From an uncultured Thermoleophilia bacterium (GTDB lineage Bacteria; Actinomycetota; Thermoleophilia; UBA2241): a stretch of 64,000 bases of DNA. The DNA is taken from assembly GCA_963735345.1 (NCBI GenBank), contig CAVTKL010000013.1, positions 321,130 to 385,129 of the forward strand, given 5' to 3'. A program made the translations under genes and the position numbers. The notes beneath the pieces are model-generated. The model saw only the letters and a program-made list of their open reading frames with translations, was not told the origin of the DNA and ran no database searches. Numbering within the stretch: the stretch's first letter is position 1; each line of letters opens with the position of its first letter. This document shows, one piece after another, positions 1 to 64,000 of this stretch.

Positions 1-1
1 C

Positions 2-634
2 TTCAACCGGCACCGCTTCGGCACCTACGCCGAGTACGTGTGCTGGCCGGAAGACGGGCTGCTGGCGACGCGACCGGCCAACCTCACCGACGCGGAGGTC
101 GCCTCGATTCCCTACGGCGGCCTTCTCGCGCTCCACTTCCTGCGACGAGCCAACGTTCGGGCCGGACAGCGGGTCCTCGTCTACGGCGCCTCAGGGGCGG
201 TCGGCACGTCCGCGGTGCAGCTTGCCAGGCATTTCGGCGCCGAGGTGACGGGGGTGTGCAGCACGGCGAACCTGGAGTTGGTGCGCTCTCTGGGCGCGAC
301 CACGGTGGTCGACTACACGAGGGAGGACTGCACTGCTCAGGGACAACGCTACGACCTCATCTTCGACGCGGTCGGAAAGAGGAAGAGCGCGGCGGCACTA
401 CGGCACTGCGATGAGGCCCTCGCCTCCGGCGGCAAGCGTCTCTCGGTCGATGATGGAACGCCGAAGCTCCTCGTCGATGATCTGAGGCTGCTGGGCGAGC
501 TGGCTCGGGAAGGCGAGATCAGGCCGGTGATCGACAGATGCTATCCGCTGGAGGAGCTCGCCGAGGCCCACAGGTACGTCGACGAAGGACACAAGCGGGG
601 GAACGTCGTCATCGCCGTTGCCCAAGGCGACTAG
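2..634 (+). CDS. Zinc-type alcohol dehydrogenase / quinone oxidoreductase (MDR superfamily), 5'-partial
   Basis: Frame is open from the window edge. Has a Rossmann GxGxxG-like motif (VYGASGAVGTSAVQLA) and the typical MDR C-terminal fold. Stop TAG at 632-634. Confidence 0.75.
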   Translation, partial: FNRHRFGTYAEYVCWPEDGLLATRPANLTDAEVASIPYGGLLALHFLRRANVRAGQRVLVYGASGAVGTSAVQLARHFGAEVTGVCSTANLELVRSLGATTVVDYTREDCTAQGQRYDLIFDAVGKRKSAAALRHCDEALASGGKRLSVDDGTPKLLVDDLRLLGELAREGEIRPVIDRCYPLEELAEAHRYVDEGHKRGNVVIAVAQGD

Positions 635-728
635 CGGCCTCCCATCGAGAAGCGGAGAGTCCCGCAGGCGCGACCGCGCCTCGCCCGCGGGCGAAAGGGC
701 GAACGGGCGACTCAGCCGAACGGGATGC

Positions 729-1277
729 TCAAAGCATCTCGTCGGTGATGAGGCCCTCGTACCTGCTGCTCCGGTTGCGGACCCGCTCGTGGACGCCGTC
801 GCCCACCTCGCGGGCCACGTCAAGGAGGTTGCCATCCTGCCCCTTGGCAAGATGCAGAGTCCCGCCCTCGAAGAGGAGCTCGAGCAGCGCCGTCTCCGCC
901 TCTTCGCGGGTCCAGTACAGGAACGGTCCGCCGGCCAGCACTCTGTTCTGCGGCGTCATGGGTTCGAAGACGCGGAAGTCCACCTCGTCGCCAACTGGGT
1001 CCCAGCCGGCCTCCACGGAGCGGTCCGCGATGGATGCCTGCGTGGTGTCGGCCACGGGAGCGAGGAACTCCTTCTTGCTCTGCTGGAGCGCGATGATCCA
1101 CGCCAGGACATCCTTGCCTTCCAGCTTCAGCTTCACGGAATGGATCCATGAATCGGCCACGAACCGGAAGGCACGCGCGCGCATGCGGGCGGCGGCGACC
1201 GGGACGGAGTGGTGGATGAGATCCGGCTCGGGGAAATCACCCAGCCATGCTCTTCTATTGACCCTCTTGTTCTCCAT
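729..1277 (-). CDS. YdeI/OmpD-associated (DUF1801-like) family protein
   Basis: 182-aa ORF with coding-like composition. The family call rests on overall resemblance recalled from memory. Confidence 0.4.
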   Translation of the reverse strand: MENKRVNRRAWLGDFPEPDLIHHSVPVAAARMRARAFRFVADSWIHSVKLKLEGKDVLAWIIALQQSKKEFLAPVADTTQASIADRSVEAGWDPVGDEVDFRVFEPMTPQNRVLAGGPFLYWTREEAETALLELLFEGGTLHLAKGQDGNLLDVAREVGDGVHERVRNRSSRYEGLITDEML

Positions 1278-1463
1278 CTCTCACCCCTCGGCGGATCGCA
1301 GGCGCGCGATCGTCTGTACTGTCGCGGGCGAGTCTACACCGACGGGGCATGGGGGCGCTGGCGAGAGCCTGCCGGAGTGCGACGGGGCCGGCCCGACGCA
1401 ATGCCGGCCGGCCCCGCAGAAAGGGACTCTATGAGCACAGCCCGCTCGCACGGGCCTGGCTGC

Positions 1464-1613
1464 TTACTTGCTCTTGCCGATCTTGAACATCTTGGTGCCG
1501 CAATCGGGGCAGATGCCCTGGGTCGCGGGCTTGCCGTTCTTCATCGTGACTTCCTGCTCATCGTTCATCGTCTTCTTGGCGCGGCACTTGACACAGTAAG
1601 CCTCAGTCGCCAT
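1464..1613 (-). CDS. Small zinc-ribbon protein (CxxC...CxxC, DUF5679-like)
   Basis: 49-aa ORF MATEAYCVKCRAKK...GICPDCGTKMFKIGKSK with two CxxC pairs. ATG at 1613. Transcribed divergently from glnA. Confidence 0.55.
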   Translation of the reverse strand: MATEAYCVKCRAKKTMNDEQEVTMKNGKPATQGICPDCGTKMFKIGKSK

Positions 1614-1848
1614 GCGTGGTCTCCTTTCGGACTTCGGGCCATGAGCGTGCGGGTCAGCAAACAAGCCTGCACGCCGCCCACATCCCGGCGAGCATACAAC
1701 GGGCACTCCACGCACGCAATGAGTCTGGCGTTGCCCGCTGTGGGGGCGGATTCCTGACTCGTGTTGCTCATTGCCGCCGTACTTGGTAGAACCATGGGGT
1801 CGGCGAGGCGTCAGAAGGCGCCCCGGACACAGGCCCGAAAGGACGACC

Positions 1849-3177
1849 ATGACCAGCGAGCATCAAGCCAGGATCGCCAAGCTCGTCAAGGACGAGCGCG
1901 TGAAGCACATCCAGTTGTGGTTCACGGACATCCTCGGCAATCTCAAGATGGTCGAGATCCCCGACCGCCAGCTCGACAGCGTGCTGCAGAGCGGAGCGCC
2001 CTTCGACGGCTCGTCGATCACCGGGTACGCGGAGATCGAGGAGTCAGACATCGTGGCGATGCCCGACTGGGACACCTTCAAGCTGCTGCCGTGGTCACAG
2101 GCCAGTGAGAAGACGGCGTTCGTCTTCTGCGACGTGCTCGACCGCAACTTCGAGCCGTTCGAGGGCGACCCGCGCTGGGTCCTTCGCCGGCAACTGGACC
2201 GGGCCCGCGCCATGGGCCTCGAGTTCTACGTCGGCCCGGAGCTGGAGTACTTCTACTTCAAGACCCCGGACGCGCCCGTGACCATCGACGACGGCGGCTA
2301 CTTCGACGTGCTGCCCGACGACCTGGGCAACGACCTCCGCAAGCAGACCATGAGGGCGCTCGACAAACTGGACATCCCCATGGAGGCCTCGCACCACGAG
2401 GTGGCCCCGTCGCAGCACGAGATCGATCCGCACTACGACAAGGCGCTCGTCATGGCCGACCGCGTGATGATCACGCGGTTGATCGTCAAGGAGGTCGCGG
2501 CCCACAACGGCGTGCACGCGACCTTCATGCCCAAGCCACTGTACGGCCACGCCGGCAGCGGGATGCACGTGCACCAGTCGCTGTTCCGCGGCAGCGACAA
2601 CGCCTTCTTCAGCGCCGACGACGAGCACCACCTGTCAGATCTCGCCAAAGGCTTCATCGCCGGCCAGCTGCGGCACATGCGCGAGATCACCTCGATCCTC
2701 AACCAGTATGTGAACAGCTACAAGCGGCTGGTACCAGGCTTTGAGGCGCCGGTGTACATCAGCTGGGCGCACCGCAACCGCACGGCGCTCATCCGCGTGC
2801 CTCTCTACATCCAGGGCAAAGAGAGCACCGTGCGCGCCGAGGTGCGCAACCCAGACCCCGCCGCCAACCCCTACCTGGCCTTCGCCGTCATGCTCGCCGC
2901 CGGACTCGAGGGCATCGAGAAGGGATACGAACTGCCGCCGTCGGTGGAGCCCAACATCTACAAGATGAACGCCCAAGAGCGCGACGCTCACGGGCTGGAG
3001 GCGCTTCCCAACAACCTCTACGAGGCCATCACCGCGACCAAGGAGAGCGAGCTCGTGCGCCGCACGCTGGGCGACCACTGCTTCGACCGCTTCGTGACCA
3101 ACAAGCTCAACGAGTGGTACGAGTACCGCGAGCACGTCACGGACTTCGAGATCAAGCGGTACCTCTCCAAGCTCTGA
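1849..3177 (+). CDS. glnA: Glutamine synthetase type I (GSI-alpha-like, no adenylylation motif)
   Basis: 442 aa. Conserved GS catalytic regions (GPELEYFYF, MPKPLYGHAGSGMHVHQSL, NPYLAFAVMLAAGLEGI). SD AAAGGA precedes the ATG at 1849. C-terminus resembles Bacillus-type GlnA. Confidence 0.93.
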   Translation: MTSEHQARIAKLVKDERVKHIQLWFTDILGNLKMVEIPDRQLDSVLQSGAPFDGSSITGYAEIEESDIVAMPDWDTFKLLPWSQASEKTAFVFCDVLDRNFEPFEGDPRWVLRRQLDRARAMGLEFYVGPELEYFYFKTPDAPVTIDDGGYFDVLPDDLGNDLRKQTMRALDKLDIPMEASHHEVAPSQHEIDPHYDKALVMADRVMITRLIVKEVAAHNGVHATFMPKPLYGHAGSGMHVHQSLFRGSDNAFFSADDEHHLSDLAKGFIAGQLRHMREITSILNQYVNSYKRLVPGFEAPVYISWAHRNRTALIRVPLYIQGKESTVRAEVRNPDPAANPYLAFAVMLAAGLEGIEKGYELPPSVEPNIYKMNAQERDAHGLEALPNNLYEAITATKESELVRRTLGDHCFDRFVTNKLNEWYEYREHVTDFEIKRYLSKL

Positions 3178-3182
3178 TCACG

Positions 3183-3914
3183 ATGCGCGATCTCGCAGAA
3201 CATCTCGCGGAGTGGATCCACGACCAGGTGACTGAGGGCGGCGGCCGCGGCGTCGTGTTCGGCGTCTCGGGCGGCGTCGACTCCGCCGTGGTCGCCGCCC
3301 TCGCCAAGCGCGCCTTCGCCGAGCACACGCTCGGCGTGCTCATGCCCTGCCACAGCGAACCGCAGGACGCCGCGGACGGCGCTTTCGTCGCCGAGCACGT
3401 CGGCGTCCCCTTCGTGACCGTCGATCTCACGCCCACCTTCGACGTGCTGGCAAGGAGCCTCGCCACGGCGAGCCCGGGCTTTCTCCAGAGCCGTCTGGCG
3501 CTGGCCAACCTCAAGCCGCGCCTGCGCATGACCACGCTGTACGCGCTCGCCAACGAGCTCGGCTACTTCGTCGTCGGCAGCAGCAACCGTAGCGAGCTCG
3601 CCGTCGGGTACTTCACCAAATACGGCGACAGCGGCGTCGACCTGCTGCCGCTCGCGGACCTCGTGAAGCACGAGGTCCGCGAGCTCGCGCACGCGCTCGG
3701 CGTGCCCCAGCGCATCATCGACAAGCCGCCCTCTGCCGGGCTCTGGGCCGGCCAGACCGACGAGCACGACATGGGCCTGTCGTACGAGGAGTTGGACGCC
3801 TGCCTGCTCACCGGCCAGGCCTCGGAAGACGTGAGCCTCAGGGTCGCGGCCATGAATGCGGGCAGCGCGCACAAGCGCGCCCTGCCGCTGACGCCGCCGC
3901 GTCCGGACCGCTGA
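3183..3914 (+). CDS. nadE: NH3-dependent NAD+ synthetase
   Basis: PP-loop SGGVDS motif ([15 protein letters not shown]) and NadE C-terminal region. ATG sits 6 nt after the glnA stop. Confidence 0.88.
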
Positions 3915-3963
3915 ACGCAGGCGTCTGATACCATCTAACGCCCGTCGCGTCTGGGGGAGCAGC

Positions 3964-5217
3964 GTGCCTGTCGTCATCCAGAAATATGGTGGCACCTCGG
4001 TGGCCGACGCCACGCGCATCGGCAACGTGGCGCGGCGCATCGTCGCCACGTACGAGCAGGGCAACAGCGTCTGCGCGGTGGTCTCCGCCCGCGGCGACAC
4101 CACAGACGAGCTCGTGGCCCTCGCGCACGAGATCACGCCTCACCCCCCCGAGCGCGAGATGGACATGCTGCTCTCGGCCGGCGAGCGCATCAGCTGCGCC
4201 CTGCTGGCCATGGCCATCGACCGCATGGGTCGCGAGGCGGTGAGCTTCACGGGCTCGCAGGCGGGCATCGTCACCGACGGCGTGCACACCAAGGCACGCA
4301 TCCTCGGCATCAACCCCGGCCGCGTGCAGGAGGCCATGGCCCACGGCCGCATCGTGCTGGTGGCGGGCTTCCAGGGGGTCAGCACCGAGAAGGACGTCAC
4401 GACGCTCGGCCGCGGCGGCTCAGACACCACCGCAGTGGCCCTGGCGCACGCGCTGCACGCGGATGTGTGCGAGATCTACACCGACGTCGAGGGCGTCTAC
4501 ACCGCGAACCCGAGTCTCGTGGCCAAGGCCCGCAAGATCGAGCGCATCTCCTACGACGAGATGCTCGAGATGGCGGCGGCCGGCGCCCAGGTCCTCGCCG
4601 TGCGCGCCGTCGAGTACGCGCGCAAGTACGACATCCCGATCCACGTGCGCTCGAGCTTCTCGGCTCACGAAGGCACCTGGGTGAGAGAGGAAGACCCCAC
4701 CATGGAGAGCCCCATCATCAGATCCGTCACGTACACCACCGACGAGGCCCGGGTGACCGTGCGCGGGGTACCCGACCAGCCAGGCGTGGCGGCGGAGGTG
4801 TTCGGCGCCCTGGCCGAGGCGCACGTCAACGTCGACATGATCATCCAGAACTCGAGCGAGAGCGGCCACACCGACATCTCCTGCACCATCCCCAGGGAAG
4901 ACGGCGCCATCGCCGATCTCGCCCTGCGCGCCGTGGTCGCGAAACTGGGCGCCAAGGGCTTCTCCACCGACAACAGCATCGCCAAGATCAGCGTCATCGG
5001 CGTCGGCATGCGATCCAGCCCCGGCGTCGCGGCGATGATGTTCAAGACGCTCGCCGATCTGGGCATCAACCTGGACATGATCAGCACTTCGCCTATCAAG
5101 ATCTCCGCGGTCATCGCCAAGAGCCGCGTCGACGAAGCGGTCCGCGTGCTGCACGACGTCTTTGAGCTGGACGATGCCTGCGTCCACCACGTGCCCGCCG
5201 ACCGGGACTCCTTCTGA
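3964..5217 (+). CDS. lysC: Aspartate kinase
   Basis: N-terminal KYGGTSV motif and C-terminal ACT domains. GTG start. Followed 3 nt later by asd. Confidence 0.93.
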
Positions 5218-5219
5218 CG

Positions 5220-6266
5220 ATGGACAGGCAGTACTGCGTCGCCATCGTCGGCGCCACGGGCGTCGTCGGGGGTGCCTTGCGGACGATCCTCGCGGACAGG
5301 GCCTTCCCAGTGGGCGAGGTGCGCCTCTTGGCCAGCGCGCGCTCGGCCGGACGCCGGCTGGACTTCGCGGGCGCCGAGCTCCATGTGCAGGAGCTCGGCG
5401 TCGACTCGTTCGCCGGCGTCGACATCGCCTTCTTCGCCGCCGGCGGCGCCGTGAGTCGCGCCTTCGCCCCGGCGGCGGCGGCGGCCGGCGCCACGGTCAT
5501 CGACAAGTCGAGCGTGTTCCGCCAGCACCCCGAGGTCCCGCTCGTGGTGCCAGAGGTCAACGCCGACCATCTCGAGTGGCACCACGGCCTGATCGCCACG
5601 CCCAACTGTTCCACCATCCAGATGGTCGTCGTCCTGCGACCCATTCACGACGCCGTCGGCATCGAGCGCATCGTCGTCAGCACGTACCAGGCGGTGTCCG
5701 GCAGCGGCCAGGGCGGCATCGCCGCGCTCGACGCGCAGGTCAGGCAGTGGGCCGACGGCGAGACCGTGAAGGCATGCTTCTACCCCCATCAGATCGCCTT
5801 CAACGTCCTGCCGCACATCGACGGCTTCCTGGCTTCCGGTGCGACCAAGGAAGAGCAGAAGATGGTCGACGAGACGGTCAAGATCTTCGCGGACCCCAGC
5901 ATCAAAGTGACCGCCACGTGCGTGCGCGTGCCGGTCTTCGGCGCGCACAGCGAGGCGGTCAACGTCCAGACGCGCCGCAAGCTGACGGCAGGCGCAGCCC
6001 GCACCCTGCTCGCCGCCGCCCCCGGCGTCGCGGTGATCGACGATCCGGCGGAATTGCGCTACCCCATGCCGCTGCCGGCCGAGGGCACAGATCCCGTGTT
6101 CGTCGGGCGCATCCGCGAGGACCTGAGCATCCCCAACGGCCTCGACCTCTGGATCGTCGCCGACAACCTGCGCAAAGGCGCCGCGCTCAACGCCGTGCAG
6201 ATCGCCGAGGAGCTTGTGCGTCGCGATCTGTTGGGCCGTGAGGCGGATATACTGAGGTGGTCATGA
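5220..6266 (+). CDS. asd: Aspartate-semialdehyde dehydrogenase
   Basis: IVGATGVVG NAD-binding motif and the catalytic Cys region NCSTIQ. Forms an ask-asd operon. Confidence 0.93.
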   Translation: MDRQYCVAIVGATGVVGGALRTILADRAFPVGEVRLLASARSAGRRLDFAGAELHVQELGVDSFAGVDIAFFAAGGAVSRAFAPAAAAAGATVIDKSSVFRQHPEVPLVVPEVNADHLEWHHGLIATPNCSTIQMVVVLRPIHDAVGIERIVVSTYQAVSGSGQGGIAALDAQVRQWADGETVKACFYPHQIAFNVLPHIDGFLASGATKEEQKMVDETVKIFADPSIKVTATCVRVPVFGAHSEAVNVQTRRKLTAGAARTLLAAAPGVAVIDDPAELRYPMPLPAEGTDPVFVGRIREDLSIPNGLDLWIVADNLRKGAALNAVQIAEELVRRDLLGREADILRWS

Positions 6267-7288
6267 ACGGCACGAGCACACCCTCCACGCCCGACGATAC
6301 GGCGACGCGCGATGTCGTCATCATCGGCGCCGGCCCAGCCGGCTTGGCCGCCGGCATCTACTGCTCGCGCGGTCGCCTCGACACGGTCATGCTCGAGCGC
6401 AGCATGGCCGGCGGCGTCATCGCCATCACTGAACTCGTCGAGAACTTCCCCGGCTTCCCCGGCGGCATCTCGGGGTTCGAGTTGGCCGACAGGCTCAAGC
6501 GCCAGGCGATGCAGTTCGGCGTCGAGCTGCGTGAGATCACCGCGGTGACGGCCATCAAGACCGCGCCGGACGGCACGTACACTGTCTCCACCGATCGCGG
6601 CGATGTGCACGCCAAAGCCGTGATCCTCGCCCTCGGCCGCGAAGCCAAGCGCAGCGGCATCCCCGGCGAAGAGGAGTTCATCGGTCGCGGAGTCAGCTGG
6701 TGCGCGACCTGCGACGGCGCCCTCTACCGGGGCCGCACCGTGGCTGTGGTCGGCGGCGGCGACTCGGCCGTGGAAGAGGGCATCTTCCTCACCAGGTTCG
6801 CCGACAAGGTCTACCTTGTGCATCGCCGCGACACATTGCGCGCTGCCGAGGTCGCCCAGGAGCGCGCCTTCTGCAACCCGAAGTTCGAGTTCGTTTGGGA
6901 CTCCGTCCCCAAACGCATCATCGGCAGCAGCGTGGTCGAGGCGCTCGAGGTCGAGAACGTGAAGACGGGGGAGACCCGCAGCCTCGCCGTCAACGGCGTC
7001 TTCTTCTACATCGGCAACACACCGAACACCGGGTTGCTCAAGGGGTTCGTCGACCTGGATGAGGGCGGCTACATCGTCACCGACGAGCTGCTGCACACCA
7101 AGCTCCCGGGCGTCTTCGCCTGCGGCGACGCCCGCGCCAACCCTCTCAAGCAGATCGCCACGGCCGTGGGCGAGGGCGCGCTCGCCGCCATGCAGGCCGA
7201 GCACTTTCTCGATGAGATCGCGTGCGCGGTGCCGGGCGCCCATGGCGTGCCCGGCGGCACTGCCCCCGGCACCGGGCCCCAAAGCTGA
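6257..7288 (+). CDS. trxB: Thioredoxin-disulfide reductase
   Basis: FAD-binding GAGPAGL motif, redox-active CATCDG and NADPH-binding GGGDSAVEEG. Overlaps the asd stop by 10 nt. Confidence 0.92.
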   Translation: MVMNGTSTPSTPDDTATRDVVIIGAGPAGLAAGIYCSRGRLDTVMLERSMAGGVIAITELVENFPGFPGGISGFELADRLKRQAMQFGVELREITAVTAIKTAPDGTYTVSTDRGDVHAKAVILALGREAKRSGIPGEEEFIGRGVSWCATCDGALYRGRTVAVVGGGDSAVEEGIFLTRFADKVYLVHRRDTLRAAEVAQERAFCNPKFEFVWDSVPKRIIGSSVVEALEVENVKTGETRSLAVNGVFFYIGNTPNTGLLKGFVDLDEGGYIVTDELLHTKLPGVFACGDARANPLKQIATAVGEGALAAMQAEHFLDEIACAVPGAHGVPGGTAPGTGPQS

Positions 7289-7300
7289 CAGGAGGACCAC

Positions 7301-7615
7301 GTGGACGCCGTCACCCAGGACAACTTCGAATCTGAGGTCATCGCGGCCCAGGGCAAGGTGCTGGTCGACTTCTGGGCCGAGTGGTGCGGCCCCTGCCGGA
7401 TGATCGGCCCGGTGCTCGACGAGATGGCCGGCGACTACCCCGCCGTCAAGTTCGTGAAGCTCAACGTCGACGAGTCGCCGGCGGTGGCACAGCAGTTCGG
7501 CGTCATGAACATCCCGACCATCCTCGCCTTCGAGGGCGGCGAGGTGAAGCAGCGCGTGGTCGGCGCCATGGGTAAGGCCAAGCTCGCCGAGGAGCTCGAA
7601 GCCTTCCTCGGCTGA
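7301..7615 (+). CDS. trxA: Thioredoxin
   Basis: WCGPC active site, 104 aa. GTG start 13 nt after trxB. Confidence 0.93.
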   Translation: MDAVTQDNFESEVIAAQGKVLVDFWAEWCGPCRMIGPVLDEMAGDYPAVKFVKLNVDESPAVAQQFGVMNIPTILAFEGGEVKQRVVGAMGKAKLAEELEAFLG

Positions 7616-7621
7616 CGGCCC

Positions 7622-7641
7622 AGCCGCCCGCGGGCGGTGGC
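7622..7641. terminator. GC-rich palindrome (CCGCCCGCGGGCGG) between convergent trxA and deacetylase genes; possible bidirectional terminator
   Basis: Perfect 14-nt palindrome in the 27-nt convergent intergenic gap. No U-tract. Confidence 0.3.
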
Positions 7642-7642
7642 C

Positions 7643-9043
7643 TCAGAGGAGCCCGGCCGCCCGGAAGAGTTCATCCAGGCCGACGGGCTCAAGGCCCTTG
7701 GCGCGCAGGCCCTTGACCATCGCAGGGACGGCCTTCTGCGTGTTCCACTCGGTGTGCATGACGATGATGCTCCCGGGCTGCGCGCCTTCGATGACGCGCC
7801 GCGCTATCTCCGTCGACGAGATGCCCGCCCAGTCGCCAGGATCCACGTCCCAGTTGACGACGAAGGGGTAGCCCGCGCTGCCGGCCGCCTTGAGAGTCGT
7901 CTCATCCTGCGCACCGTACGGCGGCCGGAAGAACGGCGCGGGAATGGCTCCGCACGCCTTCCACCACGCCTGCGCGTTGTCGAGGAGCTGCCGGCGCGCC
8001 TCGTCGTAGCTGATGACCTGGAAGTTCGGGTGGTCGTAGGAGTGGTTGCCGATCGTCATGCCTTGGGCGATCGCCTCGCGCGCGACCTCCGGGTACTTGT
8101 TCACACTGACTCCGGTGCAGAAGAAGGTGCCTTTGGCATCGAGCTTGGTCAGCGAGATCATGATGTGGCGCCAGGCGTAGCCGGAGCCCCCGTCGAAGGT
8201 GAGCGCCACCAGTCTGCCCGCCTCTGGCAGGTTGGTGATCAGCTTGGCCGGGACGGGGGCGTCGCTGGCCAGCGACGCGGTCGCCGTGGCCTCGTTGCCG
8301 GCCGCGTCGCTGGCCGTCACCTGCAGCCGGTACGTGCCGGGGAAGAGCGCATCGCCCGCGGCGGGACTCGCCGCCCAGTCGATGGTCTCCGCACCGGCGG
8401 CGGGATGCGGCGCGCCACGCTGGCCCACCGGCTTGCCGAGCGTGTCCACCACCGCCCAGTCGACTGTGACCCCAGCCTGCTGAGCGTCGACAGAGAAGGC
8501 CAGTTTCACCGTCTCGAGGGCGCTGATGCGGTCGGGAGTCACGGAGACGCCGGCGATCTCGGGCGGCGTGGTGTCGATGCGCACCGTGTGGCTGGACACC
8601 GCGGCGTCGCCGACGGCGCGCACCTCGACCACGTGCTCGCCATCGTTGGCGTGGTCCGCCGGCGCCGCGACGCGCGCCTTGCTCGACTGGCGCCACTCGC
8701 CGCCGTCCACTCTCCACTCGGCCACGGTGGGGTCGCCATCGGGCGTCAGAAAGGCCAGGACGACCGCTGTGCCGTGCCAGGCATCGTCGGCGCCGGTGAC
8801 GTTCACCCCGCCCACGGTCACGTTGACCCCGTCGCCGCCGGCGCCGCCGGGCCAGGGCAGACCGAGATGACCGAACCACGGACCGGCCACCGCGACGATC
8901 ACGACGGATGCCGCCACAATCGCCGCCGCCGCGACGAGGCGGCGGCGCGTCCGGCGGCGCCGCTCAAGGCGGTCACTGCGATAGTAGTGCGTCTCGATCA
9001 AGCACGCTCCAGGCACAGCCCGACGACGTCGTAGCTGAAGCAC
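7643..9043 (-). CDS. Membrane-anchored polysaccharide deacetylase (NodB/CE4 domain) with N-terminal Ig-like/HYR-type domains
   Basis: N-terminal TM helix, then beta-rich Ig-like segments (TTPPEIAGVSVTPD). C-terminal NodB domain with TFDGGSG and HSYDHP motifs. Start is uncertain because it overlaps the upstream MTase ORF by 46 nt. Confidence 0.75.
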   Translation of the reverse strand: MLQLRRRRAVPGACLIETHYYRSDRLERRRRTRRRLVAAAAIVAASVVIVAVAGPWFGHLGLPWPGGAGGDGVNVTVGGVNVTGADDAWHGTAVVLAFLTPDGDPTVAEWRVDGGEWRQSSKARVAAPADHANDGEHVVEVRAVGDAAVSSHTVRIDTTPPEIAGVSVTPDRISALETVKLAFSVDAQQAGVTVDWAVVDTLGKPVGQRGAPHPAAGAETIDWAASPAAGDALFPGTYRLQVTASDAAGNEATATASLASDAPVPAKLITNLPEAGRLVALTFDGGSGYAWRHIMISLTKLDAKGTFFCTGVSVNKYPEVAREAIAQGMTIGNHSYDHPNFQVISYDEARRQLLDNAQAWWKACGAIPAPFFRPPYGAQDETTLKAAGSAGYPFVVNWDVDPGDWAGISSTEIARRVIEGAQPGSIIVMHTEWNTQKAVPAMVKGLRAKGLEPVGLDELFRAAGLL

Positions 9044-9696
9044 ACCGAGCGATCACTGAAGGCGACGTCCAGTCTCATCTGCACCTCGACCGGCAGGCCC
9101 AGGAAGCGCTCGCGAATGAGCGTCGCTCGCGATGGAGGCACGCCCGCCGTCTGCAGCCAGTACTCGAGATCGACGGTGCAACGCGCGCTGCCCTGCCGGC
9201 TCACCCGCAGCCCTGCCTGGGCGACCAGACGCTCGAGCTCGGCGAGTCGCAGGTGCCGGCGATGCCCGGGCTGACGGAGGCCGGCCAGATCGTTGAACGG
9301 CTCGTCGATGACATCGTCCACCACAGGCTCGACGAGCACCACCCGTCCGTTGGTGCGCGTCACCCGCCGCAGTTCGGCGAGCGCAGCAGCTGGGTCCGGG
9401 TACAAGTGGAGCGCTTCGCAGCCCATGGCGAGGGAGAAGGCGTCGTCGGCGTAGGGCAGGGCAAAGCGGTCGACCAGCGTGAAGGTCACGTTCTCGAGAC
9501 CCAACTCGAGGGCCAAGCGCCGCCCCTCCTCGAGCATGCCGGACTTGTCGGCCGCGGCGTCGAGCGAACGCACTTGAGGCGCCACAGCGAACGTGACCAT
9601 GCTCGGGAAGGCGGCGTAGTCGAGCACGACATCGTCCGCCCGAGGCCCCGCCAGCTCGATCAGCAGATCGAGTGACTCGTTGCGCGTCTCCTCCAC
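8998..9696 (-). CDS. Class I SAM-dependent methyltransferase (Methyltransf_11-like)
   Basis: Post-I/II motifs LPYADDAFSLA and GRVVLVEP. Motif I is degenerate. Confidence 0.55.
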   Translation of the reverse strand: MEETRNESLDLLIELAGPRADDVVLDYAAFPSMVTFAVAPQVRSLDAAADKSGMLEEGRRLALELGLENVTFTLVDRFALPYADDAFSLAMGCEALHLYPDPAAALAELRRVTRTNGRVVLVEPVVDDVIDEPFNDLAGLRQPGHRRHLRLAELERLVAQAGLRVSRQGSARCTVDLEYWLQTAGVPPSRATLIRERFLGLPVEVQMRLDVAFSDRSVCFSYDVVGLCLERA

Positions 9697-9740
9697 GTTC
9701 CTCCCTTCGTCGCCGGCCGGCGCCGCAGGCGGGCGGCCGA

Positions 9741-12700
9741 TCAGCCGTACGTGACGGTGAAGATGGTGCCCGTCGCGGTCAAACCGATCCCGACTTCCTG
9801 GCCCTCGACGCGCGCCGTCTCGACGTGCTCGCCACAGGCTTCGCCGAACGTCAGTTCGCTGGCGAGAGTCTCGGACTTGATGACGCCTTCGTGGCGATCC
9901 ACCAGGGCTCGCAGCCCGTCGGGCACCGACAGGGTCAGGCTGATCGTGTCCTCGATACGCAGATCGGCGTTCTTGCGCGCGAGCTGAATGGCATGCACGA
10001 ACTCGCGCGCCACGCCCTCCTCGCGCAGCGCCTCGTCGATGACGGTCTTGAGGGCGACCGTGCGTCCTGCCTCGCTTTCGACCTGATAGCCCTCCGGCGA
10101 GCCGGTCGCGATGAGCAGGTCTTCGCCGTCGAGCCTGATCTCGTCACCGCCGATAGCTAGCATCACCACGCCCGAACGCTTGAGTTCGGCGACCAAGGCG
10201 GCGCCATCTGCCTCGCGCAGCGCCGCCTGCAGCGGGCCGAGCTGCTTGCCGAGTCTCGGCCCCAGCACCTTGAGGTTCGGCTTCACCGTGTAGGCGACCA
10301 TCTCGCCCTCGTCGCCGACCACGCGCAGGTCCTTGACGTTGAGCTCGTCGAGGACCACGTCGCGCAACGCCTCGACGGCGCGCCGCTCCGCCTCGGGCAG
10401 CGCCACGACGACTTCGGCCAGCGGCTGGCGCGTCTTGACCGCGGCCGCGTTGCGCGCCGCCCGCCCAAGCTCGACGACACGGCGCGCCACGGCCATGTCG
10501 AAGGACAGGCCGTCGTCGACCGCTCCCTCCGCGACCTCCGGCCAGGCGCAGAGATGCACGCTCTCCGGGGCCGCGGCGTCGACCGAGCGCACCAGGTTCT
10601 GGTACAACTCCTCGGCGATGAACGGGGCGAACGGCGCCATGAGCTTCGCCACCGTCACGAGCGCCTCGTGAAGGGTGTGATAGGCAGCCAGCTTGTCGCT
10701 GTCGCTCTCGCTCTTCCAGAAGCGGCGGCGGCTGCGGCGCACGTACCAGTTGCTGAGGTCGTCGACGAACTGCTGGATGGCGCGGGACGTGCCGGTGACG
10801 TCGTAGTCCTCGAGACCGTCGGTCACGGTCTGCACGAGCCGGTTGAGCTCGCTCGCCACCCAGCGGTCGAGCAGCGGACGGTCGGCGAGCGGAACCGGAT
10901 GGTCCGTGGGGTCGAAGCGGTCGATGTTCGCGTACACCGTGAAGAAGCTGTACGTGTTCCAGAGCGTGAGCAGGAACTTGCGCACCACTTCGTCGACCAT
11001 CTCGGGGCTGAAGCGCCGAGGACTCCAGGGGTTCTGGCCCGCGAAGATGAACCAGCGCAAGGCGTCGGCGCCCTGGTTGTCCAGGATCTCCTCGGGCTGC
11101 ACCACGTTGCCTCTGCTCTTGCTCATCTTCTGGCCCTCAGCGTCGAGGATGTGCCCCAGACACAGCACGCGCTTGTAGGAACTGCGCCCGCTGACGAGCG
11201 TGGCAATGGCCAGCAGGCTGTAGAACCAGCCGCGCGTTTGATCGATGGCCTCGCAGATGAAGTCGGCAGGGAAGCGCTCGGCAAAGACCTCTGCGTTCTC
11301 GAACGGGAAATGCCACTGCGCGTACGCCATGGCTCCGGAGTCGAACCAGGCGTCGATGACCTCGTCGACCCGGCGCATGTCGCCCTGACACCGCGGACAC
11401 ACGAGGAGGACGTCGTCGACGTACGGCCGGTGCAGCTCGAGATCGTCCGGCACCGGCCCCAGCGCCAACTCGCGCAGCTCGGCGACGCTGCCGACGCAGT
11501 GCGTGTGGCCCTCTTCGCAGCGCCAGACGGGCAGCGGCGTACCCCAGTAGCGGTCGCGGCTCAGCGCCCAGTCGACGTTGTTGGCGAGCCACTCGCCAAA
11601 GCGCCCGTGCTTGATGTGGTCCGGGTACCAGGCCACGTCTTCGTTGGCCTGGATGAGCTCGTCCTTCATGGCGGTGGTCTTGATGTACCACGTCGCCTTG
11701 GCGTAGTAGAGCAGCGCCGTGTCGCAGCGCCAGCAGAAGGGATAGCTGTGCTCGTACGGCTCCACGCCGAGCAGCAGGCCGCGGGCCTTGAGCTCGGCGA
11801 TGATGGCCGGATCCGCGTCCTTGACGAAGACGCCGGCCCACGGCGTGACCTCGGCGATGAACCTGCCCTCGAGGTCGACGGCGTTGACGACCGGCAGATC
11901 GTTCTCCAGGCCCACGCGCATGTCGTCCTCGCCGAAGGCGGGAGCCATGTGGACGATGCCGGTGCCGTCGCTGGTCGTGACGTAGTCCGCGCCGACCACG
12001 AAGTGAGCCGGTTTCTCGGGCGTCATGTAGCGGAACGGCGGCTCGTATTCGAGGCCGAGCAGGTCGCGGCCCGAGAGTTCACGCTCGACCACAGCCTCCT
12101 TGCCGAGGACCTTCTCGTACAGGTCGCGGGCCATGATGAAACGCTCGCCGCGACTCGCCGCGACGACGTACGCGACATCGGGGTGCACCACCGCGGCGAC
12201 GTTGCTGATCAGCGTCCAGGGCGTGGTCGTCCAGACCGCCAGGGAGATCGGAGAGCCATCCTTCGCCCCCAAAGCAACGGCCGACTGGGGCGTCAGCGGG
12301 AAACGCACGTAGATCGAATCCTCGGTGACGTCCTTGTAGCCCTGCGCCACCTCGTGGCTGCTGATCGCCGTACCGCAGCGCGGGCAGTAGGGCACGACCT
12401 TGTGCCCCTGATAGAGCAGGTCTTTGTCCCACATCTGACGCAGCAGCCACCAGACCGACTCGATGTACTCGTTGGTGTAGGTGTAGTACGCGTCGCCCAG
12501 ATCGATCCAGAACCCGATGCGTTCGGTGAAGACGTCCCACTCTTCCAGGTAGGCCGTGACGCTCTCGCGGCACAGCCGGTTGAACGCGACGATCCCGTAC
12601 TCCTCGATCTGCTTCTTGCCGTTGATGCCCAGACGACGTTCGACCTCGAGCTCGACCGGGAGCCCGTGCGTGTCCCACCCGGCCTTGCGCGGCACGCGAT

Positions 12701-12962
12701 AGCCGCACATGGTCTTGTAGCGGGGAAAGAGGTCCTTGAAGATGCGCGAGATGACGTGGTGCGTGCCGGGGCGGCCGTTGGCCGTCGGCGGGCCTTCGTA
12801 GAAGACGTAGACCGGGGCGTCCTCGCGACCCTCGAGACTCTTCTCGAAGATGCGTTGCGCCTTCCAGAACGCCAGGATGCGGGCGTCCATCGCCGGGAGA
12901 TCGACGCGCGGCGACACCTCGCTGAACCTCGGGCGATCCTCGCTCACCTGACTCGCTTTCAT
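9741..12962 (-). CDS. ileS: Isoleucine--tRNA ligase (type 2)
   Basis: 1073 aa. HIGH-type motif PPTANGRPGTHH, KMSKS (KMSKSRGN), editing domain and C-terminal extension. Confidence 0.95.
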   Translation of the reverse strand: MKASQVSEDRPRFSEVSPRVDLPAMDARILAFWKAQRIFEKSLEGREDAPVYVFYEGPPTANGRPGTHHVISRIFKDLFPRYKTMCGYRVPRKAGWDTHGLPVELEVERRLGINGKKQIEEYGIVAFNRLCRESVTAYLEEWDVFTERIGFWIDLGDAYYTYTNEYIESVWWLLRQMWDKDLLYQGHKVVPYCPRCGTAISSHEVAQGYKDVTEDSIYVRFPLTPQSAVALGAKDGSPISLAVWTTTPWTLISNVAAVVHPDVAYVVAASRGERFIMARDLYEKVLGKEAVVERELSGRDLLGLEYEPPFRYMTPEKPAHFVVGADYVTTSDGTGIVHMAPAFGEDDMRVGLENDLPVVNAVDLEGRFIAEVTPWAGVFVKDADPAIIAELKARGLLLGVEPYEHSYPFCWRCDTALLYYAKATWYIKTTAMKDELIQANEDVAWYPDHIKHGRFGEWLANNVDWALSRDRYWGTPLPVWRCEEGHTHCVGSVAELRELALGPVPDDLELHRPYVDDVLLVCPRCQGDMRRVDEVIDAWFDSGAMAYAQWHFPFENAEVFAERFPADFICEAIDQTRGWFYSLLAIATLVSGRSSYKRVLCLGHILDAEGQKMSKSRGNVVQPEEILDNQGADALRWFIFAGQNPWSPRRFSPEMVDEVVRKFLLTLWNTYSFFTVYANIDRFDPTDHPVPLADRPLLDRWVASELNRLVQTVTDGLEDYDVTGTSRAIQQFVDDLSNWYVRRSRRRFWKSESDSDKLAAYHTLHEALVTVAKLMAPFAPFIAEELYQNLVRSVDAAAPESVHLCAWPEVAEGAVDDGLSFDMAVARRVVELGRAARNAAAVKTRQPLAEVVVALPEAERRAVEALRDVVLDELNVKDLRVVGDEGEMVAYTVKPNLKVLGPRLGKQLGPLQAALREADGAALVAELKRSGVVMLAIGGDEIRLDGEDLLIATGSPEGYQVESEAGRTVALKTVIDEALREEGVAREFVHAIQLARKNADLRIEDTISLTLSVPDGLRALVDRHEGVIKSETLASELTFGEACGEHVETARVEGQEVGIGLTATGTIFTVTYG

Positions 12963-13017
12963 CGCAGGGGCCGGAAACGTGATTCTACCAGACCGCGCCC
13001 TGCGCTAGACTCACGGG

Positions 13018-13773
13018 ATGGTGCTCCCCGCCTCACCGCAGCCCTCTCCTTCTCGCCGCACCCCGAGCTTCCTCGCGCTGCTCGACTATGACGGCACGAT
13101 CACGACGCGGGAGTGCAACGAGGTCGTCCTGCAGCAGCTCACCGGCGACGCCTGGCGGCCGTTTGAAGATGAGGTGCGCGCCGGCCGTATGAGCCACATC
13201 CAGTGCCTGCGCAGGCAGGTGGCGCTCATCAGGGCGCCGCGCACGGAGTTCCTCGGCGCCCTGGTCGCGGCGGCCGCCCCGACGCCGGGGCTGGCGGCCT
13301 TTCTCGACACGCTGGCGCGACGCGGCGGCCGCGCCGCCGTCGTCAGCGCCGGCTTCCGCGAGGCCATCGAGGCCTTCTGGCGGCGGGAGGCGCTGCCGGC
13401 CATCGCCACGTACGCCGGCGAGCTCGTCCCGACCGGCCCGGACGGCGGGCCGCCGTTCGACCTCGCCTTCAGCGAGGCGTTCGGCGACTGCCCGCGTTGC
13501 GGGCCCGGCGGCTGCAAGGCGGCGGTGGTGCACGCCCTGCGCCGCCCCGGCGACATCGTGCTCGTGTTCGGGGACGGCGCCGGCGACGTCTGCATGGCTC
13601 GCGAGGCTGATCTCACGTTCGCTCGCGGCCATTTGGCCGAGCGCTGCGCGGCCGATGGCCTCGAATGGCGCCCGCTGCACGACTACTCGACGGTCTGGGA
13701 TCAGGTGGACCAGTGGCTCCAGCTGCGCAGGCGCGGCGGCGGCCTCGAGCCCCCACACCGACCGGGTTTCTGA
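13018..13773 (+). CDS. HAD-IB family phosphatase (MtnX / phosphoserine-phosphatase-like)
   Basis: DxDGT motif (LLDYDGTIT) and C-terminal GDGAGD motif. Divergent from ileS across a 55-nt gap. Confidence 0.7.
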   Translation: MVLPASPQPSPSRRTPSFLALLDYDGTITTRECNEVVLQQLTGDAWRPFEDEVRAGRMSHIQCLRRQVALIRAPRTEFLGALVAAAAPTPGLAAFLDTLARRGGRAAVVSAGFREAIEAFWRREALPAIATYAGELVPTGPDGGPPFDLAFSEAFGDCPRCGPGGCKAAVVHALRRPGDIVLVFGDGAGDVCMAREADLTFARGHLAERCAADGLEWRPLHDYSTVWDQVDQWLQLRRRGGGLEPPHRPGF

Positions 13774-13876
13774 GCCGCCGTGCATCGACTATCATGACGG
13801 CGGCCCCGCGGCCCCGCGGCCCAGTATCTAGCCACGTGCACCACGCGGCCGCTCTCTCCCTCCATCTGGGTGGCTC

Positions 13877-14296
13877 TTGCGACGACGGCTGAAGCGCAGC
13901 GGTAAGCAGTTCGTGAAGTTCGCCATCGTGGGCGGGGTCGGCACGGTCGTGAACCTCGTCGTGCTCAAGCTGACCTTGACCATCTGGAGCCAGGTCGGCG
14001 CCGAGCCGTCGCTCGCCGTGGAGATCATGGCCAGCGGTCTCGCCTTTCTCGTCGCCGTAGGCAGCAACTACATGCTCAATCGCTGGTGGACCTTCCGCTC
14101 GACGGGGCCGGTCCACCTCGAGTTCGGCAAGTTCCTCACGGTGAGTCTCGCCGGCCTCTGCCTCAATACGCTCGCCTTCTCCCTCTTCCGCGCCCACCTG
14201 GGCTTCCCGGTGCTCCTCAGTCAGCTCCTGGCCATCGGCTGCGTGCTGCCGTTCAACTTCCTCGTCAACAAGTTCTGGAGCTTCCGGGCCGCCTGA
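13877..14296 (+). CDS. GtrA-family membrane protein (polysaccharide synthesis)
   Basis: KFAIVGGVGTVVNL N-terminal motif and four predicted TM helices. Stop overlaps the downstream start (TGATG). Confidence 0.75.
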   Translation: MRRRLKRSGKQFVKFAIVGGVGTVVNLVVLKLTLTIWSQVGAEPSLAVEIMASGLAFLVAVGSNYMLNRWWTFRSTGPVHLEFGKFLTVSLAGLCLNTLAFSLFRAHLGFPVLLSQLLAIGCVLPFNFLVNKFWSFRAA

Positions 14297-15573
14297 TGGA
14301 TGCCCTCACCGGCGGCGAACGCCATCGCGTGAGCGTCCTGCCGGCGGTACTGCTGAGCACCGGCCTCACGCTTCTCGTGCTCGCGGTGCTGCTCCCCAAC
14401 CTCTGGTACGGGCTGCACGACATCAGCGACATCCCCGTCTACCAGGGCTATGCCGAGAGGATCGCCCTCGGCGAGGCGCCCTTCACCGGCGACTTCCGGA
14501 TCGAGTATCCGCCGCTGGCCGTCCCTCTCTTCCGGCTCCCCGGCCACGTCGGCAGCCTCAGCGCCTACACCACGTGGTTCAGCATCTCGATGGGCGTCCT
14601 CACGGTGCTCACCGCCGCCCTCACGACCCTCGTCGCCTGCCGCCTGTGGCCCCGCGGCGGTCGCGCCTACACGGCGGCGGTGCTCTTCCCCGTCGGCGTG
14701 GCCCTCACGGGGGCGATCATCGTGAACCGCTATGACGTCGCGGTCGCGCTGGTCGTCGCGGCGCTGCTCGCCTGCCTCGTCCAGCGCTGGTACGTCTTCG
14801 CAGCTCTCGTCCTCGGCGTGGGCTTCGCGCTCAAGATCACGCCGGCCGCGATCCTGCCCCTCGTGCTGATCCTCGCCGGCCCCCCGAGACGCTGGCTGTG
14901 GCCGATCGTCGCGTTCTCGCTCGCCGCGCTGGCGCCCTTCGTCCAATACCTCGTCGCGGCGCCGGGGGGTATCTGGTACGTGTTCCACTACCACATGGCA
15001 CGACCGCTGCAGATCGAGAGCGTCCTTGGCACGCCGATGCTTCTGGGTCAGCTACTTGGCGCGAACTGGGCCAGATACGGATCCAGCTACGGATCGCACA
15101 GTCTCGTGGCTCCAGGCGCGCACCTCGCCGCCACGGCCTCCGGCGGACTCACCCTGCTGGCCGTGGTGGGTGTGTACCTGCTGGTATGGCGACGCCGCGC
15201 ACGACTCCTCCAGGTCCCTCAGGAGCAGATCCTGGCCGTACTCGCGCTGATCCTCGCGCTGATGACCTTCAGCAAGGTCCTCTCGCCGCAGTACATGATC
15301 TGGCTGCTGCCGGTCTGGGCGCTGGTGGGCGCCGGCGACCGTGTCCTCGGCGTCCTGGGGGGCCTCGTGATCCTGCTCACCCAGGTCGAGTTCCCCGTGC
15401 TGTACTGGCGCCTGCTCAGCATGGATCCCGCGACGCTGGCCATCGTCATCACGCGCAATTCCCTGCTCGTAGCCTTCTTCGCCGTCGTAGTGTGGCGACT
15501 GTGGCGGTTGCCGGGGGACGAAGCGCCTCGCGCAATCGTCCACACGTCACAGGCCGTTCAACCGCCCGGCTGA
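14296..15573 (+). CDS. Polytopic membrane glycosyltransferase, GT87/DUF2029-like (GT-C fold)
   Basis: About 12 hydrophobic helices with Arg/Trp-rich loops. Translationally coupled to gtrA via ATGA. Confidence 0.6.
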   Translation: MDALTGGERHRVSVLPAVLLSTGLTLLVLAVLLPNLWYGLHDISDIPVYQGYAERIALGEAPFTGDFRIEYPPLAVPLFRLPGHVGSLSAYTTWFSISMGVLTVLTAALTTLVACRLWPRGGRAYTAAVLFPVGVALTGAIIVNRYDVAVALVVAALLACLVQRWYVFAALVLGVGFALKITPAAILPLVLILAGPPRRWLWPIVAFSLAALAPFVQYLVAAPGGIWYVFHYHMARPLQIESVLGTPMLLGQLLGANWARYGSSYGSHSLVAPGAHLAATASGGLTLLAVVGVYLLVWRRRARLLQVPQEQILAVLALILALMTFSKVLSPQYMIWLLPVWALVGAGDRVLGVLGGLVILLTQVEFPVLYWRLLSMDPATLAIVITRNSLLVAFFAVVVWRLWRLPGDEAPRAIVHTSQAVQPPG

Positions 15574-15641
15574 CCGCTTTCGGCGCGGCATCTGCTGCCC
15601 GGAGCCTCCCCAGTCCGGCCTTGCAGTGTCGACGCCGGCCC

Positions 15642-17363
15642 TCAGGAATCGCGGCGGCTGACGGAGCTCAACGGCTTCGGCGCCTGCGCCACTGGAGCAT
15701 CCCTGCCTGCGGAATAGTAGCCATAGTACCCGCCGACCGGAGCCTCTCCGATCACGATGAAACCAAGCTTCCGGCAAGGCAGCTTGGCGAACTGCTCGTG
15801 AGCTCGCTGCAGCATCGGGCGCCGTACCTGTTCGGGGTTGACGACGAATGCGAGCGCTTCGACCTTCGGGGCCAAAGCAGCCGTGTCACCCACCGCCAGC
15901 ATGGCCGGAGCATCGATCAGCACCAGATCAGCCGATGCGGAGAGCTCGTTGATGATCTCGCCGAACCGGCGCGACGCCACGATCTCGCCCGGATTGGGCG
16001 GGACCAGGCCACTGGTCAGCAGCCGCAAGATGGGCGCTTCCCCGGTCTCATCGGGCCAGACCCACTCGTCAAGACCTGGGGCCGCTGCTGGCTGCCCAGT
16101 GACCGTGTGCAACTGCTTGGCGTTCTTGCCGTTTGATCCGCTCGCCCTCACCGACGCGCCCATGAGAACGCTGCCGCCTCGCGTACGGCTCGGATCCAGC
16201 ACGACCGGTATGACCGCCTTGCTCAGGTCGACGCGGCGCGCGACGACCTGAGAGACCCCGAGGACGTTAGGGGTGCCGAAATAGGCATGCACTCGAGGGC
16301 TGCGCAGGTCCGCGTCGACGAGGACGACGCGCTTGCCCGCCAATGCCATCGAGACGGCGAGGTTACAGATCGTGACGCTCTTGCCCTCCCCCTGGATCGA
16401 ACTGGTGATCATGAGACTACTGATATCGCCATCGATCCCCATGAAGTCCAGGTTGCTGCGCAAGAGCCGAAACGCCTCTGCGTTGACGCCCGATGAGTCG
16501 GTCAGCGTCGGCAGCACATCGACCCGCTTGCCCTTGCGCGGCAGAAGCGGGACATGCCCCAGGATCGGGAGACCGAGCATCTGAGCGATCTGCTCGTCCC
16601 CGTGCACTCGCGTATCGAACTGCTCGAGCAGGAAGGCGAGCCCGACACCCAGCACCGCGCCGACTACGAGCGCGATGAGAAGGCTGCGAAACTTGTCTGG
16701 CGAGAACGGCTCGGACGGCACCCCTGCAGTCGCGATGACCTCGAAGCCGCCGTTGATGCTCGCCTCGAGCAGTTCGAGGTCCTGGAGTCGTTGAGCCAGC
16801 GCTCGATAATCGGAGCTGTCCTGCGCCTCAGCGCTCGTGAACGTCTCCATCCTGCTCTTGACCACCTCGATGGCGTCGGCGACCTGCGACTTGGCGCTCT
16901 CGCGGCGCCATTCCATGAACGACTGAGCGTAGGCATTGGCAGCGGCGGCGGCCGTCTCCGGATCAGCCGAGACCCCTTCGATGCCCACCACGCTCGAGTA
17001 GTAGTTGTTGGCTCCGGCCGTCAGCGAGGCGCTCACGCTGTACCCAGCAGCGAGCTCTTCCTCGCTCATCAGCTTCTCGGCATTCTGCCGGACTCTGGCG
17101 CCCGCGATGATCGTCGGGACGCTCTCGAGGACTGCCTGCTGGGAGCTCGCATCGATGTACGACTGCCCGAGGGGATTCTGGAAGTCGACCTGCTTGACGT
17201 AGAGCAGTTTGGCCGAAGACGAGTACATCGGCGTCCGCGTCCAGGTGTAGGCGGCCCCGATCAAGGTCACGAGCAGCGTGACGACCAGGATCAGCCATTT
17301 CCAGCGGGCCATGACCTCGACGTAGCCGCGCAGCGAGAGTCCGTCAGTGTGCTGTGTCGTCAT
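15642..17363 (-). CDS. wzc: Polysaccharide co-polymerase / BY-kinase (Wzc/CapAB-like tyrosine autokinase)
   Basis: N-terminal TM and Wzz-like periplasmic domain. Walker A SSIQGEGKS, second TM, C-terminal tyrosine cluster GGYYGYYSAG. Confidence 0.88.
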   Translation of the reverse strand: MTTQHTDGLSLRGYVEVMARWKWLILVVTLLVTLIGAAYTWTRTPMYSSSAKLLYVKQVDFQNPLGQSYIDASSQQAVLESVPTIIAGARVRQNAEKLMSEEELAAGYSVSASLTAGANNYYSSVVGIEGVSADPETAAAAANAYAQSFMEWRRESAKSQVADAIEVVKSRMETFTSAEAQDSSDYRALAQRLQDLELLEASINGGFEVIATAGVPSEPFSPDKFRSLLIALVVGAVLGVGLAFLLEQFDTRVHGDEQIAQMLGLPILGHVPLLPRKGKRVDVLPTLTDSSGVNAEAFRLLRSNLDFMGIDGDISSLMITSSIQGEGKSVTICNLAVSMALAGKRVVLVDADLRSPRVHAYFGTPNVLGVSQVVARRVDLSKAVIPVVLDPSRTRGGSVLMGASVRASGSNGKNAKQLHTVTGQPAAAPGLDEWVWPDETGEAPILRLLTSGLVPPNPGEIVASRRFGEIINELSASADLVLIDAPAMLAVGDTAALAPKVEALAFVVNPEQVRRPMLQRAHEQFAKLPCRKLGFIVIGEAPVGGYYGYYSAGRDAPVAQAPKPLSSVSRRDS

Positions 17364-17560
17364 CTCATCCAGTCCGGTAGCCAGTTACGGGGCACCTCAT
17401 GCGACGAAGCAGTGAGGGCGGCCGTCGAGCGTCGTCCACCCTCACTTGCGCTCCACATGATCGTCGCGCCATCCTGTTCGTGTATCGGCAGTCTCGCGGA
17501 GCACATGAAGCGGAGACGAGGCCGCGGGATCGTTTGGTTCGACTCGCGATTCGGCAAGCA

Positions 17561-18916
17561 TCAGGAGACTCCTCCACTCGACACGTCCTCATGGTGCGAT
17601 TCGCCGTCGCGCGTGCGGGTCGCGAGCAGGTCGCGATGGGGTTCCCCGGGTCTCGACCGTGCGACGATCTCCTCATAGATGGCGATCGTGCGCGCAGCGA
17701 TCTGGTCCGGGTCGTTGCGCGCCTGTGCGCTGCGGCGAGCGGCCGCGCCCAGCGCCGCAGCCTCCATCCGGTTCTCGAGCAGGCGCTGGACCGCCGCCGC
17801 CAGCGCATGCGGATCACCGCGCGACACCAGAAGCCCCTCGACGCCGTGCTTCAGCAACGTCGGGGTGCCACCCACATGGGTGGCCACAATGGGCGCGCCA
17901 CAGAGCATGGCCTCCACGAGGGCGTTCGGACTGTTGTCCACGTGCGATGGATAGACGAAGACATCGGCGGTCTCCAGTTCGGTCACGATCTCTTCAGCCC
18001 CAAGGCGCCCCAGCCACTCGATGTGGCCGTCGACCCCGAGGCGCCGCGCGCTTCTGCGGTAGAGCTTGTCGAGCTCAGAGTCCTCTTGGACACCGGCCAC
18101 GCGTACCCGGAGACCGGCAAGACCTCGACGCTGGAGGATCGCTGCGGCCTGGATGAGGCACTCGGTGCCCTTTCCCATGAGTGCGCTCGAGGTGCTGTAG
18201 AGCCGTAGGCCCCCGTGACTCCGAAGTGACCAGTCTCCGCCGTAGAACGGAGACCGCATGATCTCGTCGCAGTGACGGTACTCGGCGAGCGGATTGCACG
18301 CCTCCAGCATGGCGCGATCCCAATCCGTGCGCCCCATGAACCATCGCGCCCCCCGCATGATCTCCTCTTCACGCACCGCCTGCCGACGCAGCAAGAGGTA
18401 CCGGTGCACGACACCGCGTCCCTTGAGGAACTCCTTGCTCAACACCAGGTCGGCAACATCGCGCGGTGTACGCCCCGCGAAGTAGAGACGCTCGTACGCG
18501 TGCAGGATCCCCTGCAATGAGATGACGCACGGGACCTGCGGGACAGCACCCGCGAGCAGGCCGAATCCTCCCTCGGTGCCGTGCACATGGACGATATCGG
18601 GGCGCATCTCCATCACCAGGGCGCGCGCGGAGGCGAGCACCGCCGTAGGCGTCAACTGATGCCGCCACGCCCGCGCGATTCGACGAAGTCGCGACGTGGT
18701 CATCTCCAGCGGGACATTGACGTAGTGAATGCGCTCCCGTGAGAACGAGGCGTACGGCTCGACGCCGGGAGACGCGATGGCCAGATCCAGCTCCGTCCGG
18801 TCCCTCAGGGCGCCGGCGAGACCATCTACCCAAGCCTGCGGTCCAGGCCGGCGAGGCAGGCCGAGATGCTCTCGCACAGCCGACGGCTGGACCTCCGTGA
18901 ACCAGAGCACCCGCAT
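17561..18916 (-). CDS. Glycosyltransferase family 4 (GT-B)
   Basis: C-terminal GT4 core (EGLPNALVEAMLCGAPIV-like: PSHVDNSPNALVEAMLCGAPIVATHVGG). ATG at 18916 overlaps the upstream deacetylase stop. Confidence 0.8.
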   Translation of the reverse strand: MRVLWFTEVQPSAVREHLGLPRRPGPQAWVDGLAGALRDRTELDLAIASPGVEPYASFSRERIHYVNVPLEMTTSRLRRIARAWRHQLTPTAVLASARALVMEMRPDIVHVHGTEGGFGLLAGAVPQVPCVISLQGILHAYERLYFAGRTPRDVADLVLSKEFLKGRGVVHRYLLLRRQAVREEEIMRGARWFMGRTDWDRAMLEACNPLAEYRHCDEIMRSPFYGGDWSLRSHGGLRLYSTSSALMGKGTECLIQAAAILQRRGLAGLRVRVAGVQEDSELDKLYRRSARRLGVDGHIEWLGRLGAEEIVTELETADVFVYPSHVDNSPNALVEAMLCGAPIVATHVGGTPTLLKHGVEGLLVSRGDPHALAAAVQRLLENRMEAAALGAAARRSAQARNDPDQIAARTIAIYEEIVARSRPGEPHRDLLATRTRDGESHHEDVSSGGVS

Positions 18917-18917
18917 G

Positions 18918-20009
18918 TCAGATGCCGGCCCGTCTAGTCCCGGGACCTTGTCGCCGCGCGTCACCTGGTCGTCCGCTGAGCCAACTCCCCAAGCTTTGAG
19001 CGAATCGCTCCGCTCCCCAGTCGCGGACAAGGAATCGCGGCAAGCGGTAGGGGTCGGTCAACGACGATACCCTGTCCGGCCAGTTGGCGCAGGCGGCCAT
19101 GAACCCACAGTCGTGAGCCAAGGCGACACTGCTCTGCGTCAGATCCCCAGCGGCGCCGAAGGGATACGACAGCAGATCCACAGGGGCCCCGCTGAACTGC
19201 GCCAGCGACTCCTTCCCCCGCCACAGTTCGTTCCGCTGGTCCTCCGGCGTCAGCACGGAGAGCGGGGCATGCCATACGCCGTGGGCTCCGACCTCAATCA
19301 CGTCGCTGTCGGCCAACCGCCCGATCTCGTCCGGGCGAAGCCGCCGGCAGTCCTCCAGAGTATCCGGCGGCGCGCATTGCCTGGCGACTTGGCCGATGAC
19401 CCGGTCGCGCTCCATGGGGGGAGGGAGCGACACAGCCGTGCCAGCGTCCGGTAGGCGGCATGGCGCGGCGTAGGATCGTGCGCCTGCGTGACGTCCCACG
19501 AGGGCGTGGCCTCGGGCATCTGACGAACCATCGTCTCCCAGATCCCATGCGAACTCCCGCCGCCCTGTTGTCACCACCAGGCGCCTCGGCGCCGGCGAAG
19601 ACCGCAGCAGCAACGCCTCAAGATGGTCCCACCAGAATGGCTGTCCCGTCTCCAGCCCACCCGTCGTCACAAAGACGGTTGCCGGGACCCCCGCGTTGCG
19701 CAGGAGCGGCTCAGCCGCGTGCAAGTTGTCCGCATAACCATCGTCGAACGTGACGACCACCGCCCGATCAGGCAGACGGCCTACTGCGGCGCGACGCACG
19801 AGTTCGCGTAACGAGAGAGGGACGCCCAGATCCGCTATCACCTTGAGTTGCGCGTCGAATCGTTCGGGCGCGACACACAGGAGTTGAGGATCGATGGCGG
19901 GCTCGGCGACCCGATGGTAGGCGAGGATCACCGCCGACGGCCCGAGGCTCATGCCGGCAGCCCGGGCTCGCCTGACGATCGCTCTCGCCGCACTCTTCGG
20001 ACGCATCAC
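18918..20009 (-). CDS. Polysaccharide deacetylase (CE4/NodB)
   Basis: VVTFDDGYADN motif and VGAHGVWH His motif. Confidence 0.8.
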   Translation of the reverse strand: MMRPKSAARAIVRRARAAGMSLGPSAVILAYHRVAEPAIDPQLLCVAPERFDAQLKVIADLGVPLSLRELVRRAAVGRLPDRAVVVTFDDGYADNLHAAEPLLRNAGVPATVFVTTGGLETGQPFWWDHLEALLLRSSPAPRRLVVTTGRREFAWDLGDDGSSDARGHALVGRHAGARSYAAPCRLPDAGTAVSLPPPMERDRVIGQVARQCAPPDTLEDCRRLRPDEIGRLADSDVIEVGAHGVWHAPLSVLTPEDQRNELWRGKESLAQFSGAPVDLLSYPFGAAGDLTQSSVALAHDCGFMAACANWPDRVSSLTDPYRLPRFLVRDWGAERFAQSLGSWLSGRPGDARRQGPGTRRAGI

Positions 20010-20013
20010 GGTC

Positions 20014-21066
20014 TCACCTCACACGACCTGGCGCAGCGCCCCTCACCAGTCTTCGCGCCCATCGTCGGCCGCGCCGCATCCAGCGATCGCACGGTTCGCC
20101 CAGCTTCACGAGTGAGCGGCCGAGGCGGTACACAGGCGACCGCAGCAGGGCTTCGGCATCATCGACTGGCCTCATCTCCAACGCGGCACTGTGAGCCAGA
20201 TCGGACATCATGCTCACCACGGCGGCAGGGTGGGCGCCCTCGTACCGCTCGAGCCAACTCGGGTAGCGATAGACATTGTGCACCCTGTACGGCTTGCGAA
20301 GCGTCAGGTACGAGTCGGCGAACCAGCGCCGCTCGTTGACAAACCAGTCGCCGTGCAAGCCCCAGTTCGAATAGTACTCCACCTTGTCGCGCACCTGCGC
20401 CGGAAACAGCAGCGAGTAGTGGTGCATGTGGATGCCCCTGCGCGCCATCTCCGCGGCGTCCAGCCAGCAGACCGAGCGGGTGTCCCGGCCGCGATCGTCC
20501 AGCACGGTAGGGGGGCGATGACCCGCGTAGGAGTATCCAGGCCCCCACTTGAACAGCCTGTGGAAGTCCGCAGCCCCGCGGCGAAGATACCATCCGTCCG
20601 CCACGTAGGCCGGCCTCGCCCAATGGGTGATCGTGGGAAAGGTGACAGCCGTGACCTGCGGCTCGCGCGCGAGCCGTTCGACGACCGCTTGCATGTCGGT
20701 CGAGTGGTAGAACTCGTCGACGTCGACCTGCCACAGGTAGTCCCCCGTGGCACGCACCGCGTAGGCCCGGCTCTGCTCGTCCTTCTCCCCCGGCCAGAAC
20801 CCGTCCTCGTGACCTTCGTCCTCGGCGGTCACGATCACGAGTTTGCCCGCCGGATCCTCCTCGCGCGCGAAGCGGCGCAGTTCCTCCAGTGTGCCGTCCC
20901 GGGAGTGCCCGTCGGGAGATGCGATCGCCGCGGCGCCCGGGGCGGCGCCCTCGACGACGATGATCTGGCCAGCGAACGGATAGAGCGCCCGCACGTTGTA
21001 CGTGACGAACGGCATCCCGTTCAGGACGATCATGCCAAAGGTGATGTTCGGACCCAAACGACTCAT
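20014..21066 (-). CDS. Glycosyltransferase (GT2-like / GT-A fold)
   Basis: N-terminal GMIVLNGMPFV and QIIVVEGAA regions, acidic DVDEF motif. ATGA overlap with the downstream-reading AsnB-like gene. Confidence 0.6.
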   Translation of the reverse strand: MSRLGPNITFGMIVLNGMPFVTYNVRALYPFAGQIIVVEGAAPGAAAIASPDGHSRDGTLEELRRFAREEDPAGKLVIVTAEDEGHEDGFWPGEKDEQSRAYAVRATGDYLWQVDVDEFYHSTDMQAVVERLAREPQVTAVTFPTITHWARPAYVADGWYLRRGAADFHRLFKWGPGYSYAGHRPPTVLDDRGRDTRSVCWLDAAEMARRGIHMHHYSLLFPAQVRDKVEYYSNWGLHGDWFVNERRWFADSYLTLRKPYRVHNVYRYPSWLERYEGAHPAAVVSMMSDLAHSAALEMRPVDDAEALLRSPVYRLGRSLVKLGEPCDRWMRRGRRWARRLVRGAAPGRVR

Positions 21067-22509
21067 GAACCGTGCCCGTTCCTCGCCGCATCCCGACGCC
21101 GCAGCAGCGCCTCGATCGGCCGGAGCGTGAGGTACGCCGCGTAGGCCGGCAGTCGCTGCTCGGCGACTCCCAGCCGTTTCATCATCTCGGCCCAGCGACG
21201 GAACCCGTGGGTCAGGCCGAGACGCCAGTAGACCTCCCACCACTGGCCCACAGGCCCGACAGTGCGATTGATCCAGCGGACGTAGTCGGGCTTCACGACC
21301 TCGCGCAGCAACGTAACGTCGAGAGGCCGCAGCGGCACGCGCCTCATCGCCTGGAAGTTGAGGGTGTTGCGAGAGTCGGCGTTCCAGCGCGTGTTCTCGA
21401 GATCCACTCCTTGCCGCGCGAAGAACTCCTTCTGCCACCGCCGGTCCCTGTGGGAGCGCGGGCGGCAGCGTCAGCATGGCCATGGCGAGGTCGACGCTTG
21501 TGAAGGGCGCGGCGCGCCCCGAAGCCCATGGCCTCGGGCGCCCTCACGAGGTAGGAGAGGAGGGCGATGCGCAGCCGGCACGCCGCCACCAGTCTCGGCC
21601 GGTACTGGGTCCGCAGACGCGGGTCCGACTCCAGGAACTCCTGGGCGCCGAGACGCTCGCTCTGGAGGCGGCTCATCGCCGAGTCAGCGGACATCGACGG
21701 GCCCCAACGGAGCAATGCGTAGACGTCGTCTGGACGGTCAAGCCTGCCCGTCTCCCCCTCGGGCCACGGAGAGCCGTTGAACCAGTCTCCACAGGAGCCG
21801 GTGAAGACCACGCTCCCAGCGGCCGTCCGTGAGCGGATGAAGTCGTAGAACTCCAGGTGGTACATGCCGTGCGCGTGCGTCGACACTCCGTATAGCGCAT
21901 CCCAAGCGTCGATGCGTTGGTGGAAGCGGCCCAGCGGCACCAGTTCCCAGCGGATGCCGAGGCGCCGCGCCAGCTCCTTGGCCTTGACCACCTCGAAGAG
22001 ACTCCTGAGGCCTGTCGCTCGTGCCGTACGTGAACGCGCGCACGCGACGCTTGTCGCTGAGCAGTACGTTGATGAAGCGCGAATCGTAGCCGCCACTCGT
22101 CGGCACGACGAGATCCCCTGCCGCGCACGGCGGCGGCGTCGTTGATCCTGGCGCTCGCCAACCCGAGCACGTCCTCGACGCTGCTCTGCCCCTCCAGCCC
22201 CTCGAGAGTGGGGTCGGGCAGGTGCTCCACGCGAAGCCCCGAGGGGCCAGACCACAGGCGCGACGAGTGCCGCAGCATGCGCACGTCGCGCACGGGCGTA
22301 CGGCCGAAGACGCTGAAGCCGAAGTCAAGGTAGTCGTTGAAACCCTCGGGATCGATCTCGACGTTGACGAGGTCGATGACCTCGTTGATGTTGGCTCCGC
22401 TGCGACCGGTCCGCTCGTTGTAGAAGAACGGCCGCGAAGCGAGCCAGTCCGACTCGAAGACGAGCGTCTCGCTCTGGTGCTCGAGATGGGACGCTTCAGG
22501 CAACGGCAT
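21063..22509 (-). pseudogene. Asparagine-synthetase-like amidotransferase (PP-loop SGGYDS), interrupted by >=3 frameshifts
   Basis: Protein is spread over four reading frames (ORFs 21673-22509, 21738-22565, 21344-22255, 21063-21407). SGGYDSRF PP-loop is present. N-terminus lacks the Cys2 glutaminase nucleophile. Confidence 0.6.
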
Positions 22510-22568
22510 GCGGCTCCTCTCTGGTCACGGGCAACGCGAGCGCCCGCTCCGCGCGCCGCCGGCATGCC

Positions 22569-23912
22569 TCAGCGGCCAGGAACGCGAACAGCCAGAAGCC
22601 CATGGGGTACCGGGTCGGGCTGAGGAACCCGAACGACGTCAGGCTCTCGATGAGCGACACCGACGAGCGTTCCCAAGAGGACGAGCGCCAGGAACTCGGC
22701 CTCGCCCTCTCCGCTGAGGCTCATTCTCAGCGGCGCGCCAGCCGGAGACGACATAGAGGAGCAAGACCGTCGCAACACCGATCAGGCCCAGTCGGTACAG
22801 CACCGGCACCCAGACCAGATCGGCGCTCATCCACAGGATGTCAGCGGCCGTGGGCTCCTGCTCGACGGTGACGAATCCTTGGCCCAGCGCGTGGCTCTCC
22901 GAGCCGATCCAGGCGTAGGTGCGCTGCAGCTTGCCCATTCGGTTCTGGAGGTTCTGGTCAGCGACGACGCTCCCGCTGCGCGTGGTCTTGACGATGCGCT
23001 TGAGGAAGTACTGGGACTGGACCGGCAGAGCCACGGTAGGCGACCGCGCCGAAGACGGCCACGAGGGCGAGCACGGCTACCGCTCGTCTCAGGGCCTGCC
23101 CGACCTGCCGCGCCTTGAAGACGCGCACGCCGAGAACCACGACGAACACCGCGATCGTGCACCGACGAGCAGGGTGCGCGTGTACGAGACCCACAGCGCC
23201 GCCAACGGTGACCATCATCACCCCGACCCAGAACACGCTCCACCGAGGCTTGGCGAAGCAGAAGGCGAGCGCCAGGATGCAGAAATCTGCGGCATGAAGT
23301 AGAAGCTCCTCGTGATCTGCTGACCCATGAACGTGATGCTGAGGTACTCCGTCGACCACGTAGATCGGAACGTGCAGCCCCTGGTGCAGGATGAATAGAC
23401 CTGCGGCGATGGTGTTGACGACCACCAGGGCGTCGACGAGATCGACGGTGTCGGAGCGACTCGCGCGACAGAGCATCCCACGAAGAAGGAAGTAGCCGAC
23501 GAAGAGATAGATGAAGCCCTTCGCCTCGCCCACCGTCGCGCTGAGGTCGCCGAAGCGCGACGACCGTGAGAGCCACCTCGAGCGCAGCCAGCGCGGCGAG
23601 CCCCAGCAGAACGACCTCCTCCGGGGCCGAGAGCGACGGGCCGAAGACACGCGGTCGAGGGTCAGCGCGTCGCCGTGACGGCAGCACGCAGCTCGAAGTA
23701 CACGACCCAGACGATCACGAGCCACATCATGATGTGATCTGAGATCGAGAGCCGCCCGGGTATCCAGAAAGGCCGTGCGTAGTCGAAGAACACCGCGAGA
23801 TTCTGATACATGAGGAACGGGATGCCGAGCAGGAAGATGCGCTGCCGAAACGACGCCCCACGAAGTACGCGAGGAGGAGCGCGGGGAGCGCGTAGTGCAG
23901 GAGCGTCAGCAC
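22569..23912 (-). pseudogene. Wzy/O-antigen-ligase-like polytopic membrane protein, heavily frameshifted
   Basis: Hydrophobic helices are distributed over ORFs 23727-23912, 22958-23725, 22827-23687, 22639-23034 and 22569-22778 in different frames. Confidence 0.45.
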
Positions 23913-24234
23913 CTCAGGTCAGTCCCGAAGTAGTCAGAGACCCGACTGCGGACGGCCCCACGCGCGGGAGCGCGCCGAGGATGATCGAGGGCGGCAACTG
24001 AGCCGTCAGGACTCGTCCGGTGCGACCGACCAAGGTTCCCCGCCCAGCCTGCCACCCTCGCGGTGTCACCGACAGACACAGGCTGAAGTCCAACTGGGAG
24101 AGCGACGATCAGCGTCGCCGACGCGGTCACTCGAGAGGTCCGACATGGGGATGGGACAAGCACGCACCCTGCCTCGATTAGGGCGGACCCTCACTTCTTC
24201 CGGCCCGCGGCATCCGACGGAACTGTACACCACT

Positions 24235-24261
24235 TCGATAACGCTTATCGGCGTCGATCAC
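24235..24261. promoter_or_regulatory. AT-rich inverted repeat CGATAA-cgc-TTATCG plus a third CGAT half-site, in the divergent promoter region
   Basis: Unusually AT-rich palindrome in a 70% GC genome. Lies about 160 nt upstream of the beta-helix gene start and 320 nt upstream of the wzy-like start. Confidence 0.3.
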
Positions 24262-24414
24262 TCAACTCCTGAGCCGCAATGCCGAGGCCATGCCTGACGC
24301 AGAACGCACATGTGCTCTGCACGAGGCGAACGATCGGCAGTCGATGGTGGCGTCACATCCTCTGAAAGGACAGGGGATCCGGCCATTCTCGACACTGGAT
24401 CATAGGAGGCAGAC

Positions 24415-26063
24415 GTGACCTCGACGAAGACAATCCTCGTAGGCATAGCTACGTCCTTGCTGCTCGTGCTCGCACTGGCCCCCGCCCCTGCGGGCGCCGC
24501 AGTAATGACTCAAGAGCAGCACGCACGCCTCGCCACCCTCAACGCCCGCGCCACAAGCATCCACGAGCGGATCGGGGAACTCCGCAGGCACACCCGCCTC
24601 GCGCGACACAGCGACAAGCTGCAGCGTCGACTCGTCCGTGCAGACGCAGCGCTGATCCGCGTCAACCAGAGCCTGGCCTCCCTGAACCGTGCCGTTCTCG
24701 ATACCCCCCAAGCGCGTAGTGAGTATGCGGTGAGGCTCCTCGACAGCAATCGTCTTGCTGCGCACGTGACCGCCGACGCCGTGGTCCTGAATGGGCGAGC
24801 CCTGCGCCTCTGGAACGCCGGACTGGGGCGGAGGGTCGAAGCGGCGCGCACTGATCTGGGGATCCTGAGCTCACAGGTTCGCGCCCAGCGTCTGGACTCG
24901 CGCCGACCGAAGCCGCCCTCGAGGCCGGCTCCGACGCCGACAGTGAAGCCAGCCGTGATGCCTACTCCTACTCCTACGCCCACGCCGACTCCGACGCCCA
25001 TTCCCGCGCCCACGGTGACACCGGCACCGACTCCGACGCCCATTCCCGCGCCCACGGTGACACCGGCACCGACTCCTGCACCGGCACCGACTGTGACGCC
25101 GACACCGACGCCCACCGTGACACCGACGCCGACGCCGACCGTGACACCGACACCGACGCCCACCGTGACGCCGACGCCCACACCGACTCCCGCGCCCACG
25201 CCGGCCGATGCGCCTGCGGACTGGACGCTCGTGTCCGGCAAGACTTTCACGACGTACGTGGTGCCGACCGGCACGCAGAACGTCGTCTATGAGGACTGCA
25301 CGTTCACCGGCGGCCTGCCCGACTGGAACGGCGTCCTCACCCTCACCAATCCCTGCCACGACATCACCTTCCGCAATTGCGTGATCGACTCAGGGCCGGT
25401 GAACGGCGTGACCATCGTCGACCAGGGCGGCACGATCTCCAACATCACCTTCGAGAACTGCACCTTCCGCTCCTCGAAGCGCATGGGCTTCGAGTGCATC
25501 AGCCGCGGCTCCGGCAGCAGCGGCTACCGCAACATCAACCTCATCAACTGCACCTTCGAGCCCCAGGGCTCGGAGATCGTCAGCTACGACGGCACGGCCG
25601 CATCCGGGCTATCTCGACGATCAGCGGCTGCACGCTCAAGGGCGGCGGCACGGTCCAGCGCAGCGGCGGCATGGGCAGCGGCCTCGAGCTCAACGGCATC
25701 ACCAACATGACCGTGACGAACAACCGCATCTACGCCTGCGCCAACGGCCTGCTGAACCTGCAGATGGGGCAGATGGACGGCTACACGGGCGACAGCAAGT
25801 GGGTCATCACCGACAACCTCATCGACGCCTCGACCTCTTACGGACCGGTCTCGGTGGGCTCCGCGGTGGTCGGCGGCATCAACGTCTACGGCGGCGTCTA
25901 TGCCCGCAACACGGTGATCAGCGGCCTCTCCTCGGGCGGCTGCCTCACCCTGAACGGGAGCCACAACATGAACTGGCGCACGACGACCTTCCGGGACGCC
26001 CAGAACCGCGCGGACTACGTGACGCCTTGGCAGGGCAGCGGCAGCTCGGGGAACCTGTTCTGA
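24415..26063 (+). CDS. Secreted right-handed beta-helix protein (pectate-lyase/epimerase-like) with coiled-coil and Pro/Thr linker; one frameshift near 25605
   Basis: Signal peptide, then a heptad-like region, then a (PT)n linker, then parallel beta-helix repeats ([30 protein letters not shown]). Frame changes from the 24415 frame to the 25377 frame. Confidence 0.7.
24910..25201 (+). repeat. Coding tandem repeats encoding a [14 protein letters not shown] / PTPTVT linker
   Basis: Perfect 42-nt tandem duplication (24985-25026 = 25027-25068), followed by about four 18-nt PTPTVT units. Confidence 0.85.
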
Positions 26064-26112
26064 CGACAGGCACGAGCCTGGCCACAGGCCGCCTAAGCGA
26101 ACAGCCAGCTAG

Positions 26113-27219
26113 CTAGCCGCGGATCCACCTGTTCATGGATGAGGCGTCCACAAGGGCCGACCCGAGATCCCGGAACTCCGACTCGCCGTGCAGCAAAGCG
26201 TCGACCTGGGTCAGGACCGGCACGCTGCGGTCGCGCAGAAGGAGCCGAGGGCGAAACGGCGCCATCATGCCAAAGACGGACCGATCGCCTCTCTCTTCGA
26301 GGAGCGAGGGCACGCGAAGCCAGCACATGAGATCGGCCCATCCGCTGTTGGGCGCAAACATGAGCCTGCAACTCCTGAGGTAGCCTAGCTCCCGGGTCAA
26401 CAGCGAGGCATCGGCCAGTGAGGCGGTCGTGACCATGCCGTCGGGCAGCACGGAGCCGCCGGGATGCCCGTAGACCAGAAGCGGCAAGCACAAGTGCGCG
26501 GCCGTCGTGCGAGCGTCCGCCAGCACTTCCTCCACGGAGCTGTTTCTCGGGTCGAGCGAGAAGGACACGGACCTCATCTGCACACCCACGTGGTCCGGGT
26601 AGGTGTTCTCCGAGGAGGCGCAGTCGAATGCTGACGGCAGGTAGGTCGGGGGCATCACGTCCCCATGCTTCCAAGGGTCATCGTTGTCGAACTCCGTGGA
26701 GACCTCCACGAGGTCGCGATCCCAGCGCGTCCAAGGGCGAGCTGGGGCCAGGTAGACTCGATGACTCAAGAGGCTGCGCCATTCCTCCTGCAGCCGTCTA
26801 GCCTTCTCGCGAGCCACGACCCCCCTGATCCTGTTGAGCCTGCCCCTGTCGGGCTGCCTGATGTGTGGGCCGAAAGCGAGCCGGTCCGCGCCGTAGCGCC
26901 GGAAGAGGGCGTCCTCGGCGGCGAACAGATCCGGATCGTCGATCGCCGCACCCGCCGGGTACAGTTGCGGTCGACGCGCGAGCACTTTCCAGCCGGCTCT
27001 CAGCCAGGGCTCTACCCGGCCCAGGAAGTAGCGGATCTCGATCCCCATCTCACCTGGGTAGGCAGGCAGCAGGTGACCGTCGCTCACAATGGGGTGCATC
27101 GGCGCAGCCGCCGCACGAGCAGGGACGAGGTGCAAGCGCTCTGCCGACACAGCGATGATTCTCCGTTTGATGCCGAAGTGAGGACTAGTCACGAGAGAGA
27201 GAATGTCGTTCGGACACAA
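26113..27219 (-). CDS. Hypothetical protein, possibly a GT-B-like glycosyltransferase or capsule-synthesis protein
   Basis: 368-aa ORF with coding composition and no recognised motifs. Start may be the internal M at 27102. Confidence 0.35.
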   Translation of the reverse strand: MCPNDILSLVTSPHFGIKRRIIAVSAERLHLVPARAAAAPMHPIVSDGHLLPAYPGEMGIEIRYFLGRVEPWLRAGWKVLARRPQLYPAGAAIDDPDLFAAEDALFRRYGADRLAFGPHIRQPDRGRLNRIRGVVAREKARRLQEEWRSLLSHRVYLAPARPWTRWDRDLVEVSTEFDNDDPWKHGDVMPPTYLPSAFDCASSENTYPDHVGVQMRSVSFSLDPRNSSVEEVLADARTTAAHLCLPLLVYGHPGGSVLPDGMVTTASLADASLLTRELGYLRSCRLMFAPNSGWADLMCWLRVPSLLEERGDRSVFGMMAPFRPRLLLRDRSVPVLTQVDALLHGESEFRDLGSALVDASSMNRWIRG

Positions 27220-27249
27220 ACGCTAGTGGAATAGTGCGTACCACGGTCT

Positions 27250-27684
27250 TCAGAGCTCGACGAGACCGGAGTCGATCCCAGAGGCCCCGGGGGCCGCCGC
27301 CGAGTCCGGGTCACACGTTCCCGCCGAGAGGATGTCCGGGATGCCGACATCTCGAGCCACGCTCAGTGCCCAAGCAGTACGAAGCCCCCGTGGCTTCTCA
27401 TCGTTGATGAGCACTCGCTCGCCAACGGGCAGCCCAAGCAGCAGGATGGCGTACCGCAGCCCCCAACGAGCAAGTTGTTCCTCCGTCTGCTGTCTGTAGC
27501 TATGGGCCCGGGCACTCAACAGCACGACCACATCACCCTCCGGCACATCCCGAAAGAACTCCCGCACCCCCGGCAAAGGGGTCTCCTCGGCCGAATGCAA
27601 GTAGCCATTGTGCGGGAAGATCACGCCGTCGACGTCAATGAGCCACGTCTTGGGCAAGTCACTCAGCTGGGAGCGCCTGATCAC
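27250..27684 (-). CDS. HAD-superfamily phosphatase (KdsC/GmhB-like sugar-phosphate phosphatase)
   Basis: DxDG motif (WLIDVDGVIF). The N-terminal part of the long ORF is S/W-rich junk, and a GTG at 27684 is the preferred start. Overlaps the SIS gene end by 26 nt. Confidence 0.5.
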   Translation of the reverse strand: MIRRSQLSDLPKTWLIDVDGVIFPHNGYLHSAEETPLPGVREFFRDVPEGDVVVLLSARAHSYRQQTEEQLARWGLRYAILLLGLPVGERVLINDEKPRGLRTAWALSVARDVGIPDILSAGTCDPDSAAAPGASGIDSGLVEL

Positions 27685-28267
27685 CGCTCTTGCCCCTTCT
27701 GCCGATAGCGCCACCTGGATGGTTGTGCAGGAACTGCTCCAGAGGGACACCCAGTCTCTCCGAGAGATCCACGGCGATGGCATTGAAGACAGCGAGGAAG
27801 ACGATGGATGAGTTGACCGGAGCCATGTCCCAGAGGTCACCCTCGTGCGCGAGTTCGACGACCGTGCTGTGCTGCGTGAGGTCGGCGATGGGCGACGCGG
27901 CCGTGCAGGTGAGCGACCATGTGGTCAAGGGTCGACTCTGCACAAGCCGCGCAAGAGCGACGCTCTCTTCGGTCGATCCGCTCTTGGAGACGATGATGAG
28001 CAGGTCGTGCGGCGCGAGGATGCCCAGATCGCCGTGGACTGCACTGTTCGAGTGGAGGAATCGAGCCGACAGCCCGAAGCTGTTCAGGGTCCCGGCGAAC
28101 TTCTCGCAGATCGGGACGTTCTTGCCCAAGGCGGTGACCACGACCTGGTGGCCGTCCCGCAATGCAGCCTCGCAAGCATCTGCGAGGAGCCCGACCCCAT
28201 CCGCATCCCTGTCAGCCACCGAGGCGATCGCAGACGCCTGGTCAAGTAGCCGCTCTCTCAGTCCCAC
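27659..28267 (-). CDS. SIS-domain sugar-phosphate isomerase (KpsF/KdsD arabinose-5-P isomerase-like, no CBS domains)
   Basis: ALGKN...HGDLGIL...SKSGSTEE closely matches the KdsD SIS core (GKSGHIGRK...HGDLGM...SNSGES). Confidence 0.65.
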   Translation of the reverse strand: MGLRERLLDQASAIASVADRDADGVGLLADACEAALRDGHQVVVTALGKNVPICEKFAGTLNSFGLSARFLHSNSAVHGDLGILAPHDLLIIVSKSGSTEESVALARLVQSRPLTTWSLTCTAASPIADLTQHSTVVELAHEGDLWDMAPVNSSIVFLAVFNAIAVDLSERLGVPLEQFLHNHPGGAIGRRGKSGDQALPAE

Positions 28268-29763
28268 AACTCCCCCAGCACCTCCGTGCCCCTGTAGAAG
28301 GCGCCGCAGACCTTATCATAGTCATCCCACGCATAGGTCGTCAGCGAGAGCCAGATGATGCCCAGAATCGTCATGAGGTGGCGCTCGGAGATCCCACTGG
28401 CTTCGAAGACCTCAGGAGCCAGTGATTCCCACCCACTGCTCTCGATCTCCAGGTCGACCTCGTGCGGCTTTATGGAGAGGCGAAAGCGACCCACGTTGAA
28501 CTGATCGTAGTTGGTCAGAACGGAGTAGAGCAGCTTGCCCCAATCGTACGCAGGATCGCCAAACAGGCGTGTCGTCCCGAAGTAACCGCGCGGGTCGATG
28601 AAGACGACGCGCTCTCCATCCAGCAGCATGTTCGAGAACGTCGGATCCCCGTGGATGAAGCAGAAGCGCTCCGGGTAGTGACGACGCACCATCTCACTGA
28701 GCGCCTCCCACTGGTAGAGTGGGTTCAGATACGTCCTGCCGTTGATGACGAGCTCAGGGCGATCGGCGAACGGAACGAGCCTCCTCACCTTCGCCAAGCG
28801 CTCCGCCGTCTTCGTGAGATAGGCAGTCTCCAGGCTCGAGGCATCAGCGCTCACTGGGGGGAAGGCTCCATGGATCTCGCTGAGCTCGCGAATGATGGTG
28901 TCCAGAGAACCTTTGGACGCGTGCCCGCGATACGGCTCCCGTCCGCGAACACGCCCCATGCGCAATGGGTCGTAGCCACGAACCGCCGGCAGACACTGCA
29001 GCCCCGCGAGAGAAGCCTGTCGATACCAGTTCTGCTCCAGCTCGGCCAGCGTCCGCCCTTGCTCATCGAGGGGCTCCTTCACGATCGATCCGTCCGGCAG
29101 CGAGGTGATGCTATTGAACGGACGGCTCGCGAACTCGCCGACGCCCCGCTCCTCGTAAGCCTCCAGCGTGCCGATCTCCGAACAGATGTCGCCGAGCGGC
29201 ACGCCCACCGCCTGCCATTCGGGCAATGAAGCGAGGTGCTCGCAGAACTCGCCGGCAGGGGGGACTGAGAGCAGATCAGAGGTCCGCGGGAACCAGAAGT
29301 AGCCTGCGATCCCCGCCACACTGGAAGGCAGATGAATCGGCTTCCCGTCCTGGAGAGACCACCGACATGGAAATGACTGCGAGAGACCGATCGCGGGCAA
29401 GTCAAGACCCGAGCAGAGCGGGACCGGAGACTCGGAGTAGACGAGATCGCACCATGAGAGCACGACGGGAACCTCCGGGTCCAGCTGCTCAGCCGCTTTC
29501 GCGACCCCGGCACAGGTCCCAGAGCCATCAGCCGAGACGATGCGACAGCGCTGATGGCGCCCGAATGCCTCCATGTACCTCCTGAGCACGTCGAGCTTGT
29601 AGTCGCCGATGACGACGATGTCCGCCTCGGGGAAGAGGTCCAAAGCGTGAAAGAGCAGCGGCTTGCCGCGAAGAGGGACAAGCGCCTTGGGCTTGTTGGC
29701 GGTGAGCTGTGCCATGCGCGTGCCTTGGCCCCCCGCCTGGATTATGACGTTGAGCTCGCCCAT
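28258..29763 (-). CDS. Bifunctional nucleotidyltransferase (N-term) / APH-choline-kinase-fold sugar or small-molecule kinase (C-term)
   Basis: N-terminal IIQAGGQGTRM...KPKALVPL nucleotidyltransferase signature. C-terminal FIHGDPTFSNMLL and FIDPRGYFG Brenner/APH motifs. Resembles AmgK-MurU or LicA-LicC fusions. Confidence 0.7.
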   Translation of the reverse strand: MGELNVIIQAGGQGTRMAQLTANKPKALVPLRGKPLLFHALDLFPEADIVVIGDYKLDVLRRYMEAFGRHQRCRIVSADGSGTCAGVAKAAEQLDPEVPVVLSWCDLVYSESPVPLCSGLDLPAIGLSQSFPCRWSLQDGKPIHLPSSVAGIAGYFWFPRTSDLLSVPPAGEFCEHLASLPEWQAVGVPLGDICSEIGTLEAYEERGVGEFASRPFNSITSLPDGSIVKEPLDEQGRTLAELEQNWYRQASLAGLQCLPAVRGYDPLRMGRVRGREPYRGHASKGSLDTIIRELSEIHGAFPPVSADASSLETAYLTKTAERLAKVRRLVPFADRPELVINGRTYLNPLYQWEALSEMVRRHYPERFCFIHGDPTFSNMLLDGERVVFIDPRGYFGTTRLFGDPAYDWGKLLYSVLTNYDQFNVGRFRLSIKPHEVDLEIESSGWESLAPEVFEASGISERHLMTILGIIWLSLTTYAWDDYDKVCGAFYRGTEVLGELWD

Positions 29764-29799
29764 TGCGCCCGGTCCCATTGGCTGCTTCGCCCGCGACCG

Positions 29800-31092
29800 C
29801 TAGGCCCCGGAGACCCCGCTCACCGACAGTTCCAGCGGTCCGTCAGAAATGCGCACGTCATCCTCACCAAAGGTCGCCGCCCAGTTGGTGCCATAGCGGA
29901 AGTCGAACCCTACTCGGCCCGGATCGCAGGTCTCCACGTCGAACTCGAGATGGACGGCGTCGATGACTCGGCGAAAGGCCTGAGTCGCAGCCAGCTCGAG
30001 ACGGTATCTTCCCGACGCCAGCGGCAGTCGACGTATGTCGAGCGTGATCGGCAAACGCGCCGAGACGGGAACGAAGCTGCTCCTGCCGAAAGAGCTCTGG
30101 CGCCCCGAACACGACCGGCTGTCCGACGATCGTGACGATCCTCCATTCGACGTTGAAGGCCAGCTCTTCGCGACCCACGCAGGCCATTTCGACGTGCAGG
30201 CTGGTCAGGGAGTCCTCGTCCTGCGTCGACGTCCAGAACGTGCGCCTCAGCGATCGCGACGTCCGCCATCGACTGCTCGTCGTCCGCCCTGCGGACGGTG
30301 AAGACGGTGCCCTGAGTGCCACCCTCGGCGACGTACTCGTCGACGATTTCGTCGACGTCTCCCACCTGCACGAGTCGACCCAGCGTCGAGAAGAGCACAG
30401 CGCGTGCACAGGGCGCGCACGGCGCCCATGTTGTGGCTGACGAAGACGACGGTCCTGCCGCTGCTGGCGACCTGCTCCATCTTGCCGAGGCACTTCTTCT
30501 GGAACTCGGCGTCGCCGACGGCAAGCACCTCGTCGACGATGAGGATCTCCGGGTCGAGGGACGAGGCGACCGCGAACGCAAGCCGCACGTACATGCCGCT
30601 CGAGTAGCGCTTCACGGGTGTGTCGAGGAAGCGTCCGATCTCGCTGAACTCGACGATCTCGTCGAACTTGCGCTTGATCTCGGCGCGCGTCATGCCCAGG
30701 ATCGCGCCGTTCAGCAGGATGTTCTCGCGACCGGTCAGCTCGTTGTGGAAGCCGGTGCCCACCTCGAGGAGGCTCGCCACCCGCCCTCTGATCTCGGCCC
30801 GCCCTTCGGTCGGCTCAGTGATGTGAGAGAGCACCTTCAGCAGCGTGCTCTTGCCGGAGCCATTGCGTCCGATCACGCCCATCACTTCGTCGCGCTTCAC
30901 CTCGAAGCTGATGTCCCTGAGCGCCCAGAGCGTCTCCGAGGTGTGGGTAGCGGCGCCAGGGTGGCGAAGACGCTCGAGCGGGCGCTTGGCGGCCTGCGTG
31001 AGCGTGTCACGCAGCGTTCGATAGCTCGCACGCTCACCACCGATGCGGTACATCTTGCCAAGGCCGACCGTACGCAGGGCGACGTCGCTCAT
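29800..31092 (-). pseudogene. wzt: ABC transporter ATP-binding protein Wzt with C-terminal carbohydrate-binding domain; three apparent frameshifts
   Basis: Walker A GRNGSGKST, signature YSSGM, Walker B ILIVDE. Reading continues in shifted frames (ORFs 29910-30581, 29864-30493, 29800-30054) into a Wzt-C-like beta-sandwich. Confidence 0.7.
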
Positions 31093-31095
31093 CGT

Positions 31096-31963
31096 TCACA
31101 CCACATCGGCGAACACACGCTCCATTCTCTTGAAGTAGAACAAGCCGAAGACGAACAGCACGACGATCACTACCGTCGAGATCCACATGTAGCCGCCCGG
31201 AGCCTGCTGACCGAGCAACGCCCAGCGGAAGCCGCCGATCACTCCCGTCATCGGGTTCAGGGCGAAGATGACACGCAAAGGCCCTTCCGGGATACTGCTG
31301 ATCGGGTAGATCACGGGGCTCACGAACATCCAGAGCTGAACCAGGAACGGGATGACGTACTGCACGTCGCGATACAGGACATTGAGGGCGCTCAGCCAGA
31401 GACTGACGGCGAGCGCGGTGACAAGCGCGAGCAGGACGAACAGCGGCAGAAAGACGATGTGCCATGTGGGGGCGATCCCATACGCAGCCATGAGTCCGAT
31501 CAGCACCACGAACGAGACGCCGAGGTCGACTAGCCCGGCCAGCACCGCCGAGACGGGGATCACCAGCCGCGGAAAGTAGACCTTGGTGATGAGGTTCGCG
31601 TTGCCGACGAGGCTCACGCCGGAGCGCGACAGCGCTCCGGCGAAGAACTGCCACGGCAGCAGCCCGGCGAAGCTGAACACCGGGTAGGGGATACCGGAGG
31701 TCGAGTCCTGACCGATCCCGAGCATCTTGTTGAACACGACCGTGAACACCACCATCGTGAGGAGCGGCTGCAGGATCGCCCAAGCCACGCCGATGACGGC
31801 CTGCTTGTAGCGGACGAGAATGTCCCGCCACGTGAGGAAGTAGAGAAGCTCGCGATACTCCCACAGCTCACCGAAGCCGAGCGCCGCCCAGCCACGCTTG
31901 CGTTCGTAGACGACGAAACCCCTTGTCCGCCGGCGCGCTGGCTGCCTTCGCGATGCCCATCAT
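31096..31963 (-). CDS. wzm: ABC-2 type polysaccharide exporter permease Wzm (N-terminal frameshift or non-canonical start)
   Basis: ABC-2 signature region ELWEYRELLYFLTWRDILVRYKQAVIGVAWAILQPLL is in frame upstream of the called GTG 31788, with no in-frame ATG/GTG. An ATG at 31963 is in the +1 frame. Confidence 0.65.
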
Positions 31964-32382
31964 CTCCCTTCCGCGGCGATCCACCTCATGTCCCCGGCCA
32001 GAGACAGACCTGCTCCGAGGCTCCGACAACGGCAGTAGCCCACGTTAGAGGCGGGCGAGTAGTCTAGCACTCCGCATCTACCCCGCCTGAGCTCCTGTCG
32101 GCATGCAGGTCCGACGTCGTCCCAGTGGACTACGCGTTCCTGCCGTTCTATCGGCACCCTGGCGAGAAAGCGTAGTCTTCGTGTGAGTCTTGGTAGACTT
32201 GCCACGTTCGGGGCTCCGACTCCACGCGATGCGATGGCGAGCGAAGGAGGAGTGGTGGCGGATTTCGTCGAGGCTGGCAGATCGTTCGAGGAGACAAGCG
32301 AGGCTGGCGCCGGTCGCACTCATCGAACGCGCAGCGCGAAGCAGCCCGGTGATCTTACGTCACGGACCCCAGAGGAGGACGC

Positions 32383-33237
32383 GTGACCCATACGCCCCGC
32401 ATCTCCGTGGTGACACCCTCCTTCCAGCAGGCGGCGTTCGTCGAGGCGACCCTCCGTTCGGTCGTCGACCAGAAATACGAGGGGCTGGAGTACGTCGTCA
32501 TCGACGGCGGCTCGACTGACGGTAGCGTCGAGATCATCGAGCGATACGAGAAGCACCTGGCGTACTGGGTGAGTGAACCTGACAACGGCCACGCGCATGC
32601 TCTGAACAAGGGCTTCGCTCGGACCAGCGGCGACATCATGTGCTGGATCAACAGCTCCGATCTGCACTATCCCTGGACGCTGCAGACAGTCGCCGACGTG
32701 TTCGAGTCCCTGCCGGAGGTGGAATGGGTGATGGGGATGCCCTCTCAGTTCTCGACCATGGGCGGCCCGAAGAGCGTCGGCCAGAGCTCAATGAACGTGT
32801 ACGATTTCCTCGCCGGCAACTACCGGTGGATCCAGCAGGAGTCTGTGTTCTGGCGCCGCAGCCTTTGGGAACGTGCCGGTGGGGAGCTGAACGACAGGCT
32901 CGTCTGCGCCGCGGACTTCGACCTCTGGCTGCGGTTCCTGCGCCTTGCCCCCCTGTGCCACGTTGGCACACTGCTCGCCGGGTTCCGCGTCCACGACAAC
33001 CGTCTCGGCGAAGTCGGCAACGGGCTGTACGAGCGCGAGACCACGGCCCTGCACGCGGAGTTCGTGGCTGCGTTCGGTCGCCGCGACTTGCGCAGGGCCC
33101 GCCTCGTGCGCGCCGTCGGCGCCGGTCGGCGAAAGGTCGTCGGACAGGCGCTCCACAAGGTCGGTGTCTGGCCGTGGTACAGGCACCCCGACGTGCGCTT
33201 CGACTTCAACGCCGAGCGATGGTCTCTACGCAAATGA
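32383..33237 (+). CDS. Glycosyltransferase family 2
   Basis: ISVVTPSFQQAAFVEATLRSVVDQKYEGLEYVVIDGGSTDGS GT2 motif. SD AGAGGAGG precedes the GTG start. Confidence 0.85.
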   Translation: MTHTPRISVVTPSFQQAAFVEATLRSVVDQKYEGLEYVVIDGGSTDGSVEIIERYEKHLAYWVSEPDNGHAHALNKGFARTSGDIMCWINSSDLHYPWTLQTVADVFESLPEVEWVMGMPSQFSTMGGPKSVGQSSMNVYDFLAGNYRWIQQESVFWRRSLWERAGGELNDRLVCAADFDLWLRFLRLAPLCHVGTLLAGFRVHDNRLGEVGNGLYERETTALHAEFVAAFGRRDLRRARLVRAVGAGRRKVVGQALHKVGVWPWYRHPDVRFDFNAERWSLRK

Positions 33238-34478
33238 CGCCCTGCACCGCGCTGCGTCGACCCCCTCATGTCGTCTTCCTGATCCGCTCGTTCGGGTTTC
33301 CCGAAGGAACCGCGGCGACCAACCGCGTGCGCTTGCTCGGCCGCGCGCTGAAGGATCAGGGCGCGGCCGTGAGCGTCGTCTGCATGCGAGTGAGCGAGAG
33401 CACCGACGCCTGCCTCAACCACGCCGTGCGCGGCACCTGCGAGGGCATCGACTTCTTCTACGCCACCGGCGCTACGGTGCGCTCCAGTTCCTTCCTCATC
33501 AGACGCTACCGGGAGGCGCGTGGGTACTTCGTCTCGCTGGGACGCCTGTGGCGCCTGCACCGCCGCGGCGACCTCGACTGTGTCTATCTCGCGGCTCTGC
33601 CGGAGGCGGACCGGCTCAGCATGTGGCTTGCCCTCCGGTTCGTTGCTTCGCTGGGGGTGCCGATCGTCGTCGAACTCAACGAGTTGCCCAGCGCTGTCGG
33701 CAATCCCTCAGGCCTGCTGACTCGCCGCTTCCCGCCCCTCGACGGCGTGCAGGGCACCGTCGTGATCTCCGCGTGGTTATCGGACTGGGTAGCCGCCGAG
33801 GCGGCACGCACACACCATCCGGTCAAGATCATCGAAGTGCCGATCGTCGTCGATGTCGATGAACAGGACGTCACACCCTACCCGGCGGGATCACCCGTGT
33901 TCGTGTACTCCGCTTCGACCGGGTACGACCGCCATGTGACCTTCGTTCTCAACGCGATGAGGCTGGTGTGGCAGAAGCGTCCCGACTGCCGCCTGACCGT
34001 GACGGGCATGGCCCCCCAGCGAGTTGCCGCTATCGGCGCGAAGGCGGGGATGCACGGCGCGATCAGCGACCGCCGGATCGTCCTCACCGGCTACGTCGAT
34101 CGCGCCGACCTCCTGGAGTACTACCGCAGCGCTGCGGCGCTGCTCATCCCTCTGTTCGACGACCTTCGCTCCCGGGCGCGGTTCCCTACCAAGATCGGCG
34201 AGTACCTCTCTGCGGCGCGGCCCATCGTGACCTCCGAGGTGGGCGAGATCCCGCGCTACTTCACGGACGGGGAGACCGCCTATCTGGCGGCGCCTGGCGA
34301 TGTCACGGCCTTCGCCGCCAAGATGGTGGAGGTCCTCGATGACCCAGGGCGGGCGGCCATGGTCGGCAGCGCAGGGCGACGGCTGGCCGAACAGAACTTC
34401 CGGTACACCGAACACGGTCGCCGCCTGTTCGACTTTATCGGCTCTCTGGCGCCGACAAATCGGGGACAGACGCGATGA
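33234..34478 (+). CDS. Glycosyltransferase family 4
   Basis: GT-B C-terminal motifs (FPTKIGEYLSAARPIV). ATGA overlap with the upstream GT2. Confidence 0.8.
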   Translation: MTPCTALRRPPHVVFLIRSFGFPEGTAATNRVRLLGRALKDQGAAVSVVCMRVSESTDACLNHAVRGTCEGIDFFYATGATVRSSSFLIRRYREARGYFVSLGRLWRLHRRGDLDCVYLAALPEADRLSMWLALRFVASLGVPIVVELNELPSAVGNPSGLLTRRFPPLDGVQGTVVISAWLSDWVAAEAARTHHPVKIIEVPIVVDVDEQDVTPYPAGSPVFVYSASTGYDRHVTFVLNAMRLVWQKRPDCRLTVTGMAPQRVAAIGAKAGMHGAISDRRIVLTGYVDRADLLEYYRSAAALLIPLFDDLRSRARFPTKIGEYLSAARPIVTSEVGEIPRYFTDGETAYLAAPGDVTAFAAKMVEVLDDPGRAAMVGSAGRRLAEQNFRYTEHGRRLFDFIGSLAPTNRGQTR

Positions 34479-35473
34479 GACTGGCCGTCACCATCGACAC
34501 GGAGGCAGACAGCCAGTGGGACCCAGGCATTCCCATCTCGACGCGCAACGTCGAGTTCTGGGAACCCTTCCAGGATCTCTGCGAACGGCACGGAGTGTCC
34601 CCGACCTACCTTGTCGCGACCGAGATCGTGCAGGATGACAAGGCCTGCGCCCTGCTGGACGCATGGAGACGCCGTGGCGTCGCCGAGGTCGGAGCTCATC
34701 TCCATCCGTGGACGACACCCCCCTTCGCCGACCTCCCCGGTCTGCGTCACAACGACCCGGTCCATGCATTCCCCTCGCAGCTCCCCGACGACCTGCTCCA
34801 AGAGAAGACCCTCGTCTTGACCGATCAGATCGCTGGCGCCTTCGGTGCCCGTCCAACCTCGTACCGCGCTGGCCGGTTCGGCCTGGACGCCCGCGGCGCG
34901 GCCTACCTTGCGCAGGCCGGGTACCTCGTGGATTCTTCGGTCACGCCGCTGACGTCGTGGGACGCACATCCAGGTCTCGATGCGGCTGGCGGGCCGGACT
35001 TCAGGCACCACTCTCCCCTGCCGTTCCGAATCGCGACCGGCGGTACGGATGATCTGATCGAGGTCCCGGTGACGGTCCTGACGTCGTACGAGTTGCTCAG
35101 GCGGCTGCCGATCCTTCTCCGCGCCTACAGGACGCTTCCGGTGCGCGCAGTGCGCAAGCTGCTGCTCTCCCGATGGCTGCTGCCGCAGCCGGTGTGGTTG
35201 TCCCCAGACCCACGATACAAGCCCGAGGATCTCGCCCAGACGTGGCGCTGCGCGTCGCACGCCGGTCTCGACACGGCCGTCATGATGTTCCACAGCAGTG
35301 AACTCATGCCCGGCGGCAGTCCCTTCTGGCCGGACGCGCGCGCCGTGAGTACCCTGCTGGCGTGCCTCGACGAGTTCTTCGCATTCGTTCGTCGCGAGGG
35401 TGGCGAGTTCTCGACTCTGACGGGGCTGGCGACGCAACTCGACGCCGGCAGCCTCAGGGTGAAGTCGCTGTGA
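34475..35473 (+). CDS. Putative polysaccharide deacetylase / glycoside-hydrolase-like protein
   Basis: Translationally coupled into the GT operon. Has His-rich motifs (HLHPW, MFHSSEL). Family assignment is tentative. Confidence 0.45.
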   Translation: MRLAVTIDTEADSQWDPGIPISTRNVEFWEPFQDLCERHGVSPTYLVATEIVQDDKACALLDAWRRRGVAEVGAHLHPWTTPPFADLPGLRHNDPVHAFPSQLPDDLLQEKTLVLTDQIAGAFGARPTSYRAGRFGLDARGAAYLAQAGYLVDSSVTPLTSWDAHPGLDAAGGPDFRHHSPLPFRIATGGTDDLIEVPVTVLTSYELLRRLPILLRAYRTLPVRAVRKLLLSRWLLPQPVWLSPDPRYKPEDLAQTWRCASHAGLDTAVMMFHSSELMPGGSPFWPDARAVSTLLACLDEFFAFVRREGGEFSTLTGLATQLDAGSLRVKSL

Positions 35474-35475
35474 AG

Positions 35476-36585
35476 ATGATGCTCCTTGTCGACCGCCTGG
35501 GCAATGGCGGCCTGGAACGACAGCTCGCGCTCGTCGCTACGAGCCTCCCCGAAAGCTGGGAACGGCGTGTATGGGCGATGGGGGGCGGTCCATTCGCGAC
35601 GTACCTGCGAGAGCAAGGCATACCAGTCGCGATCCATGACCGGCGCGCTCGCTTCGACCCCCTGCCCGCGCCGGCACTGTGGCGGGAACTGATCAGATGG
35701 CGACCCGATGTGGTTCACTCATGGCACTGGATGTCGACTGTAGCCGCAGCGCCGATGTGCAGGCTGCTGGGCATCCCTCTCATCGACGGCATGATCCAGA
35801 CGGGCGTACGTCAGCCGGATCACGCTTGGCTGAAGCAGTTCGGCATGCGGTGCGCAACGCTGGTGGCCGCCAACACCCAGGCAGGCCTCGATGCGTGGAA
35901 CGTCTGCCCCGCGAAAGGACGCGTACTCTACAACGGCTTCGATCGCGGCCGCCTTCCCCCAGCCGTCGAGCAGAGGGCTGACGACGCCACGTGCTTCACG
36001 GTGATCATGACGGCACGTATGGAGCCCGTGAAGCATTACGACGTCGTCATCGAGGCCGCGCGCCAGCTCAGTCGTGAGTCAGACGGTTGGCGCTTCGTGC
36101 TCGTCGGTGAGGGCTCGGATCGCGCTCGCCTGCAGGCCACGGCTTCCGAGCTCGTACGCGTCGGCGTCGTGGCATTCCCGCAGCCGCGCATGGAGATCCT
36201 CGAGCTCGTTCGCGACGCCGACGTAGGAGTCCTGATGACCAACCCGGCGTTTGCCAAGGAGGGCCTCTCTAACTCGATCATGGAGTACATGGCTCTGGGC
36301 CTGCCGGTCGTCTGTGGAGACGGCGGGGGCAACCCCGAGCTCGTCCTCGACCAGGTCACAGGGTTCATCGTTCCTCCTGCGAGCCCTGGCGACCTGGCTG
36401 ATCGACTGCGGTACCTGCGCACGCACAGGTCCGAAGGAAGGGCGATGGGTGAGGCGGGGGAGAGACGCATCCGCGAATGCTTCTCCGCGGACGCGATGGT
36501 GGTTCGGGCGACGAGCATCTACGCCGAGGCCATGGACGCCCAAGGCCGGCGCCAACGATGCTCACGTGAGAAGGGCAGGAGCTGA
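35476..36585 (+). CDS. Glycosyltransferase family 4
   Basis: EGLSNSIMEYMALGLPVV GT4 motif. Start ATG at 35476 or GTG at 35470, adjacent to the upstream stop. Confidence 0.8.
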   Translation: MMLLVDRLGNGGLERQLALVATSLPESWERRVWAMGGGPFATYLREQGIPVAIHDRRARFDPLPAPALWRELIRWRPDVVHSWHWMSTVAAAPMCRLLGIPLIDGMIQTGVRQPDHAWLKQFGMRCATLVAANTQAGLDAWNVCPAKGRVLYNGFDRGRLPPAVEQRADDATCFTVIMTARMEPVKHYDVVIEAARQLSRESDGWRFVLVGEGSDRARLQATASELVRVGVVAFPQPRMEILELVRDADVGVLMTNPAFAKEGLSNSIMEYMALGLPVVCGDGGGNPELVLDQVTGFIVPPASPGDLADRLRYLRTHRSEGRAMGEAGERRIRECFSADAMVVRATSIYAEAMDAQGRRQRCSREKGRS

Positions 36586-36641
36586 TTCAGTCGCGAACCT
36601 GACGAGGAGCCACCTGGCCAGGAACGTCGCCGCGCCACCCT

Positions 36642-39600
36642 TCAGTTCACTGTCAACCGTGCCGCCGGGACCTTGCTCGCCACATTGCCGGCGAGATCGG
36701 TCGCCAGCACGCGCCAATTGTAGGTGCCCTTCTTGAGCACCGCTTTGTATCTGCTGATCTGCGCGACATTGCTGATCCGCGTTCCCACGGTGATGGTCTT
36801 CACGACCTTCGTGTGTTTCCTGATCTGGATCTTGACGACGGCCTTGCCGCAACCGGGCAACGCGTCGGTGATCCGGAAGCGGAGCGTCGCCACCCTGCCT
36901 GCCTTCACGGAGACGGCGGTGGCCGCAGTGCTCGGCCTCGCGCTGTCGATATTGACGAAGCCGATCTCGGGGGCCCCGGCGTTCCCGGCCCTGTCAGTCG
37001 CCGAGTACGTGACCGTGTGACTGCCCGCCTCGCTCACGGTGAGAGGGCCCGCGTAGACGGTGCTGGGACCGCCATCGATGCTGTAGCTGATGCTCTCCGC
37101 GCCGGACTTGGCGTCGCTCGCCGTCAGGACGACTGTCTGGTCGGTCTTGAGCCAGCCGCTCGTAGGGGTGCTCGCCAGGACCGGCCTGGACGAGACCGCA
37201 GGGGGCGTCACGTCCACGTTCACATACCCGGCATCGTGGACCGATTCCGTGGCGAGGCTGTCGCTAGCGTAGTACTTGAAGGAGTGTGAGCCCTCCTGGG
37301 CGATGACAACCGCGGCGCTGTCCCCCAAGATATCGGTCCATGTCGCGCCGTCGTCCGTGCTGTAGTGGATGGCGCGCTGCGCACCCCCGCCACCGGCGGC
37401 GCTCACGACCACCGTCTGCGCAAGGTTGTGCCAGCCGGTCGTCGCGGCTGCGGCGAAACTGTACGTCGTCTCGCTGACCGGTGGCGGGGAGTCAACGAGG
37501 ACGGTGAAGCTCCGATCGGCCTCCCGGTTACCTGCGGCGTCGATCGACCGGTAGGAGACGGTGTGCGACCCGTGGCTCAGCACCACGGCCGAGCCGCTAC
37601 GGTATTCGCCGGCATCGTCCACTTTGTACTCGGTCCTGGCGAGGCCCCCCCTCATGCCCGAGAGAGCGTCGGTCGCGCTCAGAACGATCGTCGCCGGAGC
37701 CATCAGCGACGCCACCAGATGATCGTCGGTGGTGACCGGCGAGGTCTTGTCGATGTTCACGAAGCCAGGGGCGTGCGTGGCCTCTGTGGTCAGCGAGTCG
37801 CTGGCATAGTACTGGAAGCGGTGAGAGCCTTCGGCGCTCACCGTCACTTCGGCACTGTCGCCGGCGGTCGTGGTCCACGTGGAACCGGCATCCGTGCTGC
37901 AGTGAATGGAGCGTGAGATGCCGGTGCCGCCGCTCGCCGTGACGGTCACCTTCTGATCGGCGCTCTTCCAGCCGCTGGCGCCGTTCCAGGCGAACACGTA
38001 GTCGCTGCTCGACGTCAGCAGATTCGATGGAACGTATCCGCTCCGCGCCGCAAGGATGGTGCCAGCGTCGCCGACCGTCCACCCCCACGCCGACACGCCA
38101 TAGAGAGGTTTGCCCGTCCCTGAGTCCTGTGGGACCCAGGTGACGCCGCCGTTCGTGGTGACGAGCATCGTCCCGCCCGCGCCACTGATCCAGCCCTGTG
38201 AGGCGTCTCCGAAGGACACGTCATGCAGATCGTTGCCCGTCCCAGAGGACTGGGGTGTCCAGGTGGCTCCGCCGTTTGCCGTTGTGAGGATGGTGCCACC
38301 AACGCCGACCGCCCAGCCATGCGACGGGTCGCTGAAGGCGACGCCGGCAAGATCGACGCCCGTCCCCGAGACCTGTGGAGCCCAGGTGGAGCCGCCGTCG
38401 GCGGTCGCCACGACGGTGCCGCCCACGCCGACCGCCCACGCGTGTTGACTGTCGGTAGCAGCCACATCAGCCAGCCTGCGGACGGTCCCCGAGGCCTGAG
38501 GAGCCCAGGTGGAGCCGTCGGTACTGACGAGGATCGTGCCGCCGGCGCCCACTGCCCAACCCCGCGTGAGGCTGGGCATGGCGACGTCATCGAGGGCCGG
38601 GTACGCCCCGGGCGTCGTCTGCGACGCCCACGTTGCGCCTCCGTCCGCAGTCGCGAGAATGATGCCCTGGGCGCCCGCGACCCACCCGTGAGCGGCGTCG
38701 ACCGCATCGGCGCCGTACAGACTCGTATTGCCGGCCGGCCGGCCCTGGGACACCCACGTGACGCCGGCGTTCGCGGTGGCGAGGATCAACCCGTTGTCGC
38801 TGACTGCCCAGCCGTGCGTCGCGTCGGAGAAGCTGACACCCAACAGAGAACTCAGTGTCCCTGCGCTCAGCTGGCTCCACGTCGCGCCATCGGTGGTGTG
38901 CAGGATGGTCCCATTGACGCCCACCGCCCAACCCGCACTCGTGCCGACTATGGAAGCGCCGGCCAGGTTACTCCCGGGGCCAGCGGTCTGCGCACTCCAA
39001 GTCGTGCCGTCGGCGGTGGCGGCGATCCATCCGCCCTCGCCCACCGCGTAAGCATGCGTGCCGTCGTGACTGCAGGTGATCCATCTGAGGTTTTCGGGGA
39101 CACCTGAGGACTGAGGGACCCAGGTCGCGCCGCCGTCCGTGGTGATGAGCAGGGTTCCGGCGTAGCCCGCCGCGTAGCCATGTACAGCGTCGTCAGCGAA
39201 GGCAACAGCTCTCACGGTCACGCTTGTCCCCGAAGCCTGGGGCCCCCAGATGGCGCCGCCATCCGCGGACGCCACCATCGTGCCGCCGTCGCCGACCGCC
39301 CACACACGCGAGCCGGCGCTGTCGCAGGTGACGCCTCGGAGGAATTGCGTCGTGTTCGACGCCTGCAGGGTCCAGCTGGCGCCGCCGTTCGACGTGGCGC
39401 AGATGACGCCGCCACCGCCGACCGCCCAGCCGAGTGTACCGGTGCTGTCGAAGGCGACGGCATGCAGCCACTCGCCCGTCGGCGCACTACGATGGGTCCA
39501 GGTGACGCCGCCATTGGTCGTCACCAGAATGACTCCGCCGTCACCAGTGACCCAACCATGACGACCATCGCTGTTGAACGCTACCCCCGTCAACCAGAGG

Positions 39601-39863
39601 CGAGTCCCCGAAGCCTGACCGGTCCACGTAGCCCCACCGTCCGCCGTGGCGATGATGGTGCCGTTGGCGCCCACGGCCCAACCGTGCAGGGAATCCGAGA
39701 AGGCGACGCCACTAAGCTGGTTCCCCTGGGGCAAGGGATTCTGCCAGAACCAGGTTCCGTCGCCAGTCGAGACAACAGCTGAAGCCGGACCTGCCGCCGC
39801 GGCGAGAGCCAGAGCCGTCATCAGGGCGGTCACCCAAATCGCAAGGACGTGCCTGGTGTTCAC
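36642..39863 (-). CDS. Large secreted BNR/Asp-box (Ycf48-like / GH74-like) tandem beta-propeller protein with C-terminal Ig-like domains
   Basis: About 16 SxDGGxTW repeats, then C-terminal Ig-like segments. GTG at 39863 is preceded by GAGGAGG and followed by a signal peptide (AAAAGPASA-VV). Confidence 0.8.
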   Translation of the reverse strand: MNTRHVLAIWVTALMTALALAAAAGPASAVVSTGDGTWFWQNPLPQGNQLSGVAFSDSLHGWAVGANGTIIATADGGATWTGQASGTRLWLTGVAFNSDGRHGWVTGDGGVILVTTNGGVTWTHRSAPTGEWLHAVAFDSTGTLGWAVGGGGVICATSNGGASWTLQASNTTQFLRGVTCDSAGSRVWAVGDGGTMVASADGGAIWGPQASGTSVTVRAVAFADDAVHGYAAGYAGTLLITTDGGATWVPQSSGVPENLRWITCSHDGTHAYAVGEGGWIAATADGTTWSAQTAGPGSNLAGASIVGTSAGWAVGVNGTILHTTDGATWSQLSAGTLSSLLGVSFSDATHGWAVSDNGLILATANAGVTWVSQGRPAGNTSLYGADAVDAAHGWVAGAQGIILATADGGATWASQTTPGAYPALDDVAMPSLTRGWAVGAGGTILVSTDGSTWAPQASGTVRRLADVAATDSQHAWAVGVGGTVVATADGGSTWAPQVSGTGVDLAGVAFSDPSHGWAVGVGGTILTTANGGATWTPQSSGTGNDLHDVSFGDASQGWISGAGGTMLVTTNGGVTWVPQDSGTGKPLYGVSAWGWTVGDAGTILAARSGYVPSNLLTSSSDYVFAWNGASGWKSADQKVTVTASGGTGISRSIHCSTDAGSTWTTTAGDSAEVTVSAEGSHRFQYYASDSLTTEATHAPGFVNIDKTSPVTTDDHLVASLMAPATIVLSATDALSGMRGGLARTEYKVDDAGEYRSGSAVVLSHGSHTVSYRSIDAAGNREADRSFTVLVDSPPPVSETTYSFAAAATTGWHNLAQTVVVSAAGGGGAQRAIHYSTDDGATWTDILGDSAAVVIAQEGSHSFKYYASDSLATESVHDAGYVNVDVTPPAVSSRPVLASTPTSGWLKTDQTVVLTASDAKSGAESISYSIDGGPSTVYAGPLTVSEAGSHTVTYSATDRAGNAGAPEIGFVNIDSARPSTAATAVSVKAGRVATLRFRITDALPGCGKAVVKIQIRKHTKVVKTITVGTRISNVAQISRYKAVLKKGTYNWRVLATDLAGNVASKVPAARLTVN

Positions 39864-40233
39864 GTTCAGCCTCCTCGGGCACGCCTCCCGCGCAGAAGGG
39901 TCATGCGCTGCCCCGACAAACCCACCAGCGACGCGTCCAGCCACCGTCCGGCAGCGCCGCAAGGACGTCAGTATCTTAGCCGCTGTGGCGCCCCGAGGTC
40001 GAGATAGACTTGCCCACTGGCAGCGACTCGCCCGCCCGATTCGAATGACCTCAGCCCCGGCACGCGCTGTGATAGGCTGCCAACCGAACCGCCCGAAGGA
40101 CCTGTTCGTGGACGATCATGAATGCGTTAGTTCCGCAGCGGGCTCGTGACGTACCAGACGGATCCTGCGGGCAAGCAGAGACTGGCCGAGCGGAGACTCG
40201 ACCTGCACATGCCGACGCAATGGAGCTGACCTG

Positions 40234-41307
40234 GTGATGATCGAATCACTCGCGCGCCGGGGCATGGACTCCCTGGTCCTTTGTCAGAAGGCCAGGCAGC
40301 ACTGGCAGCGTCGCACAGAAGACGGCCGACTTGTCGAGGCGCGACGCTCTCGCTTCTATCGCAGGGCCTGGGAAGAAGCCGCGGCCGCCACGGGGGCTTC
40401 GCTCACGCATCTCGACGAGACGGTCACGGAGATCAGCGTCGGCGGCCACCGGCTCCTCGTGTCCGACAGTACGACGTCTCTGGACGATCCTGTGACGCTC
40501 CGCATCGCCGGGGACAAACCCCTCGTCTATCGGCTCCTGGGCGCACAGGGAGTACCTGTGCCTCGCCATGTCGTCTGTCCAGGAGACGATCTGTCGAGCG
40601 CTTGGCGATTCGTGTCGCGAACGCGTGAGCCCTGCGTCGTCAAGCCGGCACGCAACACGGGAAGGGGCAACGGGGTCACGGCAGGAGTGACGAGCAGACG
40701 TGGCCTGGTCGGCGCGCTGGCGCTGGCGGCCTCGTATTGCGGCGACGTCGTCATTGAAGAGCAGGTCTGGGGAGGCAACTACCGGCTCCTGTACTTCGAT
40801 GGCGAGCTCCTCGACGCTGTCCTGAGGTGCCCTCCGGTCGTACGTGGCGACGGCATCCACACCCTTAGGGAGCTGATCGCCGCTGAAAACCGAGACAGGA
40901 TGCGCGGGGGGATCGAGACGAGTCAGACCCTTCTTCCTCTCGACCGGGAGCTCCGCAAGACCTTACGGGAGAGCAGCTTCCGGCTGCGTTCGGTCCCGCC
41001 CGCCGGTGATCTGGTGCGCCTGAAGACCGTCATCAGCGACAACCGAAGAGAGGACAATGTACCCGCCTCTCACCGCCTGTGCGCGTCGGTCGTCGAGAGC
41101 GGCGCGACTGCTGCCCGCGCGGTGGGAGCGCGGCTGGCCGGTGTGGATGTGATCACACCGGATGCCGCGGTCCCTCTCAGCGAGTGCGGGGGCGCGATCA
41201 TCGAAGTCAACACGACGCCGGGTCACTACTTCCACTATGCGGAAAGGTCAGACCCGGGCGCGGTGGCGCGAATGATCCTGGAACGACTCGCCGGGAGCGC
41301 CACGTAG
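40234..41307 (+). CDS. ATP-grasp family ligase (RimK/cyanophycin-synthetase-like)
   Basis: ATP-grasp core (CVVKPARNTGRGNGV, EEQVWGGNYRLLYFDGEL, IIEVNTTPG). Confidence 0.7.
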   Translation: MMIESLARRGMDSLVLCQKARQHWQRRTEDGRLVEARRSRFYRRAWEEAAAATGASLTHLDETVTEISVGGHRLLVSDSTTSLDDPVTLRIAGDKPLVYRLLGAQGVPVPRHVVCPGDDLSSAWRFVSRTREPCVVKPARNTGRGNGVTAGVTSRRGLVGALALAASYCGDVVIEEQVWGGNYRLLYFDGELLDAVLRCPPVVRGDGIHTLRELIAAENRDRMRGGIETSQTLLPLDRELRKTLRESSFRLRSVPPAGDLVRLKTVISDNRREDNVPASHRLCASVVESGATAARAVGARLAGVDVITPDAAVPLSECGGAIIEVNTTPGHYFHYAERSDPGAVARMILERLAGSAT

Positions 41308-41403
41308 GGCAGGCGCCGATGCCTGGGCAAGAGTGACCCGCACGCCGATGCGCGGAGCGCGCGCCGGACCCACCCGCCCAAGCCACAGGAGGTGTGACGA
41401 CAG

Positions 41404-42501
41404 ATGGAGACGCCAGTGATCCTGATCGACGCGGACGCTCTCACCGCCCACGTCGCGAAGCTCCTTCACGCCGCTGGAGTCGGCGTTGAGGATGCGCGCT
41501 TCTGTGCCGAATGCCTTGTCCAGACGAGTCTCTGGGGCAAGGATTCCCATGGTGTGATGCGAGTCCCGCACTACATGAAGCGGCTGGGAAGCGGCGCCCT
41601 GAACCCGAGACCAACGCCTCAGATCGTTCGCGGCGCGGGCGCCCTGGAAGTCATGGATGCCGACAATGGCCCCGGGCACCTCGCCGGCAGGGACGCCATG
41701 CTGCGCGCCATCTCGCTGGCGGAGATCCACAACGTCGGCGTCGTCGGCGTCGTCAAGAGCAATCACTTCGGAGCGGCCGCCGTCTTCGCGCGCCTCGCTG
41801 CAGAGCGCGACATGGTCGGTATCGCGATGACCAACTCCGTCCCCAAGGTCATCGCGCCGGGGGGGGCGAAGCCGATCACCGGCAGCAACCCGATCGCCAT
41901 CGCGGTGCCCACCCATGGCGACTTCCCGTTCCTGCTCGACATGTCGCTCTCTGCCGTAGCTGGCGGCCGCCTGCTGCTGGCCGCTCAGAGCGGCGAGCGA
42001 ATCCCCACCGACTGGGCGACCGACGCGCAGGGTCAGCCGACGGACGACCCAGCCAAGGCCTTCGCCGGACTCTGGCTGCCTATGGGAGGCGTCAAGGGCC
42101 TCGGGCTGTCCTACGCCGTCGACATCCTCTGTGGCCTCATCACCGGAGGAGCCTTCGGGCTGGGCATGAAGAGCCAATACTCCAACCCGACCGAGCCGAG
42201 CGGGACCGGCCACATGATGATCGCCATCAACGTCGCCGCGATCATGGACAGGGACGAGCTCCGCGAGCGCATGGCGGAGTTCTGCTCGGCGATCAAGTCA
42301 TCGCCGATGCGCGACCCCTCTCTGGAGATGCTCATCCCCGGAGAGCGTGCTCACCGGACCGCGGAGCAACGCCGGTCACACGGGATCCCGCTCTCGCCCG
42401 ACCTCTACGACGAACTGCTGGCTCTCGGCGCCGCATTCGATATCTCCACGACACTCGCCCCGCTGCCGCAGCGCGCCTTTGACGAAGATGGACCGGCGTG
42501 A
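41404..42501 (+). CDS. Ldh_2 family oxidoreductase (malate/L-sulfolactate/ureidoglycolate dehydrogenase family)
   Basis: GKDSHG and SNHFGAAA motifs typical of the Ldh_2 family. Confidence 0.75.
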   Translation: METPVILIDADALTAHVAKLLHAAGVGVEDARFCAECLVQTSLWGKDSHGVMRVPHYMKRLGSGALNPRPTPQIVRGAGALEVMDADNGPGHLAGRDAMLRAISLAEIHNVGVVGVVKSNHFGAAAVFARLAAERDMVGIAMTNSVPKVIAPGGAKPITGSNPIAIAVPTHGDFPFLLDMSLSAVAGGRLLLAAQSGERIPTDWATDAQGQPTDDPAKAFAGLWLPMGGVKGLGLSYAVDILCGLITGGAFGLGMKSQYSNPTEPSGTGHMMIAINVAAIMDRDELRERMAEFCSAIKSSPMRDPSLEMLIPGERAHRTAEQRRSHGIPLSPDLYDELLALGAAFDISTTLAPLPQRAFDEDGPA

Positions 42502-43794
42502 GGGCTGATCTGCCGAGGCAGCTGTCAGACGTTGGATCAGGTGCCTGCCCACGCGCCCGAAGAAACGCGACGCAGCGACAGCGGAGGGCATAGGGTCGTC
42601 CCAGCGGAAGTACGGAAGGACCTGGCGGTGTGCGAGACTCCTGGCCCAAGCGAAGAGTGTGAGCTCCTTTCGTTGCCTGAGCTCGAGAAAGGCCCGGACA
42701 TCTCGCCCCGGCCACCACAGATGCAGCCCCTGCGTGTACTGCTTCCCATCGAGTGACTCGTTTGGCAGACCGACAAGCCGGCCGTAGACGAACGGCGCCA
42801 GATCGTACCCGCTCGCCACAAGAAGCATGTTCGCCGCCGTGAACCGCGCGTTGCACTCGATGACTTTCAGCTTGCCGTCCCGCTGATCGAGCTTGAACTC
42901 GACGTTGCCGAGTCCGAGAAGCCCAGCATGTTCGAAGAGGCGCAGGCCCAGGTCGCGGACCTCGGGGATCCAGTCGGTGACGTGGTAGCAGCCCATCCCC
43001 CGATTCACTGGGAAGCGGCGAACGACGCGCTTCGTGTACGCGAAGAGCGGCGTGCCCGTCTCGTCCACGTATGAGAAGAGGCTGCACAGGCGATCGTCCG
43101 GTCCAGGGATCTCTTCCAGGAGCAGAACGTCCAGACCGTGGCTCGTGGCGCGAGAGTAGGCGCTCATCAGCTCGGCGAAGTCCATGACCCTGAAGAACTT
43201 CGCGCCGAAGACGGCGACGAACTTGTGTGAGTAGAGCGGTTTGACCAGCAACGGGTAGACGAACTCGTCCTTCTGGGCCTCCAGATGCTCTACGCTGTCG
43301 GCCGTCCAGAACAGAGGCGTGTCGAGTCCGGCCTCGCGCGACACCCGATAGGTGGACAGCTTGTTGAGAAAGCAGCGCTGAGCCGACGGGTCGGAGATAT
43401 CCAGCACGAACTTGTCAGCCAGTCGCTCCCGGTGCTCCAGAATGATCTCGATGCCGGCGTCACTGCAAGCTAGAAGGACGGCTCCTCGCAGTGGCTCCGA
43501 CTCCTGCCCGAGCAGGTATCGAGCCCAGGCGTCCTGAGGCCGAACATCCTGTGGCAGACGGATGAATCGCGCGTGTCTCGAATACGCGTCCGAGGTACCG
43601 GGGTTTCCCAGCAGGTACACCCCGATGCCCCGCTGGCCGAGGCTTCGCGCGACCGACAGGGCATTGGCCTCTGACCCCCCCAGAAGGATGGCCGGAGGAA
43701 GGCCGCGGCTGCCATTCAATTGGCCACGGTACGGAGTGCGTGGAGTCTGCATCGTCGGCCGCTCTCCGCCGTGGTCTGTCTGCGCCGTATCCAT
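42376..43794 (-). CDS. ATP-grasp domain protein (carboxylate-amine ligase-like)
   Basis: ATP-grasp fold motifs (YPLLVKP, EEIPGPDD, KVIECNARF). Start is uncertain (M at 43794 or 43752). The 3' end overlaps the convergent Ldh_2 gene by 126 nt. Confidence 0.6.
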   Translation of the reverse strand: MDTAQTDHGGERPTMQTPRTPYRGQLNGSRGLPPAILLGGSEANALSVARSLGQRGIGVYLLGNPGTSDAYSRHARFIRLPQDVRPQDAWARYLLGQESEPLRGAVLLACSDAGIEIILEHRERLADKFVLDISDPSAQRCFLNKLSTYRVSREAGLDTPLFWTADSVEHLEAQKDEFVYPLLVKPLYSHKFVAVFGAKFFRVMDFAELMSAYSRATSHGLDVLLLEEIPGPDDRLCSLFSYVDETGTPLFAYTKRVVRRFPVNRGMGCYHVTDWIPEVRDLGLRLFEHAGLLGLGNVEFKLDQRDGKLKVIECNARFTAANMLLVASGYDLAPFVYGRLVGLPNESLDGKQYTQGLHLWWPGRDVRAFLELRQRKELTLFAWARSLAHRQVLPYFRWDDPMPSAVAASRFFGRVGRHLIQRLTAASADQPSRRSIFVKGALRQRGECRGDIECGAESQQFVVEVGRERDPV

Positions 43795-44187
43795 TTCGAT
43801 GACGACCCCCTGCGGCCCCTCGACCGGGAAGGTCGACCGGAGCGTACGACTTCCTGGCCGACCCGCCGTGAGTACGGTCGAGTCCGACCCGGGCGACCCG
43901 TCGAGCGCCGGGCGCGCCCGTCGTGCGCCGTCCGCGGCACCCACTGTCGCGGGAGTCTACTCCAATCCCCTCCAGCCGGCGACGGGCGCGTGCTCGGCCT
44001 CGCCGATGACGTCGTCGCAGTCCTGGACTCTTGGTCGGGTCCCCTCCACTTTCCAGCCGCCGCCGTGCCAGAGTAGACTGTCTCGGGCTACGCCGAGTAC
44101 GGCGTCGTCGAACTCAGCCAGCCGCGACCGAGCCCAATGAGGGCTGGCCTCGGCTACTCCTCAGCAACGGGCGAAGAGAGGCCGAAG

Positions 44188-45216
44188 CACATGTCTGAGC
44201 CACTCCGTATCGGCATCGTCGGTCTTGGCAAGATGGGCGGCATCCGCGCCACGACGGTCCGCCAGAACGACGACACGGTCCTGATCTCGGGCACTGACCC
44301 AGCCCCACCGGCGAGGGGCTTCGGCGACCTGCGTCTCTTGCCGGACTACAAGGCGGTCATCGACTCCGACGTCGATGCGGTGTTCGTCTGCACGCCCAAC
44401 CGCTTCATCCCCGAGGTCGCGATCGCCGCCCTGGATGCCGGCAAGCACGTCTTCTGCGAGAAACCGCCCGGCCGCACGATGGACGACATCGAGCACATCA
44501 TGGCTGCCGAGACACGCAACCCCGGCCGCGTCCTCAAGATCGGCTTCAACCACCGGTACCACTTCGGCATCATGGAGGCGAAGCGCATCGTCGAGAGCGG
44601 CAAGTACGGCAGGATCCTGTGGATGCGTGGCATCTACGGCAAGGGGCAAGGATCCGCGGGCTATCCCAACGAGTGGCGCCGCGATCCCGCCGTATCCGGC
44701 GGAGGAATACTTCTCGACCAGGGGATCCACATGCTCGATCTGTTCCGGCACTTCAGCGGAGAGTTCACTGAGATCAAGAGCATGTGCGCAACGTCCTTCG
44801 GGGACGCTCCCTTGGAAGACAACGCCTTCGCCCTGCTGCGAAGCGAGCAGGGATGCGTCGCCATGCTGCACAGTTCCGCAACGCAATGGAAACACCGATT
44901 CACCATTGAGATCTGCATGGAGAATGGCTACGTGGTCGTGGACGGCATGCCCTCCTCCACGCGCAGCTACCGAGACGAATGGCTCATCGAAGGCGAACGA
45001 TCCGGAGGATTCGCGATCGGCAACCCGCCCGAGAAGTCCACGTTCTGCAACACTGACCCGTCGTGGGACCTCGAACTCGTCGAGTTCGTCGACTGCATCC
45101 GCCGCGGTCAACCGACCCGCTATGGCACCTCCCGAGACGCCTTCGAGACGATGCGGCTCGTGTTCGGCATCTATGCTGCCGATACGGGGTTCGTCGAGCC
45201 ACCAGCGACGCCATAG
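44188..45216 (+). CDS. Gfo/Idh/MocA family NAD(P)-dependent oxidoreductase
   Basis: RIGIVGLGKMGG Rossmann motif and EKP motif (VFCEKPPGR). SD GAGAGG. Confidence 0.8.
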   Translation, partial: HMSEPLRIGIVGLGKMGGIRATTVRQNDDTVLISGTDPAPPARGFGDLRLLPDYKAVIDSDVDAVFVCTPNRFIPEVAIAALDAGKHVFCEKPPGRTMDDIEHIMAAETRNPGRVLKIGFNHRYHFGIMEAKRIVESGKYGRILWMRGIYGKGQGSAGYPNEWRRDPAVSGGGILLDQGIHMLDLFRHFSGEFTEIKSMCATSFGDAPLEDNAFALLRSEQGCVAMLHSSATQWKHRFTIEICMENGYVVVDGMPSSTRSYRDEWLIEGERSGGFAIGNPPEKSTFCNTDPSWDLELVEFVDCIRRGQPTRYGTSRDAFETMRLVFGIYAADTGFVEPPATP

Positions 45217-45244
45217 CGAACGCTCCAGGCGAGGAGAGCCCACG

Positions 45245-46198
45245 AAGGATCACACGCCGATCGCCGTCACCTCACGCTCCTTCTCGCGACACCCGATCCT
45301 GCGGGCGGAGCTGATGGAGAGGTACTCGGACATCCGCTTCAACGACGAGGGCTTGGCTCTCGGCGGCGCGGCGCTGGTGGAGTTCGCGCGCGGCCGCCGC
45401 AAGCTGATCACCGCGCTCGAACGTATCGATGAGACCGTGCTCGCCGCGCTGCCCGAGCTTGAAGTGATCAGCAAGTACGGGGTCGGTACCGACATGCTCG
45501 ACAAGCGCGCCATGGCCCGACACGGCGTCCGCCTGGGATGGACCGGCGGCGTCAACAAGCGCTCGGTCACTGAGCTCGCGATCGCCTTCATGCTCTCGCT
45601 GCTTCACGAGGTGCCGCTGGCCAATCGGGAACTGGCAGCTGGCACCTGGAAGAACCGTCAGGGGCGAGAGCTCTCTGGTCGCGTCGTCGGCATCGTCGGC
45701 TGCGGAAGCATCGGCAAGGACCTCGCACCTCTCCTGCGCGCGTTCGGGTGCACGGTCCTGGCCCATGACATCCTCGACTTCCCGGAGTTCTACGCAGCCA
45801 ATCAAGTGGAGCCGGTCGGGCTCGAGGAACTCCTGCAGCGATCGGACGTCGTGACCCTGCACGTGCCGCTGGACGACAGCACGCGCAACATGCTGAACGC
45901 CGGAAGGCTTCGTCTGCTGAAGCCCGAGGCGGTGCTCATCAACACGGCCCGCGGCGGCCTTGTCGACGAGGTGGCCCTCAAAGCCATGCTGGCGGAGGGC
46001 CGCATCGGCGGGGCGGCGTTCGATGTGTTCGCGACAGAGCCGCCCGAGGATCTCGAATTGCTCCGCTTGCCCAACTTCCTCGCCACGCCGCACATCGGCG
46101 GCAGTTCTCAGGAGGCGGTGCTGGCGATGGGCCGCGCGGCGATCAGGGGACTGGACGACAACAGGCCGCCGACCGACGGTGCCGGGGCCATGGACTGA
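45245..46198 (+). CDS. D-isomer-specific 2-hydroxyacid dehydrogenase (PGDH-like)
   Basis: GIVGCGSIGKD NAD motif and catalytic His region (PHIGGSS). No canonical start codon between the upstream stop (45216) and the conserved N-terminus, so the start coordinate is approximate. Confidence 0.7.
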   Translation, partial: KDHTPIAVTSRSFSRHPILRAELMERYSDIRFNDEGLALGGAALVEFARGRRKLITALERIDETVLAALPELEVISKYGVGTDMLDKRAMARHGVRLGWTGGVNKRSVTELAIAFMLSLLHEVPLANRELAAGTWKNRQGRELSGRVVGIVGCGSIGKDLAPLLRAFGCTVLAHDILDFPEFYAANQVEPVGLEELLQRSDVVTLHVPLDDSTRNMLNAGRLRLLKPEAVLINTARGGLVDEVALKAMLAEGRIGGAAFDVFATEPPEDLELLRLPNFLATPHIGGSSQEAVLAMGRAAIRGLDDNRPPTDGAGAMD

Positions 46199-46208
46199 TG
46201 GAGTAGCG

Positions 46209-47003
46209 ATGAGAAAGAACACCGTGAAAGAGATCTGGGCACGCGGCGGAGCCGTGATCAACGGCTGGTGCTCGATCCCCAGCTCGTTCTCCGCTGAGAT
46301 CATGGCCCATCAAGGCTTCGACTCGATCACCATCGATATGCAGCACGGATTGGTGGACTACCAGGTCGCAGTCACGATGCTGCAGGCCATCTCGACGACG
46401 CCGGTCATCCCACTCACCCGGGTGCCGTGGAGTGACCCGGCCCGACTCATGAAAGTCCTTGATGCGGGCTCGTACGGGGTGATCTGCCCGATGATCAACA
46501 CCCGGGAGGATGCCGAGGCCTTGGTGGCTGCGTGCAAGTACCCGCCGAGAGGCTTCCGCAGCTTCGGCCCTATCCGGGCGAAGTACTACGGCGGCGGCGG
46601 CACGCACGGCGGCGGCGACTACCACCACTTCGCCGACGAGGAGACGCTCGTCATCCCGCAGATCGAGACTCGTCAGGCCATCAGCAATCTCGACGAGATC
46701 CTCGAGGTCCCAGGCATCAGCGCGATCTACATAGGACCGTCGGATCTCTCCATGGCGCTGGGCAAGGAGCCACGCGCAGGGCAAAGCGACCCGGAGGTGC
46801 GGGAGGCGATGCGGACCATCCTCGCCGCCGCCAAGCGTCACGGTATCCCAGCCGGCATCCACACCAACTCAGTGGGGGTCGCCGTGGAGATGATCAAGCA
46901 GGGCTTCCAGCTGACCTCCTTGCAGAGCGACGACCGCTTCCTCATGGCGGCGGCGAAGGCCGAGGTGGAGGCAGTACGCAAGGGCCTCGGCGAGGACAGC
47001 TGA
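46209..47003 (+). CDS. HpcH/HpaI family class II pyruvate aldolase
   Basis: Characteristic HpcH/HpaI-fold regions (VINGWCSIPSSFSAEIM, IPQIETRQAI, IYIGPSDLS). SD GGAG. Confidence 0.75.
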   Translation: MRKNTVKEIWARGGAVINGWCSIPSSFSAEIMAHQGFDSITIDMQHGLVDYQVAVTMLQAISTTPVIPLTRVPWSDPARLMKVLDAGSYGVICPMINTREDAEALVAACKYPPRGFRSFGPIRAKYYGGGGTHGGGDYHHFADEETLVIPQIETRQAISNLDEILEVPGISAIYIGPSDLSMALGKEPRAGQSDPEVREAMRTILAAAKRHGIPAGIHTNSVGVAVEMIKQGFQLTSLQSDDRFLMAAAKAEVEAVRKGLGEDS

Positions 47004-47014
47004 AGGAGGCCCCG

Positions 47015-47635
47015 ATGACGTTCCCTGACACCAGGTTCGCCGACGCTGGTGACTACGCAGACGCCTACTTCGAGCACATTCGCGAGGCCGCGGCCTCTGT
47101 CGACGGAGCCAAGCTTCAAGCGGCGGCCGTCATCCTCACACAGGTCCACCGTCACGGCGGCATGGTCTACTCCTGCGGTAATGGAGGGTCAGCGGCCATC
47201 GCCAACCACCTGGTCTGCGACCACTGCAAGCTGGTGCGCACCGACACGGACCTTACACCGCGCATCTACTCGCTCAGCTCCACCATCGAGCTCATCACCG
47301 CCATCGGCAACGACCTGTCGTACGACGAGGTGTTCGTGTACCAGCTGAAAGCGCTTGCCAAGCCCGGCGACGCACTGATCACGATCAGTTCCTCCGGTGA
47401 CTCCGAGAACGTGGTGCGTGCCTGCGGCTGGGCCAAGGAGTACGGCCTCCCCGTGATTGCGATGACGGGCTTCTCCGGTGGCCGTTCGGCGCACCTGGCG
47501 GACGTGAACCTGCACGTCGAGGCCGACAACTACGGTGTCATCGAGGACGTGCACCAGTCGCTGATGCACATCCTTGCCCAATACATCCGGCAAGCGCACA
47601 TGGACGAGGCGCTCGTCGAGAGACGTACGTTCTGA
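47015..47635 (+). CDS. SIS-domain phosphoheptose isomerase (GmhA-like)
   Basis: GNGGSAAIANHL and ISSSGDSENV motifs match GmhA. SD AAGGAGG. Confidence 0.75.
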   Translation: MTFPDTRFADAGDYADAYFEHIREAAASVDGAKLQAAAVILTQVHRHGGMVYSCGNGGSAAIANHLVCDHCKLVRTDTDLTPRIYSLSSTIELITAIGNDLSYDEVFVYQLKALAKPGDALITISSSGDSENVVRACGWAKEYGLPVIAMTGFSGGRSAHLADVNLHVEADNYGVIEDVHQSLMHILAQYIRQAHMDEALVERRTF

Positions 47636-47769
47636 CCCGGACTCGATTCGCCAACCGCCCCCAGATGGACCTGTCGACTCGCCCCATAGCTGAGACCCCG
47701 CGCACTCGAACGAGCGCCCAGCGCCCCACTGAGGAGACTCGGTCAGCGACGGACTCCCGCGTCCTGCAC

Positions 47770-48790
47770 ATGCCCGATCTGGGGAGCACGGTGTACCTCC
47801 ATCATGTTCCCGACTGGGCCGCCGAAGCACTTCCCGACCTGTACCAGAGCTGCTACGCGGTCCAGGACTACTTCCTTGAGGACGACCCATCGAGGAACAT
47901 GAGCACCTGTGTCCTGGAGGACCCACGACACATCGTGGTGTTCGCCGTGGATGGCCGAACGGTTGTCGTGCAGAATCGGCTGTTCGATATCGACCCCAGG
48001 TCTGCGTCTCGTGTGATCCGCTCGATCTTCCGCGCGCTTCCCCGCGTTCGCCGCGATCCTGATGAACCGGTCGAAACTCGACCTCAGTGCGATGCCCCAC
48101 CCAAGTCGGGTCATTGAGACAGCTTCAAACATGGTCGTCGCCCTGCCGGACGACCTCGAGAAGTACCTCGCGGGCTTGGGCAGGACGCGTCAGAACCTGC
48201 GCAGGTACTTCAGGCGGTTCGCGACGTCCTTCCCGACGTACACCTTCAGCACGCTTAGGTCCAGCGAGATCGACCACGCCTTCGTCCACCGCATGGTCGA
48301 GATGAACCGTCAGCGCATGGCAAGCAAGGGCTGGGTCAGCTCGTATCGCGACGAGGACGAAGCCTTCCTCTTGGAGCGCGCGCAACGTCATGGCTTCGCC
48401 TGCGCGATCACGATCGACGGCACGATTGTCGCGGGCACCCTCTCATCACGCGTGGGCGACCAAGTCTACCTGCACATAACGACGTTCAGCAATGAGTACT
48501 TCGAGTACCATCTTGGCTACGTCGTGCTCTTCCTGCTCGTGTCGGCGTGCATCGACGCCGGGGTGGAGAAGCTGCATTTCCTCTGGGGCAAGTCCGAGTA
48601 CAAGATGCGCTTCGGCTGCATCGAGGAGCGAGTCCACGATGGGTTCGTCTATCGTTCGTGGATCTGGTGGGCCCTGAGCATGGACGACATCGCGAAGCGA
48701 ACCCGCTGGCGCTGGCGCACAGGACGCGCGTCCGCGATGCGCGCCGCGCTGCGACGCCGCCTGCGCCGCCTGTACCCACTGAAGCAGTAG
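47770..48790 (+). pseudogene. FemAB/CelD-like GNAT acyltransferase (Acetyltransf_6-like), one frameshift near 48040
   Basis: N-terminal half is in ORF 47665-48117 and C-terminal half in ORF 48062-48790. The two halves are in different frames. Confidence 0.5.
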
Positions 48791-48937
48791 GCCTCGAACC
48801 TGTCGAAGGCCGCCATCGCGAGGGCCCCCACCGTCCCCTGGATCCCAGGCGGGACTCAACGCTTCCAGGGACTTGTCGTACGATGTGCCACCGTGGTTAG
48901 CTGTAGCGTCGGGACACCCGACGGATGACCATCGAGT

Positions 48938-50706
48938 GTGCTCAGCGCGCACGGAGGAGTCGACGCCATGACGTGGCTCATGATCCGCTGGATGCTTCTG
49001 TTCGTGCTCTGTCTGGGTGCCGCGCCAGCTGTTCGTTCTGGCTTCTGCCTCTTCAGAGAAGGCGGGAGCCACCCGCACCCCTACTGCCGCGAGGGCGGCG
49101 GCCGCCCCTCTGAGCAAGTGGCAGGTGACGCTAGGCGCCTCGCCGGCCAAGGTCCAGATGAACCAGAGGATCACCTTCTCGGGGGCTGTAAGCGACGGCA
49201 AGCGGCAAGGCCGGAACCGGCACCGTGACGATCCAGAAGCGGCCCTTCTCAGGCGGCGCCTGGAGCACCTGGAGGTCGGCGACCCTGAGCTCGCGGGGCG
49301 GCTACGCACTCACCGTCACGATGACCGCCGCCCAGGTCTCGCAGGTGCGCGCCAGGATGCCCGGCAACGCCGCCAGCGCCACCGGCTTCAGCGCGAACAA
49401 GAAGGTCACGGTGGAGGCCGCGGCAGGCAAGACGCTCAGCGTGCGCGAGTTCGGCGCGAAGGGAGACGGCAAGAGGGACGATACCGCCGCCATTCGCGCC
49501 GCCCTGAAAGCCTCCTTGGCAAAGGGACGCACTCTCTCTTTCCCCTCTGGGACCTATAGGGTGAGCTCCCTCCTGCTGCCTGCCAGAGCCAAACTCGCCG
49601 GCGCAGGCGCGGGGCGCACCTGGATCAAGGGACGTGTGGAGGCGAGCGGCGGCGATCGCCTGAAGGACCTGAAGGTCGGCGTCGACGGCCACTCGTTCCG
49701 TTTCGTCAACGGCACCAGAGACGTCCTTTTCGAGCGAGTCACCTTCGTCGGCGGCGGCGGCTCCTCCGACGCCCTGATCGATTCGGGCGTGATTCGTTTT
49801 CACGAGGGTCGCAGGGCATCGTTCATCACCTTTCGTGCCTGCACCATCGGCCGCAACTCGGCGAACGGCAACGGCGTGATCCTGGTCGACCGGGGTCGCC
49901 CCGACGCCACCTACCACGACATCGTCTTCGAGCGGTGCCACTTCCTGGCCTCTCCGCGCATGAGCTTCGAGGCCATCCAGCGGCCGTCGGGCGACGAAGC
50001 AATCACCACGGGCTACCACGGGATCGACCTGATCGCAAACCTCTTCGAACCGGCAGGTTCCCAAGCCATCTCATACGACGCCGACGAGGGGCTAGCCGGT
50101 GACTCGCTTGTCTCGGGCAATGTGATCATGGGCGCCGGCACGAACGCGGCCTACCCATGGGGAGCGGGTGTCGAGTTCAACGGCGTTGAAGCCATGCGGT
50201 TCGTCAACAACAAGGTCTACCGCTGTCGCGGGTCGATGATCAACCATCAGGGCTACGCTCGCGCCGTGTCCAACAACACGTTCAGCAACAACGTCTTCGA
50301 CAGCACCACAAGCCATATCCGGCTCACGCCGTCCGCCTGGACGGGCGTCATCGAGTTCATTGGTGTGACGGGTTCGCAGTTCATCGACAACATCGTGCGG
50401 ACCAACGTGGGCGGCCAGCAGGTCATGCTATCCGAGTCATCCGACAACGCTTTCCTGCGGAACGAGATCACGGATGAGCGGCCGGCTCCCTACGCGCTGG
50501 CGTCGGTGTGGCTGGAGGACACCTCCCTCCGGAACACCTTCGACAGCAATCGCTTTGAGACCGCCGCTGAGTGGGGGACCTTCTGTGCGTACCGAGGCTC
50601 AGACTTCAACGTCGTGTCCAACTGCGCGTTCGTCACGTACGGCGGCAGACCCGTCGATGTGGACCCCGGCCTCACGTTGACGCTTGTGAACAACACGTAC
50701 AGGTAG
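48938..50706 (+). CDS. Secreted pectate-lyase-superfamily right-handed beta-helix protein; two frameshifts in the N-terminal 300 nt
   Basis: Signal peptide in frame 2 (48938), Ig-like segment in frame 0 (49017 ORF), then the beta-helix (REFGAKGDGKRDDTAAIRAAL motif) in the 49225 frame. Confidence 0.7.
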
Positions 50707-50865
50707 CTGGAGACCGAAGAGGCGCCGGTCTCGGAAGTACGGACCTCTGCAGTACCAGCATCGGCGAGCAAGCGGGACAACCTCCCGTTCTCTCGCCGCT
50801 TCCATTGTGCGAGAATGGCACGACTCGCTTCGGGCCGGAGTCATCTTTCAGAGGGGGCGACTCAC

Positions 50866-51966
50866 GTGAATCGGCGCGGGATCGGACGCTTCGAGCGGGT
50901 CCTCATACAGGTCGGCCCTGCGCGCCAGTCCGGCGGCATCGCCGACGTGATGCAGGCCATCGAGCGCTGGTCGCGCGCCTCTGGACGACCTGTGCGCACC
51001 GTGAACACCTCGTGCGACGGTCCCCTCGCGGCACGGGCGGCCACGGGCGTTGCGGGCGTTGCGCAAGCACTCGCACACATCGCCGCCCAGCCTGAGGCAC
51101 TAGTCCACGTGCACATGGCCTCCAACGGCAGCTTCCTCCGCAAGTCGACCGTCGTCATCGCCGCGCACGCGCTGAGACGGCCGATCGTCCTGCAGATCCA
51201 CGGCGGCGGCTTCGCCGCCTTCGCCACCGGCGGCAGCGCCGTACGCAAGCGCTGCGTCAGGCATGTTCTCGGCCTCGCTGACGTCGTCCTTGTCCTCAAC
51301 GAGGCTTCTCGTCGGGCGATGGGCGCGCTTCAGCCGAACGCGCCCATCGAGATCGTCCCCAACCCGGCGACGCTTCTCTGCGGTACGCTCACGGACCCCG
51401 CTTCGAGACAGATCCTCTTTCTTGGCCGCCTCGGGCGAACAAAGGGCACCGATGTGCTCCTGGAGGCCATTCGCGCCCTTCAGGCTGCGGGGGTTGATGC
51501 CGACTATGTACTCGCAGGGGACGGCGACATCAAACGCACGCGCGAGGTAGTCTCGAGTCTGCCGGCCCCGCAGCGTGTGCGGGTCCCGGGCTGGGTGCGG
51601 GGAGATGATGTTCACATACTGCTGCACGAGTCGAGCGTCTTCTGCTTGCCCTCGAGATACGAGGGTCTTCCCATGGCGCTGCTGCAGGCCATGGGGCACG
51701 GTCTCGCCTGCGTCGTCACGCCCATAGGTGGCATGCGCGACATCATCGACAGTGGAGAGAACGGCATGCTGATACCGGTAGACGACAGCCAGACGCTGGC
51801 ACGGGTGCTCGGGAGCCTCCTCGTCGACGCACCGGAGAGGGCCAGACTCGGTAGAGGGGCCGCCGAGACCATCCAGGCCGGGTACACGCCGGATGTGGTC
51901 ATGCGACGCCTGGACGAGATCTACTCCACCATGTGGGCAGGCGAGGGCCATCATGGGGGCGCTTGA
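50866..51966 (+). CDS. Glycosyltransferase family 4
   Basis: GT4 motif EGLPMALLQAMGHGLACV. GTG at 50866 with GAGGGGG SD. Confidence 0.8.
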   Translation: MNRRGIGRFERVLIQVGPARQSGGIADVMQAIERWSRASGRPVRTVNTSCDGPLAARAATGVAGVAQALAHIAAQPEALVHVHMASNGSFLRKSTVVIAAHALRRPIVLQIHGGGFAAFATGGSAVRKRCVRHVLGLADVVLVLNEASRRAMGALQPNAPIEIVPNPATLLCGTLTDPASRQILFLGRLGRTKGTDVLLEAIRALQAAGVDADYVLAGDGDIKRTREVVSSLPAPQRVRVPGWVRGDDVHILLHESSVFCLPSRYEGLPMALLQAMGHGLACVVTPIGGMRDIIDSGENGMLIPVDDSQTLARVLGSLLVDAPERARLGRGAAETIQAGYTPDVVMRRLDEIYSTMWAGEGHHGGA

Positions 51967-53351
51967 CCGTCTGCGCGGTTCCTACGTCAACTCGCCGCCC
52001 TGGCTCCAGTCGACGGGAGGGCGCGCGCTCTCGGTGGTTCCTCCTGCCATCCTCTACGGGACGGCCTTCCGCGAACTGCGGGCTGACATCGAGCGCAGCC
52101 GCCACGATGCCGCGTTCGTCGACGAGCGCGTTCGCGCGTCGCTGCGCACGCTGTTGACGCGCGCCAGCGCGACCGCATTCTATGGCCCATTCGCTCTCCC
52201 GGATCGATCTGGAATCGCCCAGCGTCGCGGGCCTCGCGACACTGCCGATCCTGACGCGAGACGCGGTGAGAGCACAGACGGAACGCATGCTCACGGTCCC
52301 CAGGTCAGGACTGGACGAACGTCATACCAGCGGCACGTCGCACGCCCAACTCACTGTCTTCCTGGACAGAGACAGGTCAGTGCGGGAATGGGCCTTCATC
52401 ACGAACGTCTGGGGCAGGAGCGGATACCGCCTGGGCGACCGGCGCGCCTTTCTGCGGCGGGGCGAAGGAGGCCTGCCCGGAGACTGGACGTGGGAGCCAG
52501 GCACCAGAGAGTTGCGACTGACACCGTTCAGGATGATCCCGCCGGTCATGGACGACTATCTGAGCCTCATGTCTCACTACAGGATCGCCTACGTCCACGG
52601 CTACCCCTCCGCAATCACCCTCTTGGCGGCGCATGCCCGCAGGACGGGATGGGCGCCCTCACCGCCTCTGAAGGGTGTATTGCCCATCTCGGAGTCCCTC
52701 CTGCCGCACCAGCGCGAGATCATCCGGGAGGGCTTCGGGCCGGTCCGCATCCAGCCCTTCTACGGACTCACGGAGAAGGTCGCCCTGGCGGGCGAGATCG
52801 GCGACCGCCCCGACGAGTACGAGTTCGAGCCGCTCTACGGCATCACCGAGATCGTCGACGCCAGTGGCGAGCCCGTCGAGCCCGGGCAGCGCGGCAGGCT
52901 CATCGGCACTGGCTTCATCTCGATGGGCATGCCGCTCATCCGCTACGACACGGGTGATCTCGCCACCCTGGTCGATGCGCCTTCGGCGGAGAACTGCTGG
53001 CGTCTGCGAGCCAGGAACATCTCCTCGTGCTATGCGCAGGAGTATGTCGTGACCAACGAACGGGGCCTCGTCTCGGGGCTCTCCGCCCGTCCGCACGATG
53101 ACCGCGTCAAGGACTTCCAGATCGTCCAGCGGGAAGCCGGGCACATCACGCTGCGCATCGTCCCCGAGGAGGGAGTTGGCCTCGACAGACTGGCCTCCAT
53201 TCCCGAGAAGACGCGCGCCGAGTTCGATGATCTCGTATCGGTCGACATGGAGATCGTCGACGCGATCCCGCTCACAGCGGGCGGGAAGAAGCGCTACGTG
53301 GAGCAGCATCTCGACCTTTCCCAGTACGGGGGTGTCGATGCTCCGGAATAG
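51953..53351 (+). CDS. CapK / phenylacetate-CoA-ligase-like adenylate-forming enzyme; one frameshift near 52195
   Basis: N-terminal 80 aa are in the 51893 frame, and the rest is in the 52182 frame with AMP-binding-like motifs (TSGTSH, YGLTEK). Confidence 0.6.
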
Positions 53352-55317
53352 TCTGGCCGCCCATCCCGCAGTGCGCCGCGTCGCGTGGCGCACACGGCGG
53401 TTGCAGAGCATGGCGCCCGAGGAGATCGTGTGGCGCCTGCGCACGCGCGCGCTGCTCGAGATCCTGCGTCGGCGGGGAGACTGGCCCGGGCCACGCTTCG
53501 TCGCGCGCCCGGGTCGCTCGCCCTATCGAATGCCCGCGCTGGGCGAACTCGGCGAACACAGCTCCGTGATCCAGCAGGCCGAGCGCCTGCTCGATGGACA
53601 GCTCACCGCCTTGGACCAGTCGTTCTGCCTGGACAACGTCGACTGGCACCGTGACCCGCAGACCGGCGTCACGGCCCCCTTGAGTTTTGGCCCACTCATC
53701 GACTACCGCGACCCGAAGACCGTCGGCAACGTACGCAACATCTGGGAGCTCAGCCGTCATCAGTACCTGACGATCGCCGCGCTCGCCTTCGCCCTCACGC
53801 GCGACGATCGGTTCGCCCTGTTCGTGCGCCGTCAGCTCGAGTCGTGGCTCGCACAGAACCCGTTCGCCCTCGGGGCGAACTGGGCGAGCCCACTCGAACT
53901 GGGGCTGCGTCTCATCTCCTGGGTCTGGATCGCCCGCTTCCTGGAGGGCAGCCCGCACGGTGAGGCGCTGTTCGGAGCGGGAGGCCTGATGTGGCGTGCG
54001 GTCTACCAACACCAGTGGATGATCGCCCAACTGCGCTCGACCGGTTCGTCCGCAAACAACCACCTCATCGGCGAGATGGCGGGTCTGCTGATCTCGACGC
54101 TCGAGTGGCCGGTGTTCCCCGAGTCTCCGTCTTGGGCGCAGAGCGCACAGGCAAGCCTCAGCGCCGAGAGCGAACGCCAGTATTACCCCTCAGGAGTGAA
54201 CCGCGAACAGGCCTTCGGCTACCAGCTCTTCGCCACGGAGTTGCTGATTCTGGCCGGGATCGAGGCCCAGCGCGCGAAGCGCCCCTTCGGACCGGACTAT
54301 CGTACACGCCTGCTCAGAGCCTCAGATGCCGCCTTGGGGCAGGTCGGCGCTGGGGGGATCCTTCCGAGGTACGGCGACGCGGACGACGGGATGGCATTCG
54401 GGCTACCCGGCGGGGGCGACCAGGTCCTGGGCCGCATCGCCATAGTCGCTTCTCGATGGCTCAGGCGCGAAGGCGACCCGCCTCGGGCATCGCTTGACCA
54501 GCAGCTGGCCGCCCGCTTGCTGCTCTCAGGCCTGCCCTCCGAAGGGCCTGACGCGGCGCTTCCCGACCGTCCATCGCCTCTCGGCAGCCGAGCGTTCCCA
54601 GATGCCGGCCTCTTCGTCATGACCTCTCGTGAGGGAGACGAGGAGGTCTTCTGCCTCGCAGACGCCGGCGAACTGGGTTACCTGAGCATCGCCGCCCACG
54701 GGCACGCCGATGCCCTCGCCTTCACTCTCGCCGTCGGCGACGAGCAGATCGTCGTCGACCCCGGCACCTACACGTATCATCTCGACCCACAGGCGCGCGC
54801 GTATTTCCGCGGCACGCGCGCGCACAACACGATCACGCTCGACGGCCAGGACCAGTCCGTCGCAGCCGGCCCGTTCCTGTGGACGCGTAGAGCGCAGGCG
54901 GCGATGCAGGAATGGCGCGTGCACGAACGGGGCGCCCTCCTCAAAGCCAGCCACGATGGCTACCGACGGCTGGCCGATCCGGTCATCCACCACCGTACCC
55001 TGGCCCTGGAGGGGGGAGTGCTGACGATCGATGATGAGCTCGCCGGTGGCGACGTCCACGACGTGGAGTGGCGCCTGCACCTCGGGCCTCAATGCGCCGC
55101 ACGAATCCAGGCCGACGAATGCCAGATCTGGGGAGGGCGTCACCGCCTGACCCTTCAGCTCGACAAAGCCCTTCGCTGGGACCTGCTCGTGGGGGCTTCG
55201 CAAGGAGGTTGGTACTCATGCCATTTCAATCAGCGACAGAAGTCCGTGACCGTGGTCGGCAGCGGTCGTCTCGCGCTGCCGGTGACCCTTCAGCACGTCT
55301 TGCGGGTGTCTAGGTGA
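53338..55317 (+). CDS. Heparinase II/III-like (alginate-lyase-like) protein
   Basis: 660 aa with the Hepar_II_III N-terminal alpha-toroid and C-terminal beta-sandwich architecture. Overlaps the upstream stop by 14 nt. Confidence 0.7.
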   Translation: MLRNSLAAHPAVRRVAWRTRRLQSMAPEEIVWRLRTRALLEILRRRGDWPGPRFVARPGRSPYRMPALGELGEHSSVIQQAERLLDGQLTALDQSFCLDNVDWHRDPQTGVTAPLSFGPLIDYRDPKTVGNVRNIWELSRHQYLTIAALAFALTRDDRFALFVRRQLESWLAQNPFALGANWASPLELGLRLISWVWIARFLEGSPHGEALFGAGGLMWRAVYQHQWMIAQLRSTGSSANNHLIGEMAGLLISTLEWPVFPESPSWAQSAQASLSAESERQYYPSGVNREQAFGYQLFATELLILAGIEAQRAKRPFGPDYRTRLLRASDAALGQVGAGGILPRYGDADDGMAFGLPGGGDQVLGRIAIVASRWLRREGDPPRASLDQQLAARLLLSGLPSEGPDAALPDRPSPLGSRAFPDAGLFVMTSREGDEEVFCLADAGELGYLSIAAHGHADALAFTLAVGDEQIVVDPGTYTYHLDPQARAYFRGTRAHNTITLDGQDQSVAAGPFLWTRRAQAAMQEWRVHERGALLKASHDGYRRLADPVIHHRTLALEGGVLTIDDELAGGDVHDVEWRLHLGPQCAARIQADECQIWGGRHRLTLQLDKALRWDLLVGASQGGWYSCHFNQRQKSVTVVGSGRLALPVTLQHVLRVSR

Positions 55318-56615
55318 ACATCAGCATCTTCGGATTGGGCTACGTCGGCGTGGTCACCGCAGCGTGCCTGGCCCGGGACGGACATGAGATCGTTGGCGTC
55401 GACGTCAACCCCGAGAAGGTCGCAGCGATCGCCGCCGGCCGATCCCCCATCGTCGAGCCCGGGCTGGCGGAGTTGTTGCGCGCAGGGGTCGCGGCCGGAC
55501 GCATTCGCGCCACCGTGGACGTGAAGCAGGCGATCGACGAGACCGAGGTCTCGCTGATCAGCGTGGGCACCCCCACTTCAGACAGAGGCGCCCCGAACCT
55601 CGGTCACGTCCGAAAGGTATCCGCCGAGATCGGCGCGGCTGTGGCGGGCAAGGCCAAGCCGCACGTCATCATCCTGCGCAGCACCGTACCGCCCGGGACC
55701 CTGAAAGAGTGCGCTGAGATCGTCGGTGAATGTGCCGCGGGCGTTCCCGTCGGGTTCGCCTTCAACCCGGAGTTCCTCCGAGAAGGATCCGCGATCGCCG
55801 ACTTTGACCACCCCAGCTACACGGTCATCGGCACGGAGAGCCGTGCCGCGGAGGATGCAGTCCGAGGCGTCTACGCCGGCGTCGACGCGCCGTTCCTGGT
55901 CGTGCCGCCGGAGGTGTCTGAGATGGTCAAGTACGTCGCCAACTGCTGGCACGCGACCAAGATCGGCTTCGCCAACGAGGTGGGAAGGGCCGCGAAGGCC
56001 TTCGGCGTTGACGGGCGTGTCGTCATGGGCATCATCGCCAAGGACACCAAACTGAACGTCTCTTCTGCCTACATGAAGCCCGGATTCGCGTACGGAGGCT
56101 CCTGTCTGCCCAAGGACGTCAGGGCCCTGTTGTACTACGCGCGGGAGATGGGCGTGGAACTGCCGATGCTCACCGCGCTTCCTCACTCCAACCAGCTGCA
56201 GATCGACGCCGCGCTCCATCTCGTTCTGGCAACCAGGGCTTCACGCGTCGCGGTGTTCGGCTTGGCCTTCAAGTCCGAGACCGACGACCTCCGCGAAAGC
56301 CCGGCGGTCCCGCTCGTGAAGGCGCTCCTCGGCGAAGGCTGCGAGATCCGCATCTACGCTCCCGACGTCAACAAGGCGCGGCTCATGGGCACCAACCTTG
56401 ACTACATTCGGGAGAACATCCCGCATTTCGAGCATTTACTGGTGGACGATCCGCAGGACTCGGTCGCTTGGGCCGAGACGGTCGTCGTGACCCATCCGCA
56501 GGCGCAGTTCAGCAAGGCCCTCGAGGCGGCGCCGGCCGGCAAGCGCATCGTCGATCTGGCGGGCGTGTTCGCTGAGAGACCACAACGATTCGAGTACGAT
56601 GGCATCGCCTGGTAG
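55314..56615 (+). CDS. algD: GDP-mannose 6-dehydrogenase (AlgD-like nucleotide-sugar dehydrogenase)
   Basis: N-terminus MNISIFGLGYVGVV...GVDV closely matches AlgD. Catalytic GGSCLPKD. GTGA overlap with the upstream gene. Confidence 0.8.
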   Translation: MNISIFGLGYVGVVTAACLARDGHEIVGVDVNPEKVAAIAAGRSPIVEPGLAELLRAGVAAGRIRATVDVKQAIDETEVSLISVGTPTSDRGAPNLGHVRKVSAEIGAAVAGKAKPHVIILRSTVPPGTLKECAEIVGECAAGVPVGFAFNPEFLREGSAIADFDHPSYTVIGTESRAAEDAVRGVYAGVDAPFLVVPPEVSEMVKYVANCWHATKIGFANEVGRAAKAFGVDGRVVMGIIAKDTKLNVSSAYMKPGFAYGGSCLPKDVRALLYYAREMGVELPMLTALPHSNQLQIDAALHLVLATRASRVAVFGLAFKSETDDLRESPAVPLVKALLGEGCEIRIYAPDVNKARLMGTNLDYIRENIPHFEHLLVDDPQDSVAWAETVVVTHPQAQFSKALEAAPAGKRIVDLAGVFAERPQRFEYDGIAW

Positions 56616-57846
56616 CGTCCTTATCGTCGTCGAGAACCTCCCCGTTCCCTTCGATCGCAGGGTCTGGATGGAGGCGACGACCCTCGCAGCCGCCGGATAC
56701 GACGTCAGCGTCATCTGCCCCAAGGGCAAGGGGTATTCGCGCGCCCACGAAGTCATCGACGGCGTGTCGGTGTACCGTCACGACTTGACCGTCGAAGGGC
56801 ACTCGGCGCGCACGTACCTGCAGGAGTACGCACAGGCGCTATGGCGCGAGGCCTCGCTCGCTCGCCGCATCTATCGCGCCGACCCGTTCGATGTGCTTCA
56901 CGTCTGCAACCCTCCTGACCTCATGTTCCTCTTCGCGCTCTGGTTCCGGATCCGTCATGGGGTCAGGATCATCTTCGATCACCACGACATCAACCCGGAG
57001 CTTTACGAAGCAAAGTATGGGAAGCGAGACGCCTTCTATCGCGTCTTGCGCCTCGCCGAACGACTCACATTCCTCACGGCCCACGTCGTCATCACGACCG
57101 GCGAGAGCTACCGTGAGATCGCGCTGCATCGCGGCCACAAGAGGCCCGAGGATGTGTTCATCGTCCGCAGCGGCCCTGACATGGCCAAGTTCCGCCCTGT
57201 GCAGCCGGTGCCCGCCTACAAGCACGGCCGCCGCTTCCTCGTTGGATACGTTGGCGTCATGGGACCTCAGGAGGGGATCGACTACCTCTTGCGGGCGGTG
57301 CGCATCATCGTCCATGAGCGCCGGCGGACCGACATCTCCTTCGTACTCATCGGCTCGGGCCCGGCAGTCGACGATCTCAAGACGCTTTGTGCCGACCTGG
57401 ACGTGTCGGGCTACGTGGAGTTCACCGGTCGAGTACCCGACGAGGAGCTTGTCGCGCGCCTGTCGACCTGCGACCTGTGCGTGAACCCCGACCCGCACAA
57501 CCCGTTCAATGACGCGTCCGTCATGAACAAGATCCTGGAGTACATGGCCCTCGCGAGACCGGTCGTGCAGTTCGATCTCACTGAGGGGCGCAGGTCAGCG
57601 GGCGCAGCGAGCACGTACGCCCGCCGCAACGACCAGCACGACCTCGCGGAGAAGATCCTCGAGTTGCTCGCCGACGACGCGCGGCGCCGACAGATGGGCG
57701 AGGAGGGGTATCGGCGCATGCGCGATGAGCTGGAGTGGAAGCACCAGGTGCCGAAGCTCCTGCGTGCCTACGGCAGAGCGCTGGCGAAGCCTCCAAGGGG
57801 AGCCGCGCGGCGAATTGGCTCATTCGCGGATCGAATGCGGCGCTGA
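56599..57846 (+). CDS. Glycosyltransferase family 4 (WcaI-like)
   Basis: GT4 motif NKILEYMALARPVV. Overlaps the algD-like end by 17 nt. Confidence 0.8.
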   Translation: MASPGSVLIVVENLPVPFDRRVWMEATTLAAAGYDVSVICPKGKGYSRAHEVIDGVSVYRHDLTVEGHSARTYLQEYAQALWREASLARRIYRADPFDVLHVCNPPDLMFLFALWFRIRHGVRIIFDHHDINPELYEAKYGKRDAFYRVLRLAERLTFLTAHVVITTGESYREIALHRGHKRPEDVFIVRSGPDMAKFRPVQPVPAYKHGRRFLVGYVGVMGPQEGIDYLLRAVRIIVHERRRTDISFVLIGSGPAVDDLKTLCADLDVSGYVEFTGRVPDEELVARLSTCDLCVNPDPHNPFNDASVMNKILEYMALARPVVQFDLTEGRRSAGAASTYARRNDQHDLAEKILELLADDARRRQMGEEGYRRMRDELEWKHQVPKLLRAYGRALAKPPRGAARRIGSFADRMRR

Positions 57847-58080
57847 CACGAACCGTGTTGGGTTCGCCGGCAGGATGCTACTCATGTCGATGCCGCCCCG
57901 TTTAGAGGCTCCGAGCACGTTCGCGACACCGCTGCACAGTCAGGCGCACGCGCTCAGAGTGATCGTCCGATCCTGCCGCCGCCGACTGCATCCCCGATAC
58001 CAACGTGCGCGAAGTCGACGTAGTCACTGACCATTCGCGCCCGGCGCCCTATGGCCCGGTCCCCGACGCCCGAGGGACGC

Positions 58081-59646
58081 TCAGTACGCCCCGCGCTTCG
58101 CAAGCACGGCCGGCACCGTCTGCAGAAGGAGCTTGATGTCCCAGCTCAGACTCCAGCCGGTGACGTACATGTAGTCCAGCTTGACCATCTCGTCGAAGGG
58201 GATGTCGCTGCGCCCCAGGACCTGCCACAGCCCGGTGATGCCCGGCGTGATGTCGAGACGCTTCTGCGTCCAGCCATGCACCTGCCGAGCCTCCTCCACC
58301 CACAGCGGCCGGGGACCCACCAAGCTCATGTCGCCCTTTATCACATTGATGATCTGTGGCAGCTCGTCGATGCTCCAGCGTCGAATGAACTCCCCGACCC
58401 GCGTCACCCTGGGATCGCGCTTCATCTTGAACATCGGGCCCGAGTACTCGTTCTGCTCGCTGAGCTCCTCGCGAAGCTCATCGGCGCCGAGCCGCATGGA
58501 GCGGAACTTGAGGATCATGAAGGGCCTGCCGCCGCGTCCCATCCGCTCCTGACGGAAGAAGACGGGGCCCTTGGAGTCGAGTTTGATGACGATCGCCATG
58601 ACGACGAGCACGGGCAGGAAGAACAAGAAGATGATGCCGCCGACGAAGAGGTCGAACGCGCGCTTGACCACCATGTTGAAGCGGCTGAGCTCGACGTGAC
58701 CGACGTCGAGCAGCGGGATGCCTTCGACGTCGTCGACGAGCGCGCGCGAACTGACCACTTCGAAGAGGCGCGGCACGATGTTGACCCGTACCGCGGAGTC
58801 GGCACAGGTGCGCACGATCCGCAGAAAGTCGTCGTGCCGAGCTCGCGAGAAGGCGACGATCACACGGTCCACGCGCTGCTCAAGGACGATGCGCTTCAGG
58901 TCATGGAAGGCGCCGACCATGGGCACGGGCGGTCCCCCAGTACCGTTGCGGCGCGGCTCTCCATCGTCGAGAAACCCCACCAGGGTGATGCGGTACTCGG
59001 GGTGTTTGCTGATCTTCTCCGCGATCATGTGACCGACTTCGCCGGCTCCGATGATGAGCACGCGCTCGCGCAGCGCCGTGGTCGACCAGATCGTGTGCCG
59101 GCTGATCGTTCGGCAGATGGGGACCAGGACGATGGCGATCAGCCAGAAGACGATGAGGACGCCGATGGGGGCCTGGCTGCCTTGGATGGACACGAGCGCG
59201 ATGAGCAGCAGCCAGCTGGCGGCCGTCAACGCGGTCGGGCCACTCAGCGTCTCCGTGAGGTCGGCGCCGCCGATGCTGCGACCGGGGGCCCGGTAGAGGC
59301 CAAAGGCCCAGAGCGCCGCGAGCCAGTACGGAACGAGAGCGACGAACATGAACACACTGCCGCCCTCGATCTGGGAGAACGGCGAAACCAGCCGTTCGAC
59401 GACGGGCACCCCGACGAGAGCATCAGCCACCCACACGGCGAGCGACGACGCGACCAGTATGCCAAGGGTGTCGGCGCCGACCGTCGCCGCGATGCGAAGC
59501 TTGGCCGGTCGTTTGGTCAGGGTGTGCTCGAGAGCGGCAGCTTGGACCGCGAGCTCCCCGTAGGTGTCCACGCTTCTGAGTGTTCCGTCCGACATGTACC
59601 CAGCATCGGCAACATCGGCGCTGAACAATAGAGGGTCTCTCCCCAT
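58081..59646 (-). CDS. wbaP: Undecaprenyl-phosphate hexose-1-phosphate transferase (WbaP/CpsE-like polyprenyl glycosylphosphotransferase)
   Basis: N-terminal TM block, CoA-binding-like domain and C-terminal bacterial sugar-transferase domain (KFRSM, DELPQ, PGITGLWQ). Start is uncertain (59646 or 59595). Confidence 0.85.
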   Translation of the reverse strand: MGRDPLLFSADVADAGYMSDGTLRSVDTYGELAVQAAALEHTLTKRPAKLRIAATVGADTLGILVASSLAVWVADALVGVPVVERLVSPFSQIEGGSVFMFVALVPYWLAALWAFGLYRAPGRSIGGADLTETLSGPTALTAASWLLLIALVSIQGSQAPIGVLIVFWLIAIVLVPICRTISRHTIWSTTALRERVLIIGAGEVGHMIAEKISKHPEYRITLVGFLDDGEPRRNGTGGPPVPMVGAFHDLKRIVLEQRVDRVIVAFSRARHDDFLRIVRTCADSAVRVNIVPRLFEVVSSRALVDDVEGIPLLDVGHVELSRFNMVVKRAFDLFVGGIIFLFFLPVLVVMAIVIKLDSKGPVFFRQERMGRGGRPFMILKFRSMRLGADELREELSEQNEYSGPMFKMKRDPRVTRVGEFIRRWSIDELPQIINVIKGDMSLVGPRPLWVEEARQVHGWTQKRLDITPGITGLWQVLGRSDIPFDEMVKLDYMYVTGWSLSWDIKLLLQTVPAVLAKRGAY

Positions 59647-59779
59647 TTCCAGTCCGGAGATCGCCACGCTCGCCCCCCCGCCAAGACCAAGCCGGCCATC
59701 AGGCTCTGTGCTGTCTGTACCCGTCGGCGCCCATCCTGGAACCCCAGCGACCTCCGACGACACCCCCCTGACGTCGACG

Positions 59780-60592
59780 CTACCCAAGCGCCACGTCCAG
59801 GACCATCATCAGCGCGAAGCCGGCCATCAGGCTCATGGTCACGAAATCGCTGTGGGAACCCCGATGAGCCTCGGGGATAAGCTCCTCGGCGACCACGAAG
59901 ATCATCGCGCCGGCCGCGAAACTCAGGGCATATGGCAGAAGGGGCTGCATCAGGAGTACGGCGGCGGCGCCGACCACTCCCGCGATCGGCTCGACGATTC
60001 CCGAGAGCTGACCCCACCAGAAGCTGCGCCGCCGCGAGAGTCCTTCGCGGCGCAGCGGCATCGAGACGGCCGCCCCCTCCGGGAAGTTCTGGATGCCGAT
60101 GCCCAGCCCCAGGGCGATGGCCGCGCCGAGCGTCGCCCCCGGCAGGCCGGCGGCCGCGGCGCCGAAGGCGACGCCGACGGCAAGCCCTTCGGGGATGTTG
60201 TGGATGGTGATCGCCAGCACCAGCAGTACGCTGCGCCGCCACGACGTGTGGACGCCCTCCGCAGCACTTGTCGGGAAGCCCGGGTGAAGATGCGGCACGA
60301 GCTTGTCCACCGCGAGCAGAAAGGCCCCGCCGGCAAGGAAGCCGACCACGGCGGGCAGCCACGCGGACCCCATGGTCTGGCCCGCAAGAGCGATGGCCGG
60401 CGCCAGCAGCGACCAGTAGCTCGCAGCGATCATGACCCCTGCCGCGAAGCCGAGCATCGAATCCATGACGACCGGCCGGAAGTCCTTGGCGAAGAACACG
60501 AGGGCCGCGCCAGCGGCCGTCACGGCCCAAGTGAAGCAGGTCGCAACAAGAGCCTGGACGATGGGATCGAGGTCCCGAAAAGCGTTCAGCAT
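59780..60592 (-). CDS. zupT: ZIP-family zinc transporter (ZupT-like)
   Basis: Eight TM helices and the [10 protein letters not shown] signature. ATG at 60592 with a GGTGGAG SD. Confidence 0.8.
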
Positions 60593-60750
60593 CGATACTC
60601 CACCGCGGGGCCCCCTGAGCAGCCTGGTCTCTGCGTCATCGAGCGCAACAGAGACGAAGGCGCCGGCTTGCACGGCAACGCAAACGCACCCCCCTGCGCT
60701 GCCACCCCGTGATTCTACCTGTCTGTCGGTCCAGTTCCCAGCAGAACGCG

Positions 60751-60782
60751 GAACGGGACCCCCTAAGCCGCGAGGGTCCCGT
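60751..60782 (-). terminator. Perfect 10-bp stem hairpin (AACGGGACCC-12 nt-GGGTCCCGTT) 20 nt downstream of the DHOD-like gene stop
   Basis: Inverted repeat seen directly in the sequence. No U-tract, which is common in high-GC genomes. Confidence 0.4.
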
Positions 60783-60803
60783 TCGCTTCGACGCGCTCCG
60801 GCC

Positions 60804-61837
60804 TCAGAATCCCGGGTGACCCCGCTGCTGCAGCGACTGCGGCGCGTTCCAGGAGTGTAGCGTCTTCACGTAGTTCGCCCGCTCGAAGGCTGACGGGTCG
60901 TCGGCGGCGAAGTAGCTCGCGCTGCCCCGCAGTTCGCTCACGGACTCGTACTCGTTGGCGTCCATCCACTGCACCAGGTCACGCTCGACCGTCCCGAAGT
61001 GCTCGGGGCCGTTGAGCAGGACGGCCGAGGTCATCATCGCCACATCCGCGCCCGCGAGCAGGGCCTTGGCCGCGTCGCGCCCGGTGTGGATCCCTGTCGA
61101 CGCGGCGAGCGATGTCGGTTCGCCAAGCTGCGACCGGAGGATCGCCGTCCACATGACCGGCAGGCGCAGCTCCCAGGACCGGCTCAGCTCGACGCTCGGT
61201 ATGACCCGCCTTGTGTCCGGGTCGAGCTCCGGCTGGTAGAAACGGTTGAAGAGCACGAGCCCGTTGGCGCCGGCGAGAACGACCTCGCGGGCGAAGCCGG
61301 CAAGCGTCGAGTAGTACGGCGAGATCTTGACGGCCAACGGCACCCGGATGGACTCCCTCACCTCGCGGATGACGCCGAGGTCGCCGGCCTCCATGGCCGC
61401 CCCGCTGAGGAACGGGTCGGTGGCGATGCGGTACAGGTTCAGTTCCAGGGCGTCGGCGCCCGCCTCTTCAATCAAGCGAGCGTACCGCACCCATCCGCCC
61501 ATCGATGTAGCATTGAGACTGGCGATGATCGGGACGTCGAGTTTGGCCTTCATCTGCTCGATGGACTTCAGATAGTGATCGGTCGTCGACTCGAACTCGG
61601 GGATCTCAGGGAAATAGTTGAGAGACTCGGCGAACCCCTCTGTGCCCGCCTCGAGCGCGCGGTTGAGCTCGACCTGTTCGTGGACGATCTCTTCCTCGAA
61701 GAGCGACGGGAGGACGATCGCCGCGGCGCCGCTCTCCTGCAGGCGCCGAGCGCTCTCCGGGTCCCTGGTCAGCGGCCCGGCCGAGGCCACGAGCGGTGAG
61801 CTCAGATCAAGGCCGAGATACTTCGTAGCCAAACGAT

Positions 61838-61841
<4 letters not shown>
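60804..61841 (-). CDS. Dihydroorotate-dehydrogenase-like (DHOD family, class 1-like) protein
   Basis: TIM-barrel DHOD motifs (LNLSCPN-like [14 protein letters not shown]). ATGA-coupled to the upstream PFOR gene. Confidence 0.65.

Positions 61842-64000
<2,159 letters not shown>

Follow-up and report, generated by a model that had tools for sequence, protein, structure and literature searches.

Gene content of the locus

Positions 40234-47635 of the window (the whole 64,000-nucleotide stretch of DNA analysed here) carry seven genes that are real and make up one copy of an uncharacterised enzyme set. Four form a plus-strand cassette: a Gfo/Idh/MocA NAD(P) sugar dehydrogenase (Gfo, 44191..45216, alternative start 44137), a PGDH-like D-2-hydroxyacid dehydrogenase (2HADH1, 45242..46198; Pfam 2-Hacid_dh_C 1.3e-55), an HpcH/HpaI class II 2-oxoacid aldolase (46209..47003; HpcH_HpaI 8.6e-35) and a GmhA-like SIS_2 phosphosugar isomerase (SIS, 47015..47635; SIS_2 1.1e-23). 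Beside them lie two ATP-grasp ligases, AG1 (40234..41307, plus strand) and AG2 (42376..43794, minus strand), and an Ldh_2-family 2-hydroxy/2-oxo-acid oxidoreductase (41404..42501, plus strand; Ldh_2 9e-113). All genes described in an earlier note on this DNA were recovered at its coordinates, and every family assignment stood after profile and structure annotation. The reading frames were backed by GC3 frame analysis, and the same genes were called independently on another contig with an identical aldolase. None of the genes of the window module reached a curated NCBIfam equivalog cut-off.

The tight spacing of the cassette was borne out, with 25 nt from the Gfo stop to 2HADH1, 10 nt from 2HADH1 to HpcH and 11 nt from HpcH to SIS; Shine-Dalgarno-like motifs precede HpcH (GGAG) and SIS (AAGGAGG). 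The 25-nt gap presupposes that 2HADH1 starts at the conserved position 45242, which has no canonical start codon. Since the codons for the conserved N-terminus TPIAVTSRSFS precede the first ATG (45314), the likely start is the non-canonical ACG at 45242. The two ATP-grasp genes and Ldh_2 adjoin the cassette as previously described, with corrections in detail: AG2 (start 43794 or 43752) is a minus-strand gene divergent from Gfo, and Ldh_2 sits between the ATP-grasp genes, overlapping the 3' end of AG2 convergently by 126 nt. A FemAB-like acetyltransferase gene (Acetyltransf_6, 47665..48790, plus strand; Pfam 7e-15 on the 3' ORF) follows SIS and is apparently disrupted by a frameshift near 48030-48060; an orthologue in locus L090 aligns to the window across two frames, and on the other contig with the identical aldolase the gene is a single 337-aa ORF. 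It is a possible accessory gene of the module.

Both ligases matched Pfam weakly (AG1, Dala_Dala_lig_C 0.0011; AG2, CPSase_L_D2 2.5e-4), yet the ATP-grasp assignments are solid. AG1 matched the ATP-grasp region of cyanophycin synthetase at 8.5e-48, below the cut-off of NCBIfam PRK14016, and the cyanophycin synthase structure 7lgn at 1.5e-33; it resembles the G (ATP-grasp) domain found in cyanophycin synthetase, GshAB and NAGGN synthetase. An AlphaFold (AF2) model of AG2 (pLDDT 87.9) matched ATP-grasp structures in Foldseek with a probability of 1.00 and a TM of about 0.55; AG2 is of the COG3919 or 'D-aspartate ligase' type, the latter being the name given in the source records. Among the dehydrogenases, Gfo showed the GFO_IDH_MocA and C-terminal domains (1.5e-26) and an EKP motif, scored below every NCBIfam equivalog cut-off and had levoglucosan dehydrogenase, inositol dehydrogenase and aldose-aldose oxidoreductase as PDB neighbours. 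Phosphoglycerate dehydrogenases are the closest group to 2HADH1 (PDB 1wwk, 5.7e-49). Ldh_2 matched PDB 2x06 (8e-62) and NCBIfam sulfolac_dhydr (243 bits, cut-off 500), with L-sulfolactate dehydrogenase ComC as its closest characterised relative.

The module in other genomes

Outside the window, the four-gene core was found in 39 non-redundant loci of many phyla at 63-92% amino-acid identity, all of them MAGs or metagenome contigs, including Ca. Endoriftia persephone. All four genes stand together in 29 of these loci and the remaining 10 end at contig borders, so the arrangement of this invariant core is not due to chance. Orthologues share 69-79% identity for Gfo, 63-79% for 2HADH1, 70-92% for the aldolase and 62-87% for SIS, which is nearly always exactly 206 aa long. 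Conservation of the module is EF-Tu-like, the amino acids being extremely well kept despite a composition ameliorated to each host.

That AG1, AG2 and Ldh_2 belong with the cassette in one functional unit, as had been proposed, is supported by their accompanying it in other phyla; the region is a local copy of a conserved seven-to-eight-gene module. The AG1-AG2 pair occurs in about half of the loci. Of the 17 well-flanked loci, 9 have an AG1 orthologue next to the cassette and the other 8 have no ATP-grasp pair within reach; AG2 orthologues adjoining the cassette show 27-55% identity. The ligase genes adjoin the core or sit inside it (L006, L091, L092), sometimes between HpcH and SIS, and in L088 they are collinear with SIS and Ldh_2 on a single strand. 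Ldh_2 and a second PGDH-like dehydrogenase (2HADH2) are mutually exclusive across loci (Fisher p=0.0004); the L-type Ldh_2 of the window is thus an alternative to the D-type 2HADH2 found elsewhere. A further gene, a bona fide 6-phosphogluconolactonase (TIGR01198 pgl, 177 bits, cut-off 124), lies between 2HADH1 and HpcH in 11 of the 17 well-flanked orthologous loci and is absent from the window. Such lactones also hydrolyse spontaneously.

Active sites and the order of reactions

SIS shares with GmhA, the sedoheptulose-7-phosphate isomerase of the ADP/GDP-heptose pathways, the SIS_2 fold, the phosphate-binding Ser-x-Ser-x-x-Ser motif and the two metal/catalytic His residues. It differs in scoring below the equivalog cut-off (TIGR00441 gmhA, 120 bits against 209), in carrying Asp for Glu65 and Glu for Gln172 and in lacking Arg69 and Asp169; nor do the heptose kinase, phosphatase and nucleotidyltransferase of those pathways accompany it. 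The retained serines and histidines of SIS, together with the closeness of 2HADH1 to phosphoglycerate dehydrogenases, favour phosphorylated substrates.

The aldolase was examined by a residue census of 45 cassette and 125 paralogue sequences, aligned with GarL and SwHKA. It has the fold of GarL/HpaI and of SwHKA (HpcH1 of Sphingomonas wittichii; PDB 6r62, 7o5i), the latter being its closest PDB entry (173 bits, about 38% identity), and shares their catalytic His, Arg and Ser and metal ligands; all catalytic residues are invariant. Two features set it apart. At the donor C3 site, which packs on the pyruvate methyl, the cassette aldolases have an invariant His218 where GarL has Leu and SwHKA has Phe; this His also occurs in stand-alone paralogues. 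A Gly-rich loop (residues 125-139, a 6-residue insertion) with invariant Lys125, His133 and His139 is confined to cassette aldolases and sits next to the position that in SwHKA touches the acceptor aldehyde, and R120' is replaced by Ile. SwHKA accepts hydroxypyruvate (PMC10099721, PMC7610986).

From these enzyme families, conserved residues and gene associations we infer each chemical step of a working order, which we put forward tentatively as the best explanation. SIS would convert a ketose phosphate, probably a hexulose-6-phosphate such as fructose-6-phosphate, to the aldose phosphate. Gfo would oxidise C1 to a lactone that opens to the aldonate phosphate, and 2HADH1 would oxidise C2 to a 2-keto-aldonate phosphate, in the way that PdxB and KguD-type enzymes handle phospho-aldonates. 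The aldolase would then work on the C3-C4 bond of this 3-hydroxy-2-oxo acid by hydroxypyruvate-type aldol chemistry, either releasing hydroxypyruvate and a short phospho-aldehyde or resetting or exchanging the aldehyde part. Ldh_2 would reduce the 2-oxo acid to an L-2-hydroxy acid (the alternative 2HADH2 would give the D form). The D-aspartate-ligase-like AG2 and the cyanophycin-synthetase-like AG1 would activate carboxylates as acyl phosphates and join the acid to an amino group, perhaps via an amino-acid spacer; in the window genome the acceptor would most likely be the polysaccharide of the surrounding locus.

The lactonase gene found in other copies points to C1 oxidation of an aldose phosphate. 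The Entner-Doudoroff (Zwf-Pgl-Edd-Eda), L-rhamnose (LRA1-4) and Dahms pathways likewise combine a C1 dehydrogenase, often of the Gfo family, with a lactonase and an aldolase; LRA4 of the non-phosphorylative L-rhamnose pathway is also an HpcH-family aldolase, and 2HADH-family enzymes interconvert phospho-aldonates and their 2-keto forms in the KguD 2-keto-6-phosphogluconate reductase step. The module differs in starting with an isomerase, in never occurring with transporters or regulators, in often being merged into polysaccharide loci with ATP-grasp ligases and in having no dehydratase, either in the window or conserved with it across the compared loci, so a 3-deoxy acid cannot arise from the aldonate and the aldolase substrate would retain its 3-OH. 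Several points count against the working order. The nearest Gfo structures include C3- and C2-oxidising enzymes, the lactonase is missing from the window and could instead hydrolyse a product lactone, His218 is shared with stand-alone paralogues, and D- and L-specific final reductases would yield different stereoisomers. Copies with neither ligases nor glycan genes nearby also speak against it. Plain aldolase cleavage would give hydroxypyruvate, then glycerate, and a common aldose phosphate, trivial metabolites that fit poorly with a six-enzyme route and EF-Tu-like conservation.

The earlier note had proposed another order, in which the aldehyde made by SIS is condensed with pyruvate to a Kdo- or heptulosonate-like 2-keto-3-deoxy acid that is then reduced or oxidised and amidated by the ATP-grasp enzymes. 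In fuller form, the product would be a Kdo-, Kdn- or heptulosonate-like 3-deoxy-2-ulosonate phosphate tailored, for example, by reduction of C2 to a 3-deoxy-aldonate and amidated at its carboxylate, with the lactonase holding it open. HpcH enzymes are by default pyruvate aldolases and this one has all the catalytic residues, SIS supplies the only obvious aldehyde in the module, and the basic cassette-specific loop could bind the phosphate of an acceptor aldose phosphate. The succession of aldolase, 2-oxoacid reductase and ligase also mirrors pantothenate biosynthesis, which runs in that order, and the absence of a KdsA/NeuB synthase from the window was correctly noted. We nevertheless consider this route unlikely: Gfo and one of the two 2-oxoacid dehydrogenases would have nothing to do in it, it fails to account for a pgl-family lactonase, which pairs most simply with a C1 dehydrogenase, and His218 stands at the pyruvate-methyl site, where pyruvate-specific relatives carry Leu. 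Across the compared loci neither a nucleotidyl (CMP) transferase nor a phosphatase is kept with the module, which makes a glycosyl-donor ulosonic sugar unlikely. Like the Kdo (KdsD-KdsA-KdsC-KdsB) and Kdn/nonulosonate (NeuB/NeuA) pathways, the module has a SIS-fold ketose-phosphate isomerase first and would have an acidic sugar-derived unit for the cell surface at its end, but in place of a KdsA/NeuB synthase, a CMP-transferase and a dedicated phosphatase it has a class II aldolase that depends on metal, along with three NAD(P) dehydrogenases and, in other copies, a lactonase, and activation is probably as an acyl phosphate rather than a CMP-sugar. The earlier note is thus right in part, as to a new acid route, ATP-grasp coupling and a glycan context at this locus; its Kdo-like 3-deoxy chemistry is not favoured.

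Genomic context and the fate of the product

In the window the module lies within a glycan locus, as the earlier note had it. Pfam annotation placed an ABC-2 (Wzm/Wzt-type) exporter (minus strand) followed by GT2, GT4, a 332-aa unknown protein and GT4 (plus strand) at 30247..36585, and a beta-helix protein, GT4, a weak AMP-binding-like protein, a heparinase II/III-like protein, UDP-glucose dehydrogenase, GT4 and a Bac_transf priming transferase at 49225..59787; Wzz is also present around the module. Glycosyltransferases likewise flank the module on both sides in L088, where the 332-aa protein and the GT4 are conserved beside it. Wzz and a priming transferase flank it in L015, glycan genes lie within 10 kb in L081, L083/L087 and L089, and L017 and L093 have glycosyltransferase matches at the tblastn level only. 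In roughly half of the annotated loci the neighbourhood contains no glycan genes. Six of these also have no ATP-grasp pair within reach (L004, L005, L007, L009, L012, L013), which indicates that the core can function with neither ligases nor a glycan pathway close by. The earlier note had taken occurrence outside glycan loci, for instance in a catabolic operon, as evidence against itself; such non-glycan contexts do exist, but no catabolic operon with transporters or regulators surrounds the module in any annotated locus.

These settings would also suit a module that makes a free small molecule, such as a sugar-acid/amino-acid conjugate (an osmolyte, low-molecular-weight thiol or cofactor-like compound), or that modifies a universal envelope component such as a peptidoglycan precursor, its place in polysaccharide loci being secondary. 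The nearest annotated neighbours are unrelated genes in L004, L005, L006, L007, L009, L012, L013, L014 and L171/L097, Ca. Endoriftia persephone has the whole module as a self-contained unit, and the module's extreme conservation agrees with such a role, as does the likeness of AG1 to glutathione and NAGGN synthetase domains and of AG2 to peptidoglycan D-aspartate ligase. The glycan genes beside the module in the window and in L088, L015, L081, L083/L087 and L089 speak against it, and across loci the module has no conserved aminotransferase, thiol-handling gene or exporter beside it; we regard this reading as improbable.

Very unlikely is a dehydratase-free, Entner-Doudoroff-like shunt from hexose-6-phosphate via 2-keto-6-phosphogluconate to hydroxypyruvate/glycerate and glyceraldehyde-3-phosphate, with the ATP-grasp genes added in some lineages. 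In its favour, dehydrogenase, lactonase, 2-hydroxyacid dehydrogenase, aldolase and reductase would link common metabolites in an unbroken line, the D-type reductase is present in all six annotated core-only loci, which lie outside glycan contexts, and the module is conserved much as core metabolism is. Known oxidative sugar pathways also end in HpcH aldolases, and a relative carries a fused lactonase-like domain with a weak score. Against it, the shunt would offer no energetic gain over the Entner-Doudoroff pathway or glycolysis, Ldh_2-type copies would yield L-glycerate, which is no central metabolite, no glycerate kinase is conserved nearby, and the module is often found with ATP-grasp ligases and in polysaccharide loci.

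There are precedents for envelope polymers being amidated by ATP-grasp enzymes, namely the D-aspartate ligase Asl (PMC4155827) and Cj1438C (PMC11800379). With these enzymes (Asl/Aslfm of peptidoglycan and Cj1438C, the glucuronamide ligase of the C. jejuni capsule), the cyanophycin synthetase G domain and VanH-VanA, AG1 and AG2 would share ATP-dependent carboxylate activation; the decoration enzymes transfer the activated carboxylate to an amine (or hydroxyl) on an envelope precursor, and VanH/VanA, like the module, brings a 2HADH together with an ATP-grasp ligase. AG1 differs from them as a stand-alone G-domain-like protein, no solved structure is close to AG2 (18% identity or less), and neither ligase is of the TupA-like type of Cj1438C. 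Returning to the working order, the module probably converts a sugar phosphate to an acidic building block that is linked onward by ATP-dependent ligases.

Gene content and layout of the cassette

The window has a G+C content of about 66%, so raw ORF lists are full of spurious frames, and genes were called from third-position GC with a codon-score model and checked with Pfam. The plus strand carries an ATP-grasp ligase (AG1, 40234-41307), an Ldh_2 oxidoreductase (Ldh_2, 41404-42501), a Gfo/Idh/MocA dehydrogenase (Gfo, 44191-45216), a D-2-hydroxyacid dehydrogenase (2HADH1, 45242 or 45314 to 46198), an HpcH/HpaI aldolase (HpcH, 46209-47003) and an SIS_2 isomerase (SIS, 47015-47635); a second ATP-grasp ligase (AG2, 42376-43794) lies on the minus strand. 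Genes called independently on a second contig, which encodes an identical aldolase, are the same seven. Pfam, the codon-based calls and this second contig agree that the coordinates proposed in an earlier note are exactly those of real genes. The layout it described needs amending, however, as AG2 is on the minus strand and Ldh_2 sits between both ATP-grasp genes. The Ldh_2 and AG2 ORFs are convergent and overlap by 126 nt (42376-42501), and AG2 ends in about 65 extra C-terminal residues, which orthologues lack and which are modelled as disordered (pLDDT <50).

The tight spacing also claimed for the cassette holds (25, 10 and 11 nt in a plus-strand operon with SD-like motifs) provided that 2HADH1 starts at 45242. 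The dehydrogenase itself is present but lacks a canonical start codon at that position: within the start region (45216-45314), the point at which the conserved N-terminus begins has no ATG, GTG or TTG. Codon 45242 is ACG, at the exact position of the ATG or GTG of orthologues and with GGAGAG 5 nt upstream, and ACG was also found at this position in two related loci (L007 and L090). The conserved N-terminus TPIAVTSRSFS is encoded 3' of this ACG and 5' of the first ATG, which suggests a non-canonical ACG start of 2HADH1 in this lineage.

Directly 3' of SIS, a FemAB-like (Acetyltransf_6) gene (47665-48790) is broken into two reading frames around 48030-48060. It is a single ORF in the L090 orthologue and on the second contig with the identical aldolase, and the break reflects either pseudogene formation by a frameshift or an error of assembly. 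A promoter and terminator scan of 39900-49300 yielded nothing exceeding shuffled expectation, and no tRNA genes were found that could mark an island boundary. Curated equivalog models assigned no function to any window gene, with no window protein reaching a cut-off.

Distribution and surroundings of the module

Loci were collected by scanning one genome per species, from a metagenome collection and from contigs looked up singly, and were counted when their aldolase was at least 69% identical to that of the window (39 non-redundant loci). This genomic-context search, which the earlier note had called for, found the core of Gfo, 2HADH1, HpcH and SIS kept together: 29 of the 39 loci have all four genes and the remaining 10 are interrupted by contig ends. 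Among the 17 well-flanked loci (at least 4 kb on either side), 2HADH1 and HpcH are separated in 11 by a fifth gene, with a score of 177 bits against the curated model for 6-phosphogluconolactonase (pgl, cut-off 124), and 16 have one extra oxidoreductase, either Ldh_2 or a second, PGDH-like dehydrogenase (2HADH2). These two were never found together (0/40 loci; Fisher p=0.0004 in the well-flanked set). The AG1+AG2 pair is present in 9/17, some copies being inserted between HpcH and SIS; L088 has a collinear SIS-AG1-AG2-Ldh_2 arrangement. A tblastn search detected no lactonase in the 64-kb window, which therefore carries a lactonase-free variant of the module that has Ldh_2 and the ATP-grasp pair.

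Every host is a MAG or metagenome contig, the best known being the Riftia symbiont Ca. Endoriftia persephone. There the complete eight-gene module (L171, AFOC01000008.1, 2720-23340) lies beside genes for an FAD oxidase of 1016 aa and a PPDK/PEP-synthase-like protein, with no glycosyltransferase within 10 kb.

In the window, the module is surrounded by an EPS/O-antigen-type locus spanning roughly 13 kb to 60 kb, with housekeeping genes on its flanks. Pfam matches identified a Wzz/tyrosine-kinase protein as chain-length regulator (15642-17363), an ABC-2 exporter (30247-31788), a UDP-glucose dehydrogenase (UGDH, 55314-56615) and a Bac_transf priming transferase (58081-59787); GtrA, a GT87-like protein, several GT4 and GT2 glycosyltransferases and a beta-helix protein are also encoded. 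On the minus strand (27659-29778), a second SIS-domain protein lies beside a fused MobA-like nucleotidyltransferase and APH-type kinase. This fusion (NTP_transf_3+APH, 28258-29778) is the sole nucleotidyltransferase in the window and is not conserved alongside the module in other loci; together with the SIS protein it looks like a separate sugar-activation route within the same polysaccharide locus. A heparinase II/III-like gene precedes that for UDP-glucose dehydrogenase with a 4-nt overlap (53098-56615), a pairing that hints at a uronic-acid polymer accompanied by a lyase or C5-epimerase-type modifier. The minus strand at 36642-39962, which separates the glycosyltransferase block from the module, encodes a BNR/YCF48/Sortilin-like repeat protein of 1106 aa that includes an Ig-like domain; its gene has the unusual feature of nearly equal GC at first and second codon positions. 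ORFs 34475-35473, 25377-26063 and 26113-27219 resemble coding sequence in composition and match no Pfam family; the first (332 aa) also occurs beside the module in L088 (48%) and L015 (34%).

Elsewhere the surroundings vary. Glycan genes adjoin the module or lie within 10 kb in the window, L015, L081, L083/L087, L088 and L089, and for L017 and L093 a glycan context is indicated by tblastn matches to the window's glycosyltransferases only. The nearest annotated neighbours are unrelated in L004, L005, L006, L007, L009, L012, L013, L014 and L171/L097, and include a phosphatase, a NACHT protein, peptidases, a transposase, a TPP enzyme, a beta-lactamase, a sensor kinase, an FAD oxidase and PPDK. 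Each Pfam family was seen at most twice among 88 neighbour proteins from 16 further loci, and no transporter or regulator recurred near the module across the loci examined. The ATP-grasp pair is missing from 8 of the 17 well-flanked loci, and the six of these with annotated neighbours (L004, L005, L007, L009, L012, L013) are all non-glycan. With neighbours so mixed and no recurring transporter or regulator, the module is not a catabolic operon, nor does it have to lie in a glycan locus. The earlier note had tied its proposal to a glycan context, as opposed to, for example, a catabolic operon; non-glycan loci do exist, but a catabolic operon can be dismissed.

Related proteins were numerous, with 7112 aldolase and 4464 SIS relatives passing the search, the latter nearly all exactly 206 aa long and spread over many lineages like the aldolase. 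Identity to the window proteins is at least 73% for the 120 best relatives of each enzyme, bar P0001 (67%), a protein rejected as a fusion because it is a tandem-duplication artefact of a paralogue. The other best 120 aldolase relatives are 81-93% identical and are assigned by name to Gemmatimonadota, Thermoleophilia, KSB3, Burkholderiales, Calditrichota and Acidimicrobiia. In related loci (L004-L103), aldolase GC3 ranges from 0.30 to 0.96 and core-gene GC follows host GC (r=0.94), while the proteins remain 73-92% identical to those of the window. The high identity thus reflects very strong purifying selection and not recent horizontal transfer. Such constraint is unusual for surface-decoration genes; a comparable level is typical of translation factors.

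Family assignment of the enzymes

By its sequence, HpcH belongs to the HpcH/HpaI class II family (PF03328, 120.5 bits against a cut-off of 25), with the predicted catalytic and metal residues present. D43, H46, R71, S118 and R123 are invariant in 45/45 cassette aldolases, as are E153 and D179 in an alignment of the cassette aldolase with GarL, a pyruvate-type relative, and SwHKA, a hydroxyketoacid aldolase of Sphingomonas wittichii. The traits of pyruvate-specific HpaI, GarL and RhmA were not found: the aldolase scores below each equivalog cut-off (167 against 369, 144 against 407 and 110 against 441 bits, respectively), and the pyruvate-methyl site has no Leu, all 45 cassette aldolases having His218 where GarL has Leu and SwHKA has Phe. 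The closest solved relative is SwHKA, which accepts hydroxypyruvate (PMC10099721, PMC7610986). A Gly-rich insertion of six residues, in which Lys125, His133 and His139 are invariant, occurs in 45/45 cassette aldolases and 0/125 paralogues, and comes after the position of SwHKA R120', a neighbouring-subunit residue that touches the acceptor aldehyde. We infer that the donor site would fit a polar C3 substituent and the acceptor site a short phosphorylated aldehyde.

Aldolases at 55-66% identity, from Rokubacteria and others, are stand-alone paralogues and gave no clue to the substrate, their contexts comprising unrelated housekeeping genes. A HMMER search of 1.84 billion representatives produced no informative fusion apart from P0452, a metagenome protein in which an HpcH relative (54% identity) is joined to a region with a weak SMP-30/gluconolactonase-like score. 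An apparent AG1-AG2 fusion (P0353) was set aside as a probable frameshift artefact, its linker appearing out-of-frame.

SIS scores 120 bits on TIGR00441 (cut-off 209.45) and is likewise below the cut-offs of further GmhA models. Aligned to GmhA, it retains the phosphate-binding serine motif and both His (His61 and His180, in E. coli numbering); Glu65 is replaced by Asp and Gln172 by Glu, and Arg69 and Asp169 are lost. This pattern points to a phosphosugar isomerase for which sedoheptulose-7-P is probably not the substrate. No heptose kinase, phosphatase or nucleotidyltransferase is conserved beside the cassette in related loci, and the GmhA/heptose pathway is rejected on these missing companion genes and the sub-threshold score. 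Annotation pipelines label the isomerase phosphoheptose isomerase and the aldolase 4-hydroxy-2-oxoheptanedioate aldolase; both names are almost certainly wrong.

AG1 and AG2 have only weak Pfam matches, but other evidence for an ATP-grasp fold is firm, with amide-forming activity predicted. For AG1 it comes from alignments with the ATP-grasp G domain of cyanophycin synthetase and with GshAB. The AlphaFold (AF2) model of AG2 is confident (pLDDT 87.9), and its Foldseek matches (biotin carboxylase, BacD, PylC and PurK; probability 1.00, TM ~0.55, identity <=18%) are distant, which makes AG2 an ATP-grasp enzyme without a close solved relative. These generic relatives do not narrow its substrate class; source annotations name AG2 homologues 'D-aspartate ligase'. 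Ldh_2 is a clear member of its family (377 bits, Pfam) and is closest to L-sulfolactate dehydrogenase, although below the equivalog cut-offs for sulfolactate dehydrogenase (243.7 against 500 bits) and AllD (202.8 against 496.2 bits). The closest relatives of 2HADH1 are phosphoglycerate dehydrogenases. Members of the phosphoglycerate and sulfolactate dehydrogenase families act on 2-hydroxy or 2-oxo acids with a distal anionic group.

Candidate pathway and its alternatives

The module fits no described pathway, its core being four ordinary families in an unmatched combination, and literature searches for this gene combination found nothing relevant. Kdo, Kdn and nonulosonate pathways use a PEP-dependent KdsA/NeuB synthase and a CMP-sugar synthetase (KdsB/NeuA), whereas the called ORFs of the window have no DAHP_synth_1, NeuB or CTP_transf_3 domain (Pfam); the proposed absence of PEP-dependent chemistry is thus borne out. 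The Entner-Doudoroff pathway has a 6-phosphogluconolactonase, which is above the pgl cut-off in the 11 well-flanked orthologous loci and absent from the window, and a sugar-acid dehydratase (Edd/IlvD or enolase superfamily), of which the window has no domain. Nor was a dehydratase found among conserved neighbour clusters or the 25 commonest Pfam families of the 88 neighbour proteins. The module is best described as a variant nearest to sugar-acid and oxidative sugar-phosphate pathways.

The most likely chain is the one in which each enzyme performs its canonical reaction. SIS would convert a ketose phosphate to an aldose phosphate, Gfo would oxidise this to a lactone phosphate, and the lactonase or spontaneous hydrolysis would give an aldonate phosphate, which 2HADH1 would oxidise to a 2-keto-aldonate phosphate by analogy with PdxB/KguD chemistry. 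With no dehydratase, the aldolase substrate made by this route would retain its 3-OH, in agreement with the His218 and SwHKA evidence. HpcH would then perform aldol chemistry at the C3-C4 bond of a 3-hydroxy-2-oxo acid. The outcome may be simple cleavage that yields hydroxypyruvate and subsequently glycerate, a reset of the 2-keto acid stereochemistry, a swap of the aldehyde part, or addition to a ketone, which is within the in vitro reach of HpcH enzymes (PMC7610986). Simple cleavage seems too trivial for so conserved a six-enzyme set. Ldh_2 would reduce the product to an L-2-hydroxy acid, or 2HADH2 in other loci to the D form, before ATP-grasp ligation by AG2 and AG1. The ligase acceptor in this window would most simply be the polysaccharide of the surrounding genes, for which the peptidoglycan D-aspartate ligase (PMC4155827) and Cj1438C, which forms a glucuronamide (PMC11800379), are precedents.

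Overall, we tentatively propose, with somewhat less than an even chance of being right, dehydratase-free sugar-phosphate oxidation via a 2-keto-aldonate phosphate, which a hydroxypyruvate-type aldolase rebuilds or cleaves, followed by a D- or L-specific reductase and two ATP-grasp couplings, conserved like core metabolism in at least 10 phyla of mainly uncultured bacteria, among them the Riftia symbiont. A product that is a free metabolite, or one that modifies a universal envelope target, would fit the non-glycan contexts and Endoriftia's self-contained copy, a reading we consider unlikely on present evidence. Equally doubtful is the route of the earlier note, in which pyruvate and an aldose phosphate would give a 3-deoxy-ulosonic acid: it accounts poorly for Gfo, one dehydrogenase and the lactonase, and neither a CMP-transferase nor a phosphatase is conserved. 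That note was right to place the cassette outside canonical Kdo, heptose and nonulosonate biosynthesis, but its pyruvate route now stands only as a rival. A central-carbon Entner-Doudoroff variant without dehydratase would match the core-only loci but leaves the L-specific reductase and the ligases out of place, and is improbable.

If the dehydratase-free oxidation is correct, its product could be a new acidic decoration of cell-envelope polymers, such as a substituent of bacterial polysaccharides, or a new small-molecule metabolite. A natural role could also emerge for hydroxypyruvate-type aldolases, which have been known chiefly as biocatalysts. Thousands of metagenomic proteins belong to the module, and knowing its product would correct widespread mis-annotation; its breadth, conservation and systematic mis-annotation are grounds for experimental work.

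Follow-up and report, generated by a model that had tools for sequence, protein, structure and literature searches.

A recurrent cassette of a heparinase III-like gene, a GDP-mannose 6-dehydrogenase-like gene and a GT4 glycosyltransferase gene in a capsule-type locus of an uncultured Thermoleophilia bacterium

The stretch of DNA analysed here (64,000 nucleotides, hereafter the window) comes from an uncultured Thermoleophilia bacterium. Five genes on the same strand, identified with Pfam and NCBIfam, span positions 50866-57846, in the order GT4a, CapK-like, Hep, GMD and GT4b.

50866-51966, plus strand: GT4a, a 366-aa GT4 glycosyltransferase that opens the operon (Pfam Glyco_trans_1_4 and Glycos_transf_1)
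51953-53351, plus strand: CapK/PaaK-like adenylate-forming enzyme, frameshifted, 1399 nt (homologue mapping; best PDB match the PaaK-family structure 4r1l)
52184-52196, plus strand: interval holding a single extra base in the CapK-like gene (deletion scan)
53338-55317, plus strand: Hep, a heparinase-III-like (PL12-like) protein of 659 aa (Pfam Hepar_II_III_N and Hepar_II_III_C)
55314-56615, plus strand: GMD, an AlgD-clade GDP-mannose 6-dehydrogenase-like protein of 433 aa (similarity to 1mfz, neighbour-joining tree)
56599-57846, plus strand: GT4b, a GT4 glycosyltransferase of 415 aa, constant partner of GMD (Pfam GT4 domains)

Neighbouring genes overlap by 14 nt (GT4a/CapK-like, ATG..TGA), 14 nt (CapK-like/Hep, ATG..TAG), 4 nt (Hep/GMD, GTGA) and 17 nt (GMD/GT4b, ATG..TAG). 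These junctions were read directly; they bear out the genes, their order and the short start/stop overlaps given in an initial annotation, and support its proposal of one translationally coupled operon. GT4a starts with GTG, with a ribosome-binding-like GGGGG run upstream. In a 98-99%-identical metagenome contig, the five genes and their overlaps all matched the window, and GT4a of the 98%-identical contig also had 366 aa. The arrangement is not due to chance, since the order Hep, GMD, GT4b was seen again in dozens of unrelated genomes. The surroundings of the operon hold the following features.

15642-17384, minus strand: Wzc-like chain-length regulator / tyrosine kinase (Pfam Wzz, GNVR and P-loop domains)
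42376-43944, minus strand: ATP-grasp-like protein, conserved alongside the cassette in its nearest relatives (weak CPSase_L_D2 match)
48062-48790, plus strand: GNAT (Acetyltransf_6) protein (Pfam)
49017-50706, plus strand: beta-helix (pectate-lyase/epimerase-like) protein, just upstream of the operon (Pfam Pect-lyase_RHGA_epim and Beta_helix on 49225-50706)
58081-59787, minus strand: WbaP/WcaJ-type polyprenyl-phosphate hexose-1-phosphate transferase, convergent with the operon (Pfam Bac_transf and CoA_binding_3)

The operon had been placed in a context of WbaP, Wzc and Wzy. The WbaP-like protein (TIGR03025, 406 bits, over the cutoff) and the Wzc-like protein were both found. The Wzy part was not confirmed; the only polytopic candidate in the window (13832-15573) had a weak GT87 match and is probably split. 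Pfam gave no Polysacc_synt (Wzx) or Wzy_C match in the window; related loci carry Wzx, Wzy_C and PGT genes. An ABC-2 transporter pair, located at 30247-31959 in the same region as the locus, calls for caution about the export route. No Alg8, Alg44, AlgK, AlgE or AlgX domains were detected by Pfam among the 48 window ORFs, in agreement with the earlier statement that the synthase is not Alg8/Alg44. The only GT2 in the window has 294 aa and is without predicted membrane segments. An alginate-type system was ruled out, as Alg8, Alg44, AlgK and AlgE are missing and a WbaP-type phosphotransferase, Wzc and GT4 enzymes are present instead. The WbaP-primed, Wzc-associated pathway context supports the reading of a lipid-linked heteropolymer. 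The GNAT family adjoins CapK in loci L084 and L085, and is also present in L016. The ATP-grasp-like protein is 50% identical to a gene in L084 and 31% identical to an ATPgrasp_Ter gene in L085.

The CapK-like gene, previously treated as one ORF, is broken in the window by the extra base at 52184-52196. Its first ~80 aa are encoded in one frame and the other 389 aa in the next, with homologues mapping to frame 2 (51953-52195) and then to frame 3 (52215-53339). Deletion of any one base in the interval yields a 465-aa protein, with equally good full-length alignments. This repaired protein is stop-free, aligns end to end with its L084 and L085 relatives, and matches the solved PaaK-family structures 4r1l and 2y27. 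In the 98%-identical contig, the gene is intact (465 aa) and has a PF27533 CapK_C match. The frameshift is probably an assembly error. A second one is likely near 49190-49225, because the N-terminal part of the beta-helix protein seems to lie in another frame; in the relative, a single frame covers at least 525 aa. The repaired CapK-like protein contains the motifs TSGTS, YGLTE, YDTGD and GGKK, which we take to be of the ANL type. Its closest known counterparts are the PaaK/CapK-type and AsnB-type carboxylate-adenylating enzymes of polysaccharide loci; elsewhere, AsnB-like enzymes that amidate uronates stand in the corresponding place. It differs from phenylacetate-CoA ligases, which it matches at only 37 bits. 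No curated NCBIfam equivalog fits, in line with the earlier statement that its function is biochemically undefined.

GMD had been called AlgD-like, and this proved correct: over its full length it scored 418 bits to P. aeruginosa GMD (1mfz), while the best-scoring UDP-glucose dehydrogenase (UGDH) reached 254 bits. All three UDPG_MGDP_dh domains of Pfam (N, central and C) are present, and the catalytic Cys lies in the motif GGSCLPKD, which aligns to C268/K271/D272 of AlgD. In a neighbour-joining tree, AlgD, the window GMD and all Hep-linked dehydrogenases split from the UGDHs in 200 of 200 bootstraps, and AlgD was nested inside the Hep-linked clade, again in 200 of 200. The clustering with UGDHs that the initial annotation had considered was absent. 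Since the dehydrogenase belongs to the AlgD clade, the expected reaction is GDP-mannose to GDP-ManA; we infer its GDP-mannose specificity from clade membership and the 47% identity to AlgD.

The Hep profile matched heparinase III in the PDB at E 3e-27. Its AF2 model (pLDDT 84) has a toroid + beta-sandwich fold, with 4mmh, 5jmd and 4fnv as top Foldseek matches; all the solved structural neighbours that this search returned are polysaccharide lyases, including PL15 and PL17 alginate lyases. The Hep family is very large, with 6,348 clusters at 50% identity (E<=1e-30). N241/H242, Y295 and H454 are invariant positions of Hep, matched in the alignment by the Asn/His, Tyr and His that are catalytic in Pedobacter heparinase III. 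Hep thus shares its two-domain fold and aligned catalytic residues with PL12 heparinase III (Pedobacter HepC 4MMH; Bacteroides BT4657 5JMD, 4FNV), but is only 14-19% identical to these enzymes, and the NCBIfam HepC models gave 44 and 26 bits, versus cutoffs of 700 and 600. The known PL12 enzymes are secreted and catabolic, whereas the Hep family is found in biosynthetic operons without export signals. By a crude hydrophobicity heuristic, no N-terminal hydrophobic or signal-like segment was found in the window Hep or in 110 of 111 homologues. Two fusions were seen, GT4b-like::Hep (P0111) and Wzx-like::Hep (P0449, in which the last TM segment is followed by an Arg-rich linker), each represented by one database cluster and possibly a gene-calling artefact. 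The missing signal peptide and the fusions to a GT4b-like enzyme and a Wzx-like flippase make an AlgL-type periplasmic role unlikely. The proposed analogy to AlgL is further weakened by one Nostoc locus, in which GMD-GT4b is present without Hep. Hep looks dispensable to the GMD-GT4b pair and resembles a cytoplasmic-face tailoring enzyme. Epimerases and lyases of this fold are inseparable by sequence.

The order Hep, GMD, GT4b was found repeatedly, in at least nine bacterial phyla. Of the 65 Hep loci whose downstream sequence extends for 3 kb or more, 25 have GMD directly 3' of Hep and a further 13 have it within 10 kb. GT4b came directly after GMD almost always (37 of 39 loci). Hosts of the cassette were Cyanobacteriota, Gemmatimonadota, Chloroflexota, Bacteroidota and Fibrobacterota, and also Pseudomonadota, Actinomycetota, Desulfovibrionaceae and Deinococcus. 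The operon had been highlighted as lying outside Proteobacteria. The window host is very probably non-proteobacterial and Thermoleophilia-like, but this is not exceptional, as the nine phyla include Proteobacteria. A GMD beside a heparinase II/III-family protein had also been presented as the hallmark of mannuronate-containing polymers. Full-text literature searches returned no description of the pairing as such; it is a real, recurrent synteny, but not a documented hallmark. Hep is not strictly tied to ManA, since a uronate-forming dehydrogenase was absent within 10 kb in 27 of the 65 loci. Near Hep, we found the GT4 cluster of GT4a in 23 of 80 loci, a CapK-like gene in ~22 of 80, and an AsnB-like gene in 20 of 80. 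A two-domain oxidoreductase (ADH_zinc_N + GFO_IDH_MocA, here ADH/GFO) was directly upstream of Hep in 13 of 80 loci; no such fusion is present beside Hep in the window. GT4b is 73% identical to its nearest relative and 42-64% identical to its counterparts in loci of other phyla. Its best PDB match, the GDP-Man-dependent PimB', was weak (36 bits). Because GT4b is almost never apart from GMD, it is likely the ManA transferase, that is, a putative mannuronosyltransferase.

On the basis of homology and synteny, we lean towards the view that the operon is a cassette for adding and then tailoring a residue derived from mannuronic acid, in a heteropolysaccharide that is lipid-linked, primed by WbaP and associated with Wzc. 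GMD would convert GDP-mannose to GDP-ManA, and GT4b would transfer ManA, with retention, onto an undecaprenyl-PP-linked repeat unit; GT4a would add a neighbouring sugar. The CapK-like enzyme, whose place is elsewhere taken by an AsnB-like amidotransferase, would probably activate a carboxylate, plausibly the uronate C6, for amidation. Hep may act on the ManA uronate at the cytoplasmic face of the membrane, where its conserved Asn/His-Tyr-His set would abstract H5. The most likely outcome would be re-protonation from the opposite face, resulting in C5-epimerisation of ManA to L-GulA, with beta-elimination as the alternative. We favour a tailoring role for Hep on the mannuronate at that face, and C5-epimerisation is its leading candidate reaction. 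More tentatively, the whole Hep family might be DS-epimerase-like, cytoplasmic-face C5-epimerases of undecaprenyl-PP-linked repeat units, here converting ManA to L-GulA, and the cassette might mark ManA/GulA heteropolysaccharides.

Several known systems share parts of this arrangement. The alginate operon of Pseudomonas and Azotobacter has the order algD-8-44-K-E-G-X-L-I-J-F-A. As in the window, an AlgD-clade GDP-mannose 6-dehydrogenase provides the uronate donor, and H5-abstracting uronate enzymes (AlgG and AlgL) belong to the pathway, as is proposed for Hep in the cassette. It differs in having the Alg8/Alg44 synthase and AlgK/E/X, in place of which the window has GT4 transferases and WbaP-type priming. 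AlgL (PL5) and AlgG (beta-helix) are periplasmic, whereas the window Hep, a PL12-like protein, has no signal peptide. In the Vi antigen (TviB/TviE) and teichuronic acid (TuaD/TuaC/TuaH) systems, an NDP-sugar 6-dehydrogenase gene likewise lies beside a retaining GT4 using its product, but these act on UDP-sugars, and the window scored far under the cutoffs of the TviE, TuaC and TuaH NCBIfam models. Human DS-epimerase 1 (DSE) has the heparinase-type toroid + beta-sandwich fold, structurally resembles 4MMH and 3A0O, conserves its active-site His/Tyr and catalytic residues with heparinase II, and C5-epimerises a uronate already within the glycan (PMC8006597). Unlike Hep, it is a eukaryotic Golgi enzyme with a long-polymer substrate; it was not retrieved from Hep by sequence search, and the two are linked by fold and mechanism, with undetectable sequence similarity. 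In Vibrio vulnificus YJ016, the heparinase II/III-like gene VV0358, by the capsule locus, and the adjacent zinc-binding dehydrogenase gene VV0357 are both needed for the capsule (PMC6037467). By analogy, this adjacency mirrors the 13 of 80 Hep loci with an ADH/GFO partner, which the window lacks; no GMD-GT4b link was reported in V. vulnificus (PMC6037467).

The V. vulnificus authors proposed an AlgL-type lyase role for VV0358 (PMC6037467), and Hep had earlier been read in the same way, as a lyase trimming or clearing a mannuronate polymer outside the cytoplasm, with the locus making an alginate-like polymannuronate stretch. The conserved PL12-type catalytic residues, the lyase-only structural neighbours, PL15 and PL17 alginate lyases among them, and the adjoining GDP-ManA source are consistent with such an enzyme. 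We nevertheless consider it distinctly unlikely, given the missing signal peptides, the Hep fusions to a cytoplasmic GT4 and a Wzx-like protein, and the lack of Alg domains in all 48 ORFs; moreover, GT4 enzymes transfer single residues with retention, and beta-1,4-polymannuronate is not among their products. It is also unlikely, if slightly less so, that Hep is a cytoplasmic eliminase, which would strip the O4 substituent of a lipid-linked uronate to give a 4,5-unsaturated or, once reduced, a 4-deoxy uronate, with the ADH/GFO oxidoreductase completing the reaction. Beta-elimination uses the identical catalytic machinery, the oxidoreductase is immediately 5' of Hep in the 13 loci mentioned, and an ADH-type oxidoreductase is also required for the V. 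vulnificus capsule (PMC6037467). However, the oxidoreductase is absent beside the window Hep, Hep-type genes have not been tied to any polysaccharide containing a residue of this kind, and no cassette gene obviously provides the O4 leaving group that is required.

That the dehydrogenase clade uses an NDP-sugar other than GDP-mannose, and the cassette installs another uronic acid, is very unlikely. NCBIfam assigns only a generic NDP-sugar dehydrogenase subfamily, the NCBI names of relatives are generic, and identity to AlgD is only 47%. Yet the AlgD alignment covers the whole protein and takes in the C-terminal nucleotide-binding domain, at which UGDH alignments break off; AlgD is nested in the clade; and many members are called GDP-mannose 6-dehydrogenase by JGI's pipeline. 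The operon could also be decaying, with real frameshifts in the CapK-like and beta-helix genes and the polysaccharide altered or no longer made. At least two frameshifts inside 3.5 kb, possibly more in the membrane-protein genes of the locus, and intact flanking housekeeping genes (IleRS, GlnA, Ask, Asd, PFOR) point in this direction. The genes are, however, unbroken in the 98%-identical contig, and the CapK-like protein, frameshift aside, is free of stop codons and can be aligned with its relatives over its full length. Furthermore, Hep itself is broken up in long sister contigs (1.06 and 1.47 Mb), where its fragments measure 373 and 386 aa, a pattern typical of long-read assembly indel errors. 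We therefore find decay rather doubtful.

The window locus, then, is an ordinary capsule-type locus with an under-described conserved cassette, and what is new here is the Hep-GMD-GT4b synteny in nine phyla. Annotations of capsule/EPS loci routinely contain genes called heparinase II/III-like or 'alginate lyase family', which are then ignored or taken as degradative. The linkage to GMD and one GT4 in nine phyla, the lack of export signals and the fusions to a glycosyltransferase and a flippase argue for a biosynthetic tailoring role of the family. If Hep is an epimerase, heteropolysaccharides could contain GulA with no need for alginate machinery; an eliminase would instead define a new sugar modification. 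Whichever its activity, the GMD-GT4b pair would serve in practice as a genomic marker of surface glycans that contain mannuronate, and natural pairs such as Nostoc (without Hep) versus Moorea or Deinococcus (with Hep) offer ready controls. Post-polymerisation epimerisation is described for alginate, heparan sulfate and dermatan sulfate (PMC8006597). Should the epimerase reading of the family be true, a bacterial lipid-intermediate case would join these three, and the Hep-GMD-GT4b cassette would mark ManA/GulA heteropolysaccharides in nine phyla, including Accumulibacter.

Domain searches resolved the polysaccharide operon into five genes:

50866-51966, plus strand, GT4a, a GT4 glycosyltransferase
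51953-53351, plus strand, CapK/PaaK-like adenylating enzyme, reading frame broken
53338-55317, plus strand, Hep, a heparinase-III-like (PL12-like) protein with Hepar_II_III_N and Hepar_II_III_C domains
55314-56615, plus strand, GMD, an NDP-sugar 6-dehydrogenase
56599-57846, plus strand, GT4b, a second GT4 and putative mannuronosyltransferase

Read directly, the junctions were overlaps of 14 nt between GT4a and the CapK-like gene (ATG..TGA), 14 nt between the CapK-like gene and Hep (ATG..TAG), 4 nt between Hep and GMD (GTGA) and 17 nt between GMD and GT4b (ATG..TAG). A near-identical metagenome contig, whose Hep was 98% identical, carried these genes too, with overlaps of equal length. The five-gene layout described in the initial annotation is therefore right, but the CapK-like gene was not a single reading frame. 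The window is probably of Thermoleophilia-like actinobacterial origin: its best genome match was an uncultured Thermoleophilia MAG, and its thioredoxin fell into a 90%-identity cluster with a sequence labelled Thermoleophilia bacterium. The G+C content of the window was ~66%, and a promoter and terminator scan gave no signal above shuffled expectation. A 7-bp inverted repeat (GAGACCG..CGGTCTC) was located at 50707-50732, directly after the stop codon of the upstream beta-helix gene and before a 160-nt gap to GT4a. It was not flagged by the consensus scan and could be a terminator without a T-tract.

The CapK-like interval (1399 nt) used two frames, with the first ~80 codons in one and the remaining 389 codons in the next, which opened only at 52158. 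The CapK-like proteins of two independent relatives mapped to frame 2 (51953-52195) and then to frame 3 (52215-53339). In the near-identical contig, the protein was intact, with 465 aa. Removing any one base in 52184-52196 gave a protein that aligned end to end with its relatives, and homology confirmed the frameshift. A start at ATG 52182 was rejected, because both relatives aligned ~80 more N-terminal residues to the upstream frame. The beta-helix gene was probably split likewise, near 49190-49225. The 90% cluster of Hep also held fragments of 373 and 386 aa, encoded on contigs 1.47 and 1.06 Mb long. We therefore consider indel errors in long-read assemblies the likelier cause of the frameshifts, and real pseudogenisation the less likely one. 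Elsewhere in the window, a protein with 10-14 transmembrane segments (13832-15573) was seemingly divided over two overlapping frames, and fragments of membrane proteins were found at 22961-25286 on the minus strand. The housekeeping genes flanking the polysaccharide locus were intact.

Homologues of Hep numbered in the thousands, with 6,348 clusters at 50% identity retrieved by a profile search (E<=1e-30). The window proteins were mapped onto 80 genomic Hep loci with 10-kb flanks. In 65 loci, 3 kb or more of sequence was available downstream of Hep; an AlgD-clade dehydrogenase was directly downstream in 25 of these, and at another position within 10 kb in a further 13. Where a dehydrogenase was present, a GT4b orthologue almost always followed it immediately (37 of 39 loci). 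The order Hep, GMD, GT4b was found in Cyanobacteriota, Gemmatimonadota, Chloroflexota, Bacteroidota, Fibrobacterota, Pseudomonadota (including Candidatus Accumulibacter phosphatis), Actinomycetota, Desulfovibrionaceae and Deinococcus. Cultivable carriers include Deinococcus sp. RM, Undibacterium arcticum KCTC 42986, Pseudohalioglobus lutimaris HF004, Argonema antarcticum and Terrabacter sp. The operon had been singled out for lying outside Proteobacteria, a distinction lost with the same cassette spread across phyla, Pseudomonadota included. Related cassette loci carried Wzx, Wzy_C, phosphoglycosyl transferase (PGT) and Wzc genes, which assigns the cassette to lipid-linked heteropolysaccharide pathways. 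The cassette is apparently widespread and undescribed. No description was found in the literature, where subscription papers were poorly covered and absence is thus weak evidence, and no curated NCBIfam equivalog existed for Hep, GT4b or the CapK-like protein.

GMD aligned over its whole length with the GDP-mannose 6-dehydrogenase of P. aeruginosa (1mfz) at 418 bits, versus 254 bits for the best UDP-glucose dehydrogenase, whose alignment ended before the C-terminal part, and ~100-125 bits for structures of the UDP-ManNAc and UDP-GlcNAc dehydrogenase type. The GGSCLPKD catalytic motif was kept. A neighbour-joining tree was built from loci L001-L083 plus 1mfz, with only one AlgD and five UDP-glucose-type outgroups. 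The window GMD, all Hep-adjacent dehydrogenases and AlgD formed one clade, apart from the UDP-glucose-type enzymes. This split was recovered in 200 of 200 bootstrap replicates, and AlgD fell outside the clade in none. Bit scores and tree thus bore out the AlgD-like identity first proposed: since GMD grouped with AlgD in every replicate, it did not cluster with UDP-glucose dehydrogenases. By homology, the substrate of GMD would be GDP-mannose. P. aeruginosa AlgD nested among the proteobacterial members of the Hep-linked clade (200/200 bootstraps, one AlgD sampled), which suggests that it was from this wider family that the alginate pathway took its dehydrogenase.

Across other phyla, GT4b was 42-64% identical (53-64% in most loci), versus 32-45% for Hep. 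Such conservation is unusual among capsule glycosyltransferases, and fits a fixed donor. The best solved relative of GT4b was the GDP-mannose-dependent PimB', a weak match.

A profile of 19 Hep-family members matched heparinase III structures (E 3e-27 to 3e-22) and, weakly, PL15 alginate lyase. The AlphaFold model of Hep (pLDDT 84, pTM 0.88) was structurally closest to heparinase III, followed by PL15, PL17, PL33 and GAG lyases. N241/H242, Y295 and H454 were invariant in the family and aligned to the Asn/His, Tyr and His of Pedobacter heparinase III, which we take to be its catalytic residues N240/H241, Y294 and H424 (full-length numbering). By a simple hydropathy test, an N-terminal hydrophobic stretch occurred in only 1 of 111 full-length homologues. 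The family thus appears to lack a signal peptide, unlike catabolic heparinases and AlgL. In two homologues, Hep was fused behind another protein: behind a GT4b-like domain with 41.5% identity to GT4b (P0111, 1069 aa), and behind a Wzx-like flippase whose last membrane segment is followed by an arginine-rich linker (P0449, 1208 aa). Each fusion is a single database cluster, so gene-calling artefacts are possible. The apparent lack of a signal peptide and the fusions point to a Hep that would act at the cytoplasmic face, on a lipid-linked intermediate. For a PL12-like protein of these properties, an AlgL-like reading is not supported.

In Nostoc sp. CP026692 (L086, 5182753-5196054), GMD and GT4b were present and Hep was absent, pointing to an accessory tailoring role for Hep. 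The gene order there was PGT, Wzx, GT4, Wzy, a 187-aa protein without a Pfam match, GMD, GT4b and Wzc, making this a naturally occurring form of the cassette that lacks Hep. In locus L087, a 664-aa protein adjoining the GMD homologue was ruled out as a divergent Hep, as BLASTP gave no match.

When the ORFs lying up to 8 kb from Hep were all clustered without bias, GT4b was recovered in 41 loci, GMD in 40 and a GT4a-like enzyme in 23. CapK-like enzymes were recovered in ~22 loci, an AsnB-type glutamine amidotransferase, mostly directly upstream, in 20, and a two-domain ADH_zinc_N and GFO_IDH_MocA oxidoreductase (ADH/GFO), directly upstream, in 13. AsnB-like and CapK-like enzymes both adenylate carboxylates to activate them, and across the loci they mostly stood in for each other. 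Genes were ordered AsnB, Hep, GMD, GT4b in L018, L027, L028, L047 and L051, and AsnB, ADH/GFO, Hep in L017, L023, L041, L045, L059 and L066; the order of AsnB and ADH/GFO upstream of Hep was fixed in proteobacterial and actinobacterial genomes. A Tn-seq study of V. vulnificus YJ016 (PMC6037467) found each of two neighbouring genes to be needed for capsule production: VV0357, a 'zinc-binding dehydrogenase', and VV0358, which is heparinase II/III-like. Judged by gene annotation and adjacency, this pair looks like the same arrangement as ADH/GFO and Hep.

A uronate dehydrogenase was absent within 10 kb from 27 of the 65 Hep loci, which disfavours a strict link of Hep to mannuronate (ManA); the loci lacking GMD had no alternative uronate-forming dehydrogenase within 10 kb. 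A separate conserved block, GT4-GT4a-CapK-Hep, occurred in L025, L033, L039, L048, L060, L067, L071 and L075, mostly Steroidobacteraceae MAGs, and was in some cases preceded by a Wzy_C-type gene and PGT. Within 10 kb of this block, NDP-sugar dehydrogenases of any kind were absent, GMD among them, as was GT4b.

No Alg8/Alg44-type synthase, PilZ, AlgK/E/X or PL5 lyase turned up when 48 ORFs of the window were scanned with Pfam. Assembly and export candidates were the following:

58081-59787, minus strand, WbaP/WcaJ-type phosphoglycosyl transferase (TIGR03025, 406 bits)
15642-17384, Wzc-like protein
13832-15573, sole polytopic candidate for Wzy, seemingly split
30247-31959, minus strand, ABC-2 transporter pair (permease and ATPase)

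Several GT4 and GT2 genes and polysaccharide deacetylases were also present, and Wzx was not found in the window. The expectation of a synthase other than Alg8/Alg44 was correct, and the alginate-like reading gives way to a WbaP/Wzc/GT4 context. From the WbaP, Wzc and Wzy context described initially, the first two were recovered, but Wzy was reduced to the split candidate. Besides the ABC-2 pair, the minus strand at 27659-31959 encoded a SIS-domain protein and a fusion of NTP_transf_3 and APH. These genes may form another glycan system beside the WbaP/Wzc locus, one that depends on the ABC transporter and is possibly for an activated heptose or sugar-phosphate. Upstream of the operon, a run of non-glycosyltransferase genes (41404-47635) encoded an Ldh_2 dehydrogenase, an ATP-grasp-like protein (minus strand), a GFO/IDH/MocA oxidoreductase, a D-2-hydroxyacid dehydrogenase, an HpcH/HpaI aldolase and a SIS-domain protein. 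Together these genes might produce an unusual sugar, or an acidic substituent that is not a sugar. The glycan locus also encoded, on the minus strand (36642-40115), a 1157-aa protein that combines repeated BNR/YCF48-like beta-propeller units with Ig-like domains.

Homology and synteny support the combination of an AlgD-clade dehydrogenase, a near-constant GT4 partner and a PL12-like protein that appears catalytically equipped and signal-less. We propose that GDP-ManA would be made and ManA transferred onto an Und-PP-linked unit, after which Hep would abstract H5 of the transferred uronate. What follows could be C5-epimerisation to L-GulA or beta-elimination, the latter perhaps with reduction by the ADH/GFO enzyme. 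Beta-elimination is the main alternative; epimerisation is favoured, because it is hard to see what a lyase would do on a cytoplasmic intermediate and because human DS-epimerase 1, with this fold and heparinase-II-type catalytic residues, epimerises instead of cleaving (PMC8006597). The AsnB-like partners suggest, by analogy, that amidation of the uronate carboxylate may be the role of the CapK-like enzyme. The lasting value lies in recognising a widespread Hep-GMD-GT4b cassette, and in a hypothesis on its lyase-like member that can be tested.
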